A stretch of 64,000 nt of DNA from Candidatus Nomurabacteria bacterium (GTDB lineage: Bacteria > Patescibacteriota > Minisyncoccia > Phycocordibacterales > UBA9973). The DNA lies in contig CP064958.1 in NCBI GenBank assembly GCA_016699085.1, forward strand, positions 3,785 through 67,784. The letters run 5' to 3'. The notes below the pieces were generated by a model, which saw only the letters and a list, made by a program, of their open reading frames with translations, searched no databases and was not told the origin of the DNA. Shown one piece after another: positions 1-64,000 of the stretch. The position numbers were made by a program, and so were the translations under genes. Numbering within the stretch: the first letter of the stretch is position 1; every line of letters starts with the position of its first letter.

Positions 1-1
1 T

Positions 2-472
2 GGAGCTGATGCCCTACAAAGCAAAGCAGCTGATAGTATCAGTCCAGTCGTTCAGAAAGTAGGAGAAAATATCCAACTCGGCGATGTGTATGTATTTGAA
101 GGAGATACTATTGGTACCTATGTCCACAACGGTAAGTCAGGCGTCATGGTCGCGCTTTCAGGGGGCAATGAAGAGCTTGCTAAAAACATTGCTATGCACA
201 TCGCAGCAATGAAGCCAGAATTCTTGAACAAAGAAGCTATCCCGACTGAGAAGATCGACATGATGCGAGAGATCTTCGCAAAAGAAGTAGCAGAATCTGA
301 CAAGTCCGAAGATATCAAAGCTAAAATGCTTCAAGGCAAAATCGATACATACTTCAAAGAGCAGACACTCCTCGATCAGCCATTTATTAAAAGCCCGGAA
401 AAAACTATTGCAGCTCTCGCCAAAGATGCAGGCGCAACTGTTACTAAATATGTCTATTCACATATAGGCTAG
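2..472 (+). CDS. tsf: Elongation factor Ts, C-terminal part (5' end lies upstream of window)
   Basis: Frame continues open from base 2; GGNEELAKNIAMHIAAMKPEFL and dimerisation-domain residues typical of EF-Ts. Confidence 0.8.
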   Translation, partial: GADALQSKAADSISPVVQKVGENIQLGDVYVFEGDTIGTYVHNGKSGVMVALSGGNEELAKNIAMHIAAMKPEFLNKEAIPTEKIDMMREIFAKEVAESDKSEDIKAKMLQGKIDTYFKEQTLLDQPFIKSPEKTIAALAKDAGATVTKYVYSHIG

Positions 473-473
473 T

Positions 474-989
474 ATGATCACTCTTATTATTATTTTCTCT
501 GTCACCTTACTTACACTTGTGCTTTTGATCTGCTTAAAAGCTGGCCAGATTCGCGCCAACCAAATTGCAACCGGCAAAACAAATGAATACGGCGACAAAG
601 ATTCTTGGGTCAAGAGCTATGTCTTTTCTTTCAGGATGAAAATACTATTGGCAAGCAAGCGTTTGGCCTACCAACTGTTGATCAAAGCGATCCAATACTG
701 GATACGAAGCAACCGAGCGGTCTACAAACTCGTCAAGCGACGTTTCCCGCAACTTGGTTACCTCTTGGGCGAACGACCTGTTATCCGACCAACAGCAAGC
801 ACAGAGCCAGCATCACCATTTATTGCCCATATTAAAGAGCATCAGGAATTAATAAGGAAAAATGGTGAGCAGATGATTATTGAAACAGATATTGGTGTGA
901 TCCAAGCCAATATCTCAATCAATGAGAAGAAACCTCGCACGAGACGCAAACCTGATATAACAGATTCCCAAAAAGCAGATATGTGGTAA
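474..989 (+). CDS. Hypothetical protein with N-terminal TM helix
   Basis: 171-aa ORF, hydrophobic N-terminus, no recognisable domain; overlapping alternative-frame ORF 605..835 ignored. Confidence 0.35.
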   Translation: MITLIIIFSVTLLTLVLLICLKAGQIRANQIATGKTNEYGDKDSWVKSYVFSFRMKILLASKRLAYQLLIKAIQYWIRSNRAVYKLVKRRFPQLGYLLGERPVIRPTASTEPASPFIAHIKEHQELIRKNGEQMIIETDIGVIQANISINEKKPRTRRKPDITDSQKADMW

Positions 990-1043
990 GATAGACAAAA
1001 TATAAAAGTAACAGTGTTTCAAACGTTTTAAACCAAAAATACT

Positions 1044-1103
1044 GCCGCCTTACTTGCCTGAATGACTGAAATTATTCAGTCGGGCGGGGCTCAGTTGACC
1101 CCG
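1044..1103 (+). repeat. Partial copy of tRNA-Thr 5' end (acceptor 5' strand + D-arm) split by a 35-nt hairpin element
   Basis: gccgcctta + cttgcctgaatgactgaaattattcagtcgggcgg + ggctcagttg; compare intact tRNA gccgccttagctcagttgg. Confidence 0.5.
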
Positions 1104-1167
1104 TACTCAAAACAAACTATTATATTTTTATTCTTTAAATCCTTGTTATTCAATTTATCCCTTAAGA

Positions 1168-1240
1168 GCCGCCTTAGCTCAGTTGGTAGAGCAACTGTTT
1201 TGTAAACAGTCGGTCCTCGGTTCAAGTCCGAGAGGCGGCT
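1168..1240 (+). tRNA. tRNA-Thr (anticodon TGT)
   Basis: Cloverleaf: acceptor gccgcct/aggcggc, D-arm gctc-agttggta-gagc, anticodon stem aactg/cagtt with loop ttTGTaa, T-arm ctcgg-ttcaagt-ccgag, discriminator t; CCA not encoded. Confidence 0.85.
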
Positions 1241-1342
1241 CTTAGTGGAGAAATTACTTATATGATTGATACGGGGTAAATGCCGCGACTGTTTTGCCTG
1301 TCCCGTAGCATCCATCTTACTAGGTGGATTGATTCTGGAATA

Positions 1343-1414
1343 AACAGTCGTCCTCGCCTGCCCGAATGACTAAAATCATTCAGTCGGGGGGGTTCAAGTC
1401 CGAGAGGCGGCTCC
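1343..1414 (+). repeat. Partial copy of tRNA-Thr 3' half split by a second copy of the 35-nt hairpin element; last 23 nt identical to tRNA 3' end
   Basis: aaacagtcgtcctcg + cctgcccgaatgactaaaatcattcagtcggggg + ggttcaagtccgagaggcggctc. Confidence 0.55.
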
Positions 1415-1476
1415 AGAAAATAATATCCTTGCGTAAGAATGCAATCAAGTATAAAGTACATACAAAATACTTTCTC

Positions 1477-2076
1477 ATGGATCTCATACTCTCAACAAGG
1501 AATCAAAGCAAAATCGTTCAGATAAAAGAACTTTTTAAAAATCTTGATATTACCTTACTCTCTTTAGATGAAGCAGGGATAGAAGGCGAAGCCATAGAGG
1601 ACGGCCTGAGTATTCAGCAGAATGCCTTCAAAAAGGCAGACTACGCACACAGGAAATCAAATGGTGTATATTGGACAATGGCAGATGATACTGGTCTTTT
1701 CATTAAAGTTTTGTATGGTGCTCCGGGTGTTAAATCAGCTAGATGGGCAGGAGAAAAAGCAACAACAGAAGATACTATGAATTTCTGTTTGAAATGCATT
1801 GCGGGATTTGAAGACAGAAATGCAACATTTAGAACCTCTGTTGTAGTAATATCACCAACAAGAGTTGCAAGTTATTTTAAAGGAGAAGTGGGAGGAAGAT
1901 TATTGAAAGAACCACGATGTGTACCTCAACCACAAATGCCCTATAGTCCACTTTTTATACCAAACGGTTCGGATAAGGTTTGGGCAGAGATGAGCACTGA
2001 GGAGGAAAACGCAATTTCCCATCGCGGTATTGCATTTAGGCAAGCAATTGCCTTTTTAGAAAAAATTCAAAAATGA
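1477..2076 (+). CDS. rdgB: Non-canonical purine NTP pyrophosphatase (RdgB/Ham1 family)
   Basis: MDLILSTRNQSKIVQIKELF start like Ham1 (LxLATxNxxK); C-terminal ISHRGxAF motif. ORF-track start 1366 rejected because the first 37 codons translate the tRNA-fragment repeat. Confidence 0.75.
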   Translation: MDLILSTRNQSKIVQIKELFKNLDITLLSLDEAGIEGEAIEDGLSIQQNAFKKADYAHRKSNGVYWTMADDTGLFIKVLYGAPGVKSARWAGEKATTEDTMNFCLKCIAGFEDRNATFRTSVVVISPTRVASYFKGEVGGRLLKEPRCVPQPQMPYSPLFIPNGSDKVWAEMSTEEENAISHRGIAFRQAIAFLEKIQK

Positions 2077-2108
2077 GAGCAGGCAGCTTACAAATAACGT
2101 AAGCTGTT

Positions 2109-2360
2109 TTATTTTTTCTTTAAATCTTTCGGGTTAACAGGTATTAATTTACCATCTTTTTCTATCCACGTCATCGCGCCTTTTCGTTCTTGCCTCGCCA
2201 TATACCCTTCTAATACTTTATTAGTATCCGTTCTCATAAAACTTTTAAGCCTTGCAGAGACATGGTCTGCTACAGCAGTTTTAGCTATTTCATTTTTATT
2301 TATTGGCGTAGTTTTTCTACCATGAGGCTCTCTTTGTTGATGTAATTCGTATTTATTCAT
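2109..2360 (-). CDS. Hypothetical small basic protein
   Basis: 83-aa ORF, no recognisable motif. Confidence 0.4.
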   Translation of the reverse strand: MNKYELHQQREPHGRKTTPINKNEIAKTAVADHVSARLKSFMRTDTNKVLEGYMARQERKGAMTWIEKDGKLIPVNPKDLKKK

Positions 2361-2368
2361 ACAAAAAA

Positions 2369-2632
2369 TTAGTTAGTAAATGTAAATCCTTCTTTGGTAA
2401 GTATTTCCCTCCTTTTCTTTTCCCCGCCACGATTATAGTTCCCTATTTTCCCATCTGTTCTGATCACTCGATGGCACGGAATTTTTGGATCATAATTCTT
2501 GCTCATGTAGTAGCCAACAGTACGAGATGCCTTACTATTACCTGCTCGTTTGGCAACTTCACCATAGGTCAGAACACGTCCCTTTGGAATTTTCCCGACT
2601 ATAGCCAATACTTTGTCTCTAAAAGTTTTCAT
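2369..2632 (-). CDS. MGMT-family protein (O6-alkylguanine-DNA alkyltransferase C-terminal domain / Atl-like)
   Basis: LTYGEVA...NxxxRAVG...IPCHRVI active-site cysteine motif of methylated-DNA-protein-cysteine methyltransferase DNA-binding domain; only 87 aa so single-domain. Confidence 0.7.
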   Translation of the reverse strand: MKTFRDKVLAIVGKIPKGRVLTYGEVAKRAGNSKASRTVGYYMSKNYDPKIPCHRVIRTDGKIGNYNRGGEKKRREILTKEGFTFTN

Positions 2633-2832
2633 GATAGCGGTGCGATAAAATTATCATCATAATTTACATTCGCAATGTATAAAAGTATGATACAGGTAAT
2701 AAATACTATTACCAAGAGTATAAACCGTCTTTTCTCCCAAAGCAATTTCTGCTTGATTTTATAAGGTGTTTCTTTTTGCTCAATCTGTGGTAGTGGTTCC
2801 ATATTATGATGATAGTAATCTAGCATGCACAA
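2629..2832 (-). CDS. Possible small membrane protein
   Basis: 67-aa ORF with one strongly hydrophobic helix; overlaps sortase ORF start, weak. Confidence 0.2.
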   Translation of the reverse strand: MCMLDYYHHNMEPLPQIEQKETPYKIKQKLLWEKRRFILLVIVFITCIILLYIANVNYDDNFIAPLS

Positions 2833-3409
2833 CGAAACGCTGGCTAGATGTCCAGAGGGGGGTACAAGTATATAACGTTAGTTCGCTACCAGGAGTCGGG
2901 CTTTCAATATCGAGCCTCGTCGGATCAACGATTTCTGTACTTGTGATTTCATAGGTATAGATCTGATGATCCCAAACAACTTTAATAACAGAACCTGGGA
3001 CAAGTTTGGGCAAATGGTAGAACGTGCTGCTTCTTAGGCCACCGATAGACGCATAGCGGTGCGCAATCAAAACTGTATTACTTCCCATTGGCGGCGTACT
3101 GGCGTTGGGCCTGTGCCAGACATTTTCGTGTATTTCTTTAATTGAGTCGGCTTCAATAATTTCTTGATTGAGATCAATCGATGGAATAATGAGCCGATTT
3201 GGACCACCTATAAATGATGCCGCATAGTTGTCGCTCGTATAGACTGCGGTGTTGGCAAAAACACGCTTGACTGCAAAAGTTGCTTCCGGTACATACGGAT
3301 AGACGACGAGATAAAAAGCTACAGCATAAATCACATAGCTTACGCACGTATTAACCTTTCTCCAAACTCGCAATCGCTCAGTATTATTTTTAAGTTTAAA
3401 GCTTAGCAT
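2804..3409 (-). CDS. Sortase family transpeptidase
   Basis: N-terminal TM anchor, VLIAHR His motif, LTLYTCTP (TLxTC catalytic Cys); adjacent to LPXTG substrate gene. Confidence 0.75.
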   Translation of the reverse strand: MLSFKLKNNTERLRVWRKVNTCVSYVIYAVAFYLVVYPYVPEATFAVKRVFANTAVYTSDNYAASFIGGPNRLIIPSIDLNQEIIEADSIKEIHENVWHRPNASTPPMGSNTVLIAHRYASIGGLRSSTFYHLPKLVPGSVIKVVWDHQIYTYEITSTEIVDPTRLDIESPTPGSELTLYTCTPLWTSSQRFVVHARLLSS

Positions 3410-3453
3410 ACATACTAAAGGCCAGCTTACGCTGACCTAAAGGAATACCCTAG

Positions 3454-5583
3454 TTAAATATATCGCTTTTGAAGTCCCCAGGTAATGATCATCATCATGA
3501 CACCAAGTATTGCAACACCGCTTGTTGCAGCACCCGTCTGTGGCAATGTCTCAGCATTTGCGCCTAAGACTTCGCCGCCCGTTGCTCCGCCACCACCGCC
3601 AGCATTACTTCCATTTTCAATCTTTGCTCCAAGTACTGCTCCACCACCTGATGTCGGACGACTGCCACCGGTAACCGTACCGTAGTAAGTGCCCCCAGGA
3701 AGTCCTCCACCAGGTGTAGTGTTTGTACCACCAGTAGTATCTCCTCCATTGCCACCACCTCCGCTTCCGGGAATATCATCATTAGTTATAGTGCATGTTT
3801 TGTTTTCATCTAAGCCTATAGTGATCGATCCTGCACTGTCGCAATCTCCACTGTAACTAACCTCATACCCAGTAGCACCCGTCTCTGTTACTGTATATGT
3901 TCCGACATTGACACTAGCACTTACTCCAGAGACAACTCCTGTTGCTCCGACAAACAATGGGAAGTCACTAACGATTCCTGTGCCTCCGTTATTATTGACA
4001 ACGACTTTCGTAACAGTCACAGTGCCAGTCTGAGTTCCACCACCACTACCTCCCCCACCAGGATCTTCGCAAGAATCAGGCTTTGTGTAGTAAGCATAGA
4101 ATCCATCAGCCTTTGGTGTCGTATGCATTTCAAAATTGACTGCGTCATCTACTATAGAGAATGAATCCTTTTGTGTATCCTTGAGTTCCATTTTATTAAA
4201 ATCAACATCGTTCGTAACACCCATTAGTGCTGCATTCATGAATGTAAGTGCTCCGATCGTGTGTTCATGACCATCATCTGTATGATTTGCGTATTGATTG
4301 AGTCTAACATATCCATCATTTCGTTCTATAGCAAATCCTTGGACATCTTGGTAACTAGCTATATCAGGATCGATAACTGATGCTACGCTATTACCAATAT
4401 AGAACCATGTATCTGTTGGAATTTTATTTGCTAGTGTATTACCACCAACGTAAACATCACTCGTCATGTTCCCTGCACTAGTATTTTCTAGTGTGGTCAC
4501 AGACACTTTAGCAAATGCCTTATCAGTACATACATTTGTATTTTGACATTGTACTGTACAAGATTCACTGGCGCCGCTTGTGTCGCATGATTCCCATGAT
4601 TGATTCACAGTACCATCACCACAAAATGCAGGAATGAGATCCTCACCGCCTGTATCATCAACAGTGTCGCAATTCGCAATGCCGATTCGTAAGTGGTAGA
4701 GAACTCCTGCAGTATTCAAAAGTGGATCATCGCTACCTGCCATATTGGTCACCTCGATTTTGATTGTATTTGTGCCTGCATGTAGGATGCTTGGATCAAT
4801 ATCATACTTATCTTGAGTTCCTAAAGTATAATTATCCTCACTTGCATCAGCGCCAACAGCTATATCATTTACCCACACCTGATAGGAGTTATCAGCCGCA
4901 ATCATAAGCTGTGCCTTAAAGTAGGTTTCGTCAACTGGCAATGTAAAATTTTTCTCAAATGTCTTTGTTTCCGCAATGCTTGGATTTTGAACGAGAAGAC
5001 TATCCCAAATCCAGGTTGCATTGGGTACATCTGCACTCCAAAGGCCATGTTCTGTTGTTGCCACAGCATTACCACCACCACTAACAGTATTCGCTGTATT
5101 GCTTAGGACAATCGCAGCGTCCATTTGGCATGAGTCGCCATAGGTATCCTGAAATACATCTAAAAATGGAGAGTCACTGTCTTCGAGATTGCTCACATAT
5201 ATGACACCATCGATAACGGTTTGATTTTCGAAAGCTTTCTCACTAGATTGATTTATAGTTTTCTGTATGGGGGCTGTAAATATGTCTCCTATTGCAGCTG
5301 ACATTGAAAGTACAGTTTCAATGACTGATGGAGTTTCAACGACTGTTTCAGTTGGAGGCAGAACTTCTTCTGTACTAACTGTCTCGTCTGAGATAACGCT
5401 TGGTATAGTCTCCTCTGTCATTGGCACAATAGGAGGTACTACTTCAGTAACTACATTTTCGTCTTCAGCATATGCTCGAAATGCAAAAGTATCGCCAAAT
5501 GCAATAGTAATAAATAAAAGCATACTTGCTGTAAGTATCCAAATATAGGCCTGATTCTTTGCGAGAATAGAATATGACTTCAT
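3454..5583 (-). CDS. LPXTG-anchored cell-surface protein (Gly/Thr-rich, Cys-rich module, Ig-like repeats)
   Basis: Signal peptide; C-terminal LPQTG followed by hydrophobic segment and KRYI positive tail; low-complexity GGGSGGG linkers. Confidence 0.8.
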   Translation of the reverse strand: MKSYSILAKNQAYIWILTASMLLFITIAFGDTFAFRAYAEDENVVTEVVPPIVPMTEETIPSVISDETVSTEEVLPPTETVVETPSVIETVLSMSAAIGDIFTAPIQKTINQSSEKAFENQTVIDGVIYVSNLEDSDSPFLDVFQDTYGDSCQMDAAIVLSNTANTVSGGGNAVATTEHGLWSADVPNATWIWDSLLVQNPSIAETKTFEKNFTLPVDETYFKAQLMIAADNSYQVWVNDIAVGADASEDNYTLGTQDKYDIDPSILHAGTNTIKIEVTNMAGSDDPLLNTAGVLYHLRIGIANCDTVDDTGGEDLIPAFCGDGTVNQSWESCDTSGASESCTVQCQNTNVCTDKAFAKVSVTTLENTSAGNMTSDVYVGGNTLANKIPTDTWFYIGNSVASVIDPDIASYQDVQGFAIERNDGYVRLNQYANHTDDGHEHTIGALTFMNAALMGVTNDVDFNKMELKDTQKDSFSIVDDAVNFEMHTTPKADGFYAYYTKPDSCEDPGGGGSGGGTQTGTVTVTKVVVNNNGGTGIVSDFPLFVGATGVVSGVSASVNVGTYTVTETGATGYEVSYSGDCDSAGSITIGLDENKTCTITNDDIPGSGGGGNGGDTTGGTNTTPGGGLPGGTYYGTVTGGSRPTSGGGAVLGAKIENGSNAGGGGGATGGEVLGANAETLPQTGAATSGVAILGVMMMIITWGLQKRYI

Positions 5584-5687
5584 TGTGGTAAAAAATTATT
5601 CTAGTAAAACTACTGTGGCTAAACTATGGCCTAGTAATCTCTTGTTCTTATAATGTCATACTTTAGGCACTAATGTCAACGCGCAAG

Positions 5688-6677
5688 TTAGACAAAAACA
5701 ACAAAAGATTTATTAATATAAAAGAGGACGAGCAAAAGGCAGATTACCCCAACCGTTAAAAATATCTTTCTTACATTATGAGCGCGCACTTCTACATACA
5801 TGGTACCGAGCAACGTCACCGTTAGGACGATCATAGTAACAAGATATATATCTTGAATGATATTTGGATAGGTTGATTGGATATGTGCAAACCATGTTGC
5901 ATAGCGTGTTGTGGTGGAGTTAGTATCATCCACCGCAGATTCTTGTCCAATATTCTCAACAATGATAGTTGTTGGTGTTTCACTAATCGCCACAATACTA
6001 TCTCGCTCAGTGGTTGCGCCTTTAATAGCTGACGCTACAGCTACCTCATCTGTGACAGATGGAGAAGGTTTGACTGTAGTATCAACAAGAACTGAAGGCG
6101 TTGTGAGAGTTTTGGCCGGTAGTGGTTTGCCAAAGAGTTCAACAACAAAAATACTTTTTGCGCCTTGATACATACCTTCTTTGACTGCAATACCAATATC
6201 TGTAAAGTTTTCATTTAAAAGATTGTCGCGGTGACTTATAGAATTCATCCATGCATGTTCGATATCTCCTGAATTTGCAAAATTGACTGCCAAATTCTCG
6301 CCTGCATATCTAAAGCGATAACCAGCAACATCAAACCAATACCACGGTGTCACACCCTGGGGTGACGTATGAGCAAAATAATTTTTTGCGATCATATCAT
6401 CAATTTTAAGATTTGCTGCTTTGGTCAAAAGTGGATCAATAGTTAAGGTCGGCTTATTATCAAGACTACGATCAATATTAGTCAGATCAACTAAAACCGA
6501 AGCAATAACTTCAGCGCCTTGTTTGGTAGTCGTAAGGATAAGCGAATTACCGAATGACGTGATGCACAACAAAATTGCGGCTATGCCAATCACCACAAGC
6601 GAAACTTCTCGCAAGAGATGTGGGTGGTACGCATTGCCTTCATGCGAAATAAAAAAATTTTTCAGTCGAGGTAGCAT
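5688..6677 (-). CDS. CAP/SCP (PR-1-like, YkwD-type) domain protein with N-terminal membrane anchor
   Basis: HTSPQG...GENLA...AWMNSxSHRDNLLNxxFTDIGIAV CAP signature. Confidence 0.65.
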   Translation of the reverse strand: MLPRLKNFFISHEGNAYHPHLLREVSLVVIGIAAILLCITSFGNSLILTTTKQGAEVIASVLVDLTNIDRSLDNKPTLTIDPLLTKAANLKIDDMIAKNYFAHTSPQGVTPWYWFDVAGYRFRYAGENLAVNFANSGDIEHAWMNSISHRDNLLNENFTDIGIAVKEGMYQGAKSIFVVELFGKPLPAKTLTTPSVLVDTTVKPSPSVTDEVAVASAIKGATTERDSIVAISETPTTIIVENIGQESAVDDTNSTTTRYATWFAHIQSTYPNIIQDIYLVTMIVLTVTLLGTMYVEVRAHNVRKIFLTVGVICLLLVLFYINKSFVVFV

Positions 6678-6714
6678 TTAAATATTATACAATATCTACA
6701 CTAGAAATCAATAC

Positions 6715-7500
6715 TCAGGGGAAAAAACTTCGATCTATAATCGCACCAAATGAAGCGGCTGGGATCGGTAGTGTTATAAGACCAGCTGCATATGGCGCAA
6801 CAGCGTACGGAGGGAAAAGAAAGATGATACTACTATCGGTAGTATAAAAATCAGAAAAATTTGCGATGACTGGGGCCGTGCCCGCACTTATCATATCTGC
6901 CTGAGCATAATCTCCCAACTGTTTGGCTAACATATCACCAGTGATTGTTCCTAACACGGGCAAATATCCGGACTTGGTGAAGAAACTATCCAATGTCAAT
7001 GCTTTGCCTGTCGTGTCATAGGAAAATGTTTGTATATCTTGGAAACCATGTGCTCCTCCTGTATCTGTATAGATTTGCATGACATAGGTTGCGACCATAG
7101 CTGAAGACTTAATATCATACGTAATCGTCAGAATATATTTTCTACCATCATTTAAACCGAAATTTTCTTTCTCAATTTCAGTTAGACCTGTTGGATCATT
7201 TTCTTTTTTAAATGTTGCAATAGTTTTCTCGACATAGTCCCCTATCATTTTCGCGGCAGGGCCATTCTTGGGATAGGTCGCATGGATAGAGAAATAAGTA
7301 CTCTCTTCATCAGTATGTGAGTTTTGGATGACTACTTCTTCTATTTCAGTCGGTGCAATTTCTGGTACATTCGTATTGTTATTTTGGAGCTCTAACGGTA
7401 ATACCGGCACGTACGTCTTCTGGTACCAGGTATAAATACCAAATACAATAAGCGCAAAAAGCACGAGGTAGGCAAGTATTTTTCCTTTTTTCTTTGCCAT
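6715..7500 (-). CDS. Membrane-anchored DUF3298/DUF4163-like (RsiV-like) protein
   Basis: N-terminal TM; TDTGGAHGF motif characteristic of DUF3298. Confidence 0.45.
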   Translation of the reverse strand: MAKKKGKILAYLVLFALIVFGIYTWYQKTYVPVLPLELQNNNTNVPEIAPTEIEEVVIQNSHTDEESTYFSIHATYPKNGPAAKMIGDYVEKTIATFKKENDPTGLTEIEKENFGLNDGRKYILTITYDIKSSAMVATYVMQIYTDTGGAHGFQDIQTFSYDTTGKALTLDSFFTKSGYLPVLGTITGDMLAKQLGDYAQADMISAGTAPVIANFSDFYTTDSSIIFLFPPYAVAPYAAGLITLPIPAASFGAIIDRSFFP

Positions 7501-7522
7501 AATGCTTTGAGTATAGCACAGT

Positions 7523-8254
7523 CTACTTACTATTCACTGTTCCACTTTCAGGCAGTGCAGTGCTACTCGTCGCATCAAGAGCTTGAGTTGCTTCAGCGGC
7601 CAATCCTTCAGGCAAATCAGGCAAGATAGCCTCAACGTCTTCTATTGTTTTAAATCCGGTATAAAGCTTGCCATCGATTATGAGTGCCGGTAGTTTAGTA
7701 TCTTCTATTTTATAAATTGAAATTAGCGCGCGGATAGCAGAGAGGTCAAGTCCGTAGTCAAATGAGTACACACGAAGCTTGGAGTATTTCTCACGAAGCG
7801 ACGTCAGTGCGAATCCCTGCTTAATACATTCGCTACAGTTCTCGCTCGTCGTATAGAAATAGAGAATAAAGTGCGACGTAAAACCACAACGTTCGCTGAT
7901 TTTCTTCAAAAGCAAATAGTCCTTGATCTCAAGTAGTGAATAATACTTTTTTAGACTCGTCACACTATCTTCATCAGTAATATGCTCTTCACTGTAGGTT
8001 ATTTTCTCAGCCAGTGAATTGAGCTCCTGCGTCAACACTGACTCATCGACATCCTTACAGCTTAAATCTTCATCCAAGAGTGAGAACTGCGTCTCAGTCG
8101 ATAGAATATCAATCGAGATCTTATCCTGAATGCTTTTGATATTATCGATTTTCTTTTGCGTAAACAAATTACTCAGATATAGTGCTGTCACAAACAAAAG
8201 AAGCGTAATCGCAAAGACAATAACATATTTTTTCCAATCAATTTTTGCATTCAT
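7523..8254 (-). CDS. Membrane-anchored thioredoxin/glutaredoxin-fold CxxC protein
   Basis: N-terminal TM; CSEC (CxxC) followed later by LPALIIDGKLYTGF resembling the glutaredoxin cis-Pro/GG region. Confidence 0.4.
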   Translation of the reverse strand: MNAKIDWKKYVIVFAITLLLFVTALYLSNLFTQKKIDNIKSIQDKISIDILSTETQFSLLDEDLSCKDVDESVLTQELNSLAEKITYSEEHITDEDSVTSLKKYYSLLEIKDYLLLKKISERCGFTSHFILYFYTTSENCSECIKQGFALTSLREKYSKLRVYSFDYGLDLSAIRALISIYKIEDTKLPALIIDGKLYTGFKTIEDVEAILPDLPEGLAAEATQALDATSSTALPESGTVNSK

Positions 8255-8257
8255 ATA

Positions 8258-9553
8258 TTACAAGACTCTCCCCATTTGGCGTTCGTTCGTCCAGCTAGAT
8301 TCTTTGGAGAGAGTCGCATTATACATCGCCTTTATAAACCATACGGGCGAGAGGAATGTGTAGACGAAGATAAAATAGACAACCTCGATCGAGGGCATAA
8401 GTTTGCCACCTCGCATGGAACTTCCGATACTGAGTGAGAGTATGACAAAGCTATACAGGAGAGCAAAAATAATCATGTTTGTGCTCAGGGTAAAATAAAA
8501 CCAATTAGTATGTGCAAAGAATTGCGGCATATGGAAACCAACTGCTTGAATCTGTATCACTGCATGTTTTACGAAAACAAAGAGGCTTTCAAGCAAGAGT
8601 ACAGCAAGCGCTGTTACCGACAGAAGTGAAATCGCACCAGATGGCAGAGTAAAAAATGCTAAATTGCCATATTTTTTGCGGAACAATAGCTCCCTATAAT
8701 CTGCACCATTTTTGATGAAGCCATACGTCCAACGTAAGCGTTGCTTGTACAGTGCTGGCACATTAAACGGTGAGACTGTATAGACATACGCATCCGGACA
8801 GTGCTCGATCTGATAGCCGTGCTTGTGCATGCGAAGTGCAATTTCTTGATCTTCGGTATTGTGAGCTTTCCTGTACAGACCTAGATCATCAAAGACTTTC
8901 TTTCGAAATATGGAAAATGGACCAGGGGTCACGTGGATAGCTTTCAGAAAGCCAAGCATCTTTTTGGTATAGATCGCCATGTCATACTCGGCTTTTTGTG
9001 CCCACTGCAACATATTCTTGGGCTCATGGACCAAGATTGATGGTGCCACTGCCATGGTTTCAGGATTGTCAAAATACGTCGCGATACGCTTCAATGCTTC
9101 TGGATGAACAAATGAGTCAGCATCGAGTCCCCCGATAAGTTCACTCGAAGACATCGTAATACCCAAATTCATCGCTGTATGTTTGCCACCGTTTTCCTTT
9201 TGGACACCTTCGATCTGTGCATGTTTCATGAAGCGGCGAATAATAGACCACGTGCCATCAGTCGAACCATCGTCAACTAAAATAATTTTGAGTTTTGATT
9301 TTGGATAGTCGAGCGCCAAGAGTGATCGTACTGTTTTATATAACGTATTTTCTTCGTTATAACACGGCACAACAACCGTCACAGACGGATACCGAGAAAG
9401 CGTAATCGGTTTCTTGCGGATAATAATATCCTTGCGCCGCTCTAAAAAGGTCACCAAGAGAAAGACCTGGATATAGAGGGCTAAAAAGGAGAAAATGTAG
9501 ATAATAAGCTCTGTAATTGATGGCATAAACGCAAATATAAGCTTACCACACAA
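8258..9553 (-). CDS. Family 2 glycosyltransferase, processive type (cellulose/chitin/PNAG synthase-like)
   Basis: VVVPCYNEE, DDGSTDGT (DxD), QRLRWTYG (QxxRW), multiple C-terminal TM helices. Confidence 0.75.
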   Translation of the reverse strand: MCGKLIFAFMPSITELIIYIFSFLALYIQVFLLVTFLERRKDIIIRKKPITLSRYPSVTVVVPCYNEENTLYKTVRSLLALDYPKSKLKIILVDDGSTDGTWSIIRRFMKHAQIEGVQKENGGKHTAMNLGITMSSSELIGGLDADSFVHPEALKRIATYFDNPETMAVAPSILVHEPKNMLQWAQKAEYDMAIYTKKMLGFLKAIHVTPGPFSIFRKKVFDDLGLYRKAHNTEDQEIALRMHKHGYQIEHCPDAYVYTVSPFNVPALYKQRLRWTYGFIKNGADYRELLFRKKYGNLAFFTLPSGAISLLSVTALAVLLLESLFVFVKHAVIQIQAVGFHMPQFFAHTNWFYFTLSTNMIIFALLYSFVILSLSIGSSMRGGKLMPSIEVVYFIFVYTFLSPVWFIKAMYNATLSKESSWTNERQMGRVL

Positions 9554-9644
9554 AGGTGAAATTGCAATGAAGGTATATAACCATTATATGTCTTAATTGA
9601 CTTTTTAGTAAAATTAAGTATAATGTATATAAACCTACTTCCAT

Positions 9645-10019
9645 ATGACAATACAGTGCGAAAATAATACTTTACATGTTTCCTACGAAACCTCCGACTG
9701 GAGAAATGAGGAAATTAGCTTTTCGGAACAAAAATTTTTTCTACCTGAATTTCTTGAGCCAAAAAAGGCAGATGCCAGCAAAAGGTTCCCAATGACAATC
9801 AACGGGAAATCTGCTGACGTAATATTATGTGATGACAAGCCGATGGGAGCAATACGTGCACTATTAGTTGAACATGGACACACAGACATACAGCAGGCTC
9901 ATCTTTACATTATGAACAGAGAAGATTTCCCAGAATTGAATGGTCACATGTACCTAAGTTACCTCGTGACGTTTGAGGGAGAGAAGGAATTATTATTTCT
10001 ACTCATCCGAAAAAAATAA
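9645..10019 (+). CDS. Hypothetical protein
   Basis: 124-aa ORF followed by a strong hairpin terminator. Confidence 0.4.
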   Translation: MTIQCENNTLHVSYETSDWRNEEISFSEQKFFLPEFLEPKKADASKRFPMTINGKSADVILCDDKPMGAIRALLVEHGHTDIQQAHLYIMNREDFPELNGHMYLSYLVTFEGEKELLFLLIRKK

Positions 10020-10039
10020 AAAACAATCAAAACCAACAC

Positions 10040-10072
10040 ATTGAGGATACTCAATGTGTTTTTTTATTAAAA
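10040..10072. terminator. Bidirectional rho-independent terminator
   Basis: acacattgag-gata-ctcaatgtgt 10-bp perfect stem followed by T-run, between convergent genes. Confidence 0.7.
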
Positions 10073-10084
10073 ATAACAGTTAGA

Positions 10085-10609
10085 TTAATTCAACGCCTCA
10101 CAACCAATTCGGACATAGGAGAGCACTTGGAAATCCTCAGTCGTAACAGGTACCAGTATGCCTGCCGCTTCAGTAAGTGGATAGCGCAGTTTTTCAATAC
10201 CAACGACGCTTGCTCGATAAATTTCCTTTTCTTTATTTTGTGATCCTTCGATCGTATATGAAAATATATCAGTAATCGTATTATTCGAAAGCGTACCCGT
10301 TATCGTCCCCTCATAACCATTGGTCATATCAGGTCCCGCCTGTGTTCCCTTCTTGGTCCCAGCCACTACACCATCTGTAATCGTCATATCAATAAACTCA
10401 CTCACCGTATACGGCGCCTCAGTAGTCGCTGCGTGGCTATATGTATAACACTGTCGTCCATCAGCAAGTTGCACGACTACTTGAGTATTGTCAGTATTCT
10501 CTGCCACTGAAACAGGGCTCGCGCTTTTATCTCGAAGGAAGAAACTCGCAACAAACGCAACAGCCACTATGACAAGAATAACTAAAACGATTCTGGATAT
10601 TTTTGACAT
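10085..10609 (-). CDS. Hypothetical membrane-anchored protein
   Basis: N-terminal TM helix, Thr/Gly-rich extracellular part. Confidence 0.4.
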   Translation of the reverse strand: MSKISRIVLVILVIVAVAFVASFFLRDKSASPVSVAENTDNTQVVVQLADGRQCYTYSHAATTEAPYTVSEFIDMTITDGVVAGTKKGTQAGPDMTNGYEGTITGTLSNNTITDIFSYTIEGSQNKEKEIYRASVVGIEKLRYPLTEAAGILVPVTTEDFQVLSYVRIGCEALN

Positions 10610-10670
10610 GAATTCATTCTACCTCAGCTCAATACTTTTTGTTCATCCCAGTAGATTTTAATTTTTCATA

Positions 10671-11102
10671 TTATTTATTCAGATACGTAATCGTAAACTG
10701 CAACACTGTCGCAAACAAAACCCAGAGTAAATACGGAATATTGAGAAATATAATCCAGGTAAGTGTCGGTGATCCTGTCTCAATATGAGATTTGAGAGAG
10801 AATATATAGAGAGAGGCAAGTGCCCAGATAAGTGTGCCAAGTACAAAAAATATATCAACAGACGCGAGAAGATTATTCTTCAATCCAAACTGGATCGGTG
10901 TGAAAGCAAAATTGAAAACTAAATTCAACGCGTACGGAAGTGCCACCATCCATGGAATCTGTCCTTGATATGCACGATAGAAAACCGTACCAAATGTAAT
11001 CGCAATGATTATATACAGCACGGTCCACACCGGACCAAAAAGCCAGCTTGGCGGAGCCCATGTTGGTTTTATTAAAGTTGAATACCAGTTGTATGTGTTC
11101 AT
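10671..11102 (-). CDS. tspO: TspO/MBR (tryptophan-rich sensory protein) family
   Basis: WYxxLxKPxWAPPxWxFGPVWTVLY N-terminal signature, five TM helices. Confidence 0.8.
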   Translation of the reverse strand: MNTYNWYSTLIKPTWAPPSWLFGPVWTVLYIIIAITFGTVFYRAYQGQIPWMVALPYALNLVFNFAFTPIQFGLKNNLLASVDIFFVLGTLIWALASLYIFSLKSHIETGSPTLTWIIFLNIPYLLWVLFATVLQFTITYLNK

Positions 11103-11173
11103 AAAATTACTTGTCCCGTGGTGAGCTTTGCTCTACTAGTGGGATTTTGCCACAATTTACTAATTTTTATGGT

Positions 11174-11208
11174 TTCCTTATTGCAGTCTTTTGCAAAATG
11201 CTAGTATA
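11174..11208. repeat. 35-bp conserved motif copy A (ttccttattgcagtcttttgcaaaatgctagtata)
   Basis: Contains 10-bp perfect palindrome TTTTGCAAAA; overlaps the last 10 codons of the ArsR gene, 72 bp upstream of tspO start. Confidence 0.8.
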
Positions 11209-11450
11209 GAGATTGCCTTTGAGGTGAGTTTGTGGCGGACATTGGGGCCATCATTGCGCTTCATAATAAGTCTGGCAATCGCCATTTTGCGAATATGGTC
11301 TGAGGTATTTTCATACCCTATCTTGAGCTTCTCTGATATATCTGCCACTGATAATTCCGGTTGCTTTGCCAGTAATTCCAAAATCTTTAGCCGATTATGA
11401 TTGGCAAAGCCTTTTAATAATCTTTCAACTTTTCGATAATCTAGTGCCAT
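11178..11450 (-). CDS. ArsR/SmtB-family HTH transcriptional regulator
   Basis: NHNRLKILELLAKQPELSVADISEKLKIGYENTSDHIRKM winged-helix pattern, 90 aa. Confidence 0.75.
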   Translation of the reverse strand: MALDYRKVERLLKGFANHNRLKILELLAKQPELSVADISEKLKIGYENTSDHIRKMAIARLIMKRNDGPNVRHKLTSKAISILAFCKRLQ

Positions 11451-11475
11451 ACTTTTTTATTATACCCCTACCCTT

Positions 11476-11510
11476 TTTCTTATGCTAGTGTTTTGCAAAA
11501 TGCTAGTATG
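11476..11510. repeat. 35-bp conserved motif copy B (slightly diverged)
   Basis: tttcttatgctagtgttttgcaaaatgctagtatg, 25 bp upstream of ArsR start. Confidence 0.7.
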
Positions 11511-11640
11511 TACTAACTGTGTTTAATTTGAAACTGTAAGAAGTTTCGCTATCGTAAAAATATCTTTCATGTTATACGGCACCTAATAGTCGGTTTTTAG
11601 TAAGACGAAACCTTGCTGGTTGTATCCCATGTATCTAGAT

Positions 11641-12096
11641 TTATATGGTTGTATTATTTAATACCGCTTTAGCAAAAGGCACAGAAAAGGCTTTGCACCA
11701 GATCCAGACTTCTTCTGGAGATACACCTTCCGGCAATTCATAATTTTGAGAGCCCATATTTCCCTTCAACACACTAAGTTCACTACCTTTTATATAACTA
11801 CCGTTTTGTCCAAGGCCTACATATAGATCAGGTCCATTAGCAACCACAAAATCTTCTTCAAAACGAATATAGTTTTTACCACCAATCGATATAACATTTG
11901 CAGTACCAGATCCAGTATGGATTTTATCAAAGCCGGCAAACTGACCTTGTTTTATAACCTCGACACTAGTATCTTCTGTATTTTCGGCAATAGGTAACGT
12001 TTCGCTGACTATTTTATTTATAAAAAATGGAGAAATAAAATAATATCCTGCACCCAGTAAAATAATAACGATTGTGGTTATAACTATTTTTTTCAT
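11641..12096 (-). CDS. Secreted DM13-domain protein
   Basis: Signal/TM N-terminus; HTGSGTANVISIGGKNYIRFEEDFVVANGPDLYVGL matches DM13 domain pattern. Confidence 0.55.
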   Translation of the reverse strand: MKKIVITTIVIILLGAGYYFISPFFINKIVSETLPIAENTEDTSVEVIKQGQFAGFDKIHTGSGTANVISIGGKNYIRFEEDFVVANGPDLYVGLGQNGSYIKGSELSVLKGNMGSQNYELPEGVSPEEVWIWCKAFSVPFAKAVLNNTTI

Positions 12097-12125
12097 AAAT
12101 TTATTCTACCATTTTTCTCTCAATA

Positions 12126-12160
12126 TTCCTTATTGCAGTGTTTTGCAAAATGCTAGTATA
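12126..12160. repeat. 35-bp conserved motif copy C
   Basis: ttccttattgcagtgttttgcaaaatgctagtata, 30 bp upstream of DM13 gene start. Confidence 0.8.
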
Positions 12161-12182
12161 GGCTAATTGTCTGTAGAGTTAA

Positions 12183-12312
12183 ACAAGGGGCACTATATCC
12201 TGCGGAGCATCCTTGTGCCAAAACAGTACAATAGGCGCAACTGCAACACCCCCGCGACAATGTAATTTTTTTTCATATTGGTTTGATGAATGGTGACTGA
12301 CTCCATTTCCTT
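12183..12312. repeat. 125-bp repeat family, copy 1 (about 88% identical to 14981..15110)
   Basis: Direct comparison of the two regions; contains small minus-strand ORF. Confidence 0.75.
12193..12276 (-). CDS. Possible 27-aa peptide MKKNYIVAGVLQLRLLYCFGTRMLRRI inside repeat copy 1
   Basis: ATG..TAG ORF; reading frame preserved relative to copy 2 by two compensating 1-nt indels. Confidence 0.3.
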   Translation of the reverse strand: MKKNYIVAGVLQLRLLYCFGTRMLRRI

Positions 12313-12355
12313 TTTTGGGGAGATATTATAAAACGGCGTGGATTGTTCTCTTAAA

Positions 12356-13363
12356 TTAAACTAGCAAATATTTTGTTTGCTCAAGATATTTTTGTATACC
12401 TTCAATTTTCTCTAATCCTTTAGTTTTGTGCATATAAGGAAGTTTGACAGTTATATTTAAAACCAAAAAAGCATGAAATAATTTTTTGTCATATTCTTCA
12501 TCTCCAAAATACCCATCAACAAATTGCTCACCAGTTTTCCCTATTCCTCCTTTCGAAATTTTATGAAAGAGACTTCTTGTTATATCCATAAATGGGTGGT
12601 GAAAACATGGCCACGGATCAAATACTGTAAACGGTTCTGTGGCAAAAACATTTCCTCCTCCAAAATCATTATGGCAATAAACACTTTCTTTACTGTCTCC
12701 AATATTGGAAATTAAAATGTTAAAAACATCTTCTATTGAACCATGGATATCATCATCCAAAAGTTTATGTTCTTTAACGTATTCAATTTGTGTTTGCATA
12801 TTAGAATCACCTTTCAACCATTCAGCAATACTAAAATATTCAGGTTCACTTTTTTTATTAACAATATTACTGTATCCCTCCGTTTTTGCTTCGTGCATTT
12901 TTCGAAGCAACTTACCCAAATCGTGATATACATTTTTTTCTAGCATTTCTTCTTTTGTATAGGAACTACTAATAGTTTCAGAATCAATATATTCCATTAA
13001 GATATATGGTTGCTCACCAATCTCACCTTCTTCTAAAACATGCGGAACTTTTACGCCTACATTTTCCCAAGTAGTCAAAAATACCCCTTCAAGTCTAGAA
13101 TTTAAAGTACTTAATGGGATTTTTAAGATAAGTTTTTGCTCTAGTGTTTCAATAATACTTACAAGAGAAGAGATACCAGCATGTATAAAAGTAACATCAA
13201 CCTTTTTGCCAGAAAATAAAGGATGTTGAGCTATAAAATCTTTCATTAGAGGAACAAGCTTTTTTCTTCGCTCATTAAACTTTTGATCCACCTCATGTTC
13301 AGAAAGTTTTGGTTCGTTAGTAAAAGTAATTTTTTGAGATGTTTCCATAGCTATTTTATTCAT
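12356..13363 (-). CDS. Aminoglycoside/choline-kinase-type phosphotransferase (APH/ChoK fold)
   Basis: YCHNDFGGGN (HxDxxxxN catalytic loop) and VFDPWPCFHHPFMD (DxD/metal-binding loop). Confidence 0.6.
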   Translation of the reverse strand: MNKIAMETSQKITFTNEPKLSEHEVDQKFNERRKKLVPLMKDFIAQHPLFSGKKVDVTFIHAGISSLVSIIETLEQKLILKIPLSTLNSRLEGVFLTTWENVGVKVPHVLEEGEIGEQPYILMEYIDSETISSSYTKEEMLEKNVYHDLGKLLRKMHEAKTEGYSNIVNKKSEPEYFSIAEWLKGDSNMQTQIEYVKEHKLLDDDIHGSIEDVFNILISNIGDSKESVYCHNDFGGGNVFATEPFTVFDPWPCFHHPFMDITRSLFHKISKGGIGKTGEQFVDGYFGDEEYDKKLFHAFLVLNITVKLPYMHKTKGLEKIEGIQKYLEQTKYLLV

Positions 13364-13391
13364 AAATCTATTTTATCATTTTTTACTAAAT

Positions 13392-13426
13392 TTCCTTATT
13401 GCAGTGTTTTGCAAAATGCTTGTATA
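13392..13426. repeat. 35-bp conserved motif copy D
   Basis: ttccttattgcagtgttttgcaaaatgcttgtata, 29 bp upstream of kinase gene start. Confidence 0.8.
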
Positions 13427-13441
13427 AAAATTGTATACTCA

Positions 13442-13834
13442 TTAATGGTATTTCCAAGCTGTTTGTTTCAATTCCTTTCGGATAGCACTATGGTTGGGCA
13501 CAAGTTCGGCCACTAAATTCCAAAAATTTGCAGAATGATTGAATTCCTTTATGTGGCACAATTCGTGCACTATTATATAGTCGGCAATATGGGGCGGTAA
13601 AAATAAAATTTTGTAATTAAAATTTAAATTCCCCTGCTTGGAGCAGCTACCCCAGCGGGATTTGGTATTTCGAATGGACACCCTTCCCACCTTATAACCA
13701 TAGTGAGTATTGAGCTCGCCAATCTTCTTATGCACCAACCCCCGAGCATCTTCTTTGTATTTTTTATAATCCCACCGAGTATACTTTTTCTTTCCTAAGA
13801 AATTTAAAATTCCGTTTAATGATATTAAAGAATT
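13442..13834 (-). pseudogene. N-terminally truncated YgjP-like (DUF45) metal-dependent hydrolase fragment
   Basis: RWGSC...DYIIVHELCHIKEFNHS (HExxH) matches C-terminal half of the full-length paralog at 15133..15882; open frame only from 13834, TTG start at 13738, in-frame stop at 13835..13837; about 110 N-terminal residues missing. Confidence 0.5.
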
Positions 13835-13861
13835 TTAACACAGCACGTTGTCACATAACTA

Positions 13862-13896
13862 TTCCTTATTGCAGTGTTTTGCAAAATGCTAGTATG
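13862..13896. repeat. 35-bp conserved motif copy E
   Basis: ttccttattgcagtgttttgcaaaatgctagtatg; immediately followed by perfect hairpin ctaggaaggt-aag-accttcctag (13898..13920). Confidence 0.8.
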
Positions 13897-13916
13897 TCTA
13901 GGAAGGTAAGACCTTC

Positions 13917-13991
13917 CTAGACAGGTTTCGGCACCTCCCCAATTTGTAAAACTTCAGGTGGGCCATATTTTTTACAAAGTATTGCTTTCAT
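13917..13991 (-). pseudogene. 24-aa remnant of the N-terminus of a zinc-type alcohol dehydrogenase / quinone oxidoreductase (MDR) gene
   Basis: Minus strand encodes MKAILCKKYGPPEVLQIGEVPKPV then stop; classic MDR N-terminus; leader aaaaatgctaaaataaatttATG resembles leaders of neighbouring cassette genes. Confidence 0.4.
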
Positions 13992-14193
13992 AAATTTATT
14001 TTAGCATTTTTAATAACAAAGCATTCTCACGTGTGTGCGCAATCTCGATCGCAAAGGAGAATAGGAATGAGCGCGGGGCTCCCTATTGTTTTTTATTAAA
14101 TATATGTTATATTGTTGGTTGAATTAGGTCAACGGGCTATACCTAGTTTAATCAAAGACAAATAGCTCTTTCACAATTTAATACCACTGTAAA

Positions 14194-14832
14194 ATGTCAA
14201 AAAAAGACACTGGTTTAATGCTCTCTACAGTAAAGGGACCATTAGCAAATCTCCTTGATAATCTATCAGGAGCAAACGCCGGCTACTGGCTTAAAGTAGT
14301 TAAAAAAATCTTGAGAGGTGAAAATCCTTTCGCAGAGAGAGAAGCAGAGTTATCTGCTCAACGAACGCTTGTACTATCTTTTATTGTTGAAGTTGATGGG
14401 ACAAAACCCTACGGCTATGGTTTCGTAAGAAATCACAATTTCAATGAGGATAATTTTCCTATCAAGGATAAAACTAAGCGAACCGTAGTCATTGATGTGT
14501 TCCATTTCGGCACCCAATCAGCTGAGATTGATTTTGGACATCATCCTGTTACAACTAATTGGATGATTGGAAAAATGGAGAGGTATGGTTGTCGTCCCGC
14601 TAACACCGAAGAACTCGTGAGTTTAGCGAAATGCCACCCTGAAATCTTGAAAGATTTAAAAATCACAACACTCGATTTCAATTCAGCATGGCTTTATAAT
14701 GGCCGCGGAGGAGATTACGAAATCCCTGTACTAACACAGACAGAACATGGTCAAAATTTTATTGATTTGATTATGTACTTTAATGGTGTATGGGGAAAAG
14801 AACTTAGCTTTGCTGGTGTACGAATTCAGTGA
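14194..14832 (+). CDS. Hypothetical protein (only plus-strand gene in this island)
   Basis: 212-aa ORF, no recognisable motif. Confidence 0.5.
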   Translation: MSKKDTGLMLSTVKGPLANLLDNLSGANAGYWLKVVKKILRGENPFAEREAELSAQRTLVLSFIVEVDGTKPYGYGFVRNHNFNEDNFPIKDKTKRTVVIDVFHFGTQSAEIDFGHHPVTTNWMIGKMERYGCRPANTEELVSLAKCHPEILKDLKITTLDFNSAWLYNGRGGDYEIPVLTQTEHGQNFIDLIMYFNGVWGKELSFAGVRIQ

Positions 14833-14980
14833 CAGTGAGAAACTAATTATTTTTTTAAAACTATTTTCCTTCAAAAAGAAAGTAGTTTTTTTATTTCACC
14901 TTCATTAGTGAAGCAAAAAGATATGTTGTTTCAATTGATATGCAAGAACAGTCCTTGCATATCAGACAAGAGTTCCATCA

Positions 14981-15110
14981 AGGGGCATCATATCCTGCGG
15001 AGCATCCTTGTGCCAAAACAGTACAATACCTGGAACTGCAACAACCCCCGCGACAATGTAATTTTTTTCATATTGGTTTGACAAGCGGTGACTAACCCTA
15101 TTTCCATTTC
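14981..15110. repeat. 125-bp repeat family, copy 2
   Basis: Matches 12183..12312. Confidence 0.75.
14988..15071 (-). CDS. Possible 27-aa peptide MKKITLSRGLLQFQVLYCFGTRMLRRI inside repeat copy 2
   Basis: ATG..TGA ORF; C-terminal 13 aa identical to copy 1. Confidence 0.3.
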   Translation of the reverse strand: MKKITLSRGLLQFQVLYCFGTRMLRRI

Positions 15111-15132
15111 TTGCACCATTTCTTACATTAAT

Positions 15133-15882
15133 TTAACTAGTCTGAACCCCGACAGTTTCCAGCTTATCCTTCACTTTCTCCCATTTCGGAAACTTCTTCT
15201 TCAAGAACTTATAAAAAAGTTTATTGTGACTTCTGTACTTCATATGGCACAACTCATGGACGATAACGTAGTCGATACATTCGCGTGAAGTATGAATGAG
15301 TTTTGGATTCAAAATGACCGTGTCGTTGTCGAGGAAGCTACCCCAACGCTTCTTCATCTCTCTAATAACAAGTGGTGGCATCTTCTTGTAATCAAACTTT
15401 GCTTGCATCAACTCGAATCGCTCATGGAAGACTCGGCCAACTTTTTCTTCGTACCACTTGTCCAAAAGTTTCTTGGTGTGTCGTCCATCCTGCACGCCTT
15501 TGCTTGTATAGACCATAAGCAATCCCTTGGTCATAGACACCTTGTCTTCACTCGAACGCTTCACCATGAGCTTGTACTGCTTGCCGAGATAGAGAAATCC
15601 TTCGCCTGAGACGTATTCCTTCTGGTACACGCGTCGCTGATACTTCTTGAAGAAGCTCAGTTGTTTCTCAAGCCAAAACCACTTCTTTTTTAAGAAGGTT
15701 TCTACTCGCTCATCTTCTGCGCCATGCGGAGCTTTAAGGGTTATTCCGAGGTCTGGTTTTACTGTGAGACTGAGAGTCAGTCTATCTTGCATGACGAGGT
15801 CGTAGTGGTAGACAAATGAGCCAAATACAAATTCTTTTTTAGCTGAAGATTTCATAATTGTTTTCTGCAAGTGAAAGGACAC
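15133..15882 (-). CDS. YgjP-like (DUF45) metal-dependent hydrolase, full length
   Basis: RWGSF...DYVIVHELCHMKYRSHN HExxH motif; position downstream of hsdR is typical for this family. Confidence 0.7.
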   Translation of the reverse strand: MSFHLQKTIMKSSAKKEFVFGSFVYHYDLVMQDRLTLSLTVKPDLGITLKAPHGAEDERVETFLKKKWFWLEKQLSFFKKYQRRVYQKEYVSGEGFLYLGKQYKLMVKRSSEDKVSMTKGLLMVYTSKGVQDGRHTKKLLDKWYEEKVGRVFHERFELMQAKFDYKKMPPLVIREMKKRWGSFLDNDTVILNPKLIHTSRECIDYVIVHELCHMKYRSHNKLFYKFLKKKFPKWEKVKDKLETVGVQTS

Positions 15883-18800
15883 TCGAAATGACGAGCTTCA
15901 TGTCGTCATCCGACAGGTCGATATTCTTCTCCTTCTTCACTACATCGTAGAGATAGTCATCGATAGTGTTCATGATGCGACGCTTCACGTCGATATTCTT
16001 GTACCAATCGACAATTGCTTCCTGCTTCACGATACCGAAGATATCCAAGACAATGGAGATAAACACTTCCTCTGGCATGTTGAACTTCTTGAAGCAATCC
16101 CTGAGGTTGCGGTAGAAGACATCAGAACCTTTCTCGGCAACGATGGTGCTAGGCAAACTATCGTCCTTCTTGTTAACCACATCGTCTTCAATCAACTTCA
16201 ACTGCTTGAGTGCGGCGACATCAGCTATCTTGCCGTCTCGCATCTCCTGCAAGATTTGAGAGATTTTCTTAGAGAATCGTTCGTAGAATTCGGGGTCAGA
16301 CTCCATCCGTTCAGTGATGGTCTTTTGGGTCTGTGCCGCGATTGCTTCGGCTTTGGATTTATCAGAGCCGAGGTTCTCAATAGCTTCCTCAAACTGCTTG
16401 CGGTCAGTGATGTTGATTTGTGTCGTCAAAAGCTCAACGCCTCGCGCATCAACATACTTATCGAGAATATTCACGAGAGATTGTTTGTACTCGGAGAGGT
16501 CAACGCGGTCTGCATACTTCAAACTCGCAGTCTTACGAAGCTCCATGAACTTCTTGAGCTCACGCGTGTACATATCGAGATGAGGAAAAACATGGACGAA
16601 ATCTTGCAGGACAAAACACTCGTTCAAGTTCTTAATGAACGAATTGAGTGCTTTGTAGAACATCTCCCGTTTTGGAGCATCATCAAGAAGCTGAAGAAAT
16701 GCTTCATCGTCGGATGACCCCTTAATCTCCTTGAAGATGTCGTGTACCAAGCTGTAGCTCTCCTCAAGTTCCTGCACCTTCTCAGCAACATCAATAAGCG
16801 TTCCTTTAACATCGTTCTCGTCGTAGTTACCGAAGAGCTTCATCGCAGTATCGATGTTCTTGGCATTCTCTGAATAGTCGATAATATAGCCCGCGGTCTT
16901 TGGGAGCTTCTTGTTTTCGTGTAAGCGATTCACACGAGCGATTGCCTGGAGCAGGTTATGGTCCCTCAAGTCCTTTGCGAGATAGAGTACGGTATTGCGT
17001 GGAGCATCGAACCCAGTGAGCAGTTTGTCGACAACGATAATGATTTCAATGCCATCATCGTTGTACTTGAAACTATCGATAGCATCCTTCTCATACTTCC
17101 CAACATTACTGTGATTCTCACGGACGGTATCGAGATACTTCACCACTTCCTTCTTGTGTGTGTCTTGCTCGTCTCCGTCATCGTGTTCATCAGAGATAAC
17201 GACAGCCGTGCGGACGTTTGCACGAGTCTGGAAGAACTTCTGGAAGAGTACTGCTGAATACTTAGACGGAGCAACAATCTGCGCCTTGAGTCCAGTGTTC
17301 TGGAAGTGGTGCATGAAGTGCTTCTCTATATCGTAGGCAATCTCAACAATACGTTGAGGATTGTCTTTGATTATCTTGGAGCCAACATACTTCTGGAGTT
17401 CCTTCTTCTGTTTGTCGTTGAGGTCTTCGGTAACGCGAGCAACGTGTCGGTCGATTTGTTCTTCGTTCTGAATCAAATCAACATAGCGACCTTCATAGAT
17501 AAGAGGAAGGATGATTTTGTCAGCCAATGCGTCATCGATGGTGTACTTGTCGATATAGCCACCGAACTTTCTCCAGCTCTCTTTCTCTCCCTTCATGAGT
17601 GGCGTACCCGTAAAGCCGATGTAGCACGCACTCGGAATGATTCGATTCATTTCTACGTTTGCGATACCACTCTGGCTTCGGTGTGCTTCGTCGATAAGAA
17701 CGAAGATGTTTTGGTCTTCATCAACAAATCCTGCCTTTTTCTTGGCAGCTGATTCAAATTTGTGAACCAGTGTCGTAACGACAGCGAGGTTTTTATCCCT
17801 GATGAGGTCGAGCAGGTTTTGACCACTCGTTGCCTGTATCACTTCTTTTTTGAGATTACAGTTCTTGAACGTATCTTTGATTTGTTTATCCAAGTCCTTA
17901 CGGTCGGTCACGATAATGACGCGTGGATTGTTTATGTGAGGGTTCTCAATCAGAGCTTTCACAAACATCACCATGGTGAGTGACTTACCAGACCCTTGTG
18001 TGTGCCACACCAAACCACCTCGGCGACGAGTGATACCTGAAGGGCTTGTCTCTGTCTCAGCAACACGCTCAAGCATCTTGTGAATTGCAAAGTACTGTTG
18101 GTAGCGAGAGAGTTTCTTTACTCCAGCATCAAAGAGAATGTAGTTCTTAGTGAGGTCGAGAAGTCGAGCGGGCTCAAAGAGTGCCGCGATGCCACGGTCT
18201 TGTTCAGTTGGGAGACGATTCATTTTCTGCACGTGACCTTCGGTGTATCCGTTTAGGTCAGTGAGAATCTGGGCGTATACAGTCGGGTCTACTTTTGTAG
18301 CAATCAGTGCTTTTGCTTTAGCATTTTCGTCTGCTTCAGGCGTACTTTTCTCTTTCCAGACTGCATAGAATTTATTTGGTGTGCCAATAGTGCCGTACTG
18401 AAGCTCTTTGCCGTTTGTACCAACAAGAAGTTGGGTGTAGGTAAAGAATTTAGGACAAAACTCTGGACCCTGATTGCGGTTCATCTGGTTAATAGCTTCT
18501 AGCGTTGCTACTCCTGACTTCTTGTTCTCAATGACCGCGATAGGGATACCGTTTACGAAACAGACGATATCGGGACGAATGGTTTGCTTTCCAGTCACGA
18601 CGAATTCTGCCGTCACATGGAAGGCGTTATTCTCTGGATTTTGGAAATCTATAAAACGGAAGTTTTTAGAAACTGTCTTTCCTCCAACGCTTACCTTGAT
18701 AGTCTTACCACCGCTTGTTGGCATGATGGTGTTGTAGATTTTCTGTGCGGTATCAATAAGACCTTCGTACTGAATATGTTCGAGCTCATCTATAGCGTCG

Positions 18801-19027
18801 CGTACGTCCTTCTCGCCGAATTTGTACTCAGTGCCAGCGACTTCGTAGCTGTTGATTTCCATGAGCTTCTCATTGGCAATATCAGTGAGAATGAAACTAC
18901 TCGTGTCACCACCGCGCTGACGTAGTGCCTCTTCAGTAGAGATGTATTTGTACCCCATAGCCAAAAGGAGCTCCAATGCTGGGAGTTGGGACTGTCGTGC
19001 TTCATCAAAGTGTACTTTTTCTAGCAT
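15839..19027 (-). CDS. hsdR: Type I restriction enzyme R subunit (HsdR)
   Basis: WHTQGSGKSLTM (motif I), VLIDEAHRSQ (DEAH), FTGTP, LQAIARVNR (motif VI); 1062 aa. Confidence 0.9.
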   Translation of the reverse strand: MLEKVHFDEARQSQLPALELLLAMGYKYISTEEALRQRGGDTSSFILTDIANEKLMEINSYEVAGTEYKFGEKDVRDAIDELEHIQYEGLIDTAQKIYNTIMPTSGGKTIKVSVGGKTVSKNFRFIDFQNPENNAFHVTAEFVVTGKQTIRPDIVCFVNGIPIAVIENKKSGVATLEAINQMNRNQGPEFCPKFFTYTQLLVGTNGKELQYGTIGTPNKFYAVWKEKSTPEADENAKAKALIATKVDPTVYAQILTDLNGYTEGHVQKMNRLPTEQDRGIAALFEPARLLDLTKNYILFDAGVKKLSRYQQYFAIHKMLERVAETETSPSGITRRRGGLVWHTQGSGKSLTMVMFVKALIENPHINNPRVIIVTDRKDLDKQIKDTFKNCNLKKEVIQATSGQNLLDLIRDKNLAVVTTLVHKFESAAKKKAGFVDEDQNIFVLIDEAHRSQSGIANVEMNRIIPSACYIGFTGTPLMKGEKESWRKFGGYIDKYTIDDALADKIILPLIYEGRYVDLIQNEEQIDRHVARVTEDLNDKQKKELQKYVGSKIIKDNPQRIVEIAYDIEKHFMHHFQNTGLKAQIVAPSKYSAVLFQKFFQTRANVRTAVVISDEHDDGDEQDTHKKEVVKYLDTVRENHSNVGKYEKDAIDSFKYNDDGIEIIIVVDKLLTGFDAPRNTVLYLAKDLRDHNLLQAIARVNRLHENKKLPKTAGYIIDYSENAKNIDTAMKLFGNYDENDVKGTLIDVAEKVQELEESYSLVHDIFKEIKGSSDDEAFLQLLDDAPKREMFYKALNSFIKNLNECFVLQDFVHVFPHLDMYTRELKKFMELRKTASLKYADRVDLSEYKQSLVNILDKYVDARGVELLTTQINITDRKQFEEAIENLGSDKSKAEAIAAQTQKTITERMESDPEFYERFSKKISQILQEMRDGKIADVAALKQLKLIEDDVVNKKDDSLPSTIVAEKGSDVFYRNLRDCFKKFNMPEEVFISIVLDIFGIVKQEAIVDWYKNIDVKRRIMNTIDDYLYDVVKKEKNIDLSDDDMKLVISSVLSLAENNYEIFS

Positions 19028-19033
19028 GGTGTT

Positions 19034-20260
19034 TTAGTTATGGGTTGATAATTTTTCTGGTGTCCGAATCGTTCCTGTAATGAGATTGTTCAAAAGATAC
19101 CGTTTTTGTTCTTGGAGAACTTTTAGCTTACGCTTAAGAACTTGAATTTCTTCGTCCGCAGTAGTAAGTATGTTTGCAATTGCATCTTGTTCGATTTTTG
19201 GAGGAAAAACAGCCTTAAAACCTTCAAAGACTTTAGCCGACAAATGTTTAACCGTTGTAGAACTAGTTTCTTGTTCGATTATTTTTAAAGGAACTTGAAT
19301 CTTATAGAAGAGATAGTCTTTATTTGCATTCTTAAATGCCACCAACTTTCCCACTCGTTGGTTTAAGAGAGCCTTGCCTTTAGACCATTTACAAGTCATG
19401 AAATCACCGTCCATCCCGATCAAAATATCCCCGTCCTGTACAGTGTAAGAATCTGGAATATCCGTCCCGGAATAGTACAAAATCTGACCATCTCCCTTTA
19501 AATCTCTATTTCTTACCACACGAACACCTCTCTCTTCAGAAAAATATTTAGACGGAAAAGGAAATCCGCTCCAAAATTTACATGCATCACCAAACGACTT
19601 GGATTCCCATTTGTCTTTAAACTCTGGTAAACGAGTTTTGCCCGTAAGTAATTCCTGCATCAAACCTTTTTTAATATGCTTTTTGTTTTCAATCTTCTGG
19701 GCAAGTTTTCCAATAGCTTTGTCCCAAGTCTCAAGTACTAAAACAATTCTTTTCTGCTCAGAAACGGGCGGGAGTTTTATGTTTACATGATTGAGTAAGG
19801 TGCCACTGGTTAGAGCACGGGTTGTGTATGAACTTTTCTCCATTATCTCTTTACGGGCTGATTGAGTACGAAAACAGTATTGAGCATATTCAGGAACTAG
19901 CACTTTACTTTTAGGACGAGCCCGTAGAACGAAGCCACTAAAAACAGTGTCTCGAAAGTCATCTAGTGCAACAGCAGAAAATCCGATTTCATCCAATGTT
20001 TCTGAGGTTCTAGTAAAAAAAACATCGCCTCTCTTTACATTGAATCTACCTAACTCAGATTTATTAACCTCAACTCTCCCTAATACATTATCTTTGTAGA
20101 GTCCACCGCCTTTATTAACGTCCATGTAATTGATTATCGGGGTGCCGTGTCCAAAAAACTCTTTTTCTTTGTTGAGTCCGTTTTTGAAATCAAAAAGACC
20201 TACGAGCTTCATAGCTCGCCATCCTTTCGGGATATTCTCTTGTATAGGTTTATTTTTCAT
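19034..20260 (-). CDS. hsdS: Type I R-M specificity subunit (HsdS), two target-recognition domains
   Basis: 408 aa, duplicated TRD architecture with conserved central and C-terminal coiled regions. Confidence 0.85.
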   Translation of the reverse strand: MKNKPIQENIPKGWRAMKLVGLFDFKNGLNKEKEFFGHGTPIINYMDVNKGGGLYKDNVLGRVEVNKSELGRFNVKRGDVFFTRTSETLDEIGFSAVALDDFRDTVFSGFVLRARPKSKVLVPEYAQYCFRTQSARKEIMEKSSYTTRALTSGTLLNHVNIKLPPVSEQKRIVLVLETWDKAIGKLAQKIENKKHIKKGLMQELLTGKTRLPEFKDKWESKSFGDACKFWSGFPFPSKYFSEERGVRVVRNRDLKGDGQILYYSGTDIPDSYTVQDGDILIGMDGDFMTCKWSKGKALLNQRVGKLVAFKNANKDYLFYKIQVPLKIIEQETSSTTVKHLSAKVFEGFKAVFPPKIEQDAIANILTTADEEIQVLKRKLKVLQEQKRYLLNNLITGTIRTPEKLSTHN

Positions 20261-21098
20261 CTAGCTTTTTAATGGCTCCGAGTTGTTGTGAAATGGATTG
20301 CAATTGCTTCTTCACCTCAGCGTCCTTATCTTTTTTCTTCTTTTCATCTATCTTTTGATCCAGGATTAGCTCAATTGAGAGCTTAAGTGGCAAGAAATAC
20401 TGCCGACACTCATCTTCAGAGAGTTCGTGCACGCCCCTACTTAGAATTCCGTATATTGCTTTCATTTCAACAAGCTGGCTTGGAAGATGTTCTTTAAGAA
20501 GAACGATTTTATCCTCCATCCTCGTAGTCTTAAATACATCAGCCGCAACCTTTAGATCTTTAGCTCCACTAAATGTTTCTTGGATAAGATTCTCAAAGAT
20601 TCGACGCAAATAAACAAATGAGCCCGCCCCTGCACCGTGAGCTGCAAGACCAATAGCTTTTTTAAGATTCTTCAAATCCTCTTCAGGAAGAACCTTGTCA
20701 TACTTTTTACCCAATTCAGCAAATTGCAGGTCAGCCAAAGATGGGAATTGGCCAACTTTCATGACTTGCTTGGTCATTTCATTCTTATATACAAAGAAAC
20801 ATAGAGTATCGTTGTCCTTTCTCTTGCACTTAAGAGTCACGACAGCAAAGCCGCTAACCTTTTCAGGTGTGTACTGATTTACATACTCTGTGTCTAGCTT
20901 TTTTATCCACGAAAAACCCACACTGTAGGTAGTGTCGGTGTGATTTTTTGCTGAGTAGGCATCTACGTCTTCAGAAAATAGCTCCAACGGTTTCTCAAGA
21001 TCAGAGTATTCAAATAATTCGTATATTGGGGTTTCAAAGTAAAAATCATGCTTAGTTAATTTCGCCTTTTCTAATTCTGTGTTCGCTTGTTCGGTCAT
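20250..21098 (-). CDS. Hypothetical protein embedded between hsdM and hsdS (possibly DUF4145-like)
   Basis: 282-aa ORF with start/stop overlapping neighbours; C-terminal region GLAAHGAGAGSFVYLRRIFENLI...LSRGVHELSEDE loosely resembles DUF4145 proteins often found in type I R-M loci; assignment by memory only. Confidence 0.55.
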   Translation of the reverse strand: MTEQANTELEKAKLTKHDFYFETPIYELFEYSDLEKPLELFSEDVDAYSAKNHTDTTYSVGFSWIKKLDTEYVNQYTPEKVSGFAVVTLKCKRKDNDTLCFFVYKNEMTKQVMKVGQFPSLADLQFAELGKKYDKVLPEEDLKNLKKAIGLAAHGAGAGSFVYLRRIFENLIQETFSGAKDLKVAADVFKTTRMEDKIVLLKEHLPSQLVEMKAIYGILSRGVHELSEDECRQYFLPLKLSIELILDQKIDEKKKKDKDAEVKKQLQSISQQLGAIKKLDEK

Positions 21099-21099
21099 A

Positions 21100-22614
21100 T
21101 TAGTTGATTCCTAGTTCCTTTAAATATCCGACCATTTGTTTTTCAAGCTTCTGAAGCTCAGGCTCAAGGGAGGCGAGCTCCTTGAGGTTTGCCTTAATAT
21201 CTACAGGCGCCTCTTCCTCGAAGGTATCGACATAGCGAGTGATGTTGAGATTGAATTCGTTTTCTTCTATCTCACTGACGCTGACCTTGCGAGAAAACTT
21301 CTCAATATCCTTCCTCTTCTTGTAGGTATCAAAAATCTTCACAATATTTTCCTCGGTCAGCGTGTTCTGTGCTTTGCCTTGCTTGAACTCCTTTGAGGCT
21401 TCGATAAATAGGACATCTTTCTTCTTTTCATTCGCACCACCTTTCTCGCGTGAACGGTCAATGACCAACACAGCAACTGGAATACCAGTAGTCTGGAAGA
21501 GTCCTGCTGGAAGTCCGATGACGGTATCGATAATATTTTCATTCAAGAGTTGCTCGCGAATCTTTCCTTCAGCACCACCTCGGAAGAGAACACCGTGAGG
21601 GACGATGACCGCGACGCGTCCAGTTTTTGGCTTTGCGGTTTCAACCATATGAGTGATGAATGCAAAGTCGCCTTTATCTTTTGGCGGTACACCACGCCAG
21701 AAGCGATTGTATTTATCTGACTCGGCATGTTCAGCACCCCACTTCTTGAGGGAGAAGGGTGGGTTCGCGACCACTACGTCGAAGTGCATGAGGCTGTCGT
21801 TCTCCACCAAGAGCGGATTGTTGAGCGTGTCGCCCCATTCGATACGAGCAGAGTCTTTGCCGTGGAGGAACATGTTCATACGAGCGAGCTGGTATGTAGA
21901 GCCAGTAGATTCCTGACCGTAGAGCGCATAGTTCTTTGAACCTTGCTTCTCAACTTCCTCACCAGCCAAGAGAAGTAGACCTCCCGAACCGCAGGCAGGG
22001 TCTGAAATTCTGTCACCCTCTTTTGGTTCGGCAAGCATTGCGACGAGATGTGCGACTGAACGTGTGGTGAAAAATTCTCCCGCTTTTTTGCCAGCATCCG
22101 CACCAAAACGCTCAATCATGTACATGTAGGAATTACCGATTATGTCATCGTCTACATCAGAGAGGTCAATCTTTGCAAAGTCCTGAATCAAATTACGGAG
22201 CATCTTGTTGCGCTGTTCAAGTTTGCCAAGGATTGATTCGGAGTTGAAATCGACACTGAACACGCCATCAAGTTTTTCCTTGTTAGCATCTTCAATGCGG
22301 TGAAGTGCTTTGTTTATTTCTTCACCAATATTATCCTCCTCAATCTTGCTGTAGAGATAATCAAAGGACGACTTCGGGGGTAGGTAGAAGCGGTCGAGCT
22401 TCATTTTTTCTTCGATACGCTTTTCGTCGCTTCCGAAACGCTCCTTGTATTCGTCGTGACGCTTTTTGTTGAGGTCACTTATATATTTCAAGAAAAGCAT
22501 CGTCAACGCATAGTCTTTGTAGACACCACCGTCCACGCTACTACGTGAAGAATCAGCCGCCGACCAGAGCGTCTTGTTGAGGTCTTCCTGTGTGTATTTT
22601 TTGTGAGTAGTCAT
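21100..22614 (-). CDS. hsdM: Type I R-M N6-adenine DNA methyltransferase subunit (HsdM)
   Basis: VVANPPFS catalytic motif IV, SAM-binding DPACGSGG motif I, 504 aa. Confidence 0.9.
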   Translation of the reverse strand: MTTHKKYTQEDLNKTLWSAADSSRSSVDGGVYKDYALTMLFLKYISDLNKKRHDEYKERFGSDEKRIEEKMKLDRFYLPPKSSFDYLYSKIEEDNIGEEINKALHRIEDANKEKLDGVFSVDFNSESILGKLEQRNKMLRNLIQDFAKIDLSDVDDDIIGNSYMYMIERFGADAGKKAGEFFTTRSVAHLVAMLAEPKEGDRISDPACGSGGLLLLAGEEVEKQGSKNYALYGQESTGSTYQLARMNMFLHGKDSARIEWGDTLNNPLLVENDSLMHFDVVVANPPFSLKKWGAEHAESDKYNRFWRGVPPKDKGDFAFITHMVETAKPKTGRVAVIVPHGVLFRGGAEGKIREQLLNENIIDTVIGLPAGLFQTTGIPVAVLVIDRSREKGGANEKKKDVLFIEASKEFKQGKAQNTLTEENIVKIFDTYKKRKDIEKFSRKVSVSEIEENEFNLNITRYVDTFEEEAPVDIKANLKELASLEPELQKLEKQMVGYLKELGIN

Positions 22615-22616
22615 GG

Positions 22617-23201
22617 TTATTTGATGGTTAAGCTTTTAAATGTTGCGTTGATAATGTTTTGTTTGATTTCCTTTTCTCTATCAATAATTTTTTGCTGTTC
22701 GCGAATGTTTATAAAAAGATTTATGAGTGCCTCCTGCTTTCGCAGGGGAGGTATCGGGATGTCTATTTTTTCTAACTCTTTACGAGGCAGTGCTCCGATG
22801 TATGAACCTGAAATAATCTGAGTGAGAGACTCCTGACCCTCTTTAGAATTTAAATAGTGTGAAAGATATTCTGGAAGTACTTCTTTCGAGGTGACACGGA
22901 TGACATGGACGGAGGAAGAAGGAATGACGTTCGATTCATCGGCAATATATGTGGTTGACCTGAATGCGCCTGACTTCATGCCACGAGCGACGAGAAGGAC
23001 ATCGTTCTTTTGGAGGTGACCGGAATACCCAGGGGTATCGTGAGATATTCTGGTGAGGGTTTTCGTATTATCAAACGGTACTCCTTGGACGAGGTCTTTT
23101 GCCTGAAATACAAAGAGGTCGCCAGTGTTGTCTGGCTTGATGGCACCTCGGAAGGTGTACCCTGCAATTACCTCTGATACTTCATGCAATTTCATATACA
23201 T
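22617..23201 (-). CDS. Half-size type I R-M specificity subunit (single TRD HsdS)
   Basis: 194 aa; one TRD plus conserved C-terminal helical spacer (LRKQEALINLFINIREQQKII). Confidence 0.65.
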   Translation of the reverse strand: MYMKLHEVSEVIAGYTFRGAIKPDNTGDLFVFQAKDLVQGVPFDNTKTLTRISHDTPGYSGHLQKNDVLLVARGMKSGAFRSTTYIADESNVIPSSSVHVIRVTSKEVLPEYLSHYLNSKEGQESLTQIISGSYIGALPRKELEKIDIPIPPLRKQEALINLFINIREQQKIIDREKEIKQNIINATFKSLTIK

Positions 23202-23372
23202 GAGTATAACTTACTGCATTGAAATGTAAAGTCAAGTACTTAAGGCCGTTAAAAAACTATTTATGCCCTTCTGATCCCACCGGACACGTATTCTTCCCCA
23301 TCGCGCCATAAAACCCACACCCTTCGACTCCGCTCCTTCGACTCTGCTCAGGACAAGTCAGGGCAAGCCAGC

Positions 23373-24224
23373 TTAAATATCGCATGTATTTTTCCCCATT
23401 AATTGATTAAAAGCACACCATGAAAAAATACTTTCAAATATCGCGAAGCCGGAGAAGAAGATGAGGATTGGGCTCCAAGAGGTGGTGATGGCCCAGAGGA
23501 GTAAGGCTACGCCTAGGGTCGCGCGAAGCAAGCGACCCGATTTGCCGACGTTTCGTCCTGAGCCTGTCGAAGGATGTTTTTTGAACTTCTTCATTAAGAA
23601 TTTTAAGATGAAGCCGGTAATGAACGCGAGAATATACATGATGACGATGAGCCCCCAGCCAAACGGAGATTTGATAAAGCTTATCGGGGATTCTTCGAAA
23701 AAGTCTCGCTTAAGCTCGGGAATGGTCGTAAGTGCACTGATCCCCTCTTTACCATCAAATGCTTCTATCTCACCTATAGCGAGAGAGTACTTGCTGTCGT
23801 TGTTGCTACTCCACACGCGGATCTCGTAGATACCAGCATCAGCGCGGGCTCTGAACTGCGGCCCCATCCAGTACGTGTCGGCACCAAAGGGCTCGTAAAA
23901 CTTTTTCCATTCGAAATTTGTACTATCGAGAAGTGCAATTTCTTTCTCGCCATTTAGCACCACCGCAGACACATCTTTCTTCTGCCCAGCGATATCGGGC
24001 ACAAGTACATTTACATACAAATCAAAAGCTTCCTTGGAATCGATAATATAGACATCTGGCTCACCCGTAAGCTCGCCATAATACGCCTTGGAGATTTCTG
24101 GATCTGGCACCGTCGTAAATCGGCTCTCGGTGATGCGTGGTTGGTGGGCGGAGGCGAAAGAGGGCGCAAATACGAACAATGCGAGGAGTGTAAGAGGTAT
24201 TATTTTAGTTAATTTAGAAAGCAT
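23373..24224 (-). CDS. Hypothetical secreted/membrane protein
   Basis: Signal peptide, two predicted C-terminal TM helices. Confidence 0.5.
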   Translation of the reverse strand: MLSKLTKIIPLTLLALFVFAPSFASAHQPRITESRFTTVPDPEISKAYYGELTGEPDVYIIDSKEAFDLYVNVLVPDIAGQKKDVSAVVLNGEKEIALLDSTNFEWKKFYEPFGADTYWMGPQFRARADAGIYEIRVWSSNNDSKYSLAIGEIEAFDGKEGISALTTIPELKRDFFEESPISFIKSPFGWGLIVIMYILAFITGFILKFLMKKFKKHPSTGSGRNVGKSGRLLRATLGVALLLWAITTSWSPILIFFSGFAIFESIFSWCAFNQLMGKNTCDI

Positions 24225-24281
24225 AATAATGACATTTTAGCATTTTTTGATTGTGGCGCAGAAGTCCGAGTCTTTAATAGT

Positions 24282-24638
24282 TCATTCAGACTTCCGTAAA
24301 ATTTTCTCCATTGGTCTTCCTTTTGCCAATTCATCAACCATTTTATCCAAATAGCGGATTTCACGCATGACTTTATCCTTGATATCTTCTATCCGAACTC
24401 CACAAATCACACCCCTAATCAAAGCTCTTTTTGGATTAGGTTTGGGAGCCTTAGTAAAAAAAGTCTTGAGGTCTGTCTCTTTGGCTAGCTGCTTTTGAAA
24501 TTGCACCTTCGTGTATCCTGTCAGCCACCTAATAAGCTCATCGACTTCAGTCTTCGTGCGGCCTTTCTTCTCTGCTTTCGTAATGTAGCATGGATATACT
24601 TTCGCGAAGCTCATAGCATATAGTCTTTCTGTTTTCAT
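24282..24638 (-). CDS. DUF2200-family protein
   Basis: MSFAKVYPxYITKAEKKGRTKxEVDELIRWLTGY... matches my recollection of DUF2200 consensus. Confidence 0.55.
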   Translation of the reverse strand: MKTERLYAMSFAKVYPCYITKAEKKGRTKTEVDELIRWLTGYTKVQFQKQLAKETDLKTFFTKAPKPNPKRALIRGVICGVRIEDIKDKVMREIRYLDKMVDELAKGRPMEKILRKSE

Positions 24639-24657
24639 AGGATACTATTATTTCCAA

Positions 24658-25071
24658 TTAAAATGTTAGTTTTTTTATTTGATCTTTTATTTGATCTCGA
24701 ACATTTCTTGTAAATACCAAATCTTTACCTTTTGGATCAGGAATACTCCAGCGAGTTAATTTAGATGAGTTTATGAGATACTCAGGCAATTCTTCAGTAT
24801 CTTCCATAATTGCCACCACTATATCTGCACTATTGACCATTTCTTCTGTCATTTGTTTACGAATAGCAGGTGCCACGTCTAAACCTTCCTCACTCATGAC
24901 ATCAAGCACTTCTTGAATATTTGGAAGCAGTTCACCTATTGGTTGTTCTGGACCACTTAATTTGGTACCAGCAGATACGACAGTGTGTTGATCACCAAAT
25001 TGCTTGCGAAAAAGTGCTTCTGCAATTTGGCTTCTTCCTACGTTTCCTTTACAGAGAAATAAAATGTTCAT
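24658..25071 (-). CDS. Low-molecular-weight protein-tyrosine phosphatase / ArsC-type arsenate reductase family
   Basis: N-terminal CKGNVGRS = C(X)5R(S/T) P-loop. Confidence 0.7.
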   Translation of the reverse strand: MNILFLCKGNVGRSQIAEALFRKQFGDQHTVVSAGTKLSGPEQPIGELLPNIQEVLDVMSEEGLDVAPAIRKQMTEEMVNSADIVVAIMEDTEELPEYLINSSKLTRWSIPDPKGKDLVFTRNVRDQIKDQIKKLTF

Positions 25072-25075
25072 GAAA

Positions 25076-25405
25076 TTATTCCATTACTTCAATCGGATAC
25101 ACATCAGTCGCTGGCTCTTCATATGGGTGCACTCTTTTTATAGTTTGCAAAATATCTTTCAATTTACTTCCCTCACACACTGTTTCAATACGTATTTCTT
25201 CGACTTCTTCTAGTTTCCCTATTTCACCGATAGTAGGATTAGCACCTTCTGTTGGCTTAAACCTTCCAATGCCTTTTATGCTAAACGTACAATGGGAATA
25301 GTTCCCTATTATGCCCGCACCTGCATCGCCAATCGCATTACGCAATTCTTCGGCATTTGCTTCGGGTACGTACACTACAATTTTATAGACTTTTTTAGGA
25401 TTCAA
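25076..25405 (-). CDS. Small Nif3-fold (COG3323-like) protein
   Basis: AGAGIIGNYSHC ... HPYEEPATDVYPIE C-terminus characteristic of NIF3/COG3323. Confidence 0.5.
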   Translation of the reverse strand: MNPKKVYKIVVYVPEANAEELRNAIGDAGAGIIGNYSHCTFSIKGIGRFKPTEGANPTIGEIGKLEEVEEIRIETVCEGSKLKDILQTIKRVHPYEEPATDVYPIEVME

Positions 25406-25544
25406 AATAAATGTATATTAATCAAAATAATTCTTCAAACGCATGACCCTAGTAGGAAAACTCAATGTCGAATGCACAATTCGTTTCCTACGGGGCGAGA
25501 CAACATTTAAATAAAGTTTCTCCTTACCTATCGACACGATGACT

Positions 25545-26792
25545 TTAATCGAAGTAATTTTTTAACCTCATGATCTTTTCGTTCTGACGGAGTTTGTCAT
25601 GGACTTTAGCTTCGATCTGACGAATACGCTCACGAGTAACGCCGAATTCTGAGCCAACTTCTTCGAGCGTGTGCTGTACACCATCGATGAGACCGAAACG
25701 CATTTCGAGAATCTTCTTCTCTTTGGGTGAGAGTTCGCTCAAGACTTCTTGGATCTTGTCAGTGAGTATTCTTCGTGAAGACTCTTGGTCAGGCCTGAGG
25801 ATTTTGTCATCAGGAATAAATTCACCACGAGTTGACTTCTCATCATCATCCCCGATTGGTTGCTCGAGTGAGATGGTGTCTTGGTTAATGTTTTCGATCA
25901 CGTGGACTTTCTCGACATCAATGCCCATTTCAGTTGCGATCTCTTCGGCAAGTGGCTCACGGCCCAAGTCTTGGGAGAGGCGGCGGACGACTTGTTTGTA
26001 TTTAGAAATAGTCTCAACCATGTGCACAGGAATACGAATCGTGCGAGATTGGTCGGCGAGCGCACGAGTGATTGATTGGCGGATCCACCATGTTGCATAG
26101 GTTGAAAATTTATACCCTTTGGTCCAGTCAAATTTCTCGACAGCCTTAAAGAGGCCCAAGTTGCCTTCTTGGATAAGATCAAGGAGGGTGAGGTCGGAAC
26201 TACGACCAACGTATTTCTTGGCAATAGAGACAACGAGACGAAGGTTCGCGCGAGCAAGCAAGTTCTTGGCTTCGAGATCACCCGCTTCGATGCGACGCGC
26301 GAGCTCTTTCTCTTCTTCGGCTTTGATGAGCGGGTACTGACCGATTTCTTTTAAATATATTTGGATTGAGTCGTAGGTAGAGTCCTTGCCGTATTTATAC
26401 TCGTTTTTATCTTTGACAATAGCATCAAGATCAAGCAAGTTACCACCCTCGAGCACATCGATTCCGGCTGCACCGAATTTCTCATAGAGATCATCAAGGA
26501 AAAGAATGTTCGTTTCAATATCTGGGAAAATTTTAAGTATCTCATCATAGGTGATAAAGCCACGCTTCTTGCCCTTTTCCACCATCGTCGTTGCTTTCTG
26601 TTCCAGAAGTTCAGCCTTGGTCAATTTCTTGCCAGAATGCATGACTGCTTTGGGTTCAGATTTCTTAGCTTGGACTTTAGTTTTAGCTTTAATAGGCACT
26701 TTCTTTACCACTACCTTTTTAGCCTTTGGTTTTGCGACAACCTTTTTCTTTGCCTTCACTACTTTTTTCTTTTTTGCTATTTTTTTACTCAT
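25545..26792 (-). CDS. rpoD: RNA polymerase sigma-70 factor RpoD with about 50-aa Lys-rich N-terminal tail
   Basis: Regions 1.2-4 conserved ([14 protein letters not shown], region 4 HTH); N-terminus [20 protein letters not shown]. Confidence 0.9.
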
Positions 26793-26803
26793 GCGTTTAT
26801 AAA

Positions 26804-28540
26804 TTATACTTGTTTACTTTTAATATCATGGATCTTTTTTGAAATCTGCTGGCATTCGCCGAGGAGCTCGAGGCTCCGTACCGTATCTTTATCACGTTCT
26901 GCTTTCTTAAGTTCGATAAGTAATTCTTGGAATCGCTTCTCCAGAAAATGTTTTTCAAATTGCAGCAAGAGTTCATTGGTTTCGGTTTCTAAACTCTCTT
27001 TGCCAGCCGTGAGAATTTCTGCCTGCAATGTGATATCATCTCTCACCTTCTCTTCGAGTTTGGCAATCTCTAGTTCGATAGCGCTTCCCGTAATACGTTC
27101 CCACTCAGTTTCGTATTGTATACGTGCTATTCTACTATCATTTCGCAAATGTCCAAGCAAATAGTAGCCAAGTAATTGCTCATAGAGCCGCTCAGCATTC
27201 GACTTGATAGCGATCGGCGTCTCGACATCTACTACCTCAGGGACAGCTGGCTTTTGTAATTTAGAAACTTCTTCATCTATGTATTTCGGTGCTATGTGCG
27301 CCAGATCAGCAATTTTTGAAATGTAGTGACCTTGCACGATGCGCGACTGTAAAAGCGCAACGTACGGTAATATTTGCTTCTGGATAGCGAGCATGCGTTT
27401 CTCTGCATCCATGTCCGTTCTAAAAAGAATATCTAAGTAAAAATCAATCACATGTTTACCGGCACCGGCAAGTTTCTCCCAGGCATCCGTACCATGTTCT
27501 AAAATATAGTCTGCTGGATCTTGCCCTTGTGGCAGGGACAAGAGAGACACTTCCATACCTTCAGCAAGCGCGAGTTTAACACTCCTGCCACCTGCTTCGA
27601 TACCTGCACTATCACCATCAAAGCAAAAGATGACATTGTTGGTAAATCGCTTGATGAGTGCTAGATGCTCTTTGGTAAGCGCTGTGCCTGATACAGCCAC
27701 ACTATGCTTCGTACCTGCTTGTTGTGCCATGATGAGATCCATTTGACCTTCGACCATAATGACGGCGTTTTCTTTGAGTATTGCTTGCTTGGCTAGATGA
27801 TAGCCATAGAGAATATGACTTTTGCTATAGAGTGCAGTTTCAGGACTGTTGACGTATTTGGCACTATCAGCAGGTACTGCGACTCCAGGATTTGCAAAAA
27901 TTCTTCCCGTGAATGCAACTACTTTGCCGCGACTATCCATAATCGGAAACATAATCCGATCTCGAAAGCGATCAAAGTAATCACGCTTGCCACGAATAAC
28001 GAGGCCTGCTTTGACCAACTCTTCATCACTATAATTTTTTGTTTTCAGATGTTCATAGAGCGCACTCCACGATGATGGTGAAAATCCGATACGAAATTCT
28101 TTGATGGTTTTCTCGGTCAGTCCTCTTGTTTGTAAGTATTTCTTTGCATGAGGATTGTTTGCCAGCAGGCCTTCATAAAATGAAGTCGCATCTTCCATGG
28201 CATCATGTAACCTCACACGCTCCCCGTCTTCTTTGGTGTACGTTTTCGTGAGTGTAATGCCTGCACGTTCAGCGAGAAGCTTGAGCGCAGCCACGAAATC
28301 TATACCCTCGATTTCTTGGACAAAGCTAAATATATCCCCGCCTCTGCCGCAGCCGAAACAGTGATAACTATTACGAGACGGGGAAACGAAGAACGAAGCA
28401 GACTTTTCATTATGGAATGGACAACGCGCCTTGAAATAGATTCCAGCTTTTTCAAGTCGAATGTAGGATGCGACAACATCATGGATCGGAAGGCGCTCTT
28501 TGATTTGTTCTGCCGGTGATTGCATAGATGGCAGGGACAC
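26804..28540 (-). CDS. dnaG: DNA primase DnaG
   Basis: [13 protein letters not shown]...CFGCGRGGD zinc-binding domain, TOPRIM domain (EGQMDLI, DGDSAG). Confidence 0.9.
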
Positions 28541-28567
28541 AAGTGTTTAATTGATACGCTTCTTTAT

Positions 28568-31500
28568 TTATTCTTCAGTTTCGATTTTAGCAACTGGATG
28601 AAAGCCAGTTCCTGCAGGAATCAAGCGGCCGATAATAACATTTTCTTTGAGTCCTCGCAGTGAGTCAACACCGCCACGAATTGCATTGTTGATAAGCACG
28701 CGGTTTGTGTTCTGAAATGATGCCGCAGAGAGCCAGCTCTTGGTCGTTAGTGATGTTTCTGTAATACCGAGAACAATAGTTTCTGCTTTAGCTGGTTCAC
28801 CTTTCTCTGCTTCGATACGATCATTTTCTTCCATAAGTTCAATCGCCTCGACAATTTCACCAGGACTAAATGTTGTATCGCCTGAGTGTTTGATTTTCTT
28901 TCGTGAGAACATTTGACGAATAATGATCTCGATATGTTTACGAGAAATCGATGCACCCTGAAGCTCGTACACTTTGTTAATTTCTTGAATGATATATTCT
29001 TCAGCTTGTTCTCTACTGCCGAATTTGAAGATTTCCATAATGTCTGCTGAACCATCAGTTAGGAGCTCGCCTTTTTTGACTTTATCGCCTTTCTTCACTA
29101 AGAGTGTTCGTCGAGGCAATATCGTGTATTCGATTTCATTTGATTTACCGTCTAGTTTAGTGTCTGAAAGTACAACCAGTGTTCGATCTTTGCCATCAAC
29201 TTTGATTTCTGATACATCACCATCAGTTCGTGAGACAATAGCAGCATTTTTAGGAATGCGTCGTTCGAAAATTTCTTCAATACGAGGCAAACCTTGAGTA
29301 ATATCAACACCCGCTACACCACCGGCGTGGAACGTACGGAGCGTCAACTGTGTACCCGGTTCACCGATTGCTTGGGCCGCGACGATACCGACTGCTTCTC
29401 CTAATTCAACGAGCTTGTTACGTCCAAGATCGAGACCGTAGCATTTCTGACAGAGACCATGAAGCGTTTTACACGTTAGTGGAGATCGAACAAAGACTTC
29501 AGGTATGCCAGCTTTTTCGATTGTCTGTGCATCTTCTTTGGAAATCATGTGACCCTTTTTATAAAGCGTCGTACCTGCATCATCTTTTATTTCAGATAGA
29601 AGTATTCGGCCTCGCAAATTTTTCGCTAGACTGATTTCCATACCAGCAATCATTTCTTTGACAACACGCTTGCCTTCTTTGGTGCCACAATCAACTTCAG
29701 TGATCATGACGTCTTGCGCGACATCAACCAAACGGCGTGTGAGGTAACCGGCTTTAGCGGTATTGAGTGCCGTATCGGCAAGACCCTTACGTGAACCGTG
29801 GGTTGTAATAAAGTATTCAAGCGGTGAAAGACCTTCCATGTATGACGGCACAATCGGGAAATCGATCGTCTTACCAGTCGTGTTTTGTATCAAACCTTTC
29901 ATACCAGCCATCTGTGTCACATTACCCATCGATCCTCGAGCTCCTGAAGTCACCATGTCATAGACAGAGCCTTTCGTATCGAGATTGTTCAGCAATACTT
30001 TTTCCAATTCCTTTTTAGTGTTTTCCCAAATTTCAATTACCTTCTGATACTTTTCTTCATGTGAGAGCAAGCCATCGTTGTACTGAGCAAAAATCTTGCT
30101 TTCGAGTGCTCGTGCGCGACCAACGATTTCTTCTTTTTCAACAGGTACTTTTACGTTATCAATACTCCAGGTTATACCTGATTTTGTTGCATAGCGATAA
30201 CCGAAGTCCTTGATCTTATCGAGGATAGCCGGTGTTGCATCGATGCCGTAGCGACTAATGATCTGATCAAGAATAGCTGACATTTTTTTCTGAGTAATTT
30301 CATCATTAACGAATGGGAAATCATCAGGCAAACAGCTGTTAAACAAGAGCCTACCAACAGAAGTCTCAAATGGCTCATTGTTAAACAATGCATATTTTTG
30401 ATTATCAGTGCCAAGTACTTTGATTTTTGATCGGAATGAAATGGCATCGTAGTCATAAGCAGTGATTGCTTGATTCGGATTTGCAAAGAGCATTCCCTCA
30501 CCTCGTTCGCCGCTAACTGACTTCGTCATCCAGAAACAACCAAGCACAATATCAAGCAATTTTGCAGAAACGATCGGATCACCGTTTTGTGGCTTCAAGA
30601 GATTTTTATTTGCTGCCATCAAATCTCGCGCCTCGTTTTGTGCATCATCTGAAAGTGGCAAGTAGACTGCCATCTGGTCGCCATCGAAGTCAGCGTTGAA
30701 CGCTGCACATACGAGTGGGTGCACTTGGATAGCATTACCTTCAATAAGTATCGGATTAAATGCTTGAATACCGAGTCGGTGCAATGTTGGTGCGCGGTTA
30801 AGTAATACATATTTACCGTAAATAACTTCTTCGAGTATCGCCCAGACTTCAGCCACACCTTCTTCGATAAGCTTGTTAGCGCCACGAATGTTGAATGCTA
30901 GTTCATTCTTAAGAATTTTTGAAATAATAAACGGTCGGAAAAGTTCGAGTGCCATGTGTTTCGGCAATCCACATTGGTTAAGCTTAAGCTGTGGACCGAC
31001 GACGATAACTGAACGTCCTGAGTAGTCAACACGCTTACCGAGCAAGTTCTGTCTAAAGAGACCTTGTTTTGATTTTAAGTTATCTGACAATGACTTCAGA
31101 GCACGCTTTTGAGACTGAGACACCGCCTGTGAATCATTTTGTTTAGCAATCGAATTATCGATAAGTGCATCGACTGCTTCCTGGAGAATTCTTTTTTCAT
31201 TGCGCAAAATAACATCAGGCGCGCCGATTTCTTTAAGCTTCTTGAGACGGTTGTTACGGTTGATCACACGTCGATACAAATCATTGAGATCTGATGTTGC
31301 ATGTCGCCCACCATCAAGCGCAACCATAGGGCGAAGCGCTGGTGGTATAACAGGGATAAGCGTCAAGAACATCCACTCAGGGCGAATGTTTGAGTAGAGC
31401 ATTGAGCGAATGAGCGACAATCGTCGTTCGAGTTTCTCTTTTTCAACTGAGCTTGCCTTCTCGAATTGCTCATCGGTTGCCTTCTTTAGCTTCTCAAGGT

Positions 31501-32176
31501 CTAGGTTTTTAAAAATTGTGTAAATTGCTTCAGCACCGATAGCTGCTTCAAAACATGTACCATACTTAAGTGAGAAGTGGTGATAAGCGATTTCATTCAA
31601 AACCTTGCCTTCAACAATTTCCCCAATCTCTTTTTTAGTTGTCGTCAAGATTTCTTTGAGACGCTCACGAGTCTCTTCGTCCTGGATACTTTTAATTTTA
31701 GTTTTGTATTCACTTTCAATACTTTTCAAAAGATCGTTTTTCTCATCTTGGTTGACCTTCGTGATGATATAGCCAGCGAAGTAAATAACTTTTTCGAGAT
31801 CAGCAACTGGAATAGAGAGCAATATTGACATACGTGATGGCACACCTCGAAGGAACCAGATGTGCGCAACTGGACTCGCAAGTTCGATATGACCCATACG
31901 TTCTCGACGAACGATAGATTTAGTCACTTCGACGCCACATTTTTCACAGATAATATCTTTGTAGCGAATTCGTCGGTATTTACCACAGTAACATTCATAA
32001 TCTTTTTCAGGACCAAAGACGCGCTCGTCAAAAAGTCCACCTCGTTCAGATCGGCCTGTACGGTAGTTGATCGTCTCAGGCTTGGTGATTTCACCGTATG
32101 ACCACTCTCGTATATCGTCCGGAGAAGCAAGCTTGAGTGTTATGTAATCAAAATTTGTTGTATCAATTGTTTTCAT
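28568..32176 (-). CDS. rpoC: DNA-directed RNA polymerase beta' subunit
   Basis: NADFDGDQMAV catalytic motif, zinc-binding Cys cluster at N-terminus, 1202 aa. Confidence 0.95.
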   Translation of the reverse strand: MKTIDTTNFDYITLKLASPDDIREWSYGEITKPETINYRTGRSERGGLFDERVFGPEKDYECYCGKYRRIRYKDIICEKCGVEVTKSIVRRERMGHIELASPVAHIWFLRGVPSRMSILLSIPVADLEKVIYFAGYIITKVNQDEKNDLLKSIESEYKTKIKSIQDEETRERLKEILTTTKKEIGEIVEGKVLNEIAYHHFSLKYGTCFEAAIGAEAIYTIFKNLDLEKLKKATDEQFEKASSVEKEKLERRLSLIRSMLYSNIRPEWMFLTLIPVIPPALRPMVALDGGRHATSDLNDLYRRVINRNNRLKKLKEIGAPDVILRNEKRILQEAVDALIDNSIAKQNDSQAVSQSQKRALKSLSDNLKSKQGLFRQNLLGKRVDYSGRSVIVVGPQLKLNQCGLPKHMALELFRPFIISKILKNELAFNIRGANKLIEEGVAEVWAILEEVIYGKYVLLNRAPTLHRLGIQAFNPILIEGNAIQVHPLVCAAFNADFDGDQMAVYLPLSDDAQNEARDLMAANKNLLKPQNGDPIVSAKLLDIVLGCFWMTKSVSGERGEGMLFANPNQAITAYDYDAISFRSKIKVLGTDNQKYALFNNEPFETSVGRLLFNSCLPDDFPFVNDEITQKKMSAILDQIISRYGIDATPAILDKIKDFGYRYATKSGITWSIDNVKVPVEKEEIVGRARALESKIFAQYNDGLLSHEEKYQKVIEIWENTKKELEKVLLNNLDTKGSVYDMVTSGARGSMGNVTQMAGMKGLIQNTTGKTIDFPIVPSYMEGLSPLEYFITTHGSRKGLADTALNTAKAGYLTRRLVDVAQDVMITEVDCGTKEGKRVVKEMIAGMEISLAKNLRGRILLSEIKDDAGTTLYKKGHMISKEDAQTIEKAGIPEVFVRSPLTCKTLHGLCQKCYGLDLGRNKLVELGEAVGIVAAQAIGEPGTQLTLRTFHAGGVAGVDITQGLPRIEEIFERRIPKNAAIVSRTDGDVSEIKVDGKDRTLVVLSDTKLDGKSNEIEYTILPRRTLLVKKGDKVKKGELLTDGSADIMEIFKFGSREQAEEYIIQEINKVYELQGASISRKHIEIIIRQMFSRKKIKHSGDTTFSPGEIVEAIELMEENDRIEAEKGEPAKAETIVLGITETSLTTKSWLSAASFQNTNRVLINNAIRGGVDSLRGLKENVIIGRLIPAGTGFHPVAKIETEE

Positions 32177-32193
32177 AATGTGTAGATAAGTAA

Positions 32194-35100
32194 TTATGCT
32201 TCTCGACCGTTACTTTTAGTGGTTTTCTTTAGTTCAACATTGAGTGCAAGGCCGCGTAGGTAATTCAAGAGCACGCTGAATGACGCCGGCGCATTTGGTT
32301 CTTGCAGTTCTTCACCTTTGATAATCGAATCGAATGTTGCTGATCGGCCGAGAATATCGTCTGACTTGATCGTCAACATTTCTCGAAGCACGTGTGATGC
32401 GCCGTATCCTTCGAGTGCCCAGACTTCCATTTCACCGAAGCGCTGACCTCCGCCTTGAGCCTTACCGCCGAGTGGCTGCTGTGTAATGAGTGAGTACGCA
32501 CCAATAGAACGCATGTGAATCTTATCTTCAACCATGTGATGGAGTTTCAAAATATACATGTACCCAATTGCAATCGGTTGATCGAATGCTTCGCCCGTTC
32601 GCCCATCGAAAAGCGTCACTTTGCCTGACTCAGGTAGTCCTGCTTTGACGATTTCTTCTTTGATTTCTGTAATCGTTGCACCTGAAAATGGCGGCACGAT
32701 CGCTTGGTATCCCAAGGTATGCGCTGCGTAGCCCAAATGCATTTCCAAAATTTGTCCAAGGTTTGCACGTGATGGAATACCAAGTGGCGTCAAGATAACA
32801 TCAATCGGTGTACCATCTGCCTGGTATGGCATTTCTTCTTCAGGCAAAATAATCGAAATAACACCTTTGTTACCGTGGCGTCCTGCGAGCTTGTCACCGA
32901 CAGAAATATTTCGGACTTGCGCAACTTCAATAACTACCTTTTTAATAATGCCAGATTCGAGATTGTGACCTTGATCGCGTGAGAAAATTTTAACACCAAT
33001 AATGCGTCCTCGCTTGCCGTGTTCCATACGAAGTGACGTGTCTTTAACATCACGAGCTTTCTCAGCAAAGATTGATCTAAGTAGACGCTCTTCAGCAGTA
33101 AGTTCTGTCTCGCCTTTTGGTGTGATCTTACCAACCAAGATATCATTCTCGCGTACTTCAGCACCGATTCGGACAATGCCGTCTTCATCCAAGTCTTTGA
33201 GTTTGACCTCACCAACGTTTGGAATATCTCGTGTAGTGATTTCAGGCCCAAGCTTTGTGTCTCGAACGATACAAACGAATTCTTCAATATAAATAGAAGT
33301 AAACTTACTGTTTTTTACAAGACGCTCAGATAAAATAATCGCGTCTTCGTAGTTAGATCCTGACCATGACATAAACGCCACTAAGACGTTTTGTCCAAGC
33401 GCGATTTGTCCACGATCAGTGGTCGATGTGTCAGCTAGTATTGAACCTTTTTTTACTTTATCTCCGACAACAACACTCGGTCGCTGATGAAATGAACTAA
33501 AGTTGTTCGTTCGCTGGAAGGACATCAATTGATGAGTCTGTTTCTTTTCTTTGACATACTCAACTTCAATTTTATTTGCATCAACATAGGTCACAACACC
33601 ATCTTCTTTGGCAGTGACGAGACGACCTGAATATCGGGATGCAAGCTCTTCCATACCAGTTGCTACAAGTGGTGCTTCGGGTACGATACAAGCCATAGCC
33701 TGCTTCTGCATGTTACTTCCCATGAGTGCACGGTTCGCATCATCGTGCTCGAGGAATGGCATCATTGAGGTTGCGATTGAGAATGCTTGGTTGGTCGCGA
33801 CATCGATATAATGAATCTGGTCACGTGGCACAATGCCTGGCTCTGTTTTGACTCGAGCTTCAACCATTTCTTCTTCAATATTGCCGTCTTTGTCATATGG
33901 CACACCGGCATGTGCAATGTTAAAGCTCTCTTCTTCGAGCGCATTCATATAGACTACTTCGCCAGTAATCTTGCCGTTCTTCACTTTGATATATGGAGTT
34001 TCGATAATACCGAAATTACTAACACGAGCGTAGGTAGATAGGTGGAGTATGAGACCAATGTTCGGACCTTCTGGTGTATGGATCGGGCAAACACGGCCGT
34101 AGTGTGACGTATGTACGTCACGCACTTCAAGACCTGCACGCTCTCGGGTAAGTCCACCCGGACCAAGTGCTGAGAGAATACGCAAATGTTCGATTTCATT
34201 CAAGACATTTTCTTGTCCCATGAATTGTGAGAGCTGGTTCGTTGTAAAAAATTCTTTGATTCGTGCCTGCAGTGGTCGTTGATTGATGATGTTTATCGGG
34301 AGCGCTGTTGCGACATCGATTGTCGACATACGGTCTTGGATATTGCGCTTGATCTGTGTCATACCGACGCGGATTTTTTGCTGAAGAAGTTCACCAACAT
34401 AGCGGACTCGGCGTTGACCCAAGTGATCGATGTCATCAGCTTCGCCGTCTGGATTCATGTTGAGTCCAACAATGTGTTCAACTATTGAAACGAGATCTTC
34501 TTTGGAAATAGTACGACGTTCGAGGTCCTTGTCATCCATGCTCATTTCAAAACGCTTGTTGAATCGGAATCGGCCAACTGGGGACAGGTCATAGCGTTCG
34601 ATTGAGAAAATGCCAGTGATAAATTCTTTGGCATTTTCGGGCGTTGCCAAATCACCATCACGGAGGCGCTTGTAAATTTCTATGTATGATTCTTCACTGG
34701 TTTTTGCTGGGTCTTTCTCAAGCGCAGATTTGATCATGGTTACTGCTTCTTCGGCTTTGAAAGCTTTGAGCATTGCTTCATTGGTACTGTAGCCAAGCAC
34801 ACGCAAGAGCGAACTGATCGGGAATTTGCGCTTTTTATCGATGCGAACATAGAGTAAACCATCTGCATCAGACTCGATTTCTATCCATACACCTCGAGCT
34901 GGGATTATTTTTGCGCCAAAAAGTTTCTTGCCTTTAATATCAAGATCAGTAAAAAAGACACCATAACTTCGCGCGAGCTGTGAGACAATAACACGCTCAA
35001 CGCCGTTGATGATAAAGGTGCCGTGATCAGTCATGAGCGGAAGATCCGCCATAAATATTTCTTGTTCTTTTGTTCCACCGAGTGTTTTGTTGGTGAGTTT

Positions 35101-35379
35101 AACTCGAGTTTTGAGCTGGGCTTCGTAGGTTAGTTTGTTTGCCTTGGCATAGTATTCATCAAACTTTGGTTCACCAAGATAAAACTCCGAAAACTCAAGC
35201 TGAAATTTTTTGCCTGAGTAATCATTGAGTGGAGTAAATTCTTTGAAGACTTCTTTGAGTCCTGTTTCAATCAGCCACTTGTATGAAGTGAGCTGTGTTT
35301 CTAATAGATTTGGAAATTCGACCAATGGCTTCTTATACTTTGAGAAATATTTTTTCTCGATCTTTGCTTTGGTGGGCAT
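32194..35379 (-). CDS. rpoB: DNA-directed RNA polymerase beta subunit
   Basis: Conserved beta motifs throughout; likely start MPTKAK at 35379 rather than track start 35415. Confidence 0.95.
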   Translation of the reverse strand: MPTKAKIEKKYFSKYKKPLVEFPNLLETQLTSYKWLIETGLKEVFKEFTPLNDYSGKKFQLEFSEFYLGEPKFDEYYAKANKLTYEAQLKTRVKLTNKTLGGTKEQEIFMADLPLMTDHGTFIINGVERVIVSQLARSYGVFFTDLDIKGKKLFGAKIIPARGVWIEIESDADGLLYVRIDKKRKFPISSLLRVLGYSTNEAMLKAFKAEEAVTMIKSALEKDPAKTSEESYIEIYKRLRDGDLATPENAKEFITGIFSIERYDLSPVGRFRFNKRFEMSMDDKDLERRTISKEDLVSIVEHIVGLNMNPDGEADDIDHLGQRRVRYVGELLQQKIRVGMTQIKRNIQDRMSTIDVATALPINIINQRPLQARIKEFFTTNQLSQFMGQENVLNEIEHLRILSALGPGGLTRERAGLEVRDVHTSHYGRVCPIHTPEGPNIGLILHLSTYARVSNFGIIETPYIKVKNGKITGEVVYMNALEEESFNIAHAGVPYDKDGNIEEEMVEARVKTEPGIVPRDQIHYIDVATNQAFSIATSMMPFLEHDDANRALMGSNMQKQAMACIVPEAPLVATGMEELASRYSGRLVTAKEDGVVTYVDANKIEVEYVKEKKQTHQLMSFQRTNNFSSFHQRPSVVVGDKVKKGSILADTSTTDRGQIALGQNVLVAFMSWSGSNYEDAIILSERLVKNSKFTSIYIEEFVCIVRDTKLGPEITTRDIPNVGEVKLKDLDEDGIVRIGAEVRENDILVGKITPKGETELTAEERLLRSIFAEKARDVKDTSLRMEHGKRGRIIGVKIFSRDQGHNLESGIIKKVVIEVAQVRNISVGDKLAGRHGNKGVISIILPEEEMPYQADGTPIDVILTPLGIPSRANLGQILEMHLGYAAHTLGYQAIVPPFSGATITEIKEEIVKAGLPESGKVTLFDGRTGEAFDQPIAIGYMYILKLHHMVEDKIHMRSIGAYSLITQQPLGGKAQGGGQRFGEMEVWALEGYGASHVLREMLTIKSDDILGRSATFDSIIKGEELQEPNAPASFSVLLNYLRGLALNVELKKTTKSNGREA

Positions 35380-35610
35380 AGAAATTGTTGTGCCAAAGAA
35401 AGTATACAGACACAAAAATAAACGAAAAAAGCGAGGGAAGCAAAAGCTACCTTTCTTTTAAGGTCTACTGCGTTGTATTACTTTTTTGTAGCAAAATGGA
35501 TAGTGACTTTGCTAATAAGGTTAGATTGAAGCCAGAGTTACTCAATCTTTCAATCGGGATAAGTATATAGGAGGAGCTAGTAGTTGTCAACTACTCTGGT
35601 GGATAATTCC

Positions 35611-36297
35611 CTACAATTTCTTGCCTTTTGCCTTCCATTCGTCTATTTTCTTGTGATCACCTGAGAGAAGTACCCTCGGGACTCGATGTTTCTTCCCTTT
35701 CCATTCCAAAATTTCTGGTCGTGTATAAAATTCACTACTTGAAATGCGTTCTTCTTCGAGAGATTCGAATTTGCCAAGCACTCCCGGAATCTGGCGGGAG
35801 AGCGTATCAATAAAAAGCATTGCTGGTAGTTCGCCGCCAGTAACAACATAGTCACCTATTGAAATTTGCTTTGCTTTGAGAATTTTTGACACTCTTGCAT
35901 CAATGCCTTCATAACGTCCACAAATGAGAATAACATCAGTATATTTTTTAACTGTATCTTTAATGTATTTTGTTGTCAGCATTTCCCCACTTGGTGAAAA
36001 ATTGATAATCAAAACTTTTGACTTTTCACTTTTCACTTTTGACAATATTTTCTCTACTGCTTTCAAAATCGGTTCCGCTCGCATGATCATGCCAGGCCCT
36101 CCGCCAAATGGCCGGTCATCAACAACTGCTGAAATGTTCCCATCCGGCCAAACTTTTTTGTATTTACCCGTCACGAACTTGCGTGGATTGTAGAAGTCCA
36201 CTTTGATTTTCTTATTCTTTATCGCCCGACCGATAATCGACTCCTTGAGATAAGAATCAAAGCTCTCGGGGAAAATGGTAATAATATGAAATTTCAT
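35611..36297 (-). CDS. trmD: tRNA (guanine37-N1)-methyltransferase TrmD
   Basis: MKFHIITIFPE start, SPOUT knot motifs. Confidence 0.9.
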   Translation of the reverse strand: MKFHIITIFPESFDSYLKESIIGRAIKNKKIKVDFYNPRKFVTGKYKKVWPDGNISAVVDDRPFGGGPGMIMRAEPILKAVEKILSKVKSEKSKVLIINFSPSGEMLTTKYIKDTVKKYTDVILICGRYEGIDARVSKILKAKQISIGDYVVTGGELPAMLFIDTLSRQIPGVLGKFESLEEERISSSEFYTRPEILEWKGKKHRVPRVLLSGDHKKIDEWKAKGKKL

Positions 36298-36340
36298 AAT
36301 TTTAGATTACAGGTTATGTACTAAACATTCAAGTAAATAT

Positions 36341-36369
36341 AAAAAGTGCCGAACAAATTCGCTCGGCAC
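36341..36369 (-). terminator. Rho-independent terminator of 36393..37088
   Basis: gtgccga-(loop)-tcggcac hairpin followed by T-run on minus strand. Confidence 0.6.
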
Positions 36370-36392
36370 GCCCTTTATTGTTGAAAAAATAT

Positions 36393-37088
36393 TTAATTAT
36401 TAATTGGTAACAGATTGATTTTTTCACTATCTATGTCACCATCTCTATCAAATGGTAAATTATAGAAGTAATTGACAGGTTTGCCATCGGGAAGGCACCC
36501 ATAATAGAGTACCAGGTAAAAATTTCCGTTCAAATCTCTTGTTGGCTTAGACATTGGTATAAGTGTAGCAACATATGAATACTTACTTAATTCATTTGGA
36601 ATTTTTACTTCAAGTCGCCATTTATAACATTCATTTGAATGATTTTCATCAATTCCATTACAACCAAAAAAATTCCTGAAAACATATAGCGTGTCCTGAA
36701 GTGCAAGTGTCATATAAATTCCACTGTATTTCACAGAGTCTTCACCTGGCCAACTATATACATAAGAAATTGAGCCTGCAAGGTACTCACTGGTTGAAGC
36801 TGGTTGATCATTATCATACAAAACACCCTCAACGACATGGCATTTTTTTGATTTAATTATGGGAACCTCCTGAGACTTTTTTGGATTAGATTCAAAAAGA
36901 AGTGCATGCCTTGGATCTGATTTCGACCCAATAGTGAGTGCAGTTTGGCAATCACCAGCAGCTAAATATCCCGTAGAAAGAGTTTGCGAAACCCCATTCA
37001 ACGAAGTTAAGGTAGCAAAAATACTCAATAAAAAATGTAGTTTCATGATTTTAAATTTAAAGAGCGTTAGAAAAAACTTTTTATACAA
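36393..37088 (-). CDS. Hypothetical secreted protein (occupies the usual rimM position)
   Basis: Signal peptide, Cys-containing, no RimM PRC-barrel motifs. Confidence 0.5.
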   Translation of the reverse strand: MYKKFFLTLFKFKIMKLHFLLSIFATLTSLNGVSQTLSTGYLAAGDCQTALTIGSKSDPRHALLFESNPKKSQEVPIIKSKKCHVVEGVLYDNDQPASTSEYLAGSISYVYSWPGEDSVKYSGIYMTLALQDTLYVFRNFFGCNGIDENHSNECYKWRLEVKIPNELSKYSYVATLIPMSKPTRDLNGNFYLVLYYGCLPDGKPVNYFYNLPFDRDGDIDSEKINLLPINN

Positions 37089-37187
37089 TACACTATAAAA
37101 TTACAAATGTCAACAAACAAAATCCGCTCAAGAGCGGATTTTGTTTGTATTTTCTATTTACTATTCACTAATTACTTTTTACTTTAT

Positions 37188-37496
37188 CTATATTCCCTTC
37201 AAATCTTCCATCGCTGCTTCAACAGACGAAGCACCTGGAGCTTTCATACCACCTTCTGGTTCATTGATTTTCAAATTGACTCGAGCATTGTTCTTCATAC
37301 CGATGACGCGTAGGAGCGTGCGGATAGCTTTGGCTGTGTTACCTTGGCGACCGATAATTTTACCCATATCTGCCTGATTTACAGTAAGCGTAATGAGGAC
37401 ACCCATTTCATCAACCGTACGGTCGATCTTCACATCGTTAGGATTGTCGACCAATGCTTTGACTATATATTCGAGAAACGCTTTATCGTCGTTCAT
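37188..37496 (-). CDS. KH-domain RNA-binding protein (UPF0109/YlqC family)
   Basis: IGRQGNTAKAIRTL GxxG KH motif; conserved rpsP-KH-trmD context. Confidence 0.75.
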   Translation of the reverse strand: MNDDKAFLEYIVKALVDNPNDVKIDRTVDEMGVLITLTVNQADMGKIIGRQGNTAKAIRTLLRVIGMKNNARVNLKINEPEGGMKAPGASSVEAAMEDLKGI

Positions 37497-37610
37497 ATGT
37501 TATAGAATGTTCATAATATGCAGTACTTTCGACAGTACAGTCTGCTTGGCTATATTGTATATAATTAGCTACAGTGCGTCAATATAAAATCTCACCTTAG
37601 AGGTGAGATT

Positions 37611-37919
37611 TTATGCAGCTCCTTTAGCTTCTTTGCGTTTCTTGGTTGGGCTTTTCTTTGAGAGGACATTTCGTTTCTTGCCGGTAATCACGCCTTCTTT
37701 GATCATGTGGTTATGCATTGTGTCAGTTAGCTTGGCACCCATTTTCATCCAGTGTGCTATGCGATCTTTGTTGATCGTCATTTTGCCGCCATGAGGATTG
37801 AAGGTCCCCAAGATTTCGAGAAACTTACCGCTCTTGGTGCTGTTTTTAGAATCAGTTAAAACGACGCGGTAATGCGCTTCGTTTTTTCGCCCTATTCGCT
37901 GTAATCTGATCATTAACAT
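37611..37919 (-). CDS. rpsP: 30S ribosomal protein S16
   Basis: MLMIRLQRIGRKNEAHYRVVLTDS...; start taken at MLMIRL. Confidence 0.85.
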   Translation of the reverse strand: MLMIRLQRIGRKNEAHYRVVLTDSKNSTKSGKFLEILGTFNPHGGKMTINKDRIAHWMKMGAKLTDTMHNHMIKEGVITGKKRNVLSKKSPTKKRKEAKGAA

Positions 37920-37990
37920 GTGTGGAACTATACTAGCAGATATACACTTTTTGGTCAAATAAAAAATCCCACAGCTCTTTGTACTTGGTA

Positions 37991-38671
37991 CTAAAGTATA
38001 GCTGTGAGATTATTGAAGTCACATTCGTATATAACTTTATCGGCGAATCCTAATTCGATTGCGGGTAGTGGTGGAATACGAGTATCCATACGAAAAAGTT
38101 CACGCAAACAATCCTTTGATATTTTTTTTGTTGATGCATTCAAGAAAAATCCATACATCTGCTCTTGTGGAAGTTGCAACGTCTCTTTTTCCTTTTTTTG
38201 TTCCTCAAAAAGAGCTTTCAAATCAGTCTCCGCAGTAATCGGTTTTGATTTTGCGCTAATTAAGTGAAAATACAAAGAAGAGCCAGGTTCATACATAATA
38301 CGTATGGTGCAAGCTTGAAATACTAATGCACCAATAGAATCTACTCGTCCCCATGCAACCCCAACTATTACAACATTATATTTTTCACGATACTCTTCTA
38401 AAATTAAACGATACATTTGGTAGCCTGCCTTTACATTGCCCCCATTTGTTTCAAAAAAAATGAAAATTGGTTCTGTATTTTCTTGGCAAAGTTTGTACAG
38501 TTTATCATTTAAAGAAAGAAGATCTTTTTTACTTAGACCATTTTGTGTAATAAAAACAATTCTGCGTTCCAACTGTTCTTCTGGTGTGAAAGAAGGCAGT
38601 GGAGATTTTTGATGTTTTTTCAAGGTGCCTCCTTTTAATTTGACAGTATAGGAATTAAATAAGTATGTCAA
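37991..38671 (-). CDS. ClpP-family (S14/crotonase-fold) serine peptidase-like protein
   Basis: IFIFFETNGGNVKAGYQMY (cf. ClpP IYLYINSPGGSVTAG), VDSIGALVF (Ser), YFHLI (His), ELGFADKVI (cf. ClpP EYGLIDEVL). Confidence 0.45.
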   Translation of the reverse strand: MTYLFNSYTVKLKGGTLKKHQKSPLPSFTPEEQLERRIVFITQNGLSKKDLLSLNDKLYKLCQENTEPIFIFFETNGGNVKAGYQMYRLILEEYREKYNVVIVGVAWGRVDSIGALVFQACTIRIMYEPGSSLYFHLISAKSKPITAETDLKALFEEQKKEKETLQLPQEQMYGFFLNASTKKISKDCLRELFRMDTRIPPLPAIELGFADKVIYECDFNNLTAIL

Positions 38672-38729
38672 TTTATAAACCCCGTTTTTAAAATTTTAAA
38701 AACGGGGTTTATGATTTACATACCATAAA

Positions 38730-39038
38730 TCATTCTTTGTTGTAACACCGGTTGCAACTAGAATACTGGAAAAAATCACGGGGATCCTCAGGAAACAAAT
38801 CTGATTCCGGATCTGTGGCATTTTCCATATTCCAATCTTTCCCCACTAAAGAGGTGAAGTTATCTTCCACTTCCGGGTTTGGTTTGCTCAAAGGAGTGTT
38901 TTCGTCATTTTCTTCTTCATTCTCTGAATGATTCGTAGTTGTTGCATTACTTTTCATGGGATTTTCTATTTGTTTAGTGAAAAAATTGGTTAAAAAGTCA
39001 TGTATAAGCGCATACTGTGCCCAAACAAGACCTTTCAA
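38730..39038 (-). CDS. Hypothetical acidic protein
   Basis: 102-aa ORF. Confidence 0.35.
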   Translation of the reverse strand: MKGLVWAQYALIHDFLTNFFTKQIENPMKSNATTTNHSENEEENDENTPLSKPNPEVEDNFTSLVGKDWNMENATDPESDLFPEDPRDFFQYSSCNRCYNKE

Positions 39039-39173
39039 ACAATTTCTACCTATCCCCTATGTCGTACAATTTTGCCTATTATTATAGACGATTTTTTATA
39101 TTTTGTCAATATACGACTACCTATGCTAGAATATATCCATGAATAAAGGGCATTTCGACTATTCTACTCCTAT

Positions 39174-41150
39174 ATGAAACCAAAACACAAGCCAAAAGGT
39201 GCAAAACTAAAACCCCACAAAAATAAACACGATCATGGCGCTAAAAAATCCGATTCACTTTTGGAAGGCGCTTTGTCTGTCTCAGGCAAAGGCATAGGCA
39301 TGCTCAGGCTCAAAGAAAAGAAGCTTGAGATCGAAATCATGCCTGAGTATTTACACACTGCACTCCATGGTGATGTTGTCACCGTCAAAACTCTCCATAA
39401 AGGCAAAGGTGGCAAGGCAAGCGGCGAAGTAGTCGACATACTTGCTCGCGCCAAACCTGGTTTCGCAGGAGTACTTGAAACCCACAACGATAAATACTAT
39501 CTTCTACCGTCAGATTCAAAAATGTATACCGATATATTGATAGACAAAGCCAACTTAAACGGCGCAAAAGTTGGAGATAAAATTTTCGTCACGATTACAA
39601 AGTGGACTGAAGGCTCTATGCCAGAAGGCAACATCCAAGAAGTACTCGGTAAACCATACGAGAACAATGCCGAAATGCGAGCCATCGCACTTGAACGTGG
39701 TTTTGCAACTGACTTCCCTCCGATCGTTGAACGTGAAGCACATGCATTACTAACTGAGAAACCGGATCTCAGTACTCGCCGAGATTTTAGAACTATTCCT
39801 ACGTTTACGATCGATCCATTTGATGCCAAAGATTTCGATGATGCACTATCATTTCAAACTCTCCCTGACGGCACGTACGAGATCGGTATTCATATTGCCG
39901 ATGTATCGCACTATGTTCGCCCAGGCACAGAGCTCGACAAAGAAGCCTACAATCGTGCCACGTCAGTCTATCTCGTTGATAGGACGATTCCCATGCTTCC
40001 TGAAATTCTTTCCAATGATCTCTGTAGTCTCAAAGAAGGCGTCGACAGATTAACGATGAGTGCAGTTTTTATTATTGATACTAATGCGCACGTACTCAAA
40101 GAATGGTTCGGTCGCACCATCATTCATTCAGACAGACGTTTTACCTACGAAGACGCTCAGGCAATCCTCAATGCTGGCGAAGGGCAATTTTATGATGAAC
40201 TCAAAGTGCTCGACACGCTTGGCAAGAAACTTACAAAAGGCCGCTTCCGTGAAGGCGCTATATCACTCGAGCAAGATGAAGTTAAATTCGTCCTTGATGA
40301 GTATGGGGTACCACTCAAAGTAGTCAGGAAGACTCGCATCGATACAATGAAACTTATTGAGGAATTTATGCTTCTTGCAAATAAGAGCGTTGCGAAACAT
40401 ATTGCTTTGGGGGCACCGAAAGATGAGCGAGTTTTTATTTACAGAGTCCATGACACTCCCGATAAAGAACGCATTGAGGAACTGGTTTTCTTCTTGAAAT
40501 CCCTAGGCTACACACTCAAGCTCAAAGACGGTCTTCCGTCCCCACAAGATATCAATCGCCTCATGCAAGAAATTGAAGACAAGCCGGAACGCGCAACGAT
40601 CCAAACCGCAATCGTCAGATCAATGGCCAAAGCAATTTATTCAACCAACAATATTGGCCACTATGGACTCGCTTTCAAATACTACACACACTTCACCTCC
40701 CCGATCCGCCGATACCCAGACGTTATTGTCCATCGTTTATTGATGGAATATTTAGAGAAACGGAAAATCAACAAAGAGCATTTTGCCAATTACACAGCAT
40801 CGGCACTGCATTCATCGATGCGAGAGAAACAAGCAGCCGATGCTGAGCGAGGATCGATTAAGTATAAACAAGTTGAATATATGGCAGACCACATCGGCGA
40901 AACATTCCAAGGTGTGATTTCTGGTGTTACCGAATGGGGACTCTATGTTGAAGAAAAAGAGACAAAGTGTGAGGGCATGGTCAAGCTTCGCGATTTGACT
41001 GATGATTACTATGTCTTCGATCCAAAGCGCATGCGTGTCGTCGGTGAAAAGAAAAAGAAAGTCTATCGTATCGGCGACGAATTAACCGTAAAAGTTGTTA
41101 CAGCAAACCTTGAGAAAAAAATTATTGATTACGCCATTATCGAAAAGTAA
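39174..41150 (+). CDS. rnr: Ribonuclease R (RNB-family 3'-5' exoribonuclease)
   Basis: Lys-rich N-terminus, cold-shock/OB domains, RNB motif TIDPFDAKDFDDALS, C-terminal S1 domain. Confidence 0.9.
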   Translation: MKPKHKPKGAKLKPHKNKHDHGAKKSDSLLEGALSVSGKGIGMLRLKEKKLEIEIMPEYLHTALHGDVVTVKTLHKGKGGKASGEVVDILARAKPGFAGVLETHNDKYYLLPSDSKMYTDILIDKANLNGAKVGDKIFVTITKWTEGSMPEGNIQEVLGKPYENNAEMRAIALERGFATDFPPIVEREAHALLTEKPDLSTRRDFRTIPTFTIDPFDAKDFDDALSFQTLPDGTYEIGIHIADVSHYVRPGTELDKEAYNRATSVYLVDRTIPMLPEILSNDLCSLKEGVDRLTMSAVFIIDTNAHVLKEWFGRTIIHSDRRFTYEDAQAILNAGEGQFYDELKVLDTLGKKLTKGRFREGAISLEQDEVKFVLDEYGVPLKVVRKTRIDTMKLIEEFMLLANKSVAKHIALGAPKDERVFIYRVHDTPDKERIEELVFFLKSLGYTLKLKDGLPSPQDINRLMQEIEDKPERATIQTAIVRSMAKAIYSTNNIGHYGLAFKYYTHFTSPIRRYPDVIVHRLLMEYLEKRKINKEHFANYTASALHSSMREKQAADAERGSIKYKQVEYMADHIGETFQGVISGVTEWGLYVEEKETKCEGMVKLRDLTDDYYVFDPKRMRVVGEKKKKVYRIGDELTVKVVTANLEKKIIDYAIIEK

Positions 41151-41153
41151 TCC

Positions 41154-43499
41154 ATGGGAAAAAAGCAATTGAAACTACTAAGCCAAATTGGTATGACCAT
41201 CGTGGCACTTGCAGTCGGCATTGCCATTGCTGCTGGTATTTTTAGTGGTGCATCTATACTAGGGACAACTATCAAATCAACGAGTGTAAAAATACTCGCC
41301 TATATAAACAAGCCTGTTACCCATATTGAACAAGCATTACAAGGGCAACCACTAGCGACAACCCAAGCGCTATTTGATCCCAATGCTCCCATTGAAATCA
41401 AACTCGGCAATGTTAGCGATGGTGATTTTTCTCCGCCAGAATCTGGCAAAGTCATCCGCATTAATCTAGACACGATGCAGCTAGACCAATACGAAGATGG
41501 GACTCTCAAAAATACAATGAAAGTGCTTTCCAAAGGCAAAGTCGGTTCGTATTGGGAAACACCTGGCGGCAACTACACCGTATTAACCAAAGAAGAAAAA
41601 CATCTCTCAAGTATGGGGCAAGTATGGATGCCGTGGAGCATGCAATTTTTCGGCAATTATTTTATCCATGGCTGGCCGTACTATCCAAATGGCAACCCAG
41701 TGACTGACATCGGCTACTCTGGCGGCTGTATTAGACTTTCAAATGATGATGCCAAATCACTCTATAAATGGGCAGACCTTAGGACTGAAGTATCTATTTA
41801 CAATACTAAAGGTACATTACCGAAAGAAGTCGCCTTGAGGTCACCGTACTTTTTAAGGAATCCAAACATCACTCCGCAAGTGAGCGCGGGGGCATTTGTT
41901 GTAGGTGATATCGAATCAGGCGACATACTGCTACAAAAAAACATGAATGCCATTCACCCTATTGCGTCTGTCTCCAAACTCATGACTGCACTCGTTGCGC
42001 TCGATATAGTCCATCAGCGTGCCTTTGCCAAAATTTCAAACCAAGCATTAGCAACAAGCGGACAAAACGCAGGCTTTACCACACATGATCATCTAAAAAA
42101 TTCTGATATCCTCTACCCACTCTTGATGCAATCGTCAAATGATGCAGCAGAAATTTTAGCAGAACAAAATGGCCGCAAAAGCTTTATAATCGCAATGAAT
42201 GAAAAGGTTGGCTCACTCGGACTTTTAGCAACTTCATTTGATGACCCATCCGGACTCTCAGCAAAAAACACCTCGACCGCGCTTGATCTGTTTAAGCTTG
42301 TTCGGCATATCTCCACATTTAAAAACTATATCTTCGATATTACGACGACCAAACAATACTCCACTTCATCACATGCGTGGGTAAGCAGCAATCAATTCTT
42401 AAATGTAAGCGGATATGTCGGTGGCAAAAGTGGCTATACTGATCCAGCCAAACAAACAGGTATATCACTTTTCAAAGTGCCTATTTCAGAATTTGAAACT
42501 CGTACGATTGCGGTAACGCTTCTCCAAAGTGATGATAGGCGCACCGACGTCCTCAAACTCATGGACTACGTCAAAAAGAATATGTACCTAGGCGCACCAC
42601 GCGCTATCAAAGTAGCGACCAATACCGCCACACCAAGCAAAAAAGTATCACTACTTTTTGGTGGTGACATTATGCTTGATCGTGGCGTCAAAACATCTGT
42701 AGAAAAAAATTTTGGTGGCGACTATAATAAACTTTTTGATAATATAGGAAGCATCAAAGATGCTGACATAACATTTGTGAATCTCGAAGGTCCTGTATCA
42801 GATGTGGGCAATAATGTTGGCAGCAAGTATTCATTCCGCATGGATCCAAAAGTACTACCAGCACTCCTTAATGCTGGTATTGATATCGTTTCATTTGCAA
42901 ACAACCACGTCGGCGACTGGAACAAAGCAGCATTCAATGACACACTCGGAAGACTTACAAAAAATGGCATTCTCTACACTGGCGCAGGCAGTAGTAAAGC
43001 TCAAGCAGAAGAGCCTACGATCATTGAGAAGAATGGTCTTAAGGTTGGCTACTTAGGATTCTCTGATGTTGGACCTGATTGGGTCGCAGCAACTGACAAA
43101 GCATCTGGGATACTACTAGCCAGTGATCCAGATTTTGAAGGTATCATACGACGCGCACGCGCAAAGGTAGATATACTCATTGTCTCTGTCCACTGGGGCA
43201 CCGAATACAAAGAGCACACAGCTCATCAATCCTACCTCGCCCACCGTGCGATAGATAATGGCGCCTCACTTGTTATCGGCCATCATCCACATGTCGAACA
43301 AGCAACCGAAACCTACAAAGATGGTCTTATTGTCTACAGTTTAGGAAATTTTATTTTCGACCAGTACTTCTCGCCCGAAACTATGCAAGGTCTCATTGTT
43401 AGTGTTGATTTTGATGGTAATAAAATTACTACTGTTACCAAAAGTACGGTAAAACTCAACACTATGTACCAACCAGAATCGATTACCCCCAAAGAATAA
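41154..43499 (+). CDS. Triple-domain cell-wall enzyme: L,D-transpeptidase (YkuD) + D-Ala-D-Ala carboxypeptidase (S11) + CapA/PgsA-type metallophosphoesterase
   Basis: HGWPYY...YSGGCIRLSNDD (Ldt Cys); ASVSKLMTALVALD (SxxK) and SSN/KSG-type PBP motifs; VSVHWGTEY...IGHHPHV (CapA). Confidence 0.7.
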   Translation: MGKKQLKLLSQIGMTIVALAVGIAIAAGIFSGASILGTTIKSTSVKILAYINKPVTHIEQALQGQPLATTQALFDPNAPIEIKLGNVSDGDFSPPESGKVIRINLDTMQLDQYEDGTLKNTMKVLSKGKVGSYWETPGGNYTVLTKEEKHLSSMGQVWMPWSMQFFGNYFIHGWPYYPNGNPVTDIGYSGGCIRLSNDDAKSLYKWADLRTEVSIYNTKGTLPKEVALRSPYFLRNPNITPQVSAGAFVVGDIESGDILLQKNMNAIHPIASVSKLMTALVALDIVHQRAFAKISNQALATSGQNAGFTTHDHLKNSDILYPLLMQSSNDAAEILAEQNGRKSFIIAMNEKVGSLGLLATSFDDPSGLSAKNTSTALDLFKLVRHISTFKNYIFDITTTKQYSTSSHAWVSSNQFLNVSGYVGGKSGYTDPAKQTGISLFKVPISEFETRTIAVTLLQSDDRRTDVLKLMDYVKKNMYLGAPRAIKVATNTATPSKKVSLLFGGDIMLDRGVKTSVEKNFGGDYNKLFDNIGSIKDADITFVNLEGPVSDVGNNVGSKYSFRMDPKVLPALLNAGIDIVSFANNHVGDWNKAAFNDTLGRLTKNGILYTGAGSSKAQAEEPTIIEKNGLKVGYLGFSDVGPDWVAATDKASGILLASDPDFEGIIRRARAKVDILIVSVHWGTEYKEHTAHQSYLAHRAIDNGASLVIGHHPHVEQATETYKDGLIVYSLGNFIFDQYFSPETMQGLIVSVDFDGNKITTVTKSTVKLNTMYQPESITPKE

Positions 43500-43532
43500 T
43501 ATGGTATAGTCGAGGTATAAAAATACTAGTTT

Positions 43533-44354
43533 ATGAGAATTTCATCTATCAAAACTTCAACGTATGTCTATAGTATTTGCACCATTGTGCTAGTTTTTTC
43601 TATTTATTTTATTGACATTCATCTCTATGCAAAGCCAACACACCAGGGAGTATCTGAAAACAATGTACCTTCTAGTTCTCTTGTAGCGTCCCTCCCTGTT
43701 GCAACAAACATTGTCGAAACACAGACAGCAAAATATACCATCAACAACATATTTAATGTCGTACCGATTGACCCAGCCGGGAATAAAAAAGTTGTACTTC
43801 TTACTATGGACGATGGGCCAAAATCAAAGACTACTCTTGATCCAATCCTAGCCACACTCGATGCTAAAAATGTTCACATACTTTTCTTTGTAGTTGGGTC
43901 ATACGTCAAATTACACCCTGATCTAACTACCGCCATGCAAGCTCATGGCCATACTATAGGTAATCACACCTGGGATCATGCCAACCTCACGAAACTGCCG
44001 ATCGAAAAGCAGATCAAAGAGCTAGACGATACATCAAAGATTATCAAAGACACAATCGGCACACTGCCGCAGTTTTTCCGCCCACCGTACGGCATGGCTA
44101 CAGCAGAAGCAAAAGAGTATGTTAAAGAAAATAAAATGACGTACATGACCTGGTCGCTCGGAGGCGAAGATTGGGTGAAGAAATACCAGAGCAAAGATGC
44201 ACTAGCACAGCATATCGTCGAACAACTTCATCCAGGAGCCAATATTTTGATTCATGAATTCCCATGGACCCGCGACGCGTTGCCAGAGATTATCGACGGC
44301 ATACGAGCGGCAGGCTATATCATCATCGATCCAAAAGAAATTCAGACACTATAG
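43533..44354 (+). CDS. Polysaccharide deacetylase (NodB/CE4 family)
   Basis: LLTMDDGP and HTIGNHTWDH NodB motifs, N-terminal TM. Confidence 0.8.
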   Translation: MRISSIKTSTYVYSICTIVLVFSIYFIDIHLYAKPTHQGVSENNVPSSSLVASLPVATNIVETQTAKYTINNIFNVVPIDPAGNKKVVLLTMDDGPKSKTTLDPILATLDAKNVHILFFVVGSYVKLHPDLTTAMQAHGHTIGNHTWDHANLTKLPIEKQIKELDDTSKIIKDTIGTLPQFFRPPYGMATAEAKEYVKENKMTYMTWSLGGEDWVKKYQSKDALAQHIVEQLHPGANILIHEFPWTRDALPEIIDGIRAAGYIIIDPKEIQTL

Positions 44355-44418
44355 TAAAATAAAATGCCCCGTACGTTCGGAGCATTTTTCTTATTCTGCA
44401 TATTTTTATATTATACAT

Positions 44419-44991
44419 TCAAGCAAGAAGTTCTTTGGCTTTTTCGGCTATAACTCTTGCCTGCATAATTCCTTCTTCCTTCGATACATTTAATAACTTA
44501 TGAAAGTATGGAAGATTTTCTTTCTCTAAAAAAACATCCATCGACTCACTGCTACGGGTCGTAACTACAATAACATGAGCTTTTGGTAAATATTTTATCA
44601 CGTAGCTATAGTACAAAAAAATGCCTGCATTAAAACCATTATCTAAATAATATTTAGCAGTTCTTTTTTTATCTTTCTTAGCTTCACAATCAATAGTGAC
44701 ATCAAATGCTTTGCCTGCAACGCCGCCGGTAAGTGTTACTATTTCTTCTGTACTTACATGCATCATTGCATCAAGAATTATAATATCGTACAGTATGCCA
44801 CTTTGTATCGCTGCGATGGCATCTTTAACCGTACGTGTATGATTTACAATTTTAAAACCCAGATTGAAAAGTCGTAAAAAAAACTTATTTTCAAATTTTG
44901 GATGTTCAATATATAGCACTCTATTTTGGCATGCCATAAAAAGAATTTTTCGTGAACAATACTTATCTGGGATATTACTATTTATTCTCAA
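44419..44991 (-). CDS. Hypothetical protein with possible receiver (CheY-like)/flavodoxin-like fold
   Basis: ILFMACQN...DIIILDAMM pattern; weak. Confidence 0.35.
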   Translation of the reverse strand: MRINSNIPDKYCSRKILFMACQNRVLYIEHPKFENKFFLRLFNLGFKIVNHTRTVKDAIAAIQSGILYDIIILDAMMHVSTEEIVTLTGGVAGKAFDVTIDCEAKKDKKRTAKYYLDNGFNAGIFLYYSYVIKYLPKAHVIVVTTRSSESMDVFLEKENLPYFHKLLNVSKEEGIMQARVIAEKAKELLA

Positions 44992-45012
44992 TATGTCAAG
45001 GAGACCAGAAAC

Positions 45013-47235
45013 TTACTTCGCTATCTGCACTGCTTCGTCGAACTTGATCGATAGGAGCTTGGATGCACCATCAGAGCCGATTGTCACTCCGTAGAGTACA
45101 TCAGCGCGAGACATGGTTTCTCGATTATGCGTTACGACGATGAGTTCAGAGTATTTCGATAGACTTTCGATCATATTGCCGTATTTTTTACTGTTAGCTT
45201 CGTCGAGTGCTGCATCAGTCTCATCGAGTACGAGAAATGGTGGCGGATTGACTTGCGACATGGCAAAGAGAAGCGCGATAGATGTGAGCGATCGCTCGCC
45301 ACCTGAAAGCATGTTGAGGTCTTTGACCTTCTTATGTGGCAATGACACATTGATCTCAATGCCACGCTCAAATGCTAATTCCCCATCAGCTGACATTTCT
45401 TCTTCATCTTCCTCTTTGCTCTTCCTCTTATGCTCAACCACTATAGCGAGAAAGGCACTACCCCCACCGAACATGAGTGCAAAGAATTCTTGGAACTGTT
45501 TATTGATCTTGAGTATGCCAGCTTTGAATTCTGTATCGAGCTTTTCCTTGAGTTCTGCAATGAGACGTTTGAGTTCGTTGATAGATACTTCCAAATCTCC
45601 AAGCTCTCGCGCTAGGAATTGATCACGCTCCTTGATGCTTTCGTACTCTTTGAGTACATCACTGCCACTACCACCACCGGCATCTTCAATTTTAATTTTG
45701 ATGCGTTCAATTCTCTTACGCAGATCTTCTTGTACTGACCGCTCAACTGCTTCCCCTTTGTTTATATGTTCTGGAGCGCCTACCAATACTCGCGCTTCTT
45801 GTTGTTCATTAGCATACGCAGTCGTTACTGTTTCAAGCACATCTTTACGCAACCGGAGCATTTCTAATTTTGCATTGATAGCGTTTTGCTTGGCTTTAAG
45901 TTCATAGGATTCACGTTCGCTTTCACGCAGTGCTCGCTCATGAAGTAGCGTAGCATTTTGAAGCTTCTGTAATTCCCTTTCATAAGCAACATACTCTTCG
46001 TCGTACACTTCGAGTGCGCGGATCAGCTCTTTGATTGAACCTTCGACATTTTGTATATGTTCACTATCTTCTGTAGTTTCGCTTTGTGCTACATCTACTT
46101 TTTGGAAGAAAACCAATTTCTCTCTGACATTACGAAGAATAGGAATCGCATCAGACAATGATGCTGCTTCGATCGCTTCGGCAATCATAGCTTCAAGTTC
46201 TCCGATGAGCACTTCAACTTCTTCTTTCGGAATCATTGTTTGCTTTTGTGGAGCGTCTTTTTTCACTGTGAGTGCCTCGAGAACCCCCTCAAGACGTCCC
46301 AGATTTCTACTCGTATCATCTCGCTTTTTCTTAAGTGCAAAAATTTTCTCCTCTAGCGTTGCAATATCACGGGTGACACTCGCATCAGTTGGCGCCACTG
46401 CCGGCACCTCAACACCTGCGAGGGCTTCAGTGATTTTCTTGGCTTCGATTTCATGCTCTACTCGTTCTTTTTCGATTGCAGCTTTTTCGGTTGTTATGTA
46501 ATATTCCTCATTTGCAAAATACGTCGTATATAATCCTTGCAGTTCCGTACGAAGCTCTTTGGCTTTTTCGATTTTTTCAACTTGTTTGCTCAAAAACGTA
46601 ATATGCGGAGAAAGTTCCCGTCGTAGTGATCCTACTTCTTTCATATTGGCGAGTGTACGCTCGAGTTTGCGCTCACTTTCGCGGAGCTTGTACTGATAGA
46701 CACGAAGTCCCAGTGCATCTTCGATCATGCTACGACGATCTTTAGAAGATGCATTGAGTACTCGATCTGCTTCACCTTGGGAAATCATATGGTGGCCAGA
46801 ACTACCAATATGCACTGAGGCGAGAAGCTCTAAAATATCTTTAAGTCTCACTTCTGAACCATTGATACTGTATCGATTGGCACCATCGCTATAGACTTCA
46901 CGACTTAGTGTGATTTCATCAAACGCAATATTTGGAAGTCCGCTCGAATTATTGGCAAATGAGAAAATTTTTTTGCGATTATCAAACACAATACCGACTG
47001 ACGCACGCGAAGGTGCACTCAAACCTTTTGATCCCTTAAAAATAAGGTCAGTGCCAGATTTGCCACGCATTGACTTGATTGACTGCTCGCCCAACACAAA
47101 ACGTATAGCTTCAACGACGTTTGATTTACCAGAACCATTGGGACCAACGATTGCAGTTACGGGTGACGTAAAATCAAGAACCGTCTTTTTGCCGAATGAT
47201 TTAAATCCACTTAGTTCGAGGCGCTTGAGGTACAT
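45013..47235 (-). CDS. smc: SMC chromosome-condensation ATPase with shortened coiled-coil (740 aa)
   Basis: N-terminal MYLKRLELSGFKSF...GPNGSGKSN Walker A; C-terminal LSGGERSLTSIALLFAM...VLDETDAALD signature/Walker B; conserved rnc-smc neighbourhood. Confidence 0.8.
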   Translation of the reverse strand: MYLKRLELSGFKSFGKKTVLDFTSPVTAIVGPNGSGKSNVVEAIRFVLGEQSIKSMRGKSGTDLIFKGSKGLSAPSRASVGIVFDNRKKIFSFANNSSGLPNIAFDEITLSREVYSDGANRYSINGSEVRLKDILELLASVHIGSSGHHMISQGEADRVLNASSKDRRSMIEDALGLRVYQYKLRESERKLERTLANMKEVGSLRRELSPHITFLSKQVEKIEKAKELRTELQGLYTTYFANEEYYITTEKAAIEKERVEHEIEAKKITEALAGVEVPAVAPTDASVTRDIATLEEKIFALKKKRDDTSRNLGRLEGVLEALTVKKDAPQKQTMIPKEEVEVLIGELEAMIAEAIEAASLSDAIPILRNVREKLVFFQKVDVAQSETTEDSEHIQNVEGSIKELIRALEVYDEEYVAYERELQKLQNATLLHERALRESERESYELKAKQNAINAKLEMLRLRKDVLETVTTAYANEQQEARVLVGAPEHINKGEAVERSVQEDLRKRIERIKIKIEDAGGGSGSDVLKEYESIKERDQFLARELGDLEVSINELKRLIAELKEKLDTEFKAGILKINKQFQEFFALMFGGGSAFLAIVVEHKRKSKEEDEEEMSADGELAFERGIEINVSLPHKKVKDLNMLSGGERSLTSIALLFAMSQVNPPPFLVLDETDAALDEANSKKYGNMIESLSKYSELIVVTHNRETMSRADVLYGVTIGSDGASKLLSIKFDEAVQIAK

Positions 47236-47243
47236 AATAATTG

Positions 47244-47939
47244 CTAATCAAGCCAGCCTTTTACTTTTAATGCTTCTTGGGCTGCCTTCTGTTCAGCTTC
47301 TTGTTTTGATTTACCTTTGCCTTGTGCAATAAGTTCACCGCCGAAATAAATGCCAGTGGTAAAGTGCTTATCATGATCGGGACCACTCTCTCCCATAACA
47401 CGGTACAGTGGCGTCACGCCGAAATATTCTTGTGCACGTTCTTGGATCAAACTCTTTGGATCGCGCCATAGCTTCTTGGCAACAATCTCATCCATCAAAG
47501 TAAAAAGTTCATTTGCAATAAATTCTTTTACCGCATCGTAGCCTTGATCAAGATAAATAGCACCCAAGTAGGCTTCAAAGGTATTCGCGAGTATGTATTG
47601 CCTCGCTTTGCCCATATCTTTTGACTCACCTTTAGACAGGAGCAGGAATTCATTCATACCAAGTTTTGTAGCAACTTCTGCAATCGTATTAGCATTAACG
47701 AGTGCTGCGCGAAACGATGTGAGTTCCCCCTCGCTATGGTTTTCGTATTTTTTATAGAGATAGTCCGTGACAACAAGTTCGAGTACTGCATCACCGAGGA
47801 ATTCTAAGCGCTCATTATGCCAAAGCCCAAGCCCCGGATTCTCGTTAATATACGAGCGGTGAATGAACGCCTGCATTAACAGCTTCTTATCGTTGAAAAT
47901 AGTTTTTGTTTTTTGTTCAAATGCTCCAAAATCAATCAT
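47244..47939 (-). CDS. rnc: Ribonuclease III
   Basis: ERLEFLGDAVLELVV RNase III signature, C-terminal dsRBD. Confidence 0.9.
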   Translation of the reverse strand: MIDFGAFEQKTKTIFNDKKLLMQAFIHRSYINENPGLGLWHNERLEFLGDAVLELVVTDYLYKKYENHSEGELTSFRAALVNANTIAEVATKLGMNEFLLLSKGESKDMGKARQYILANTFEAYLGAIYLDQGYDAVKEFIANELFTLMDEIVAKKLWRDPKSLIQERAQEYFGVTPLYRVMGESGPDHDKHFTTGIYFGGELIAQGKGKSKQEAEQKAAQEALKVKGWLD

Positions 47940-48006
47940 ACTAGAGGTTAGACGTTAGGCACTAGGCGCTAGCAATTGCTACAGCCTAAAGCCTAGAGCC
48001 TAAAAT

Positions 48007-48903
48007 TTACTTAGTAATAATTTCGACTGCCTTCGCCAAAAGCGGCAAGATATCATCGTAGGTCTTGATCTCTCCTATTTCATGCAAAGGAAACCACCGT
48101 GCACCATCGAGCCCACCAGAGCTCGAAAGCTTCAAATCTTGGTATGGTGCTTCTGCCAAGAAGAAATGTACCACCTTTCGGATCTTACCTTTTTCTGGGT
48201 GGGATGCAATATATTCTGACTCACCTAATTTTTCGAGCACTTTTATTGGCAATCCTAATTCATCATTGATCTCTCGAACGACTGCGACATCTTCTGCCTC
48301 ATCACCATCAACACCACCTTTGGAAAGTGTCCAGTAACCGAAAACATCATGCACGAGCGCAAGATAAATCACATCGTTAGTCCTCGCGTAAATGACTGCG
48401 CCTGCTTTTTTCTCAACAGGAAGCTTGGTTATATCGATCGGTGTATCATCTTTCTTTTTCTTTGATGTTTGCTCTTTGCCTGGCTCACCGATTTCTTTAT
48501 AGACAGCACCCAAGACGCCATTGACGAACTTGCTCGATGTCTCTCCGCCAAATGCTTTAGCGAGTTCGATGGCTTCATTGATAGCAACTTTTGGCGGCAC
48601 TTGCTCGCGATTACCGAACAAAAGTTCCGCGAGGCCCAATCGTAAAATATTTCGATCAACAACAGAAATTTTATCGAGCGGCCATTCTGGAGCTGCCTTT
48701 TCAATAATTTCATCTATGATGGTACGTTTTTTTAATACGAGTTCAGTCAACTCATGCATGAATTCGAAATCCTCAAGCCCTGGACCGAATTCGCCCTCAT
48801 TGCGCCTGAGTACTTCTTCTATATGCGCATCATCTTTGCTGTTGAAATCCCACTCAAAGAGTGTTTGGAGAACGATTGAACGTGAGAGATGCCGATTTGC
48901 CAT
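48007..48903 (-). CDS. nusB: NusB antitermination factor fused to a C-terminal Nudix hydrolase domain
   Basis: N-terminal 145 aa NusB-like; C-terminal GGVDGDEAEDVAVVREINDELGL Nudix box (GX5EX7REVXEEXGU). Confidence 0.8.
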   Translation of the reverse strand: MANRHLSRSIVLQTLFEWDFNSKDDAHIEEVLRRNEGEFGPGLEDFEFMHELTELVLKKRTIIDEIIEKAAPEWPLDKISVVDRNILRLGLAELLFGNREQVPPKVAINEAIELAKAFGGETSSKFVNGVLGAVYKEIGEPGKEQTSKKKKDDTPIDITKLPVEKKAGAVIYARTNDVIYLALVHDVFGYWTLSKGGVDGDEAEDVAVVREINDELGLPIKVLEKLGESEYIASHPEKGKIRKVVHFFLAEAPYQDLKLSSSGGLDGARWFPLHEIGEIKTYDDILPLLAKAVEIITK

Positions 48904-48989
48904 AAATAAGGAACAAAGTTATAGATTAGAGTGCCACATAGATATGTATCTACTGTAACATATTTTTCTCTGGGGAAACAATACTAAAG

Positions 48990-49208
48990 CTACTTTTTGA
49001 GTGCCTTTGCCTTAGCAGCTTTTTTCTCTGCTTTTGCCGTCACATTCATGACGGTTTTGCCCCGATAGGTGCCAGTCGTGAGAGAAACATGGTGGCGCAA
49101 GTGTGCTACCCCAGTTTCTTTATCAATAGAAAAAAGCTTGCGCTTGAGTGCGTGATGAGAGCGTCTATTTGCAGTGTGACTGCGCGTATGTCGCATTCGG
49201 ACTACCAT
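48990..49208 (-). CDS. rpmF: 50S ribosomal protein L32
   Basis: RHTRSHTANRRSHHAL matches L32 N-terminal motif. Confidence 0.8.
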   Translation of the reverse strand: MVVRMRHTRSHTANRRSHHALKRKLFSIDKETGVAHLRHHVSLTTGTYRGKTVMNVTAKAEKKAAKAKALKK

Positions 49209-49238
49209 GCGAGAAACTGTAGCATAGAAAATATTTCT

Positions 49239-49832
49239 TTACAAGTCTTGGTGTATATAGGTTTTGCGGTGGAGGGGCGATAGTCCATATTTACTGATTG
49301 CTAGGTAATGCGCCTTCGTACCATAACCTTTGTGGACATCGAATCCATAGCCAGGGTATTTTTTCCCCATGGTTGCCATATATCTATCTCGCAGTACTTT
49401 CGCACAAATAGAAGCACACGAAATCACTGGTTCTTTTTCATCACCTTTGATAATGGTTGTTTGATTTGTATATATAAACGGCGCCTTGAGTCCTCCATCG
49501 AGTACCATACGTTCTTTAGATTTGATTTTTAGTTTTTTGAGACAGTTGATCAATGCTTTACTAATTGCTTGATTAATACCGATTCGATCTATTTCTTTGG
49601 CACTAATCAAAACGACTGCAAAGTCACAATGCTTTTCTTTTTGCCATATCTTAAATCTAGCAAACCATTTTTCCCTCTGTAATGCAGTTAACTTCTTCGA
49701 ATCCCGAAGCGGTAAGGCTATTTTTCTAATGAGCGATCTGTAATTTGAAATTTTGAATTCAAAAACTCCAACAGCCACAGGACCCGCTATTGGTCCTCGT
49801 CCCGCTTCATCAATACCGACAATAGTTTGCAT
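49239..49832 (-). CDS. rnhB: Ribonuclease HII
   Basis: IVGIDEAGRGPIAGPVAVG; start taken at MQTIVGID. Confidence 0.85.
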   Translation of the reverse strand: MQTIVGIDEAGRGPIAGPVAVGVFEFKISNYRSLIRKIALPLRDSKKLTALQREKWFARFKIWQKEKHCDFAVVLISAKEIDRIGINQAISKALINCLKKLKIKSKERMVLDGGLKAPFIYTNQTTIIKGDEKEPVISCASICAKVLRDRYMATMGKKYPGYGFDVHKGYGTKAHYLAISKYGLSPLHRKTYIHQDL

Positions 49833-50215
49833 AGTTTGATTGTAGCAAAAGAAAAGCCCGCCATCTTTTAGAGATGACGGGATGTTAAAAATTTCAATGA
49901 CTCTGGCAGTATCAATACGAGTCACGGACTCGCAAAGCATGATATGTCTTTATTCAAGCCTTCAGGGAACACGGTCCCCTTTTTCGCCTCAAAAGTTCGA
50001 GTTGATGGTTTTACTTTCTGATGTGGAATATTGCGGCTAAAACAAATTTGAAGGCAGCGTTATTCGAAATCAAGGAAAGTCCAAAAAGTACGCTATTTTT
50101 TATTGGCAGAAGCGAATGAACATGAGCTAAAATAGAGTATACGCAAAATCAATTTTTTGTCAAACAAAAACCCCATCAGCATAGCTGTGGGATTGGGACT
50201 GTTAAGTACTTTTAT

Positions 50216-51268
50216 TTATTCAGTTCTACACTCTTCTGTATTGCCAACATACTCTCTTAATGCCTTAAAAAAATCATCCAAGGAACCATTATCTTCTCTC
50301 CACAACTTCAATGCTGTGTTTGGTTTTTCTTCTGGCCCTTCAGGAATTCTTACATATTTTCTTTCTGGTGATTTACTACCAGATAAAATCATTACCATAA
50401 CGAAAACTATGAATATCACTATTGCAAAAAAATTCAGTTGCATAGCAATATCACCATTACTTGCAGATGCATTATTAGCAATCAAGAGGAGCATCAAACT
50501 TGCTGCAACTTTTGAAAGTAACCTTAAATAATTGTATGCAGGTACCGGCTCAACTGTCGCCCATTCGTATTGATGGGCAGTTTGCGTAACACCATATGGT
50601 TCTTCTTCTAACATATCTACCATTTCTGTCTTTTGATTTTCTTCTTCAATAGCCAAAGTTGCGACCAATCGAGATTTATCACGTCTTTCTTTCCATATCT
50701 TATAACTAGCTATAAGAAGTACAAAAGCAACAAGAATGCCATATATTTTGTATAATTTCGCATCGCTTTCTCGTACCTGCTCTGCATGCAATTGCATAGC
50801 CTCTCTTTCTTTTTTAGAATACTGGCTGGCAGTATCCTTTGATACCGGAATCATATTCGATATACCATTTGGGACTGGATATGCTTCTTTGAAAGCATCT
50901 TCAGCAGTCGTCTGTGCTGTTTTGATTGCAACACTTTCAGCTGTAACAGCAGAGCTATTTTCATGATTTCCTTGTAGGTATCTATAAACGATTTCACTCG
51001 CAGTTTCCAAAGGTTGATTTAAGTGTTGGATAATCTGATTATTACCGAGGTTGAATTTAAAAATTCTACCCTCCTTAATATGATCCATATCATGAATATT
51101 CTTCATTCCTGGATTAAGGGTAATAGAATTCATGAGAATTTGTCTTGTACTATCCATTAGACTGGATTTCGCGGAAGCGGTTAAGGTACAAATTACAAAC
51201 ATTGTGACAATGAGAAGTATATTTTTCATTTGTTCGATTGTTTTAGAAGTTTGGCTGTATTGTAGCAT
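50216..51268 (-). CDS. Hypothetical secreted/membrane protein
   Basis: Signal peptide plus internal TM helices. Confidence 0.5.
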   Translation of the reverse strand: MLQYSQTSKTIEQMKNILLIVTMFVICTLTASAKSSLMDSTRQILMNSITLNPGMKNIHDMDHIKEGRIFKFNLGNNQIIQHLNQPLETASEIVYRYLQGNHENSSAVTAESVAIKTAQTTAEDAFKEAYPVPNGISNMIPVSKDTASQYSKKEREAMQLHAEQVRESDAKLYKIYGILVAFVLLIASYKIWKERRDKSRLVATLAIEEENQKTEMVDMLEEEPYGVTQTAHQYEWATVEPVPAYNYLRLLSKVAASLMLLLIANNASASNGDIAMQLNFFAIVIFIVFVMVMILSGSKSPERKYVRIPEGPEEKPNTALKLWREDNGSLDDFFKALREYVGNTEECRTE

Positions 51269-51461
51269 TTATAATTGCAAATGTCAATAAAGCTTATTTT
51301 ATTGCTTATATGGTTCATTGACATAGCATTTCCAATGCTTTATAGTTAGTTTTCCCTATCACAAATCTAGCTGTAAACCGTTAGAATAGGGCTAGTGGCA
51401 AAGTGAAATACCTTTTTGCGATGTTTTACTTTTCACTATCATTTTATTAGTAAGAGTAGTT

Positions 51462-52082
51462 ATGGAGGCCATTTTGGCTAACAAACGCTCATTTTATAAC
51501 CATATGAAACCAACACTCAAAACAAAAGTATTGGGCACATTCGTTTTTGTTGTGCTAGCCCTCGGTGTTTCTTTCATGAGTTACTCTAATGCATTTGCAA
51601 AATTAGTGACTCAAGGTACGAAAGTTAATGCGACAGGTACAATCCTTTCTATGGACACTGAAGCACAGTCATTTGTGTTTCAAGGTACAGCGACAGGCGT
51701 TGTGACAGTCTATGTAACTGAAGGCACGATGTTTGGTGGTAACCTCGCTGGTCTGTCAGACTTATCAGCTGGTGACACTATTCAAGTCGTAAACCAGAAG
51801 ACTGAAGGCGTAAACTATGCCCTCAAGATTCGAGAAATCAACACTGGCGCAGGCTACGGCTATGGCCCTAATCAAGTTTCTATCGCTAAGGCAATGGTAG
51901 TTTCTACATCAGAAAACCATGTCCTTGTCGCTGTTGGTCAAACCAATATTGACATCACGGTTAATGCTGCAACAACATTTGTTGGAACAACATTTGAAGA
52001 TATCACAGCTGGCGATATGCTTATGATTACTGGTGCTGATACAGGTACAGAATACGTCGCAGATATGGTTACACTTTTGTAA
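51462..52082 (+). CDS. Hypothetical secreted protein with internal repeats
   Basis: N-terminal TM/signal; repeated VTxGTxF..ITAGD segments. Confidence 0.5.
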   Translation: MEAILANKRSFYNHMKPTLKTKVLGTFVFVVLALGVSFMSYSNAFAKLVTQGTKVNATGTILSMDTEAQSFVFQGTATGVVTVYVTEGTMFGGNLAGLSDLSAGDTIQVVNQKTEGVNYALKIREINTGAGYGYGPNQVSIAKAMVVSTSENHVLVAVGQTNIDITVNAATTFVGTTFEDITAGDMLMITGADTGTEYVADMVTLL

Positions 52083-52108
52083 TCCATCTCAAAGACAAAT
52101 AATAAAAG

Positions 52109-52132
52109 CCGCATATATGCGGCTTTTATTAT
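52109..52132. terminator. Bidirectional terminator
   Basis: aagccgcatat-atgcggctt perfect palindrome flanked by A/T runs between convergent genes. Confidence 0.7.
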
Positions 52133-52138
52133 TGCTCC

Positions 52139-53794
52139 CTATTCAAATTCGTAGACTATGATCGTTGGTGTATCGAGCACTACCTTGAGTTCCGACGATT
52201 CGGTAATGCGCCAGTATTTCTGCCAGTCAGATTCTTTAAGTAAGACTATGTAGCCCACATTATTCGCCTTGAGTGTTGCTACAGCTTCAGGGGTTGGTGT
52301 TACGCCTTGCACCCAAAGCGTGATGAAGACTTCCCATGGGTCAGTTCGTGCACTATCGAGGTAGGCATTATCGACATTTTTACTTGCAACAACTGAATTG
52401 TTAAAAAACATTATTGCAGGATTCACGATTCGGCGATAATTTGCAAATGAAATATCCATATATTGATGCCACGGCAGTAAGAGCACCGCTTTCGTATCTT
52501 CACCGACAACATACTTTGAATCGATGTAGGTTCTGGCACTATACCAATCTTTCGGATACTCACTCGGTGTAAGTTGACCTTGATACCCCCAAGCCATCGG
52601 ATAAATAGCTACCAAGGTCACAGCAACCAGTCCTGCTACTAGTGTTCGTCGAGCAACTATTTTATTTTTAAAATAAAGTTCCGTCATAACGAGCACGCCG
52701 TATGAAACGAGGAATGCATATGACAATGCGATCAGCCCACTTAGCTTTTCTGTTTCCCGCAATCCTTTAAATCCTGGGACGACCCCCAAGAGCCAATCAA
52801 CAATTGCTTTGGAAAATGCACTACCATAACCAACAGAAACTATAACTACCGGGATAAACGTCACAAAGAGTATAAATGGTAACAGATTGCGATTTTTTTC
52901 TTGCCAAGCACGCCGTATACCAAAGCTTGCAATGAGGATATATAAACCAGGCACAACAAACCAATACGGATTTGTATCTTTAGGCAGTAGTTCATCGCTA
53001 CTCCAAAAGCCGTAGAGTCCAAGCACATTAGGATACACACCGAGCTTCTGATCAGCCGTGGTGGCAAACGCGCGAAAATCTGTTGTCACGATTTCTTGAT
53101 ATGAGGAATCTTTTTTGTGTAATGCCCCATAAAGCCAAAAGCTATTGACGACACCAACACAGACGATGACAGCAAGCACTACTTTGCATGCACGCAAAAC
53201 TTGCGCTCGAGAAAAAAGGTTTCGATTAATGACAACCCACCCTAGCATATACACGAAACCAAACGCGTATGCAATGTACGCAAAGTGAAGTGAGAATATC
53301 GGATAGAGTGAAGCAACAATAGCAAATTTAATAATATGTTTTTTAGTTGGAGCATTGACGAGTGTTACAAGATACGAAATAAAAATCGGCAACATCCCAT
53401 AACCTGCCATAACGAGCCATTGACCTGAGAAAAATCGCTCATAGACCCATGGATTTGCCATGTAGATGATACCCGAGAGTGTAGCGAGAGATCGAGAAAA
53501 GTATTTTTTACTGAGGCGATACATAGCAATACCTGGCAACAGTAAGACCCCAGCAAGCAGTAATTTCGTTGTGAGTGGCGTGCCAATACTTTGTGCTACG
53601 ACGTAGAGAATATATCGAAGCGGATAGTTTGATGGAATAATACCTCCTGTGATAGGTTGCACATGCATATCTGGCGGAAAGCCCATATCGAGGAGAAATA
53701 TATATCCAGGCGCAAACAGTGGCACCATGACTGCCATAACGAAAGCAACGAACAGGATATAGGGTAGATATTTCTCTATGGTTTGCATATGCAT
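52139..53794 (-). CDS. Large polytopic membrane protein (possible GT-C-type glycosyltransferase)
   Basis: 551 aa, more than 10 predicted TM helices; function not assignable from sequence. Confidence 0.55.
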   Translation of the reverse strand: MHMQTIEKYLPYILFVAFVMAVMVPLFAPGYIFLLDMGFPPDMHVQPITGGIIPSNYPLRYILYVVAQSIGTPLTTKLLLAGVLLLPGIAMYRLSKKYFSRSLATLSGIIYMANPWVYERFFSGQWLVMAGYGMLPIFISYLVTLVNAPTKKHIIKFAIVASLYPIFSLHFAYIAYAFGFVYMLGWVVINRNLFSRAQVLRACKVVLAVIVCVGVVNSFWLYGALHKKDSSYQEIVTTDFRAFATTADQKLGVYPNVLGLYGFWSSDELLPKDTNPYWFVVPGLYILIASFGIRRAWQEKNRNLLPFILFVTFIPVVIVSVGYGSAFSKAIVDWLLGVVPGFKGLRETEKLSGLIALSYAFLVSYGVLVMTELYFKNKIVARRTLVAGLVAVTLVAIYPMAWGYQGQLTPSEYPKDWYSARTYIDSKYVVGEDTKAVLLLPWHQYMDISFANYRRIVNPAIMFFNNSVVASKNVDNAYLDSARTDPWEVFITLWVQGVTPTPEAVATLKANNVGYIVLLKESDWQKYWRITESSELKVVLDTPTIIVYEFE

Positions 53795-54174
53795 TATTTT
53801 TTAGCCTTGGCTTCCCTGCTGTATTCCCAGATCTGTTTGATAACACCGATTGATAAGAAATAAAATGCAAAGGTTGCTACTCGCTCGGCCGTTGCATCTG
53901 TTATAACGAACATAAACTTAGTCAAAATCAAAAGTATCGGAATAAGAATGAGACATACCAATGCGCACGTGATAGCAAATCTCGAGTCAATATGCCAGTA
54001 GAATAATGCCGTTGCAAATGCCAAAAATACTCCCCCTTCGAAACTCAAAACTACAGTACCCAAAACAACAACGAGCGCAACTAGGCCTGCACCTATATAG
54101 TCACGCTTGTGTAATGTTGTGAGCCACCCATAGACATCACCAGGAGTTAGTAGATAGTCAGTAAGTCTTGCCAT
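53794..54174 (-). CDS. Small 4-TM membrane protein (GtrA-like?)
   Basis: 126 aa, overlaps downstream gene start by 1 nt (operon). Confidence 0.45.
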   Translation of the reverse strand: MARLTDYLLTPGDVYGWLTTLHKRDYIGAGLVALVVVLGTVVLSFEGGVFLAFATALFYWHIDSRFAITCALVCLILIPILLILTKFMFVITDATAERVATFAFYFLSIGVIKQIWEYSREAKAKK

Positions 54175-54268
54175 AATGTATACAGCCTAGCACGAAAACT
54201 ATCGAGTCATAAGCACTTTACAAAAATGGTGATGAGAGTACAGTACAGAGGAACCTAAACCTCTTTAT

Positions 54269-54784
54269 ATGGGAATCTACGGAGAAATTAAGGCAAGACC
54301 AGAAAAATACACCGTAAACACTATGGACGTTGGAGATATAGCATATTTAGATCCAAGTGAAATCATCATTACAAGAAAAGCTATTATTGTTGATTTATTA
54401 TCGTATGTGCTATTTCCTGAAGATGTAACAAAAAAAGAAATTACAACTCTGATACAAATTAAACGTATTGGAAGTGGAATAACTGAAAAGGACTTCATGC
54501 TCTACTTTCCAAAAAAATTAAATTTTGTTTTTATTATAAGAGGAATGGGTGTATATTTTGAATCTCTGGACGAAAAAATGTTTAACGTTATATTCTATAC
54601 ATTCCACCTTGACTTAAGTTACTGGCCCCGAGATGAAGAGGAGAAAATCGCCCCATCCATAAAAGAAGTAGATCTTAAACAAGCATTGAATCATGCAGTG
54701 GAAACTGAAAACTATGAGGAAGCTATTCGACTTAGAGAGGAAATAAGAAAGAAAAAGACACAAAATAAAAACCCTAAAAGCTGA
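54269..54784 (+). CDS. UVR-domain-containing protein
   Basis: C-terminal ALNHAVETENYEEAIRLREEIRKK resembles UvrB/UvrC UVR motif. Confidence 0.5.
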   Translation: MGIYGEIKARPEKYTVNTMDVGDIAYLDPSEIIITRKAIIVDLLSYVLFPEDVTKKEITTLIQIKRIGSGITEKDFMLYFPKKLNFVFIIRGMGVYFESLDEKMFNVIFYTFHLDLSYWPRDEEEKIAPSIKEVDLKQALNHAVETENYEEAIRLREEIRKKKTQNKNPKS

Positions 54785-54866
54785 TCGCAAGATCAGTTTT
54801 TTCTTTTGACAAATACATAGTTTAGGGTAGGATGATACTGTTTTTCGTTCATTTAAAACTATACCC

Positions 54867-55631
54867 ATGATACACATACCTGCTTATGTCATAGCCATAA
54901 TGCCCAATAAAACCAGAAGGTTATTCATTAATGAAAAAGTCGCAGCACAATGTGGTGCTCGTGTTATTACCGAAAGTCCAAGCAGTACAATCTTTGAAAC
55001 CAAGGCAGAATTGCGCGAAGCATTGAAACTCGAAGCCCGTAGAAATACTATCGAAGCTTTTATGAAAACCGTGGGTCACTCAAAAGATAGAGGAAGAATT
55101 GTGACGGTTCTGTCCTATACACCGGAAGAATTCTCAACATACCTCACAGCAAAAGGTATCAAAGTAGGTACTGCCGGTACATTGAAAAATCTGATGGTAA
55201 CCAAGGGTTACTTTACGTTCTTTGACTTCCTAGAGCGAATAAGTTCACAGAAGCTCGCCAGCATGATCGGTTACGGAGATACATATATTCATACTATTCG
55301 ACAAGTTATTGAAGAAGAAAAAATTCCATGGGAATTAATATTCAAAAAAAGGAAACCGAGGAAAATGAGTAACGAAAAAATTAAAGCTCTACTTAAAAAG
55401 CCGATAGCTGATCTTATCGAACTGGGGCTTGATCATAGAATATGCCTACGCATGCAACGTACTACTGGCGCGAAAAATCTGAGGGAGTTTATTACTAGCA
55501 AACAAGACTACGAAAACAAGGGCGAAGAAATCCATAGTTTTGGCAAAAAAGCTTTGTTAGAATTGGAAAATTTTTTGGAAGACAGAGGTATACCACGAGA
55601 TATTGACCTCAATAAATACTTTTCTGAATAA
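54867..55631 (+). CDS. Hypothetical protein with helix-hairpin-helix-like C-terminus
   Basis: 254-aa ORF. Confidence 0.45.
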   Translation: MIHIPAYVIAIMPNKTRRLFINEKVAAQCGARVITESPSSTIFETKAELREALKLEARRNTIEAFMKTVGHSKDRGRIVTVLSYTPEEFSTYLTAKGIKVGTAGTLKNLMVTKGYFTFFDFLERISSQKLASMIGYGDTYIHTIRQVIEEEKIPWELIFKKRKPRKMSNEKIKALLKKPIADLIELGLDHRICLRMQRTTGAKNLREFITSKQDYENKGEEIHSFGKKALLELENFLEDRGIPRDIDLNKYFSE

Positions 55632-55708
55632 GTTTATTTTTACTTTACACCAGCGAACCTGGTGTATTTTTATTTTTATTTTTTAGTACCATATCGTTTC
55701 TCATACAA

Positions 55709-55760
55709 TTTGCTCCTATAATCTATATATACGGCCGTATATATAGATTATAGGAGCAAA
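55709..55760. repeat. Perfect 52-bp palindrome
   Basis: tttgctcctataatctatatatacgg|ccgtatatatagattataggagcaaa, zero mismatches, no spacer. Confidence 0.9.
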
Positions 55761-55806
55761 AAGTGAAGAATTAGAGGATTAGGGGTTAAAGTGGTCGATG
55801 GTATCA

Positions 55807-55835
55807 TTGACTTTTCTATTAATTTATGCTATGCT
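55807..55835 (+). promoter_or_regulatory. Sigma-70-type promoter P0 (TTGACT-N17-TATGCT)
   Basis: Same architecture as P1-P3 downstream. Confidence 0.5.
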
Positions 55836-55872
55836 GTTTGCATTCATTGTTCATTGATAAAAAAGTATACAC

Positions 55873-56241
55873 ATGCAAAAGATAACCTTAAAGTCATTTA
55901 GAGATTCCAATCTCGGGTTAATCATCTGGGTTTTGGGATTAGTGTTTGGAGAAATATTAAAATTTATATTCTCCCCTTTTGTGTTTATGTTTTCACCCTC
56001 TAGGAAACTTGCATACAAGCTTGCCTGCTCAAAAAAATTCGTATACTGGCGTAAAATCACCAGAGATGGCAGTGTTATCACTGTAAGTGCCCATCATGGG
56101 CATGCTGAAAAACCTGAATTCGTGCAAATATATGAATTTGATACATCAAATAATACATACGAGGAATACAGAAATACCGACAACGGTAAACAGAACCACA
56201 TAAAAGGAACGCTGAAAGTAGGAATAAAAAAGTTCACCTAA
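55873..56241 (+). CDS. Hypothetical small membrane protein
   Basis: 122 aa, N-terminal TM helices. Confidence 0.5.
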   Translation: MQKITLKSFRDSNLGLIIWVLGLVFGEILKFIFSPFVFMFSPSRKLAYKLACSKKFVYWRKITRDGSVITVSAHHGHAEKPEFVQIYEFDTSNNTYEEYRNTDNGKQNHIKGTLKVGIKKFT

Positions 56242-56253
56242 AAACAAACCCAG

Positions 56254-56556
56254 ATGCAAAACATTACCGAGTTCGAAAATTTCCTTTTCGCTAATCTATT
56301 GGGTTACGTAACGAGAACTGCTACCTCAAAAAAGGAGGCAGATAATTTTTTTCAAACGTTTAAGAAAGACCTCAACAAGCAGGTCTGGGATCTGCTCGAA
56401 GAGCATGATGTAGCTGTGTTTGTACAAATCAACGCAGCAATTGAGGAACTCAGGGATTACTCACTGGGTTTTGGTGATAAAGAAAAGTGGTGTCTGCGTT
56501 TTGTAAATAATCTCAAGACGCATACGCAAAGTGAAACATTTGAGTATAGTAACTAA
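56254..56556 (+). CDS. Hypothetical small protein
   Basis: 100 aa, 12 nt after previous gene. Confidence 0.5.
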   Translation: MQNITEFENFLFANLLGYVTRTATSKKEADNFFQTFKKDLNKQVWDLLEEHDVAVFVQINAAIEELRDYSLGFGDKEKWCLRFVNNLKTHTQSETFEYSN

Positions 56557-56585
56557 TATCATATTGCCAATATGGCCATAAGCAA

Positions 56586-56615
56586 AAGCGATCGCACGAT
56601 CGCTTTTTATTTTTC
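56586..56615 (+). terminator. Rho-independent terminator
   Basis: aagcgatcg-cac-gatcgctt + tttttattttt. Confidence 0.65.
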
Positions 56616-56630
56616 GATCCCAATTTTTGG

Positions 56631-56668
56631 AAAAATAAAAAGCATCTACCTAGTAGATGCTTTTGTTT
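56631..56668. terminator. Bidirectional terminator
   Basis: agcatctac-cta-gtagatgct flanked by A-run and T-run. Confidence 0.65.
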
Positions 56669-56682
56669 GTATCATTTCTTCT

Positions 56683-56784
56683 CTAATCACTTGCCATGAT
56701 AGCAAACATGAGGAACAGGAAACCGAGGAAGTAACAACCTGTGAAGAATAAGACAAAAGCTACAACAAAAAAGAAAAGTGCCAT
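56683..56784 (-). CDS. 33-aa hydrophobic peptide MALFFFVVAFVLFFTGCYFLGFLFLMFAIMASD with its own promoter and terminator
   Basis: Minus-strand ATG..TAG; upstream TTGACT-N17-TATAAA promoter (about 56838..56866 minus strand); ends at bidirectional terminator. Confidence 0.35.
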   Translation of the reverse strand: MALFFFVVAFVLFFTGCYFLGFLFLMFAIMASD

Positions 56785-56896
56785 AGTCTGAAAATTTAGG
56801 TTAAGAAATTTTTTATTTTGTTTGATATATTTATAGCATAAATATATAGTAAAGTCAATACAAGCCTTCTATCTTAGTATTTAAAATATAGATTAT

Positions 56897-56924
56897 TTGA
56901 CTTTTTGATAATTCACTATATAAT
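56897..56924 (+). promoter_or_regulatory. Sigma-70-type promoter P1 (TTGACT-N16-TATAAT)
   Basis: tattTGACTttttgataattcactaTATAAT 15 nt upstream of ATG 56940. Confidence 0.6.
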
Positions 56925-56939
56925 CCAGAAAACGACAAA

Positions 56940-57383
56940 ATGAAAAATAGAGTACTCCCCGCAAGGCCATACAGACCAGACACACTCGGATCTATGGGCA
57001 AGGCCAGCAGCATGATCGTAAGGCAATACCAATTCCCCCATGAATACCAAGAGCATGAAAAGCTCGTATTTACAGATCATGATCGGTGCATACAAGCCAA
57101 CTACGATCAAGCAATGGCATGTATCAGAAAGCATACACAAAGAGGAGATTTAGGATTAGAATCTTGGTTCTTAAAATCCAACGATGAGAAGATACTGACT
57201 TTCCTAATAGAATTTCTCGATGTCAAAGATGGAACAATGTGGACAGGATACCGCATCAGAGGATCAGTTAATCAAAGCGATGGTGGTGCAATCTGGAGTT
57301 TGGAACTTTTTGCAAAAGCACCAGGCAGTAGCACAGCGGTATATACAGGCACAAAAGACGTACCAAATGTATATGACTATTAA
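56940..57383 (+). CDS. Hypothetical protein
   Basis: 147 aa. Confidence 0.5.
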   Translation: MKNRVLPARPYRPDTLGSMGKASSMIVRQYQFPHEYQEHEKLVFTDHDRCIQANYDQAMACIRKHTQRGDLGLESWFLKSNDEKILTFLIEFLDVKDGTMWTGYRIRGSVNQSDGGAIWSLELFAKAPGSSTAVYTGTKDVPNVYDY

Positions 57384-57404
57384 TTAAAAATGTGCACAAC
57401 AAAA

Positions 57405-57432
57405 ACAGCTCTCCCAGAGCTGTTTATTTTTT
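57405..57432 (+). terminator. Rho-independent terminator
   Basis: acagctct-ccc-agagctgt + T-run. Confidence 0.65.
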
Positions 57433-57479
57433 ACTTTACTCGTATGTGCCAATGTGTTACTCTTGGCAAAATTACGTAC

Positions 57480-57794
57480 ATGGAACAAGCAACCACGAAA
57501 AATACTAGTCAGAAAAAATTTACTTTTTTCGAGAGTTTACTATTACCTTTTTGGAAACGAGATGCTTACAAAAAAGCCAAGGAACTAATCACTACTCCCA
57601 ACACGAAGCAAATTGACATAATCCGAGCAATTAGAAAACTTTCTGATTACCACATATATGACAAAAAAGGCAATGTGGTAGGAAATCCCTACTACATAGA
57701 GAAAGTTATGGATGTAGTTGAGGAACACAGATATGATGTATTGGATCGAATAGCGAGAAACAATCTTGCTGAATTCGAAACAGATTTTGCTTAA
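57480..57794 (+). CDS. Hypothetical protein
   Basis: Start taken at MEQATTKN after terminator; track start 57390 lies inside the terminator. Confidence 0.45.
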   Translation: MEQATTKNTSQKKFTFFESLLLPFWKRDAYKKAKELITTPNTKQIDIIRAIRKLSDYHIYDKKGNVVGNPYYIEKVMDVVEEHRYDVLDRIARNNLAEFETDFA

Positions 57795-57838
57795 TGCACT
57801 GCATACAATGCAAGTACAATCTTATTCGAAATCTACAG

Positions 57839-57867
57839 AACGCTGACCATATGGGCAGCGTTTTTTA
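57839..57867 (+). terminator. Rho-independent terminator
   Basis: aacgctg-accatatggg-cagcgtt + tttttt. Confidence 0.65.
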
Positions 57868-57889
57868 TCTTGCCATTTATTTGAGTATA

Positions 57890-57917
57890 TTGACTTTTTG
57901 ATAATTCTATATATAAT
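57890..57917 (+). promoter_or_regulatory. Sigma-70-type promoter P2 (TTGACT-N16-TATAAT), near-identical to P1
   Basis: tatatTGACTttttgataattctataTATAAT. Confidence 0.6.
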
Positions 57918-57932
57918 ATAGAAAAATAAAAA

Positions 57933-58238
57933 ATGTTCGACTGTTCTAAGAATATATACAAAAAGTTAACAATTACACTTTTCAACGGTGTGGAAATATC
58001 TGGCTATATCGGAAAATCTTCCAAAGATAGCGCATTTTTACCGCGAGTATTTCAGACATACCTAAAGGAAAAATTTGGCGTACTAGAACATGAGTGCACA
58101 GCAATGATCATTGCTGGTGACCCAATAAAGATGAGAGTGTTCCCCGAGCGGACACCATGGGCATGGCGTAGAATGGCGGAAAAGGCTGCCAAGAAAGTCA
58201 AGTGGGAACAACTCCCCAAGGTATTTGATTCCAACTAA
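57933..58238 (+). CDS. Hypothetical protein
   Basis: 101 aa. Confidence 0.5.
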   Translation: MFDCSKNIYKKLTITLFNGVEISGYIGKSSKDSAFLPRVFQTYLKEKFGVLEHECTAMIIAGDPIKMRVFPERTPWAWRRMAEKAAKKVKWEQLPKVFDSN

Positions 58239-58283
58239 GATTTTATTTAACGAAACCGACCTACTGACAAAACAGTACGGTCA

Positions 58284-58350
58284 CGTGGGAGCCAAAGGAG
58301 GCTCCCACAATATGGATAATCCTTACCGAAATTTGGTAAGGATTTTTTAT
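58284..58350 (+). terminator. Tandem hairpin terminator
   Basis: gtgggagcc-aaaggag-gctcccac and ataatccttacc-gaaatttg-gtaaggatt + T-run. Confidence 0.6.
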
Positions 58351-58394
58351 TTTCCTACTTCCCTACTTTTGACTTTCAACTTTATTTGAAGATA

Positions 58395-58423
58395 TTGACT
58401 TTTAATAAAATAAATGTTAATAT
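58395..58423 (+). promoter_or_regulatory. Sigma-70-type promoter P3 (TTGACT-N17-TAATAT)
   Basis: gatatTGACTtttaataaaataaatgtTAATAT. Confidence 0.55.
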
Positions 58424-58443
58424 ATACAAAAAAGAAAACTGTT

Positions 58444-58935
58444 ATGAAAATACACTTCCCGATTACTTCTGCTGAATTTGTTGTTTTACATGCACAAATG
58501 AAACAAAAAAGAGGGAGAAATCCTTCGCTTAGTTTTGCAGGAATCAAAAATCCAAAGAGAGCGCTACAGTTTGCAAAATCGGTTGCATCTTTCAATACAA
58601 AACCTGCAGCCCCTCCTCCTGGAGATAAGGTGATCATACTGCCGAACCAAGAAGAGATGCTCGAACGCCTCATGGCAGTTGATGACAACCCGCATACCGT
58701 GCGGGAGTTCTATCCAAAACTACTCAAGTACGCAGGACAGAGAAAAGTTGCCGCGGGCATAGTCATGATGGCTGAACTTGCTTTGTTTGACTACACGAAA
58801 GGCATGCCTGACTTCATGTTTTCAGTAATGAATATGAGGATGCCTGAATACATAGACGCTCTTACCGATGACAAAGTAGTCGCAACTGAAGCTAAGAAAA
58901 TTCTTAAAGAGGCATTAGTAGCCACAACTGCATGA
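58444..58935 (+). CDS. Hypothetical protein
   Basis: Start taken at MKIHFP downstream of P3; track start 58414 lies inside the -10 element. Confidence 0.5.
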   Translation: MKIHFPITSAEFVVLHAQMKQKRGRNPSLSFAGIKNPKRALQFAKSVASFNTKPAAPPPGDKVIILPNQEEMLERLMAVDDNPHTVREFYPKLLKYAGQRKVAAGIVMMAELALFDYTKGMPDFMFSVMNMRMPEYIDALTDDKVVATEAKKILKEALVATTA

Positions 58936-58963
58936 TCCGTTTGAAAGTCTGTTAATTCACAAA

Positions 58964-58992
58964 ACGCTGTACCTTATGGTCAGCGTTTTTTA
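58964..58992. terminator. Terminator shared by convergent genes
   Basis: acgctg-taccttatggt-cagcgt + T-run. Confidence 0.6.
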
Positions 58993-61900
58993 TTTTTCTA
59001 CTTCCTTCTTTTTGAACCATCTCTTCACTTGTAACTTTTTACTTGTCACTAGTAGATACCCTACACAACCAAGCAGTGTTACCCCCGAGATTAGCACTCC
59101 AATCAAAAAATATTTTTGTGGTTTATATTCTAAAACAATATTTACTAATCCCGTATCTTCGATCCAAAATCCATTAATTGTAGAATAGATTTGCTCAGAT
59201 TTATATATATTTTTATCTATAGTAGCGACCCAGGAAGGATCAAAGCTCTCAGTAAATGAAAGGAGGAACGGTTTATTTGTTTCAATTATAAGTTTGTATT
59301 TTGTTGGGCCTATTTTTTTTACTTCTATAATATTTGTTTCAGAGTCATTTAATGTTTCTAATAATTTAGAGGTTGCCTTATTGGATTCATTTAAATTAAT
59401 AACTTTAAATTTATCTAGTATTTGATTATAAAATTCATTCTCACTATTAAATTCTGCTTCGGTTGCAAATAACACCTCCCCGATTGCATTGAAACCCATA
59501 TTATTTTTAATTCCAAACAAATGCTCACCTTTATCTAATTCGAAAGGGATTTTCTGTGACCAGGAAAAATTATTCGAGTAATCTTTAGTTTGTATTGTTG
59601 TTAAATAATTATCATCAATATAGACATCGAAATTACCTCCATTTTCGTTTTTTAGATATTTAATAAAAAATAAGTAACTTTCATCCTTATCTAAAACAAA
59701 AGGTAATTGCATCATATTTGGTTCACGATATTCATTTAGATTGTATAAGGAAAAATCCTTCATCTCAATTTTAACTGAAGAAGTGATATCAATATCATCT
59801 TCATACCAAATTTGAATTTGTATAAAAGATGTATCTACATTTGTTGGAGTAATATAAATTGATTGTTTTTCCCAGTTAGATGTTCCATTTTCTATAAATT
59901 TTGCAATTTCTCCAAATTCACTACCTATATGTGTTTCATTAGCGTCATATTCAAATAATTTTACATGCACAGAAGAGGCATTCGAAGTTTTTATACTGAA
60001 ATTAAATTTTGAGTATTCATTATATTGCATCGGAATCAAGGGAGATTTAATTGTTTTCCATCCTTGTGATGGAGCCTCAAGTTTGACTATAAATCCTCCA
60101 TTAATTTCATTCATGTACAACTTTTGCTCCTTAGTTAAATTAGTTTCCCATCCTATAGATATATCTTCTGAATCTTTAACAGACAGAAATTTAGTGTCGT
60201 TTGATAAATTAAATTTTGGTAATATCGACGGAGCACTTGTGTAAAAAAAACCTTTTCTATTTGTAAAATCAGTATAATCAATCCAAAGATCTTTTTGCTG
60301 GTTTTTTAAAATAGTTAACCACGATCCAATCTTTTGTGTAAACTTCCAACCAATTACTTTATCAATACTGTCTGGTGGCAACACAACATCTATTGTTGAT
60401 AAAGGTGAAAAGATTTTTTTATTCATCAATAAATCTTCTTTATCGAAAGTATCTATAAACTGAAATTGATTATCACCGTGTAGATTTTTAACATATGGGC
60501 AGTTAATATTGTCAGGTATTAAAATTTGATTAGAAAAAATTGTGCAGTTATTGACAGTAAATAGATCAGCAGTTATGCCGTTTAGTTTAAAAAGATACCA
60601 ACCATCCTTTTCATAAATTAAAGACATATTTTTCTTCATACTATCGAGAGCTTCATTATCGATAGAATAATATCTATCGTTATGGAAAACTACATAACCC
60701 ACGCCAAGAACTGACAGGTAGTTATAATAATCATTTCTATTAAAAAGATTCGCTGCATACGGGATATCATATAAATTTTCAACAATATAATTGTAATTCC
60801 AATTTGTATTGTATGTAGGATTAATTGATGATTTCATGTCAAATGGTCCGATCATGTGACCTTCACTCCACGAAGTTTTAATTTCTCCATACCTTGGATA
60901 CCAAAGGACCTTGTATGAGTCTGGCTTTTCCTTAAGTAAGTCTGTGATTTCATAATAAGGACTAGGAATTTTTATTGGATTCATAGAATTAATATTCGAA
61001 TCAATGATCCCGAATATACTAGATCCAATTATAATTAGACTAAAAATAACACCTAAAAAAGTATTTGCTCTAATATTTACTAACTTTACAAATTTATACT
61101 TATAAAGGAGGGAGTTAGCACTTAGGGCAAATAATATACTTAGGAAAAAAACTTGATACAACTGAAATTTCAACGGAGATCTAAAAATCCATCCTATTGG
61201 GGTCGAATCAATGAACCACCAATAAAAACCCCCTGCTAAAGATTTTTGGCCAAAGGCTAGTAAAGTACAAACTAAAAAACCAATTGAGGCGAACCAGATT
61301 ATTTTATTTTGTTTTTTAAAATAAAGTATGAAGAAACTCAAAAATAACACACCATATAAAGAAAAATTATGAATTACTTTATATAATGCATTGTCAGGAG
61401 TAGTTTTTATATACGTAAATCTATCCCTTTCAGTAACCAATATTCTAGCTAAGTTATTATCAGACACTATTTCGAATGTATTTTTTTCAACATTAGATGA
61501 ATGACCTAAATCGACACTATTTTTCAATCCGGATGATATATACGGTAAAATAAACCAAAGAAAGAGTGCCCCGAATAAAATTGCGATTAAACTAAAATTC
61601 CTAAATTCACGAATTATATTGGATTTCAAGACTAACACAGAGAATACAAAAGAAACGATCAAATTCATTATTAAAATAAAAGGATGACCAACTGAAAGTA
61701 ATAGAGTCAAAGCAAATAAAATAATAAATTTTTTGTAATTTTTTTCTGAGTATCTAAGAATCAAAAATAGCAAAAGTGGAAGTACCCCAAGTGAAAGAAT
61801 AAGCGATATTTCCCAGAAAAATTGAAGAGGTGTGGGGCTATATGCAAAAAAAAGTGAACCCAGTATTAGAGGAACAAAAGAAAAATTTGAATATTTAATT

Positions 61901-62238
61901 TTTAACCTATTAAACAATTCTTTAAGGAAAATAAACATGAAAAAACTAACACAGGCATAGGTGATTAAAGGCATTAATTTAAGAATAACTTCTACATTTA
62001 AGCCCAAATAAGCCATAAGTATATACGGCAATCTTGGAACAAGTCTAATTAACTGCTCAAGATTTGATTGAGATGTTAAATCATTCCAAAGTGGGAAATG
62101 ATATCTTATGAAACTCTCTTTAAAAATTGGGAAATTAAAATCCCTTTGAATAATTACACCGTTTTGTAGAAAAAGATAACCAAAAACTAAGATTGCGATC
62201 AGAGTAAATAAAAAAAAGTAATTTCTATTTTTAAACAT
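58990..62238 (-). CDS. Very large polytopic membrane protein with big extracytoplasmic domain (YfhO/GT-C-like?)
   Basis: 1082 aa, about 12 N-terminal TM helices, C-terminal TM; adjacent to polysaccharide-modifying genes. Confidence 0.6.
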   Translation of the reverse strand: MFKNRNYFFLFTLIAILVFGYLFLQNGVIIQRDFNFPIFKESFIRYHFPLWNDLTSQSNLEQLIRLVPRLPYILMAYLGLNVEVILKLMPLITYACVSFFMFIFLKELFNRLKIKYSNFSFVPLILGSLFFAYSPTPLQFFWEISLILSLGVLPLLLFLILRYSEKNYKKFIILFALTLLLSVGHPFILIMNLIVSFVFSVLVLKSNIIREFRNFSLIAILFGALFLWFILPYISSGLKNSVDLGHSSNVEKNTFEIVSDNNLARILVTERDRFTYIKTTPDNALYKVIHNFSLYGVLFLSFFILYFKKQNKIIWFASIGFLVCTLLAFGQKSLAGGFYWWFIDSTPIGWIFRSPLKFQLYQVFFLSILFALSANSLLYKYKFVKLVNIRANTFLGVIFSLIIIGSSIFGIIDSNINSMNPIKIPSPYYEITDLLKEKPDSYKVLWYPRYGEIKTSWSEGHMIGPFDMKSSINPTYNTNWNYNYIVENLYDIPYAANLFNRNDYYNYLSVLGVGYVVFHNDRYYSIDNEALDSMKKNMSLIYEKDGWYLFKLNGITADLFTVNNCTIFSNQILIPDNINCPYVKNLHGDNQFQFIDTFDKEDLLMNKKIFSPLSTIDVVLPPDSIDKVIGWKFTQKIGSWLTILKNQQKDLWIDYTDFTNRKGFFYTSAPSILPKFNLSNDTKFLSVKDSEDISIGWETNLTKEQKLYMNEINGGFIVKLEAPSQGWKTIKSPLIPMQYNEYSKFNFSIKTSNASSVHVKLFEYDANETHIGSEFGEIAKFIENGTSNWEKQSIYITPTNVDTSFIQIQIWYEDDIDITSSVKIEMKDFSLYNLNEYREPNMMQLPFVLDKDESYLFFIKYLKNENGGNFDVYIDDNYLTTIQTKDYSNNFSWSQKIPFELDKGEHLFGIKNNMGFNAIGEVLFATEAEFNSENEFYNQILDKFKVINLNESNKATSKLLETLNDSETNIIEVKKIGPTKYKLIIETNKPFLLSFTESFDPSWVATIDKNIYKSEQIYSTINGFWIEDTGLVNIVLEYKPQKYFLIGVLISGVTLLGCVGYLLVTSKKLQVKRWFKKKEVEK

Positions 62239-62241
62239 ACA

Positions 62242-63297
62242 TTATAACATTATCAATTTATTGTTAGTTATTAGAAATGTTTCTATATCAACTAACTTAA
62301 GAGTTTTTATATACACAGGCTCTATATTCAAACTATGGAGCAATTCTGTATTTTTATTATCGTATGATAATGGAAGGAAAGGAATTCCACTTAGATAAGC
62401 GATAATTTCTGCATGGAATTGTGGTGCAATAAGAGTAATATTCGTTGAATATTTTTTAAAAAATAGATACACAGAGACAGGATTATACTGGAAATCAGTT
62501 ATTGTCTGAACGTTTGAAAGTTTTGTTTTTAGATTTGAAATATAACTATATCCTTCTGGATCAATGTCTTTTGGTTCAAATATGCTTAAAATGAATCGCT
62601 GATTTTGGTATTTTTCGATTACTTCAGTTATAAGTTTCGTATAATCATTTGCGTGCTTTCCAGTAAATCTTCTAAAGCAAACCACCATCACAGGTTGTTC
62701 TATTCTTATATCTTGCTCGATTCTAGCTACATCTTCAGTATATTTGTTTAAATTGATCTCAGATAAATAAAAAGCCATATCTCTCTCGATAGAAACTTTC
62801 TTATTAAACCGTCTGAAATTTTTATAACTTTCTTCATCCCGTGCGTATATATGACTCGCACCAACGGACGCTAGGAAGGCACCTATGTGACCTAAAAATG
62901 TTGTTGATTTATAGTAGCCAACTCCAAAAAAGTAAACTTTCTTGAATAGAAAAAATCTGCAGAAAAATATTATAAAACTAAAAATAAAAACTTTTAATCC
63001 GAAATCTAGCCCCCAAAGTCCTCCCCCACCTACAACAATATTTTTTGAATTGAAAAAACTCTTTAGAACTTTATATTTTTCTTTTAGATGTATAGCTATA
63101 AAGCCAAAATCTTTATGGTAAATTGTAAATCGTTTTAAATTGAAATAAAGAATCTTAATTTTCTTATACCCTGCTTCAAAAAAGAGATTTTGCATAATCT
63201 CAAGTAATAATTCATCACCTAAATTACCCCCACCGTAATATCCGATTAGAAAGGAGTTTTCTAGATTATTTTTTTTAATAAATTCTTTAATTTTCAT
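62242..63297 (-). CDS. Polysaccharide pyruvyl transferase family protein (CsaB-like)
   Basis: IGYYGGGNLGDELL N-terminal motif of PS_pyruv_trans family. Confidence 0.6.
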   Translation of the reverse strand: MKIKEFIKKNNLENSFLIGYYGGGNLGDELLLEIMQNLFFEAGYKKIKILYFNLKRFTIYHKDFGFIAIHLKEKYKVLKSFFNSKNIVVGGGGLWGLDFGLKVFIFSFIIFFCRFFLFKKVYFFGVGYYKSTTFLGHIGAFLASVGASHIYARDEESYKNFRRFNKKVSIERDMAFYLSEINLNKYTEDVARIEQDIRIEQPVMVVCFRRFTGKHANDYTKLITEVIEKYQNQRFILSIFEPKDIDPEGYSYISNLKTKLSNVQTITDFQYNPVSVYLFFKKYSTNITLIAPQFHAEIIAYLSGIPFLPLSYDNKNTELLHSLNIEPVYIKTLKLVDIETFLITNNKLIML

Positions 63298-63300
63298 AAG

Positions 63301-64000
63301 TTAGGATAGCAAAATCTTTTCAAAAGCCTGGGCGGCATTTGGGAAGGTAAACTGCTGACTGTGAGCCTTGGCTTGGTCTGCAAGTTTGGCGCAAAGTGCC
63401 TTATCTTCCAAAAGCTTAAGCACAGCTAGCGCGAGCGATTCTGGGGTGTTCTTTTGACTGAGAAGCCCTGTCGTACCGTCTATAATAGCGTCCCTGAAGC
63501 CCGCTACGTTATACGTTACACTAGGGGTTGCCATTGTGCCAGCCTCGATGATAACGAGCCCGTAGCCCTCTTTGACTGAGCAACTCGCGAGCACGTGCGC
63601 TTGAGCTAGGAGAATGTATTTTTCTTTATCATTTGCCCTACCAAAAAAGGTCGCTCCAAGGTCTAACTTTTGACTTTTAGACTTTAGACTTTCGACATAG
63701 ACTTCTTCACCAGGCCCTACGATCCATGTCTGGAGATTTGGGAGAACTTTTTTCACGAGCGCAGCCATATCGAGAAAGTCTTCGACACGTTTCATTTGGG
63801 TTAGTCGACCGATAAAAATAATAGTTGGTACCGCACTTTTCTCCATGAGTATAGGTTCAGGCATGACGATCGCTTCTGGCGTAATCGTTATATTTTTATT
63901 TGGTATACCTATCGATATGAGGTCACCCTTGGTCGAATCAGACACCGTGATAAATCTAGTTGTTCGATAAAGCTGCAGAAGCAGATACTCAGTCGCATAG
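63301..64000 (-). CDS. Glycosyltransferase family 4 (GT-B), C-terminal part; 5' end beyond window
   Basis: EGYGLVIIEAGTMATPSVTYNVAGFRDAIIDGTTGLL (EX7E region). Confidence 0.75.
   Translation of the reverse strand, partial: YATEYLLLQLYRTTRFITVSDSTKGDLISIGIPNKNITITPEAIVMPEPILMEKSAVPTIIFIGRLTQMKRVEDFLDMAALVKKVLPNLQTWIVGPGEEVYVESLKSKSQKLDLGATFFGRANDKEKYILLAQAHVLASCSVKEGYGLVIIEAGTMATPSVTYNVAGFRDAIIDGTTGLLSQKNTPESLALAVLKLLEDKALCAKLADQAKAHSQQFTFPNAAQAFEKILLS

Follow-up and report, generated by a model that had tools for sequence, protein, structure and literature searches.

The interval 1044-1415 of the window (the whole 64,000-nucleotide stretch of DNA that was analysed) is best read as one ancestral tRNA-Thr(UGU) gene, split by four flush insertions denominated I1 to I4. 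In the interpretation favoured here, to which a probability of about 0.6 is assigned, the gene was broken by nested, flush insertions of tiny hairpin-ended elements, one of which, I2, replaced the host gene, and the hairpin corresponding to I1 and I4 (family H) represents a low-copy family of CPR bacteria. The whole interval is attributed to a single gene because in relatives (loci L015 and L021-L023) an uninterrupted tRNA-Thr(UGU) is found between the same two flanking genes. The pieces of the broken gene, called hereafter the outer tRNA, and the sequences interposed are the following.

1044-1052, + strand: outer tRNA positions 1-9, identical to 1168-1176; the upstream flank runs straight into the uninterrupted tRNA in L015 and L021.
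1053-1088, + strand: I1, 36-nt hairpin of family H, flush at tRNA positions 9/10; 60.0 bits with the covariance model.
1089-1098, + strand: outer tRNA positions 10-19; 1089-1097 correspond to positions 10-18, and position 19 is changed from G to A in the window, being G in relatives.
1095-1123, + strand: promoter-like site TTGACC-17-TATTAT (consensus scan), spanning the junction between the outer tRNA piece and I2.
1099-1276, + strand: I2, about 178 nt, in the D-loop at positions 19/20, with 7-bp inverted ends CCCCGTA/TACGGGG and a putatively working tRNA inside.
1152-1167, + strand: leader arm, complementary to the trailer 1241-1256; prolongs the acceptor stem.
1168-1240, + strand: intact inner tRNA-Thr(UGU), detected by ARAGORN and by Rfam (71.5 bits); 3' end given as 1240/1241.
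1241-1256, + strand: trailer arm, complementary to the leader 1152-1167.
1277-1284, + strand: outer tRNA positions 20-21 (TA), followed by the filler AATGCC, which replaces positions 22-23 (GA) by comparison with L021 (TAGAGCAACTG vs TAAATGCCGCGACTG).
1285-1296, + strand: outer tRNA positions 24-35, matching 1191-1202 at 92%; unmutated GCAACTGTTTTG in L014.
1297-1340, + strand: I3, 44-nt hairpin insert in the anticodon, at positions 35/36, with ends like those of I2.
1341-1356, + strand: outer tRNA positions 36-52; 1341-1350 correspond to positions 36-45, and the variable loop has a 1-nt deletion.
1357-1391, + strand: I4, second copy of hairpin family H, in the T-stem at positions 52/53; 58.7 bits with the covariance model; includes a false rdgB start codon at 1366.
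1392-1415, + strand: outer tRNA positions 53-76, with CCA encoded at 1413-1415.

The upstream piece of the outer tRNA stops at position 18/19 and the downstream piece picks up at position 20; therefore, both pieces make one gene. The 3' strand of the D-stem has been lost (GA is replaced by AATGCC), G19 is mutated and one base of the variable loop is deleted. The outer gene is to be regarded as dead, and its pieces as decaying pseudogene fragments. Rfam searches of the 950-1500 region at permissive thresholds detected the intact tRNA as the sole match, and recognized neither the fragments nor the inserts; no ribozyme match in Rfam was obtained for any of the 36-178-nt elements.

Parts of this organization had been noticed in an initial annotation of the region. 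Split tRNA ends around an intact tRNA-Thr(TGT), each hosting the same hairpin insert, are present as there described, as ascertained by repeat search, ARAGORN and Rfam. The piece at 1285-1296, the 44-nt insert at 1297-1340 and the inverted repeat 1099-1105/1270-1276 had been overlooked, and the element reported as 35 nt long, whose shared hairpin core is real, measures 36 nt (1053-1088). The suspicion that the rdgB ORF (1366-2076 as called) has a spurious N-terminal extension proved correct, as the ATG at 1366 lies within I4, homologues start at Met-38 and relatives call a 199-aa protein. A split tRNA restored by trans-splicing, an idea prompted by the complementarity of 1099-1105 and 1270-1276, has been discarded, as the joined product would miss the D-stem and an intact copy is located between the pieces.

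RdgB homologues and protein-cluster members assign the window to Candidatus Nomurabacteria (Paceibacteria, CPR). Relatives at strain level, whose adjacent coding sequence diverges by 5-10%, were found via protein-cluster members and one metagenome match; the 171-aa and 199-aa proteins of the locus correspond to QQR50299.1 and QQR50300.1, respectively. Loci reached through RdgB homologues at about 60% identity (L001-L005) are not syntenic. The uninterrupted allele was found in five samples (L015/L016 and L021-L023). In these, a membrane-protein gene is followed by a short, old tRNA-like relic, by one tRNA-Thr with encoded CCA and by the rdgB upstream region. The tRNA of L021 ends with ...GGCGGCTCCA, and then the same rdgB upstream region found in the window begins. 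The genes located downstream are also those of the window, and include rdgB, an 83-aa ORF, and the MGMT-domain, sortase and large surface-protein genes. Interrupted alleles are those of the window (shared by L017), L014, L018 and L019. I1-I4 are all absent in L015 and L021-L023, and presence/absence polymorphism is thus observed among close relatives. The empty sites, in which a slash marks the point of insertion, are GCCGCCTTA/GCTCAGTTGG for I1 in L014 (the right flank starts GCTCAG), a locus that keeps I2-I4; GTTGG/TAGAGC for I2 in L015 and L021-L023; CTGTTTTG/TAAACAG (TTTTG/TAAACAG) for I3 in L021; and CCTC/GGTTCAAG for I4 in L021-L023, I4 being common to the window and L014. Filled and empty sites differ by the insert alone, and a target-site duplication is absent at all four insertions.

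Because 1391-1413 is an exact 23-nt copy of 1219-1241, the 3' end of the inner tRNA, the initial annotation had regarded the repeated tRNA ends as an attL/attR footprint left by an integrase, the hairpin as a possible part of an att core, and the tRNA as a possible edge of a genomic island. Integrating elements leave tRNA gene fragments as att duplications, and such fragments are a common outcome of integration, as reported in PMC9897764 and in Williams 2002 as cited there. A partial tRNA with an exact 3'-end direct repeat beside a complete tRNA is indeed what is found. The window and L014 cease to be homologous precisely where the 3' fragment ends; a P-loop NTPase-like gene, absent from the window, occupies this place in L014. 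Small att-like events do occur in CPR genomes, as in L006, in which two tRNA-Arg genes are followed by modules of about 160 nt ending in 15-17-nt direct repeats of the tRNA 3' end. Yet the repeats in the window are merely 149 nt apart, and enclose mini-inserts and tRNA pieces arranged in the correct order. Unlike att duplications, the fragments at either end are the original gene itself, of which they make exactly complementary halves, and the complete copy resides within the insertion of about 178 nt that splits them. Neither a distal repeat (a third copy of either tRNA end) within the 64 kb, nor an integrase, transposase or HUH domain in a Pfam scan of 58 of the 64 window ORFs (at least 70 aa) could be found; that no integrase is present had been already remarked in the initial annotation. 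In addition, four different tRNA positions harbour the hairpin, which is found also in 5S and at non-tRNA sites. The initial annotation had proposed a search for relatives lacking the 2-25 kb region, and had itself indicated conserved downstream genes as an argument against the island. The same rdgB, MGMT-domain, sortase and large surface-protein genes are kept beside an uninterrupted tRNA in L021-L023, which contradicts an island edge at tRNA-Thr and makes an integrase footprint very improbable.

Three tRNA-like stretches in series could also result if the tRNA gene had been triplicated in tandem and copies 1 and 3 had then decayed, and the third stretch starts with GCCGC, a sequence able to pair with the 3' acceptor strand. 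This origin is extremely improbable. GCCGC is ACCGC in L014, the spacers bear no relation to the ancestral flanks, and the outer flanks are precisely those of the single-gene allele; furthermore, that the first copy should consist of positions 1-19 only, and the third should start from position 20, would be an unlikely coincidence.

In the reading based on four insertions, the largest insert, I2, has a 7-bp inverted repeat (1099-1105/1270-1276) placed exactly at its termini, and is predicted to fold into a long stalk with a cloverleaf at the tip (z = -4.7). An additional leader/trailer inverted repeat involves 1152-1174 and 1233-1255, which are 87% complementary. Through position 74 the inner tRNA has the same sequence as the uninterrupted gene of L021. 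CTT follows, and CCA is consequently not encoded, whereas it is encoded by the ancestral gene. Because the flanks of the inner tRNA are unrelated to the ancestral ones, this tRNA is not a local tandem copy. I2 includes also a 70-nt AT-rich stretch, in which the promoter-like TTGACC-17-TATTAT is located; the -35 hexamer lies over the junction with the old D-loop, and at the -10 position L014 features TATAAT in place of TATTAT. This promoter/leader stretch is conserved, as 2-4 differences per 70 positions were counted, vs 15-30% at 4-fold sites. The ends of I2 and I3 have two motifs in common, both aligned with the insert boundaries: CCCGTA on the 5' side and TTACT-5 nt-GATTGAT-3 nt-GGG on the 3' side. 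This likeness suggests that I3 is either a minimal form of the I2 family or derives from one of its members by deletion.

I1 and I4 belong to one family. The core was matched at 1060-1084 and 1364-1388 (expectation from shuffled sequences, 0.00 matches), and the covariance model detected no further copies within the 64-kb window. The consensus, CCCGCCCGAATGACTGAAATCATTCAGTCGGGCGGG, is a 36-bp imperfect palindrome with arms CCCGCCC/GGGCGGG. I1 is 36 nt long; the length of I4 may be set at 35 or 36 nt, because the element ends in a G run. As single-stranded DNA, the consensus is predicted to fold at -14.9 kcal/mol (z = -6.3), and the opposite strand at -14.6 kcal/mol. At the same site I1 is found, with diverged sequence, in L019 and L018, which differ from the window copy at 5/36 and 9/36 positions, respectively; the corresponding values at 4-fold sites are 15% and 30%. 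I1 evolves neutrally in place. I1 in the window, L019 and L018, I4 and the L007 copy described below have all T at position 3, and it is plausible, because I1 and I4 have this T in common, that I1 is a local copy of I4. The absence of I1 in L014 could denote loss, by precise excision or gene conversion, rather than a site never occupied, because L018, though more distant, does have I1, and signs of recombination are visible at the locus. Most substitutions in the arms are C-to-T, which produce G-U pairs on the strand that runs in the direction of the neighbouring RNA gene. The helix 8-13/20-25 is backed over an alternative register by two compensatory pairs, in a small sample in which covariation is not significant when compared to shuffles (117/500). 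Neither a K-turn nor a bulge-helix-bulge fits the hairpin, as judged by eye and on predicted folds. A CRISPR repeat was dropped, as the hairpin is never found in tandem, and so were an integron attC site, for which the hairpin is too short, and the template/variable repeats of a DGR.

A search for the core beyond the locus identified four further copies by exact-core match among 185,579 species genomes, all in CPR bacteria and comprising phylum-level lineages other than that of the window. In L006 (Saccharibacteria) the hairpin splits at positions 21/22 a copy of tRNA-Arg(TCT) spanning positions 1-35; the intact tRNA-Arg(TCT) follows after about 40 nt, and the hairpin is antisense to this gene. 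In L007 it splits a partial 5S copy located downstream of the intact 5S. This partial copy carries also a second, different insert of about 30 nt, and the operon terminator is kept; the displaced 3' part of the 5S and that of the intact gene differ at many positions. In L009 the hairpin is found 89 nt upstream of 23S rRNA, in antisense orientation. In L008 (identical in sequence to L013) it is intergenic, at about 1.5 kb from the 23S gene on the upstream side, adjoins a 19-bp stem, and is probably antisense. A variant of the hairpin is found in L012 after a short ORF and before a terminator-like hairpin. Four of the seven independent sites fall within redundant tRNA or 5S gene copies, each with an intact copy beside, and none within a sole functional copy. 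With respect to the neighbouring RNA gene, about three copies are in sense and three in antisense orientation. No common target sequence was found around the seven insertion sites (left flanks TTA, TCG, TTC, CGA, GGA, TTA). Metagenome matches L010 and L011, which share the central 22-mer and lack the arms, were treated as fortuitous. Viral contigs were scanned for the hairpin core, I3, the I2 end, the tRNA and two motifs of the L006 modules with negative results, the sole match (L020) being a chance one in a GC-rich phage gene. Copies are two in the 64 kb, both at this locus, and one per 8-kb locus elsewhere. The low copy number, two in the window and four exact-core matches in 185,579 genomes, is at variance with classical MITE or REP families, and counts against the interpretation favoured here.

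Some of these data might be accounted for by a patchwork assembled by recombination. The inner tRNA and its flanks would have been acquired by homology-facilitated illegitimate recombination, for example following DNA uptake, and the hairpins would be passengers unable to move by themselves, disseminated through horizontal transfer and gene conversion. The inner tRNA has, as said, unrelated flanks and no encoded CCA, and the intact and displaced 3' parts of the L007 5S gene differ as if drawn from different sources. Alleles are combined in a discordant manner, as the upstream relic is common to L014, L015 and L019, and the window-type upstream sequence to L018. Moreover, the window and L014 are far more similar in the 1241-1414 block, I3 and I4 included, than at neutral sites. 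In this comparison, which involves two independent sequences only, 9/174 positions differ vs 24% at 4-fold sites, a conservation about 5-fold higher (p ~1e-11). The low divergence of the block could denote either a recent exchange between strains, or a secondary function as 3' structure or terminator. A divergence so low is not predicted by pure pseudogene decay. Recombination leaves however unexplained the precise 36-nt presence/absence unaccompanied by other changes, the inverted repeats placed exactly at the insert ends, and the near-identical 36-mers that different phylum-level lineages have in contexts unrelated to one another. Foreign DNA may well have had a part in shaping the locus through recombination; as a full account of it, a patchwork seems improbable.

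Intron-like elements acting at the RNA level have been similarly considered. These would enter stable-RNA transcripts at exposed loops, by reverse splicing or by cleavage and ligation, and reach the chromosome upon reverse transcription and recombination. Insertions are flush, with a closing stem at each insert boundary, and interrupt the cloverleaf at loops or where helices join (9/10, 19/20, 35/36 and 52/53 in the window, 21/22 in L006). Each site is in a stable-RNA region or a 3' region that is probably transcribed. The C-to-T changes in the arms give G-U pairs on the RNA-gene strand, and two compensatory pairs are in keeping with an inner helix. In Thermoproteales, tRNA introns transpose (Fujishima et al. 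2010, as summarised in PMC10714607), and similar inserts at several positions of one tRNA recall the archaeal process outlined in that summary. Among known loci, the tRNA genes riddled with introns in this archaeal group are closest in appearance to the one described here. In both cases short related inserts with closing helices occupy several non-canonical tRNA positions, and the tRNA gene is a habitat for mini-elements. Unlike the archaeal introns, the elements described here have a bacterial host, are found in both orientations, being antisense to the host RNA gene in L006, L009 and probably L008, and close flush at the junction, a bulge-helix-bulge being absent from predicted folds. Each tRNA or 5S carrier is a pseudogene backed by an intact copy and shows no sign of splicing. 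When the inserts are removed in silico, the outer tRNA still misses the 3' strand of the D-stem, has a mutated G19 and is one base short, and is thus not the product expected from a spliced intron; the damage exceeds what splicing could repair. I1 decays neutrally, covariation does not exceed that of shuffled sequences, and deamination of the non-template strand would give the same C-to-T bias. On the whole, movement through RNA is quite improbable.

A DNA-level process is favoured because of the mixed orientation, the flush insertion, the inverted-repeat ends and the location of the sites at loops and helix junctions of sequences able to fold as single strands. According to the interpretation proposed, I2 would have entered the D-loop as a single unit already provided with its tRNA, and the I2-borne tRNA-Thr would have taken over the role of the gene that I2 destroyed. 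I2 is read as a cassette because the element has defined ends and, by an argument of survivorship, because insertion in an essential gene is viable only if a replacement is supplied. I2 was not seen at any second locus, and its ends are the one feature pointing to mobility as a unit. The outer gene may then have gathered I3, the 44-nt relative of I2, I4 and I1, further insertions being plausibly tolerated because the gene had become redundant. Movement would take place at the DNA level, the elements probably being processed in the form of single-stranded hairpins by an enzyme whose gene lies elsewhere; no enzyme able to move them was found in the 64-kb window. Preferred targets would be loops and helix junctions in tRNA- or 5S-like sequences exposed by heavy transcription, and heavy transcription of stable-RNA operons would explain also why C-to-T changes are in excess on the non-template strand. 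Insertions in functional copies would be purged by selection and those in redundant copies spared, so that the hairpin would be kept where harmless, in redundant partial copies of stable-RNA genes with high transcription or in the leaders and 3' regions of such genes.

A stronger version, in which I2 is a self-contained replacement cassette, and the hairpins are CPR-wide micro-transposons that target structures in stable-RNA genes and are moved by a putative enzyme, is tentative and on balance unlikely. If the stronger version were true, I2 would carry a promoter-driven copy of its target tRNA, and the host could not lose the element.

REP/REPIN and RPE sequences are 20-40-bp imperfect palindromes, non-autonomous mobile DNAs at times found inside genes, and plausibly transcribed as hairpins. 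Hairpin H, a 36-bp imperfect palindrome, is closest in working to these. It differs in that it is found in stable-RNA gene fragments, whereas REPs and RPEs are located between protein-coding genes, and in that it is present in few copies vs tens to hundreds. Tyrosine transposases of the IS200/IS605 type are believed to act on REPs in single-stranded hairpin form, and REPs carry a GTAG or CGTC tetranucleotide at one end (PMC3733652). The hairpin lacks such an end tag; I3 holds a GTAG internally, just ahead of its palindrome and not terminally. No RAYT-type gene, the partner of REPs, was seen in the 64-kb window. Insertion without duplication is shared with the peel-and-paste mechanism of IS200/IS605 elements, the fixed 4-5-nt target of which was not seen in the seven sites. 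Terminal inverted repeats, small size and presence/absence polymorphism are MITE-like features of both the hairpin and I2, which differ from MITEs for the absence of target-site duplications. The MITE-like insertion tied to tRNA-like sequence envisaged in the initial annotation is sustained by the empty sites in L014 and L021-L023, and by the occurrence of the hairpin in tRNA-Arg and 5S fragments elsewhere. Group I and group II introns, some of which encode homing endonucleases, are found in rRNA genes of CPR bacteria (Tsurumaki et al. 2022, as summarised in PMC10714607), and the data presented here similarly picture the stable-RNA genes of these organisms as unusually rich in inserted mobile sequences. 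In contrast to those introns, which are large, self-splicing and hosted in functional genes, the elements at issue are 36-178 nt long and reside in non-functional copies or leaders. No description of the element sequence, or of MITEs in Patescibacteria, was found in the literature. The novelty is in the CPR-specific form taken by miniature palindromic insertions, housed in remnants of stable-RNA genes, and in the nested replacement of a tRNA within a tRNA.

Unrecognized inserts of this type mislead annotation. The false N-terminal extension of RdgB, 37 residues long, has spread into protein databases (P0001, P0129), and shredded tRNA copies beside intact genes in CPR bins should not be taken as island boundaries unless relatives are checked first. 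CPR genomes are among the most reduced known. Mobility of the hairpin and of the I2/I3 family, if real, would mean that CPR bacteria host very small elements living in tRNA and rRNA sequences, and that at least one element survives by bringing a substitute for the gene that it destroys, a strategy unlike the self-splicing of introns and inteins or the reconstitution of an att site.

The tRNA-Thr(UGU) gene of the window is ancestrally an outer gene, split by inserts, which encodes its CCA (window 1412-1415), as does the uninterrupted allele of relatives. CCA is not encoded by the working copy inside it, which is immediately followed by CTT (window 1240-1243). A promoter-like site can be recognized for the inner tRNA. 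A G-to-A change at window 1098, corresponding to position 19 of the old tRNA, converts TTGGCC to TTGACC (window 1095-1100), a closer match to a -35 hexamer; in L014, a strain-level relative carrying an interrupted allele, the site features instead a perfect TATAAT as -10.

The 3' side of the tRNA is well preserved between the window and L014. Non-coding residues 1241-1414 of the window differ at 9 of 174 positions, against 31 of 127 for 4-fold degenerate sites in the genes nearby, making the interval about five times more conserved than these sites. Downstream of the tRNA block, the homology stops exactly past ...GGCGGCTCC (L014 reverse strand). In L014 the place of rdgB is taken by an ORF resembling P-loop NTPases (MRKNIILTGLPHSGKST...), and no counterpart of this ORF was found within the 64-kb window. 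The inserts also affect gene annotation: the 236-aa RdgB ORF carries a false 37-residue extension (window 1366-1476), which begins within one copy of the 36-nt hairpin that makes up two of the inserts, and the 236-aa version occurs in public protein sets (P0001, P0129) beside the correct 199-aa call.

Other loci of the window include the following:

13442-13738 and 15133-15882: YgjP-like genes
15839-23201: type I restriction-modification locus

The latter is made up of HsdR, HsdS, an unassigned 282-aa ORF, HsdM and another HsdS of shorter length. It adjoins a full YgjP-like metallopeptidase gene, and a second, truncated YgjP-like copy is located about 1.4 kb off. Farther along, at 54867-62238, seven small plus-strand ORFs (100-254 aa) lie in a run and are followed by a 1082-aa minus-strand ORF; no Pfam matches were obtained for any of these eight ORFs.

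Copies of the 36-nt hairpin are hosted also by loci of other CPR genomes, some of which contain fragments of stable RNA genes. In one Saccharibacteria contig (L006), similar modules are located 3' of tRNA-Arg(GCG), tRNA-Arg(TCT) and tRNA-Val(TAC), at 535-710, 4913-5090 and 7090-7193. Each has a terminator-like hairpin, followed by an inverted copy of the 3' end of the same tRNA, which a hairpin of a second family (CAAGGCATACTAAATGCCTTG) interrupts at 65/66. Direct repeats of the final 15-17 nt of the tRNA are found about 160 nt 3' of both Arg genes. In L007, a partial 5S copy (3542-3584, minus strand) hosts the 36-nt hairpin and another, unrelated hairpin-forming insert of about 30 nt (TCCACCCTAGGCGGATCAGCCTCGGGCTG); the 3' part of this 5S copy shows many differences from the intact gene. 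In L008, tRNA-Ala(CGC) and tRNA-Pro(CGG) are flanked by several self-pieces of 9-20 nt, separated by unrelated short stretches (4090-4366 and 7600-7834). Genomes of this sort may commonly contain shredded tRNA copies.

Sequences upstream of the tRNA-Thr gene vary among the strain-level relatives. Immediately 5' of the gene, L014, L015, L019 and L021 feature a decayed, older tRNA-Thr-like relic (CTGCCTTAGCTGTTTTGGTAGATATGTAAACAAAGTAAC), replaced in L018 and in the window (1007-1043) by an unrelated stretch including two tandem GTTTNAAAC palindromes. This distribution is at odds with the tree derived from coding sequences, suggesting recombination.

Follow-up and report, generated by a model that had tools for sequence, protein, structure and literature searches.

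Auxiliary operators located within coding sequences, e.g., lac O2 in lacZ and gal OI in galE, act by looping, whereas the ArsR/SmtB proteins are not known as loop-forming tetramers. Members of the ArsR/SmtB family bind inverted repeats of the 12-2-12 type, located either at the genes under their control or inside them; the autorepressors among them use one or two operators, which can be upstream of a controlled gene or internal to it (PMC8790569). Putative mobile promoters were described by Matus-Garcia et al. 2012 (PMC3488235). Here, we report on a locus which shares features with each of these systems. It lies in the window, i.e., the 64-kb stretch of DNA analysed as a whole. Comparison with related loci makes it likely that its repeated motif is the operator of an ArsR/SmtB-family protein encoded at 11178–11450, carried in a portable operator–promoter module; the repeats also act as recombination joints. 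The literature searched contained no description of a system in which autoregulation of the ArsR type goes together with an operator–promoter module that is portable, consistent with the initial annotation, in which the motif was not recognised among described systems.

The motif was searched for in three ways. A 34-mer with at most one mismatch gave plus-strand matches at 11174, 12126, 13392, and 13862, whereas shuffled sequence gave 0 matches; a diverged fifth copy at 11476 was found by a repeat finder (family D1, spacings 302/650/1266/470). The 17-nt core yielded five exact matches vs. 0.19 expected, and its sole other match, at 40777, carries two mismatches. The five copies, all in the same orientation, are therefore real, as first reported. 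No further copy was found in the 64 kb, even with the relaxed core, and no dispersed regulon was seen in the window, there being no site beyond the 2.7-kb array. A small core palindrome had been described earlier; TTTTGCAAAA is indeed the core, but the palindrome to which the motif belongs is far larger (28–30 bp, half-sites TATWCTAGYnTTTTG and CAAAAnRCTAGWATA of 14–15 nt each), and the copy in locus L012 is perfect. Its palindromic co-variation fits protein binding and hairpin formation alike.

All features are given here on the minus strand. Site 1 (11174–11207, with the core at 11189–11198), referred to as the gene-end site, lies inside the end of the ArsR-like gene, as had been noticed before, and spans its last nine codons and the stop codon (ATA CTA GCA TTT TGC AAA AGA CTG CAA TAA, i.e., ILAFCKRLQ*). 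Downstream of it is a TspO/MBR gene (10671–11102; Pfam PF03073, 5.5e-26). Site 2 (11476–11509), the upstream site of the regulator, has the right half ACTAGCAT, which comes closer to the palindrome; the site centre is 31 nt from a TATAAT hexamer (11459–11464), and the ArsR ATG lies 8 nt past the hexamer. The remaining three are solo sites of the gene-end type. Site 3 (12126–12159, right half ACTGCAATAAGG) is followed by TGG (12109–12111), TAGAAT (12103–12108), 6 nt, and the ATG at 12096 of a gene for a DM13-domain secreted protein (11641–12096; PF10517). Site 4 (13392–13425) is followed by TGA (13376–13378), TAAAAT (13370–13375), 6 nt, and the ATG (13363) of an APH-family kinase-like protein (12356–13363; PF01636, 6.9e-12). 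Site 5 (13862–13895) is followed by TGT (13838–13840), TAAAAT (13832–13837), 6 nt, and an ATA (13823–13825) at the head of a short YgjP-like metallopeptidase gene (13442–13825; PF01863, profile positions 118–206). By Pfam, the five genes (TspO, HTH_5/ArsR, DM13, APH, and YgjP-like) are functionally unrelated, as stated in the initial annotation.

The YgjP-like gene had been taken for a truncated fragment, a view which we do not retain. It is not cut from a long YgjP but corresponds to a short gene of relatives, a 127-aa ORF in L003 and L124, with the ATG changed to ATA in the window. In L003 and the sister strain, the start codon lies 36 nt past the motif, and the sister strain retains an intact ATG; the site 5 copy in the window is probably inactivated, its start codon being ATA. 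The ORF originally listed (13442–13738, the C-terminal half only) begins at a TTG 123 nt from site 5. Thus, the close spacing from motif to start codon claimed for all copies holds for ArsR (25 nt), DM13 (29 nt), APH (28 nt), and TspO (71 nt), but not for the ORF listed for the fifth.

The candidate binder of these sites is a winged-helix protein of 90 aa with the ArsR/SmtB fold (Pfam HTH_5, 32.1 bits vs. a cutoff of 22). Its PDB profile matches include CadC (2e-9) as well as HlyU, CzrA, and SmtB. The AlphaFold2 model (pLDDT 89.7) shows the topology α1-α2-α3-α4-β1-β2-α5, and Foldseek returns TM-scores of 0.8–0.88 to CadC, PagR, HlyU, CzrA, and SqrR. The α3 Cys pair is absent (ELSVAD in its place), as is the α5 His/Asp/Glu ligand set, and there is one invariant cysteine, Cys86. 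The family comprises 706 homologous clusters and more than 553 metagenome loci and is, as far as sampled, limited to Patescibacteria; in representative genomes, the motif was detected at 18 loci, nearly all of them in Patescibacteria. The regulator-plus-site module spans hundreds of lineages of ultra-small (Patescibacteria/CPR) bacteria.

Linkage between site and gene was counted over 116 related regulator genes from Patescibacteria metagenomes. The regulator is nearly always bracketed by two sites, site and gene occurring together in ~97–98% of the 116 loci. An upstream site is found ≤120 nt before the gene and ahead of its own −10 in 110/113 homologous genes, with a −10-like hexamer 18–19 or 31 nt from the site centre in 72 of 83 unique contexts, while in 114/116 the centre of the gene-end site falls exactly 15.5 nt short of the last base of the stop codon. 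The promoter-proximal and gene-end operators are 287–304 bp apart. Over 1.14 Mb, TTTTGCAAAA occurs 277 times, with both conserved half-sites present in 259. At the gene end, the synonymous codons are frozen (L83 CTA 99%, F85 TTT 99%, C86 TGC 100%, K87 AAA 100%), whereas other invariant residues of the regulator use mixed codons, the top codon reaching 30–70%; this codon usage indicates that the gene-end copy is under DNA-level selection within the coding sequence.

As judged from sequence, the two-site arrangement and the frozen codons together bear the mark of an autoregulator with an operator of its own, to which we infer that the protein binds. The initial annotation had offered binding by an ArsR dimer as one of two readings, and this reading is now strongly supported by the pairing of site and gene at two fixed positions, by a long palindrome of the size bound by ArsR/SmtB proteins, and by the selection acting on the copy in the coding sequence. 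The basic module across Patescibacteria would consist of an operator, a −10, the regulator gene, and a second operator in its last nine codons. A dimer of the regulator would bind each palindrome and repress until released by a signal other than a classical metal; repression is suggested by family precedent and by the upstream site, which abuts or overlaps the −35/spacer region. The gene-end site is retained with a convergent next gene in 15/79 loci, and also where a terminator-like hairpin comes next, so a role other than downstream control is possible. Its conserved role may be, e.g., looping, a roadblock, or auxiliary autoregulation.

Conservation of the gene-end site whatever its downstream context could also mean that the palindrome is structural or bound by another factor, e.g., a nucleoid/partition-type protein, a signal for replication or termination, or a spreading centre of the AspA kind, and that the ArsR-like gene only carries it. 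Weak profile matches of the protein to AspA, a partition adaptor that is itself ArsR-like (E ~1.5e-4), and the sites that remain in a strain without the local regulator (see below) point in the same direction. However, 97% of loci have a second copy at the regulator's own promoter, as is classical for autoregulation, transcription repressors (CadC, PagR, HlyU, CzrA, SmtB) give the best matches in both structure and sequence, the sites are concentrated at promoters of co-directional genes, and the annotated neighbourhoods hold no ParA/ParB-type genes. We therefore regard this explanation as improbable.

Strain comparison bears on the second role of the repeats. In a sister strain (98.5–98.8% identical), precisely the 302 bp that separate the two regulator-flanking sites are missing, with one hybrid site left. 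The sites persist in this strain though the regulator is missing at the locus, and the identical regulator protein is not on record in its assembly; sites can thus persist without a nearby regulator. The 470-bp unit that runs from centre to centre (13411–13881) shares 92.6% identity with L003 6805–7275, where it has other neighbours. Similarly, the DM13 block (11627–12159) is 92% identical to L009, in which it directly follows an ArsR gene and the homology stops at the site; the DM13 protein has a 93% identical counterpart there. A protein identical to the APH-like kinase is present in the sister strain and two other samples. The sites, being direct repeats, also serve as recombination joints which reshuffle neighbouring genes, and the description of the region as a variable island holds, since it differs between strains. 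At low-information positions, the upstream and gene-end sites of the same genome agree in 75% vs. 42% expected, which also speaks for recombination. We infer that no dedicated recombinase is involved and that the palindromes recombine through short homology or slip during replication.

The other reading in the initial annotation was a cassette boundary analogous to integron attC, i.e., a dedicated gene-cassette system in which the palindrome is an attC/attI-like site and an unrecognised site-specific recombinase inserts or excises gene units. Part of this idea stands, as genomes do differ by units bounded exactly by sites (an ArsR unit of 302 bp, with its clean hybrid site, and a short-YgjP unit of 470 bp). 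The gene next to the regulator on its downstream side is hypervariable, the 105 ORFs there falling into 65 clusters, and solo sites near the regulator always share its orientation. Two independent ADH stumps, moreover, stop at a site's left edge. The one in the window (13917–13991) keeps 24 codons from the 5′ end of a gene for a zinc-type alcohol dehydrogenase/quinone oxidoreductase, with its own TGCTAAAAT −10 (13998–14006), joined to site 5 by a perfect hairpin (13896–13922; −20.8 kcal/mol, z −6.5), and L003 and L005 carry the full-length gene at the matching place (Pfam ADH_N/ADH_zinc_N). A dedicated system is nevertheless decidedly improbable. No integrase or resolvase Pfam domain was detected within ±10–15 kb in the window and three other independent lineages, in line with the lack of a recognisable integrase noted earlier, and no relatives were found on viral contigs. 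The usual locus has just the two regulator-flanking sites (91/124), the sites lie 5′ of genes bearing their own promoters, and the single-strand fold of the motif is no better than that of shuffled sequence. Other breakpoints fall outside the sites: at start codons in L014, 14 nt past the DM13 stop codon in L009, and, for the strain-variable island, inside copy 2 (14979–15109) of the R element. This element is a repeat 3′ of cargo genes that encodes a single-helix mini-ORF of 36–40 aa, frameshifted in copy 1 (12184–12314). Finally, the 302-bp deletion, being between 19-nt direct repeats, requires no enzyme.

The cargo promoters consist of TGnTAnAAT, 6 nt, and then ATG. As the extended −10 is only 6 nt ahead of the start codon, the cargo transcripts look leaderless; in this genome, SD sequences are largely absent, and a −10 beside the ATG is enriched. 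The DM13 and APH modules share a promoter of ~40 nt, and the site 5 (YgjP) copy has an extended −10 of its own. Among the neighbours of the regulator family, TspO recurs most often; it has homologues in 18 ArsR-centred loci and, in L012 and L109, is the gene directly after the regulator. In the window's clade, an outward-facing extended −10 promoter comes next to the gene-end operator and, under the operator reading, would drive whichever gene adjoins. The gene-end operator would have been propagated ahead of the DM13, APH-like kinase, and short YgjP genes, with the original copy serving TspO, and one operator common to five leaderless-type promoters would make a local regulon. Ahead of the cargo genes, the palindrome has its centre at about −49 of the promoter and spans −35 to −64, leaving the −10 and TSS outside, so that its effect there could also be activation, or none.

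Such modules could also have spread as plain promoters, the palindrome being a mere promoter part, e.g., a UP-like element, to which no regulator binds. The site-plus-promoter modules of DM13 and APH are 87.8% identical over 74 nt, one module heads at least eight different, unrelated genes in at least seven genomes, and both fit the published definition of a putative mobile promoter (50–100 nt at ≥80% identity; PMC3488235). However, the palindrome is conserved far outside the promoter-sharing clade, is kept with different −10 spacing, without a promoter, or with a convergent neighbour, and is frozen within a coding sequence, and sigma-70 promoter elements are not two-fold symmetric, all of which renders this explanation very unlikely. 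An RNA-level element, i.e., a transcript hairpin for termination, attenuation, or processing, can be practically dismissed in spite of the palindromic sequence and the copy at a coding sequence 3′ end, given predicted folds that are weak and shuffle-like (−4.3 and −1.7 kcal/mol, z +0.4 and +1.1), an AU-rich stem without a U-tract, upstream and solo copies that precede −10 elements and hence would not be transcribed from those promoters, and no Rfam match even at E up to 1.

Compared with integron arrays (attC/attI, IntI), the locus likewise has unrelated small genes, co-oriented and each with a conserved imperfect palindrome, and site-bounded units which differ between strains. It departs from them in lacking an integrase, in having sites 5′ of genes with their own promoters, in sites that are double-strand palindromes rather than a folded bottom strand, and in a usual array of two sites around one regulator gene. 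As with lac O2 and gal OI, a second operator copy lies a few hundred bp downstream within an ORF, whereas here it is the gene of the regulator itself that contains the internal operator, which faces the next promoter as well. The ArsR/SmtB autorepressors with 12-2-12 operators (SmtB, CzrA, and CadC; the non-metal HlyU, PagR, BigR, SqrR, and NolR) share with the present system the small winged-helix protein of the same fold and a long imperfect inverted repeat (~26–30 bp) at the protein's own promoter. Four differences from this family are evident. First, the window regulator has neither the α3 nor the α5 ligands of the metal sensors. Second, essentially every member carries a second operator in the last nine codons of the regulator, with synonymous sites frozen. 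Third, the downstream gene is hypervariable rather than a fixed resistance gene. Fourth, the family here is Patescibacteria-only as far as sampled. Like putative mobile promoters, an upstream module of ~75 nt (≥80% identity) stands before non-homologous genes within and between genomes; unlike them, the module has a defined operator with a cognate candidate regulator encoded alongside, and its origin is traceable to the 3′ end of the regulator gene, where the right half ACTGCAATAA reads Leu-Gln-stop.

A motif search of the window with the 34-mer TTCCTTATTGCAGTGTTTTGCAAAATGCTAGTAT, allowing at most one mismatch, returned plus-strand copies at 11174, 12126, 13392 and 13862, compared with 0 in 100 shuffles, and a repeat finder added a diverged copy at 11476, giving one family of five members. 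A search with a 17-nt core found exactly the same five copies (0.19 expected), and neither this search nor a relaxed scan detected a further copy in the 64 kb outside the 2.7-kb array. The genes concerned all lie on the minus strand, where the motif reads ATACTAGCATTTTGCAAAACACTGCAATAAGGAA, and were identified by Pfam as TspO, HTH_5/ArsR, DM13, APH and a YgjP-like C-terminal half; the initial annotation, which had described five same-orientation copies punctuating unrelated minus-strand genes, is thus borne out against an expectation of about zero. With 5 sites in 2.7 kb, this array is the largest among 124 sampled loci, of which 91 carry two sites (the mode) and 16 carry three, counts that apply per locus, the comparison genomes being represented by 8–20-kb pieces. 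A CRISPR array, likewise discounted at the outset, would require regularly spaced repeats with short spacers, which are absent here, as the spacings of 302, 650, 1266 and 470 bp are irregular and genes fill the intervals. An RNA element was also rejected: the folds of two motif copies were not better than shuffles, and Rfam gave no match to the motif at the gathering threshold and none at E up to 1.

When one genome per species was scanned, 18 loci carried the motif, nearly all of them in Patescibacteria, frequently as a pair about 303 bp apart around a 90-aa gene homologous to window 11178–11450 (minus strand), hereafter the regulator. The consensus is a palindrome, TCTATTCTAGTATTTTG/CAAAACACTAGAATAAG, and at L012, a comparison locus from outside the window, the palindrome is perfect over 28 bp in the upstream copy, ATACTAGTGTTTTG/CAAAACACTAGTAT. 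Among 122 sources (1.1 Mb) with 116 regulator genes, a TTTTGCAAAA-centred site, a 28–30-bp palindrome, lies at most 120 nt upstream of the regulator ATG in 110 of 113 cases (the upstream site, 11476 in the window), and in 114 of the 116 genes a second site (the gene-end site, 11174) has its centre exactly 15.5 nt upstream of the stop codon's end. Both conserved half-sites are present in 259 of 277 core occurrences in an enlarged set (124 sources, 1.14 Mb). This arrangement is most simply read as an autoregulator with the operator that we infer it to bind. Dispersed repeats of the REP or MITE kind do not account for the family, since no copy occurs beyond the array in 64 kb and the copies are tied to the regulator across 124 loci. 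Half-site co-variation is absent from gene-end sites and modestly in excess in upstream sites; homodimer co-evolution explains this excess equally well, and it does not separate a hairpin from protein binding. At L102, three tandem operator sites (5085, 5208 and 5331) with an exact spacing of 123 bp and no ORF between them lie upstream of one regulator gene, and a second regulator paralogue is found 8 kb away. Patescibacteria (CPR) have tiny genomes with few regulators, and to our knowledge their control of transcription is almost wholly undescribed. A defined 30-bp site paired with one protein family offers a testable regulator–operator system and a route to regulon prediction in uncultured lineages.

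The regulator scores 32.1 bits against Pfam HTH_5 (cutoff 22), and a PDB profile search returned CadC (1.9e-9) as well as HlyU, CzrA, PagR and SmtB; its score against the generic NCBIfam HTH_metalloreg model, 52.8 bits, is slightly below the cutoff of 55. The AlphaFold2 model (pLDDT 89.7) shows the canonical winged-HTH topology a1-a2-a3-a4(recognition)-b1-b2-a5, with helices at residues 5–15, 18–29, 35–42 and 46–58, strands at 62–67 and 70–75 and a last helix at 77–89, and Foldseek aligned it to CadC, PagR, HlyU, SmtB and CzrA with TM-scores of 0.8–0.88. Metal-ligand sets are absent from the regulator alignment A1, in which alpha3 reads ELSV(A/x)D without Cys and alpha5, SIL(A/V)FCKxLQ, carries no His/Asp/Glu and has the sole, invariant Cys86. 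Such sets define the metal-sensing ArsR/SmtB subgroups, not the whole family, and HlyU, PagR and NolR also lack them. Operator regions of ArsR/SmtB proteins contain one or two 12-2-12 inverted repeats, which the proteins bind and which lie upstream of the regulated genes or inside them (PMC8790569), and the fold, the sequence profile and a putative palindromic, 12-2-12-type operator at its own promoter place the regulator in this family.

The protein family comprises 706 clusters at E < 1e-5, the best 120 at 69–90% identity, and a metagenome scan with A1 found more than 553 relatives, from which 80 loci were kept. The regulators of the window and of the L030 lineage share 78% identity, compared with 64.5% for RpoC, 72% for RpoD and 41% for DnaG, and in both genomes the regulator lies near rpoB-rpoC-dnaG-rpoD (window 25545–35415; L030 498–14205). 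Paralogues within loci are only 52–65% identical to the window protein, with no recent copy. The high identity, the shared rpo context and the lack of recent paralogues favour a strongly constrained, mostly vertically inherited regulator within a fast-turning island, and not a proliferating element. The L030 island itself lies between rpoC and dnaG, and that of the window about 14 kb beyond rpoD.

Within the last nine codons of the regulator gene, the gene-end site reads Ile-Leu-Ala/Val-Phe-Cys-Lys-x-Leu-Gln/Glu-stop. Across 80 unique 90-codon genes, the codons here are frozen (L83 CTA 99%, F85 TTT 99%, C86 TGC 100% and K87 AAA 100%), whereas invariant residues elsewhere in the same genes use mixed synonymous codons, the top codon reaching 30–70%. 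Protein constraint alone cannot explain this pattern, and the gene-end copy is under selection as DNA. With Phe-Cys-Lys as TTT TGC AAA, it is a clean natural case of dual coding, in which protein and DNA are constrained together. Such selection, along with the site–gene linkage, strengthens the proposal in the initial annotation that the locally encoded ArsR-family dimer is a candidate binder of the palindrome.

The next gene is co-directional in 64 of 79 distinct loci (median gap, 43 nt) and convergent in the other 15; a clear -10 within 80 nt after the gene-end site is found in only 42 of 86 cases, and a terminator-like hairpin follows some sites. The gene-end site is almost never lost despite these differing contexts, which suggests a role intrinsic to the regulator module besides control of the downstream gene; it could be an auxiliary operator, take part in looping or form a roadblock. 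Genes in the downstream position are hypervariable, the 105 ORFs there falling into 65 clusters, and include cupin, rhodanese, PhnA/YjdM, GNAT, DUF4386, 2-hydroxyacid dehydrogenase and S11 peptidase members by Pfam, the commonest regulator neighbour being TspO, in 18 loci. A leader of about 30 nt from -10 to ATG, GGTTYGACWAGYTCACCSTAAAT, is common to the L003 rhodanese (7600–7640) and the L012 TspO gene (after the gene-end site), and the window TspO leader (11103–11150) includes AGCTCACC; it may be a small cis element peculiar to these members, which are not leaderless.

The three solo copies of the window (12126, 13392 and 13862), which precede the DM13, APH and short-YgjP genes, have as right half the gene-end version ACTGCAATAAGG, equivalent to Leu-Gln-stop, and not the upstream version ACTAGCAT; solo sites beside regulators in other genomes are likewise of the gene-end type and co-oriented with the regulator. 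Together with about 40 nt of promoter, the site makes up one conserved module in the window's clade, found before 8 or more unrelated genes in 7 or more genomes (alignment of 14 modules); in the window itself, the DM13 and APH modules align over 74 nt at 87.8% identity. Putative mobile promoters are defined as upstream sequences of 50–100 nt with at least 80% identity before non-homologous genes (PMC3488235); the modules of the window and its clade fall within this definition and fit the notion of a propagated promoter. The only transposase-like cargo seen, cargo meaning genes preceded by solo sites, is a 272-aa ORF at L065 9025–10000, which by eye resembles a DDE (IS5/Harbinger-type) transposase. 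Between DM13 and the upstream site, a non-coding stretch (window 11544–11594) also occurs in L012 and L014 (86–93% over 29–51 nt), with a -10-like TATAAC directly before the ATG of a 14-codon ORF; it may be another gene-start remnant.

The sites lie 25–71 nt upstream of start codons with the genes' own -10 elements in between. At the solo copies, an extended -10 is followed by 6 nt and the start codon, i.e., TGGTAGAAT-AAATTT-ATG for DM13, TGATAAAAT-AGATTT-ATG for APH and TGTTAAAAT-TCTTTA-AT(A) for short YgjP, and the regulator's own upstream copy is followed by TATAAT-N8-ATG. With the -10 only 6–8 nt from the start codon, transcripts would start at or beside that codon. A -10-like hexamer 4–10 nt before ATG is found for 8 of 44 large window ORFs, compared with 3.7% of all ATG triplets (about 5-fold enrichment), and an SD-like sequence for 2 of the 44, so leaderless translation appears to be common in this organism. 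The distance from palindrome centre to -10 is 36–37 nt for DM13 and APH, 44 nt for short YgjP and TspO and 31 nt for ArsR, and inspection of the aligned promoters found no hexamer at a workable spacing that would place a -35 element within the motif.

Across 83 unique upstream contexts, 72 have a -10-like hexamer beginning 18–19 or 31 nt from the palindrome centre, so that the upstream site touches or overlaps the -35/spacer region, as a repressor site would. An activator should be unnecessary at the cargo promoters, whose extended -10 elements are strong; in these, however, the site reaches from about -35 to -64 and leaves the -10 uncovered. We consider it fairly likely that the putative operator serves repression rather than activation.

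Comparison with a sister strain (JGI contig Ga0558120_00698; L124/L128), 98.5–98.8% identical to window 15081–11475 and 11207–6059, shows the sites to be recombination joints. Missing from this strain are precisely the 302 bp that separate the upstream site from the gene-end site, and its junction runs from the left flank of the upstream site through ATACTAGCATTTTGCAAAA to the right part of the gene-end site and into TspO, placing the crossover inside a 19-nt identity; the regulator gene would have been either deleted in the sister strain or inserted in the window lineage. L003 has a copy of the short-YgjP unit (470 bp from centre to centre) with 92.6% identity, flanked there by a full-length ADH gene on one side and the regulator on the other; in L005, the regulator directly follows the same ADH flank. 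The sister strain also carries an extra ADH-stump–site–Peptidase_S51 unit. For a given gene, the upstream site matches the gene-end site at the low-information ±6 positions in 75% of cases, compared with 42% expected, which is read as concerted evolution. However, other breakpoints lie away from the sites, namely that of the DM13 unit in L009, an L014 junction at a start codon and an island breakpoint inside R, a second repeat family; the idea that the motif marks cassette boundaries thus holds for the ArsR (302 bp) and short-YgjP (470 bp) units and fails for these.

The same strain pair differs in its defence island, swapped between a shared YgaP-like gene and R. The window (15082–23201) has a full-length YgjP and a type I R-M system (hsdR, hsdS, hsdM and a second hsdS fragment), and the near-identical sister strain (L128 8769–13831) has instead MethyltransfD12, a DUF6996/6997/7226 protein, N6_N4_Mtase, Peptidase_S51 and Methyltransf_33, in agreement with the earlier suspicion of a variable island. 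The two window copies of R (12184–12314 and 14979–15109) are 86% identical and lie just 3′ of cargo genes, and the strain-variable island boundary falls inside copy 2 (about 15081). R also occurs at L003 5712–5785, L006 3965–4031, L014 5681–5734 and 6352–6465, L043 9061–9208 and L124 4273–4395. A non-coding R, suggested by its varying A-run length, was dropped because the sister-strain copy has an intact ORF for a 36-aa single-helix mini-protein, MKKIYIVAGAVAVLLIVLFWHKDAPQDMMPLDGTLV; in the window, copy 2 keeps the frame via a TTG start (14962–15084, 40 aa) and copy 1 is frameshifted.

Short YgjP was annotated initially as a truncated fragment, which does not hold, as the 127-aa form is conserved elsewhere and is, from the translations, only distantly related to the neighbouring full-length YgjP. 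Its start codon (window 13823–13825) is ATA, compared with ATG in L003 and the 98.5%-identical sister strain, and the gene is probably silenced in the window's strain, given leaderless transcripts. Exactly between a 24-codon ADH stump and the site at 13862 lies a perfect 11+11 hairpin (13896–13922, -20.8 kcal/mol, z -6.5), whose right arm is similar to the flank usually seen on the left of the sites and whose left arm is an inverted copy; it looks like what an illegitimate, snap-back type deletion would leave behind. This hairpin is also present in the sister strain, along with a second, independent ADH stump that is fused to another site and has no hairpin (L124 2397–2488).

Regarding the agent of exchange, no Phage_integrase or Resolvase is annotated within ±10–15 kb of the array in the window or of the sites in L020, L030 and L122, in line with the initial annotation. 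A phage or plasmid vehicle was rejected, since scanning IMG/VR for the motif returned a single weak hit that did not match, and the regulator profile found no relatives there. Considering also the breakpoints away from the sites, we infer exchange via short-homology recombination or slippage at the direct palindromic repeats, with no dedicated recombinase. The short-YgjP and DM13 units are 92% identical compared with 72.5% for another shared gene, making some lateral exchange of cargo units likely. The operators, as recombination joints, would remodel an accessory and defence island and could delete the regulator, linking regulation to genome plasticity without a mobile-element enzyme. L040, an SRR11674009 contig of the same strain, breaks inside the site at 12126 (its end is window 12153); as short-read assemblies fragment at such repeats, multi-site arrays are probably under-represented in metagenome bins.

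A bolder, and in our judgement improbable, reading is that regulator and operators form an integrase-free platform capturing and expressing genes. The regulator gene, ending in its own operator and an outward-facing promoter, would place downstream arrivals under regulator control; protein-bound palindromes would be preferred joints via synapsis, looping or stalled forks, and units, the regulator included, would be added, swapped or deleted there. If true, such a platform would build small self-regulated cassette arrays in streamlined CPR genomes.

Searches of the literature, including Patescibacteria/Saccharibacteria ArsR proteins and CPR leaderless promoters, found no description of the motif or the regulator subfamily, consistent with its not having been recognised from described systems. 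Two known systems invite comparison. First, the likeness to an integron, and with it the earlier analogy to attC, is superficial: there is no IntI-type recombinase among the annotated genes within ±10–15 kb in the four neighbourhoods, the sites lie 5′ of genes with their own -10 and not at the 3′ end of promoterless cassettes, and with RNA parameters they fold no better than shuffles, i.e., without an attC-like single-strand fold. Second, the regulator resembles ArsR/SmtB autorepressors in fold, profile and operator, whereas it lacks metal-sensing sites, and peculiar to it are an operator within its own stop-proximal codons, a portable operator–promoter module and a hypervariable cargo.

Follow-up and report, generated by a model that had tools for sequence, protein, structure and literature searches.

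Positions 13442-14000 form the upstream end of an ∼4-kb accessory-gene array (10.6-14.0 kb, minus strand) on a Candidatus Nomurabacteria chromosome. Rather than being an integron, this array is probably built on a repeated operator-promoter module at which recombination also acts (we put the probability of this reading at about 0.6); the quinone oxidoreductase (QOR) stub would then be a by-product, and the short YgjP-like reading frame a conserved short gene. Below, the window is the whole 64-kb stretch that was analyzed; the sequences compared with it are metagenome assemblies throughout (73 fetched loci, referred to by L numbers).

A 35-nt motif marks the array and its ArsR/SmtB-type regulator

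The genes of the array are co-oriented, with one gene per copy of a 35-nt motif. Five minus-strand copies of this motif (A to E) lie within one 2.7-kb stretch, and the 64 kb contain zero further copies.

10671..11102, minus strand: TspO/MBR gene (Pfam), a recurrent cargo directly 3′ of the regulator gene
11174..11208, minus strand: motif copy A, overlapping the regulator's last nine codons (ILAFCKRLQ plus stop), upstream of TspO
11178..11450, minus strand: gene for a 90-aa ArsR/SmtB-family winged-helix regulator (Pfam, NCBIfam, and PDB profiles)
11476..11510, minus strand: motif copy B, autoregulatory type (..CACTAGCATAAG), followed by a TATAAT box 8 nt before the regulator ATG
11641..12096, minus strand: DM13-domain gene, cargo (Pfam PF10517)
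12126..12160, minus strand: motif copy C
12356..13363, minus strand: APH-family kinase gene, cargo (Pfam PF01636)
13392..13426, minus strand: motif copy D
13862..13896, minus strand: motif copy E (CATACTAGCATTTTGCAAAACACTGCAATAAGGAA), a putative ArsR-like operator with the palindromic core TAGCATTTTG/CAAAACACT

The 90-aa protein matches Pfam HTH_5 (PF01022, 32.1 bits versus a cut-off of 22) and the PDB profiles of CadC, HlyU, CzrA, and SmtB (E 2e-9 to 4e-5), and its NCBIfam HTH_metalloreg score of 52.8 bits lies just under the cut-off of 55. Its family comprises more than 700 sequence clusters. Proteins of the ArsR/SmtB family act as dimers and recognize palindromic operators in the promoters of their own genes. 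The motif core is a 20-bp quasi-palindrome, which is perfectly symmetric in some genomes (TAGCATTTTGCAAAATGCTA in L030; TAGTGTTTTGCAAAACACTA in L012, L044, and L046), and the motif is present on both sides of the ArsR gene in every homolog examined. Six homologs with 69-72% identity, obtained by a protein search that was independent of the motif, all have the TTTTGCAAAA core in two places, 5′ of the ATG and within the final nine codons; in L062, L063, and L068, the central TTGCAA is found 16-17 nt upstream of the −10 box. A first position-weight matrix of the motif had been symmetrised by double-strand counting and is excluded from the evidence.

The C terminus of the regulator, SIL(A/V/M)FCKxL(Q/E/A), has I82, F85, C86, K87, and L89 invariant in 27 diverse proteins. 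Codons 82-87 showed no synonymous variation in 17 genes, a sample that was partly motif-selected, while other codons vary. Inducer sites in the ArsR/SmtB family consist of metal ligands at alpha3N or alpha5 or of a reactive cysteine pair; here, Cys86 is the sole invariant cysteine in the protein alignment, in which H18, D51, H52, and H73 are also invariant. Throughout the regulator's family, the motif keeps a fixed position in the promoter and in the final codons of the gene, as expected of an operator, and the array's 90-aa ArsR/SmtB-type regulator is most likely the protein that binds the palindrome. At the cargo promoters of the window, the palindrome is centered ∼48 nt upstream of the presumed start and not over the −35/−10 region. 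In about half of the loci with the motif, the fetched DNA contains no ArsR gene, and some of these loci are probably chance 19-mer matches. Our literature search returned nothing relevant on the motif core sequence or on ArsR in the Candidate Phyla Radiation.

Two other origins of the motif were considered and rejected. A phage or mobile-element origin had a single viral-contig match, from which the extended motif is missing, and a role as a DNA-uptake sequence is ruled out by the confinement of all copies to a small part of the window.

The regulator gene is also adjacent to TspO in L015/L050 and L068, and a GNAT gene intervenes in L004. Besides QOR, DM13, and TspO, the cargo includes rhodanese-like and NUDIX genes. 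The DM13 gene is 92.6% identical to that of L007 and 91% identical to that of L072 at the nucleotide level; an exact-sequence look-up returned no record for the DM13 protein of the window. The cargo genes gave no defense-system match in PADLOC, where generic winged-helix matches were obtained for the regulator only. At gathering thresholds, Rfam reported one tRNA alone in the 64-kb window, and at E ≤ 1 it gave zero matches in 11.1-15.2 kb.

The shared leader is a predicted leaderless promoter

The preliminary description had drawn attention to a near-identical leader at three unrelated genes, and this observation is borne out. The window contains the leader AAAAATGNTANAATANATTTATGAA at exactly three sites (12092, 13359, and 13987, minus strand) against a chance expectation of 0.01.

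12097..12125, minus strand: DM13 leader, with extended −10 box TGGTAGAAT (12111..12103) and spacer AAATTT
13364..13391, minus strand: kinase leader, with extended −10 box TGATAAAAT (13378..13370) and spacer AGATTT
13826..13840, minus strand: extended −10 box TGTTAAAAT (13840..13832) and 6-nt spacer before the YgjP-like start
13992..14011, minus strand: QOR leader, with A-tract, extended −10 box TGCTAAAAT (14006..13998), and spacer AAATTT

All three leaders contain TGnTAnAAT-N6-ATG (12111..12094, 13378..13361, and 14006..13989), and the YgjP-like counterpart is TGTTAAAAT-N6-ATA at 13840..13823. Each array gene has its own predicted −10 box a few nucleotides (6-8 for most) before the start codon. 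Across the window, a TAnnnT box is found 4-9 nt before the start in 17 of 47 genes, compared with 12.6% of all ATG triplets; 15 of the 47 genes start with ATGAA, and a Shine-Dalgarno-like site precedes just three of them.

The leader is also found without the motif. The QOR leader, for example, has no motif upstream (a weak similarity to a degenerate motif 5′ of it is missing in L004 and was taken as chance), and the leader recurs 5′ of unrelated genes in many Patescibacteria. Motif and leader together precede unrelated genes in L005, L009, L010, L021, and L056, and the genes behind them include those for DUF4386, 2-hydroxyacid dehydrogenase, peptidase S51, a 197-aa protein, and a zinc ribbon, among others. 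Based on the motif-free occurrences and the genome-wide presence of −10 boxes just before start codons, the shared leader is, as predicted from sequence, a promoter with the extended −10 box TGnTAnAAT and not a recombination scar. The proposal that the conserved leader was a product of exchange is not supported.

Because the −10 box lies 6 nt before the ATG, the predicted mRNA is leaderless, and its first nucleotide should be the A of the start codon. Promoters of leaderless mRNAs, with a −10 box ∼7 nt before the start codon, have been described in Actinobacteria, Deinococcus, and archaea. The array promoters resemble these in the AUG start, in the lack of a Shine-Dalgarno sequence, and in a TAnnnT box with its end 6 nt from the ATG, but their A-tract and TG extension are unusually uniform across unrelated genes.

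The QOR stub is a deletion remnant that ends in a hairpin

The far end of the array holds the following two features.

13917..13991, minus strand: 5′ stub of a QOR (MDR zinc-binding dehydrogenase) gene, 24 codons plus stop, aligned to intact QOR genes
13895..13923, strand not assigned: hairpin with a 13-bp perfect stem and a 3-nt loop at the QOR deletion junction, providing the stub stop codon

The stub (13991..13917, minus strand) translates as MKAILCKKYGPPEVLQIGEVPKPV followed by a stop, and at the DNA level it matches the 5′ ends of the intact QOR genes of L002 and L004 with 89% identity across 86-110 nt (E 1e-26 and 9e-36), so the 24-aa N-terminal fragment that had been reported is real. 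A search for an intact QOR gene in this slot of relatives had been suggested, and it was found in both L002 (302 aa) and L004 (306 aa). The intact L002 protein contains ADH_N (GroES-like) and Rossmann ADH_zinc_N domains (Pfam), and its best NCBIfam match is quinone_pig3, with a score under the cut-off of that model. This MDR domain set is missing from the 24 codons left in the window. Since an intact ortholog fills the slot in L002 and L004, we conclude that the window reading frame is a true deletion remnant and not a member of the MDR family.

Compared with L002 and L004, ∼0.85 kb of QOR is replaced here by the perfect hairpin (arms 13895-13907 and 13911-13923; ΔG −24.7 kcal/mol, z −5.4). 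A perfect hairpin at the end of the stub had been noted before, but it is larger than described; its stem is 13 bp and not 10 bp long. The hairpin is also present in the sister strain L056, and no second copy was found in the window, in the other fetched loci (73 in all, L056 excepted), or in viral contigs, so it does not behave as a repeated element. The endpoints of QOR deletions adjoin the palindrome, fall outside the palindrome itself, and vary (codon 24, about codon 20, and perhaps about codon 4); L056 has a second QOR stub that likewise abuts a motif. The window stub is probably a by-product, left when a deletion removed ∼0.85 kb of the QOR gene as far as the 5′ border of motif E and spared the downstream promoter.

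The YgjP-like reading frame is a conserved short gene

Between motif copies D and E lies the following gene.

13442..13825, minus strand: short-form YgjP-like (DUF45) zincin gene, 127 codons, with the HELCH motif

The open frame 13834..13442 (minus strand) matches positions 106-206 only of the 207-position Pfam PF01863 profile (E 1e-35) and retains the HExxH metallopeptidase motif as HELCH, and in this sense the preliminary description was right that only the C-terminal half is present. That it is a remnant is contradicted by three observations: L002, L056, and L072 each have this 127-aa form (protein identity 89-92% or better), a dN/dS of 0.12 versus L002 indicates purifying selection, and the gene has its own −10 box, the geometry of which is kept with its spacer in the same three loci. 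The N-terminal part of PF01863 (profile positions 1-105) is missing in the window and in L002, L056, and L072 alike, so a truncation made at this locus is not borne out. Other short forms of YgjP occur elsewhere, and the nearest full-length relatives are ∼187 aa long, with ∼65 extra N-terminal residues.

The two YgjP genes of the window had also been regarded as paralogs. The full-length gene at 15133-15882 matches PF01863 positions 2-205, and the two proteins are only 33% identical over 76 aa; therefore, they are not recent paralogs, and an origin of the short form as a recent copy of the full-length gene is ruled out. The start codon at 13825-13823 is ATA in the window and ATG in L056, L002, and L072, and this is the sole difference from the sister strain in 400 nt. 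The short YgjP-like frame is thus a predicted conserved short-form gene, and not a fresh remnant, whose start is now ATA here.

Gene content changes at repeats and module edges

The sister strain (L056/L064), about 98.7% identical to the window, shows 98.4-99.8% identity over about 28 kb. At the array, it lacks exactly the 302-bp unit from motif B to motif A (motif-ArsR-motif); its junction is one hybrid motif consisting of the flank of B and the 3′ half of A, and it has no regulator at this locus. A collapsed assembly repeat could conceivably account for the ArsR-less L056 junction, although the repeats are below the length of typical assembly k-mers. Synteny between the sister strain and the window breaks, near 15030, in a second repeat.

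12184..12314, minus strand: copy 1 of a conserved 130-bp repeat without coding function, located 3′ of the kinase gene
14979..15109, minus strand: 130-bp repeat, copy 2, containing the sister-strain synteny break

The 130-bp repeat was also considered as a structured RNA, for which there is no covariation, and as a small-protein gene, the reading frame of which is frameshifted and carries a stop codon in some copies.

More distant genomes contain the same genes in different orders: QOR-E-YgjP′-B-ArsR in L002, QOR-B-ArsR-GNAT-TspO in L004, ArsR-C-DM13 in L007 (YgjP′ being the short form), and YgjP′-DM13 without motifs in L072. When the window was compared with five other genomes, homology blocks began or ended at a motif copy, the hairpin, or a −10 box, in agreement with the earlier expectation that breakpoints in relatives would lie at the motif or hairpin. 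In L072, YgjP′ and DM13 (91% nucleotide identity) keep the −10 box and leader without the motif, and homology breaks off exactly at position 13870, where the motif has its 3′ edge, and at position 12111, where the TG of the −10 box lies. The module is 86-97% identical between metagenome-assembled genomes (MAGs) labeled Nomurabacteria, Saccharibacteria, Minisyncoccia, and Vogelbacteria. These comparisons support recombination at the repeats. The earlier proposal of cassette exchange at a fixed site is upheld to that extent; in the integron sense it is not, as Pfam showed no recombinase among ∼60 window reading frames and there is no attC-like structure.

Discussion

We propose that most genes of the array (those for the kinase, DM13, and the short YgjP-like protein) are each headed by a portable module of ∼60-75 nt, in which the 35-nt motif is followed first by A-rich spacer DNA and then by the extended −10 box, 6 nt away from the ATG. 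One operator copy would lie in the regulator's own promoter, and a second would form its last nine codons and serve the next gene. The module recurs in the same orientation every 0.3-1.3 kb and is common to related arrays in other Patescibacteria, and for these reasons it could act as a substrate for short-direct-repeat recombination. At 19-35 bp, the repeats are short for an exchange that depends on RecA. Once DNA has been taken up, homologous exchange probably acts too; the comparative pattern is what was observed, and the mechanism is what we infer. Such events would remove, add, and rearrange genes, and the resulting junctions would lie within the motif or at its edge. Recombination between repeats alone does not explain motif entry and exit, because L072 has the same genes without the motif.

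The putative regulon resembles those of SmtB, CzrA, CadC, HlyU, and BigR/SqrR in having a small winged-helix protein and a palindrome in its own promoter and before neighboring targets. It differs from known ArsR/SmtB repressors in that, throughout the family, the final nine codons of the regulator gene contain a second site, in that the array targets are a variable set of unrelated accessory genes, and in that no sensory site is identifiable beyond Cys86, an assessment based on alignment.

An ordinary regulon cluster, in which motif and leader are alike by selection and the stubs and strain differences are random deletions or assembly artifacts, is an improbable account of the locus. It would fit the leaders without a motif and the −10 boxes beside the ATG genome-wide, as well as the QOR deletion endpoints, which vary and lie outside the palindrome, and selection sparing the downstream promoter could alone set deletion ends at the motif border. 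However, it does not predict that the ArsR-unit junction between 98.7%-identical strains lies inside a repeat with a clean hybrid motif, that a second strain-level break lies inside another repeat, that block ends match module edges in five further genomes, or that the spacer between palindrome and −10 box is conserved across genomes though strong selection on it is not expected.

It is also unlikely that the motif and A-rich spacer are a miniature mobile promoter/operator element, comparable to Correia or ERIC elements or to putative mobile promoters, whose insertion ahead of −10 boxes would not depend on the regulator gene. Matus-Garcia, Nijveen and van Passel described the reuse of promoters and putative mobile promoters in 2012 (PMC3575422); they screened the region −150 to −50 and defined a putative mobile promoter as a sequence of 50 nt or more that is shared, with 80% identity or higher, by the upstream regions of non-homologous genes. 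The array has the corresponding ∼60-75 nt of similar upstream sequence before non-homologous genes, both within a genome and in distant taxa. Motif copies C and D of the window are 82-85% identical over two overlapping 45-48-nt stretches spanning motif and leader, and the same segment gives matches of 84-92% over ∼66-89 nt for copy D in L005, L009, L010, L007, and L056 and for copy C in L005, L010, and L056. These values agree with the identity criterion in spirit only, as the original screen covered −150 to −50; that screen would largely miss the array module, which ends at the ATG (PMC3575422). An inserting element would account for the L072 genes that retain −10 box and leader, with homology stopping at the motif edge or the TG of the −10 box, and for the near-identity of the module across differently labeled MAGs. 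Against it, the window and L072 junctions show neither target-site duplications nor terminal inverted repeats beyond the internal palindrome, both of which would be expected of MITE- or Correia-like elements; a transposase is absent; every homolog examined has the ArsR gene bordered by the motif on both sides; and no window copy is dispersed outside the 2.7-kb stretch. Unlike the published putative mobile promoters, the array unit has an operator, a spacer, an extended −10 box, and a predicted leaderless start, and an identifiable putative cognate regulator.

In Neisseria, intergenic mosaic, Correia, and minimal mobile elements are short, conserved, promoter-bearing modules that are mosaic and mark gene-content differences in naturally transformable strains. 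The array sequences appear unrelated to these, lack terminal inverted repeats and target duplications, belong to a Patescibacteria lineage, and have a dedicated putative regulator linked to the repeat.

With integrons and clusters of attC sites lacking an integrase (CALINs), the array shares co-orientation, one gene per repeat, strain-variable content, and junctions at the repeat. It is nevertheless very unlikely that a dedicated, integron-like system of site-specific cassette exchange uses the motif for crossover, in which a recombinase, encoded elsewhere or with the ArsR-like protein as an accessory factor, would excise and insert self-promoted cassettes at the palindrome. Such a system would explain the uniform orientation, the precise 302-bp presence/absence with a junction inside a 19-nt identical core, the same genes in different orders, and independent QOR truncations that stop at motif edges. 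Yet the crossovers are placed only within 19-25 identical bases, which ordinary repeat recombination fits equally well, and Pfam searches of ∼60 open reading frames across the window detected no integrase (IntI included), transposase, or other recombinase. CALINs are by definition attC clusters without IntI; hence, the absence of IntI alone is not decisive. An attC site is an imperfect hairpin of 57-141 nt with R″-L″/L′-R′ boxes and GTTRRRY at the crossover, located 3′ of the reading frame. The array repeat, in contrast, has 35 nt with a simple 20-bp palindromic core, no R″-L″/L′-R′ arms, and GTTRRRY on neither strand (the closest sequence is GTTTTGC). Whereas integron cassettes are promoterless, depend on a common Pc, and have attC at the 3′ end, the array repeat is 5′ of the gene and carries a predicted promoter of its own for every cassette, and it is linked to a transcription factor gene and not to a recombinase gene. 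The presence of the motif in the regulator's promoter and last codons is, moreover, what an operator predicts. A long shot is that the palindrome serves additionally as the exchange site of a Patescibacteria-specific, integrase-independent cassette system, in which the ArsR-like protein, recognizing the sites, would promote or guide excision and insertion of self-promoted leaderless cassettes circulating between lineages.

The locus warns of two opposite annotation errors, in which conserved short genes are called remnants and true stubs, such as the QOR fragment, are overlooked. To our knowledge, there has been hardly any work on how Patescibacteria (Candidate Phyla Radiation) regulate their genes or on how plastic their genomes are, because few members have been cultured. 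The array offers a concrete testable regulon, with a family-wide 90-aa regulator, a defined 20-bp site, and a compact, putatively leaderless promoter. The DNA sequence of the regulator's last nine codons appears to be constrained, as these codons form a second copy of the regulator's putative site, an unusual overlap of coding and regulatory sequence, and the repeated regulatory module may act as a seam for accessory-gene swaps between strains and lineages with very small genomes.

Organization of the motif array

The window is chromosomal DNA that encodes EF-Ts, RpoB/C, sigma-70, DnaG, and TrmD. Between 11174 and 13896 it contains five copies (A to E) of a 35-nt motif, all in the same orientation, which head, in order, genes for TspO, a 90-amino acid ArsR/SmtB-type regulator, a DM13 protein, an APH-type kinase, and a YgjP-like protein; the remainder of the 64-kb window holds no further copies. 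The features around copy E are as follows.

14011..13992, minus strand: promoter-like leader
13991..13917, minus strand: 24-codon ORF, the stub of an MDR/quinone oxidoreductase (QOR)
13923..13895: perfect hairpin
13896..13862, minus strand: 35-nt motif copy E
13840..13832, minus strand: second −10 box
13825..13442, minus strand: 127-codon YgjP-like frame
13426..13392, minus strand: motif copy D

Comparative evidence of recombination at repeats

All sequences compared with the window are metagenome assemblies. Over ∼28 kb, a sister strain (L056/L064) is 98.4–99.8% identical to the window but is missing precisely the 302-bp unit spanning motifs B to A, in which the regulator gene lies. A single hybrid motif is left, consisting of the upstream flank of B and the 3′ half of A; therefore, the crossover lies within 19 identical bases. 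Gene order also varies among other loci, being QOR-E-YgjP′-B-ArsR in L002 (YgjP′ is the short YgjP-like gene), QOR-B-ArsR-GNAT-TspO in L004, ArsR-C-DM13 in L007, and YgjP′-DM13, without motifs, in L072. Across genomes, blocks of homology end at the motif, the hairpin, or a −10 box.

Sister-strain synteny ends near 15030, inside a second repeat, and upstream of this point the two strains carry different restriction-modification genes. This repeat is a 130-bp non-coding element with two window copies (∼87–90% mutual identity), one past the 3′ end of the kinase gene and the other past that of full-length YgjP; further copies occur in L002, L005, L009 (two copies), L021, L028, L056 (three copies), and L072. 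We found no conserved ORF, covariation, or Rfam match in it. The repeats and the adjoining operon are arranged as follows.

12184-12314 and 14979-15109: 130-bp repeat
15133-23201: type I restriction-modification operon
15133-15882: full-length YgjP, within this operon
15839-19027: hsdR
19034-20260: hsdS
21100-22614: hsdM
22617-23201: half-hsdS

The type I region is a variable defense island adjoining the array, because L056 has other methyltransferases and DUF6996/6997/7226 genes in its place. Elsewhere in the window, 35632-37958 (TrmD to S16) is 94% identical to the sister strain compared with 98.7–99.8% on either side, and the next 1 kb is unalignable, a pattern suggestive of local recombination within housekeeping DNA. 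The interval 59000-63000 is AT-rich (28–30% GC versus a 40% mean) and contains a 1082-amino acid ORF without a Pfam match.

The preliminary description had proposed cassette exchange or gene conversion at a fixed site. The 302-bp unit and the reordered genes support its placing of recombination at motif junctions, and at the comparative level the assemblies point to recombination at repeats. An integron-like fixed-site exchange is improbable: the array is similar to an integron in outline only, with no IntI, no attC architecture, and a predicted promoter before each gene. Most of the observed pattern would follow from recombination between short direct repeats, together with homologous exchange after DNA uptake. 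The pattern does not call for a dedicated recombinase, and Pfam scans of ∼60 window ORFs found no integrase or transposase.

A truncated QOR gene and a short YgjP-like gene

The 24-amino acid ORF, previously read as a QOR stub, does share homology with genuine QOR genes at their 5′ end. Intact QOR genes occupy this slot elsewhere: in L002, also a Nomurabacteria sequence, a 302-amino acid QOR directly precedes motif E and the same short YgjP-like gene, and in L004 a 306-amino acid QOR directly precedes motif B and the regulator. In the alignment, the window retains QOR codons 1–24, followed by the hairpin leading straight into the motif 5′ flank, and ∼0.85 kb of QOR is missing. The hairpin had been described with a 10-bp stem, which is too small; the perfect stem is 13 bp (ΔG −24.7 kcal/mol, z −5.4).

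The sister strain has the identical stub and hairpin. It also contains (L056, 2397-2540) a second, different QOR 5′ stub of ∼20 codons, joined via ATTGC to the complete motif plus leader in front of a peptidase S51 gene, with breakpoints unlike those of the window stub. A weak match in L072 may be a third, shorter stub. Because intact QOR genes are present in L002 and L004 and a differing second stub in the sister strain, we conclude from these alignments that the window stub is a true remnant and that QOR has been lost beside the motif more than once. The deletion endpoints are beside the palindrome, not within it.

The YgjP-like frame is indeed partial, matching Pfam PF01863 only at profile positions 106–206 of 207. 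Its closest relatives are mostly ∼187 amino acids, so ∼65 N-terminal residues are absent, and it shares only 33% identity with the full-length YgjP of the window. The same 127-amino acid form is found in L002, L056, and L072 (∼91–92% nucleotide identity or better), in each starting with ATG 6 nt past TGTTAAAAT; across 400 nt, the window departs from the sister strain only in the ATA at 13825-13823. Several independent relatives have 126–131 amino acids, one of them an internal complete gene. Given its recurrence, its ATG start in other genomes, and a dN/dS of 0.12 between the window and L002, this ORF is not a local remnant but a conserved short form. L072 (3900-4570) carries it and DM13 with 91% DNA identity to the window copies but no motif at either, preceded by CBASS-like (SMODS/AGS_C) and restriction-modification genes; homology to the window ends at the 3′ edge of the motif and at the TG that opens the extended −10 box.

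The shared leader as a promoter module

The leader reported to be common to three unrelated genes is real, as its 25-nt pattern occurs exactly 3 times in the window versus 0.01 expected by chance. Each of these leaders has an extended −10 box (TGGTAGAAT, TGATAAAAT, or TGCTAAAAT) that ends 6 nt ahead of the ATG. Because the usual −10-to-start spacing puts the transcription start on the A of this ATG, the mRNAs are predicted to be leaderless. A −10 box close to the start codon is a habit of this genome: a TAnnnT box lies 4–9 nt ahead of the start in 17 of 47 window genes, compared with 12.6% of all ATG triplets, and a Shine-Dalgarno-like site precedes only 3 of the 47. The first codons are alike, as noted before, but this is largely general bias, since 15 of the 47 genes begin with ATGAA. 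The three leaders nevertheless resemble each other more than they do other window promoters.

The motif-plus-leader unit is ∼60–65 nt, its palindromic core beginning a constant 58–61 nt before the ATG. Since it precedes unrelated genes in other Patescibacteria (DUF4386, 2-hydroxyacid dehydrogenase, peptidase S51, and zinc ribbon, among others), and since the leader is also found without the motif (for example, before QOR in three genomes; L002 2839, L009 5794 and 7945), the leader is a promoter module rather than a recombination scar.

Other intergenic elements were noted. At 14058-14100 on the plus strand, AATAGGAATGAGCGCGGGGCTCCCTATT forms a hairpin that resembles a terminator, with a T-run after it; it falls in the divergent promoter region that separates the QOR stub from ORF 14194-14832, and there is no upstream plus-strand gene for it to terminate. 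Long perfect or near-perfect palindromes at 55709-55760, 38670-38717, 52098-52133, and 37113-37148, one a 52-nt perfect palindrome, are probably bidirectional terminators. Two near-identical promoter regions (ttgactttttgataattc..tatataat) lie upstream of 56940 and 57933, each before a small ORF without a Pfam match.

The motif as a putative operator

When public genomes and metagenomes were scanned, the motif turned up in many Patescibacteria metagenome-assembled genomes. The 20-bp core is quasi-palindromic (TAGCATTTTG/CAAAACACT) and is perfectly symmetric in some genomes, where both halves are TAGCA or both TAGTG. In GC-rich metagenome contigs (L019, L025, L029, L035, L036, and L038), an extra conserved ∼45-nt block (agcgggaatctattaaacatcgcacc...) adjoins each motif copy upstream, with four copies within 2.3 kb in L036.

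The regulator gene is bracketed by the motif, one copy lying in its promoter and a second forming its last nine codons (3′ end ATA CTA GCA TTT TGC AAA xxA CTG CAA TAA, encoding ILAFCKxLQ and stop). As a guard against ascertainment bias, six divergent homologs picked by protein search alone were checked; the core was at both positions in all six, and in three its central TTGCAA was 16–17 nt upstream of the −10 box, overlapping the −35 position. The family comprises >700 clusters, nearly all exactly 90 amino acids, with I82, F85, C86, K87, and L89 invariant, and the regulator matches the ArsR/SmtB-family structures CadC, HlyU, CzrA, and SmtB. In the window, L015/L050, and L068, TspO is the next gene downstream of the regulator; in L004, one gene intervenes. 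The palindrome is most simply read as the operator of this regulator, through which the regulator would control its own gene and the next one.

The closest known arrangements are the autoregulated ArsR/SmtB cluster and "putative mobile promoters" (PMC3575422). What is unusual here is the second putative operator copy inside the last nine codons of the regulator, family-wide; the uniform module of putative operator, extended −10 box, and predicted leaderless start; and the variable cargo genes.

Follow-up and report, generated by a model that had tools for sequence, protein, structure and literature searches.

The perfect 52-bp palindrome at 55709-55760, as judged from comparative analysis of sequences, is a real, constrained and dispensable hairpin-forming non-coding element of a narrow Nomurabacteria clade. 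It forms the centre of a non-coding module of about 125 bp, single-copy and confined to this lineage, which lies between the terminator of one gene and the promoter of the next. We tentatively favour the possibility that the element would act as a plus-strand RNA stem-loop, an RNase III-type substrate in transcripts that read through or arise in the intergenic region, with a conserved purine-rich tract after it. The window, i.e., the whole stretch of 64,000 nucleotides that was analysed, belongs to the bacterial chromosome of Candidatus Nomurabacteria (CPR/Patescibacteria) and not to a phage; it includes genes for rpoB, rpoC, dnaG, RNase R, an SMC-like ATPase, a type I restriction system, RNase III, NusB and RNase HII, and has no near match among phage records. 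The features that matter for the argument are:

47244-47939, minus strand: RNase III gene, with Ribonuclease_3 and dsrm domains
54867-55631, plus strand: upstream 254-aa ORFan gene (p254), of a family restricted to a narrow lineage
55646-55685, plus strand: intrinsic terminator of the 254-aa gene, with stem TACACCAG-CGAAC-CTGGTGTA and then a long T run
55646-55666, plus strand: the terminator hairpin proper, strong
55686-55708, plus strand: conserved pyrimidine-rich 5' flank, ..ACCATATCGTTTCTCATACAA
55709-55760, no strand assigned: perfect 52-bp palindrome
55709-55734: arm 1 of the palindrome, TTTGCTCCTATAATCTATATATACGG
55735-55760: arm 2 of the palindrome, CCGTATATATAGATTATAGGAGCAAA
55761-55792, plus strand: purine-rich tract, conserved GTGAAGAATTAGAGGATTAGGGGTTAAAG, made of degenerate tandem GGATTAG-like 8-mers; absent, with the rest of the module, from the relative L012
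55793-55820 (scan site 55793-55812), plus strand: weak terminator-like hairpin with T-rich tail, overlapping the -35 box of the next promoter
55807-55835, plus strand: sigma-70-type promoter of the 122-aa gene, TTGACT-17-TATGCT with a TG extension
55842-55863, plus strand: 5' leader of the 122-aa gene, invariant ATTCATTGTTCATTGATAAAAA with tandem TTCATTG; context, outside the palindrome module
55873-56241, plus strand: downstream 122-aa gene, with a hydrophobic N-terminus, found 3' of the module in all palindrome-bearing relatives

The two 26-nt arms are 100% complementary and are separated by 0 nt, with CGG of one arm meeting CCG of the other at the centre; direct sequence comparison thereby confirms the zero-mismatch, zero-spacer repeat described in the initial annotation. 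The TATAAT hexamer that had been noted in each arm is likewise there, at 55717-55722 on the plus strand and as its mirror copy on the minus strand. The palindrome is intergenic, the 254-aa ORF stopping at 55631 and the 122-aa ORF starting at 55873. It has T at its 5' end, A at its 3' end and an AT-rich stem, and the stem is followed by AAAAGTGAAG on the plus strand and by TTGTATGAGAAA on the minus strand, with a T-run on neither. Folded as a single strand, it gives a stem of 24 bp closed by a GGCC loop (-21.8 kcal/mol and z = -10.8 for the DNA fold; -33.6 kcal/mol for the hairpin alone as RNA). This is the longest perfect hairpin of the 64-kb window; the runners-up have stems of 19, 18 and 17 bp and the terminator-like order of A-run, GC core and T-run. 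As its length had suggested, the palindrome is not a product of chance: the longest perfect stems in 30 mononucleotide shuffles of the window measure 9-14 bp, and none exceeds 14 bp against the 26-nt arms observed. The arm occurs once in the window, with no second copy in the 64 kb at up to three mismatches and no match of any kind in 100 shuffles by the same pattern search, and the orthologous site was the sole match of a covariance model (R1) searched against the window and the relatives' loci.

Two ordinary identities were tried for the palindrome and rejected. An intrinsic terminator was taken to be a GC-rich stem with a U/T tract within 0-2 nt; the scan does not call the palindrome, no T tract follows its stem, and the true terminator of this region is the hairpin at 55646-55666. 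The window's bidirectional terminators at 38675-38712, 52098-52133 and 37113-37148 resemble the palindrome in being perfect, intergenic and of zero or short loop, but they are built of A-run, GC core and T-run, and two of them are located between plus- and minus-strand ORFs. A sigma-70 promoter was taken to require both -35 and -10 boxes with at least 4/6 matches each and a spacer of 16-18 nt. The consensus scan finds none in 55640-55800, and the overlapping or divergent promoters suggested by the initial annotation are not called in or around the palindrome, where the best -35 candidates, TCGTTT on the plus strand and TCTAAT on the minus strand, 17 nt upstream of TATAAT, match the consensus at 2-3 of 6 positions. 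Real promoters of this island carry TTGACT as the -35 box. Another perfect hairpin of the window, at 13895-13923, has a 13-bp stem and a 3-nt loop (TGTCTAGGAAGGT-AAG-ACCTTCCTAGACA), with no T-run after it.

The relatives of this region are 15 loci on metagenome contigs, with seven distinct intergenic versions. The palindrome is found in six of these versions, and the six distinct palindrome-bearing sequences represent about four lineages. The loci, with the percent identity of their p254 proteins, are:

L001-L003, p254 99%: differ from the window palindrome by a single substitution, which makes the fifth pair counted from the centre T·G
L014, p254 93%: roughly 23 pairs, interrupted by several mismatches
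L004-L006, p254 78%: 20-bp stem, with an 11-nt deletion in the left arm
L007-L011 and L015, p254 62-63%: stems of 21-23 bp
L012, p254 62%: entire module missing, a gap of about 110-125 bp between terminator and promoter

An assembly artefact, against which the initial annotation had cautioned, is refuted by the occurrence of the same repeat in independent JGI and Logan assemblies of other samples; the Logan assemblies are short-read, and these copies (L001-L011, L014 and L015) have strain-specific substitutions and unique syntenic flanks on both sides. Independent assemblies that run across the site with unique flanks exclude both an artefact of assembly and a hairpin-telomere junction. Within this set of relatives, the palindrome is perfect in the present strain only, and the perfect state is, by this comparison, recent, since one pair is still T·G in the 99%-identical sister strain, which has G at 55739 where an A completes the palindrome of the window. 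The element is missing from L012, and the other copies are imperfect. L012 retains the genes on both sides along with terminator, promoter and leader, and at the junction there remain about 14 nt resembling the 5' flank of the module, which would fit a deletion of the module. Since the module is missing there while its neighbours are kept, the element is, on the evidence of one relative, dispensable.

Neither the 20- and 22-mers of the core, nor a degenerate arm pattern, nor the purine tract matched any viral or genome contig, and the invariant terminator 20-mer had no match in metagenome_contigs; protein-anchored scans for more relatives returned a partial contig (L013) or nothing. The flanking genes have a similarly narrow distribution. 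Homologues of the 254-aa and 122-aa proteins occur in a handful of metagenome contigs only; the p254 family is found in this clade and, beyond it, as two distant homologues, and the 122-aa protein is 100% identical to NCBI IPF86_00305 of Candidatus Nomurabacteria bacterium. The C-terminus of p254 is weakly similar to the RNA polymerase alpha subunit in its C-terminal domain (9n9p_A, E = 0.048), and the AF2 model of this protein (pLDDT 75) gave no structural match. PHROG and PADLOC searches of the neighbouring genes gave no matches.

On either side of the module the sequence is held very tightly. The terminator stem and the start of its T-run are invariant in all relatives, L012 included, and the -35 box, the -10 box and most of the spacer of the 55807-55835 promoter are identical in all of them, again including the palindrome-less L012. 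The 25-nt terminator core (55646-55670) and the 22-nt leader are invariant though the flanking proteins of the relatives are 53-68% identical; for a terminator stem, such invariance is unusually strict, and the leader at 55842-55863 may be a regulatory site.

Inside the module, the 5' flank holds a -10-like TACAAT (TATAAT in relatives) and can lengthen the plus-strand stem by about eight G·U-rich pairs with 55763-55771. The hairpin at 55793-55820 (alignment pairs 118-124 with 129-135) has one-sided, wobble-compatible changes only, and could be the 3' end of a module transcript. The module is non-coding, with no conserved ORF on either strand and with indels that are not multiples of 3. A hidden small ORF was rejected: the 19-aa hydrophobic ORF that starts with ATG at 55799 and a 19-aa ORF on the minus strand are both unconserved in L007, L015 and L012. 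Also rejected was a role of the purine tract as a Shine-Dalgarno or standby site, as no Shine-Dalgarno motif precedes any of the 47 ORF starts of the window. In many genes of the window, a TATAAT-like or TGnTAnAAT box stands 7-15 nt ahead of the ATG, an arrangement suggesting that many of their mRNAs are leaderless or have very short leaders.

Comparison of the relatives indicates that pairing between the arms has been kept. In the six-variant alignment (152 cells), 94.1% of cells are paired on the plus strand, against 29-57% in controls with the partner slid by 1-3 columns; on the minus strand, 92.1% are paired. At four pairs both sides have changed and pairing is kept (C-G to U-A in three sequences, G-C to A-U in two, C-G to A-U in one, and C-G to U·G to U-A), and none of 500 shuffles reached the observed covariation score. 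Wherever arm 2 has a substitution, arm 1 has a matching change; 14 of the 26 pairs are invariant, and the TATAAT/ATTATA blocks are unchanged. Wobble-compatible positions are almost evenly divided, four favouring the plus strand and three the minus strand, and the compensatory substitutions expected of a structured RNA are present equally on the minus strand. The alignment data show that intrastrand complementarity, or dyad symmetry, is preserved; with near-equal numbers on the two strands, they distinguish neither the strand nor RNA from DNA.

Equal pairing statistics on both strands are also what duplex DNA predicts. A site acting at the DNA level, where the palindrome and the GGATTAG-like repeats would bind a dimeric or tetrameric regulator and either modulate the 55807-55835 promoter or insulate it from the upstream gene, is in our judgement an unlikely explanation. 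It would agree with the position of the palindrome upstream of a promoter, its centre about 107 bp before the predicted start of the 122-aa transcript, and with the 14 of 26 pairs that never vary, the TATAAT/ATTATA blocks among them. The arm, moreover, resembles the spacers of island promoters, and its 11-mer ATATAGATTAT is repeated exactly at 56886-56896, where it abuts the -35 box of the p147 promoter. Possible regulators are hinted at by the alpha-CTD-like DNA-binding domain in p254 (E = 0.048) and by matches of p134 and p147 to SarA (E = 0.0023) and AbiEi (E = 0.019), yet all these matches are weak and every DNA-binding assignment is below the family threshold. The palindrome shares with operators of dimeric regulators the dyad symmetry, the location before a promoter, the invariant blocks in the arms and a related 11-mer at another promoter of the island, but its 52 bp are two to three times their usual length, there is no spacer, and the compensatory changes are spread over the entire arm. 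Arms of 26 bp far exceed known half-sites, and two-sided compensatory changes along a whole arm are unexpected for recognition by a protein. Arm 1, furthermore, tolerates mismatches and, in L004, an 11-nt deletion, while the remaining stem is still paired; and the promoter is identical in L012, which has no site.

Quasipalindromes can be perfected by template switching, an established mechanism of mutation (PMC7202029; the concept is also in 10.1101/2023.04.19.537475), and AT-rich promoter-like DNA could have turned into an inverted repeat without function, the symmetry of which is kept during replication by copying one arm from the other. Its source would perhaps be a decayed cassette promoter, and the perfect state its latest correction. 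The lineage of the window and L001 has a cluster of changes in arm 1, all restoring complementarity to an unchanged arm 2, as such copying would produce. The 5' flank plus arm 1 of L007 and L015 (ATAATTCACTCCTATAAT; L007 coordinates 4871-4888) closely match the p147 promoter (GATAATTCACTATATAAT) over its spacer and -10 box; considered with the recurrence of the arm 11-mer, the match suggests either a common ancestor or a binding motif in common. Promoter-gene cassettes come and go in the island, and the module is missing from L012 while its neighbours are not. Like the E. coli thyA hotspot quasipalindromes (PMC7202029), the palindrome is a short inverted repeat whose arms are separated by few or no nucleotides, in which mismatches are converted to complementarity and the perfect state is one substitution away from that of the sister strain. 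Those quasipalindromes, however, are functionless hotspots, whereas the non-palindromic flanks of the palindrome are conserved above the neutral level.

The neutral reference for this statement was the set of 4-fold degenerate sites in five flanking genes, compared between the window and L007, where identity is 0.53-0.63 in four of the five genes and 0.87 in p206. Between the same two sequences, 95 of 121 aligned positions of the module are identical (79%, five blocks summed), and the whole intergenic region is 84% identical, as compared to 75-76% for flanking coding DNA. Non-palindromic parts are as conserved as the arms, with 21/25 positions in the 5' flank and 24/31 in the purine tract; template switching leaves this excess over the 4-fold identity of 0.53-0.63 unexplained. 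In comparisons of the window with relatives for which 4-fold identity is 0.46-0.71, the purine tract is identical at 24-25 of 31 positions. Long perfect palindromes are, in addition, prone to deletion, yet the element persists across lineages with 62-66% identical neighbouring proteins. We consider a functionless, self-correcting repeat quite improbable. The conservation of the module speaks for a function or, at the least, against mere neutral decay, and the functional or structural constraint proposed in the initial annotation is likely, given the conservation of the orthologous site with compensatory changes.

The module lies within a low-GC (about 36%) island of plus-strand ORFan genes at 54200-58950, in which there are no Pfam or PHROG matches. 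Several of the island genes have their own promoter, and TTGACTTTT occurs four times, at 55807, 56897, 57890 and 58395; there are 16 terminator-like sites in 54000-59500 where 3.4 are expected. L001 and L002, which are 99% identical, have an extra cassette of about 530 bp, consisting of a promoter and a 133-aa gene (L001 12022-12585 compared with window 56892-56924). A promoter segment of about 33 bp is duplicated on the two sides of the cassette, which suggests that cassettes may be gained and lost by recombination between repeated promoters. The 59-aa ORF at 56572-56751 contains terminator hairpins at 56584-56607 and 56638-56664, and this stretch is probably not a gene but a region of tandem terminators that follows the 100-aa gene. 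A sharp mosaic boundary is seen at 54174-54269: L007 proteins p551, p126 and p206 are 88-90% identical to those of the window (89% in the case of p126, the neighbour of p171), and the adjacent p171 is 41% identical. Protein p101 is 79% identical between the window and L001, which are otherwise 98-100% identical. Variability resumes after about 56.5 kb, past the 122-aa and 100-aa genes. Farther on, at 58990-62238, a 29% GC stretch encodes a 1082-aa multi-pass membrane protein; its gene adjoins pyruvyl- and glycosyl-transferase genes and, in L001 and L002, is broken into two or three ORFs, through frameshifts or because it has become a pseudogene, and the region looks like a variable surface-polysaccharide locus.

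Differences between strains in the surrounding island might bring to mind a site of DNA transaction at the module boundary, be it a recombination or resolution site, a protelomerase or hairpin-telomere junction, an origin, or the end of a mobile element such as a foldback MITE. A perfect, zero-spacer, AT-rich palindrome with a GC centre recalls the targets of protelomerases, of which telRL of the N15-type linear plasmid prophages is perfect, AT-rich, about 50 bp long and with a short GC-containing centre. In length (within the 40-60 bp or so that mark these sites), perfection, base composition and centre the palindrome is like telRL, but it is embedded in a continuous chromosome with no nearby protelomerase, contig breaks or inverted flanks, it does not stand at a replicon end, and it is imperfect or absent in relatives; a hairpin telomere was rejected. 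At least 14 contigs of independent assemblies run through the site with unique syntenic flanks that are not inverted copies of each other, and no recombinase, transposase or protelomerase was found among the 11 ORFs tested in 51.5-58.9 kb; the recombination, resolution or telomere site envisaged in the initial annotation finds no backing here. A REP, MITE or foldback element was also rejected, as there is one copy by pattern search (64 kb, up to three mismatches) and by the R1 model (window and loci), and neither a terminal inverted repeat nor a target duplication appears at the junctions with the empty site of L012. Viral, plasmid, phage and genome collections gave no match, those of phages and plasmids being searched by megablast/blastn, and a phage or plasmid origin was rejected as well. 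Nor does the suggestion of a replication origin or iterons hold: GC skew has no inflection, the cumulative curve falling without a turning point; DnaA boxes are at chance level, with no cluster and none nearby; the site is in one copy; and L012 does without it, where a dif locus would be a 28-bp Xer site shared by all relatives. Both oriC and dif were rejected. That the palindrome marks where an inserted module begins or ends finds no support: the 122-aa and 100-aa genes adjoin it in all relatives, the fast-evolving, low-GC island starts some 1.5 kb upstream (at about 54.2 kb), and L012 keeps both flanks without the palindrome module; the palindrome is inside the island, and the variable boundaries are elsewhere, at about 54.2 kb and after 56.5 kb. 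We regard a DNA-transaction site as very improbable.

The favoured reading, a plus-strand RNA stem-loop, would have the following course. The transcript, either a read-through product past the upstream terminator or started at a weak promoter of its own, would contain a perfect duplex of 24-26 bp, extendable to about 34 bp by G·U pairs of the flanks, then the purine-rich tract as a single strand, and then the weak terminator-like hairpin. A perfect duplex of 24-26 bp is a classic substrate of RNase III, and the enzyme encoded in this genome would act on the stem in trans. Because the long perfect duplex is such a substrate and the gene for the enzyme is in the genome, we propose as the outcome the processing or insulation of transcripts that enter the downstream cassette island; a stable 5' hairpin of a small RNA would be the other possible outcome. 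Base pairing that is kept through evolution speaks for intrastrand pairing, i.e., for a nucleic-acid hairpin rather than two protein half-sites, and within this tentative reading we infer that the element acts in that way.

Several observations bear on the choice of strand. The fold of the plus-strand RNA is better than that of the minus strand in all six variants, by 1.4-11.6 kcal/mol, and RNAalifold extends the helix by eight G·U-rich pairs on the plus strand only. As a hint of the plus strand the extension is weak, there being no two-sided covariation in it and slid controls pairing at 42-67%, because a T-rich flank faces a purine-rich one. Long dsRNA stem-loops processed by RNase III include lambda sib, the rnc leader and the transcribed Correia-element hairpins of Neisseria. 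With these the palindrome shares a stem of at least 20 bp, an intergenic location, the lack of a U-tract, compensatory changes and the presence of an RNase III gene in the genome; it differs in that it comes after a strong terminator and not in a mapped transcript, and its transcription and cleavage are predictions. Correia elements, moreover, are multi-copy MITEs, whereas the palindrome is single-copy. Against an RNA stem-loop are the place of the element 3' of a strong, invariant intrinsic terminator, with no consensus promoter before it; the wobble pairs, which favour neither strand; the 14 of 26 invariant pairs, which also allow sequence-specific recognition; and the existence of L012, which lives without the module.

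The layout of a long stem, an unpaired purine tract and a weak terminator-like hairpin resembles that of a small RNA or an extended 3' UTR. The more specific idea that the module (about 55690-55820, plus strand) is an undescribed small RNA or RNase III-processed regulatory RNA of CPR/Nomurabacteria is doubtful, and we assign it a low probability; such an RNA would consist of a very long perfect 5' duplex, a conserved purine-rich seed GAGGAUUAGG and the weak terminator. In Rfam, no family reaches its threshold on the palindrome, and in the window tRNA-Thr alone does; the palindrome scores 25-36 bits with miRNA-precursor models, as any long hairpin would, compared to thresholds of 60-245. If true, the small RNA would control or insulate fast-evolving promoter-ORF-terminator cassettes in an organism free of Shine-Dalgarno motifs and rich in leaderless genes.

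With one locus in one small clade, the reach of the finding is narrow under either a functional or a mutational explanation. If the palindrome is a self-correcting quasipalindrome only, it would be a natural example of perfecting by template switch in an uncultivated lineage. To our knowledge, almost no regulatory RNAs or cis-elements have been characterised in bacteria of the Candidate Phyla Radiation, and the palindrome module, placed at the entrance of a hypervariable cassette island, gives a clean case, in this group, of a non-coding element the pairing of which is visibly maintained across strains.
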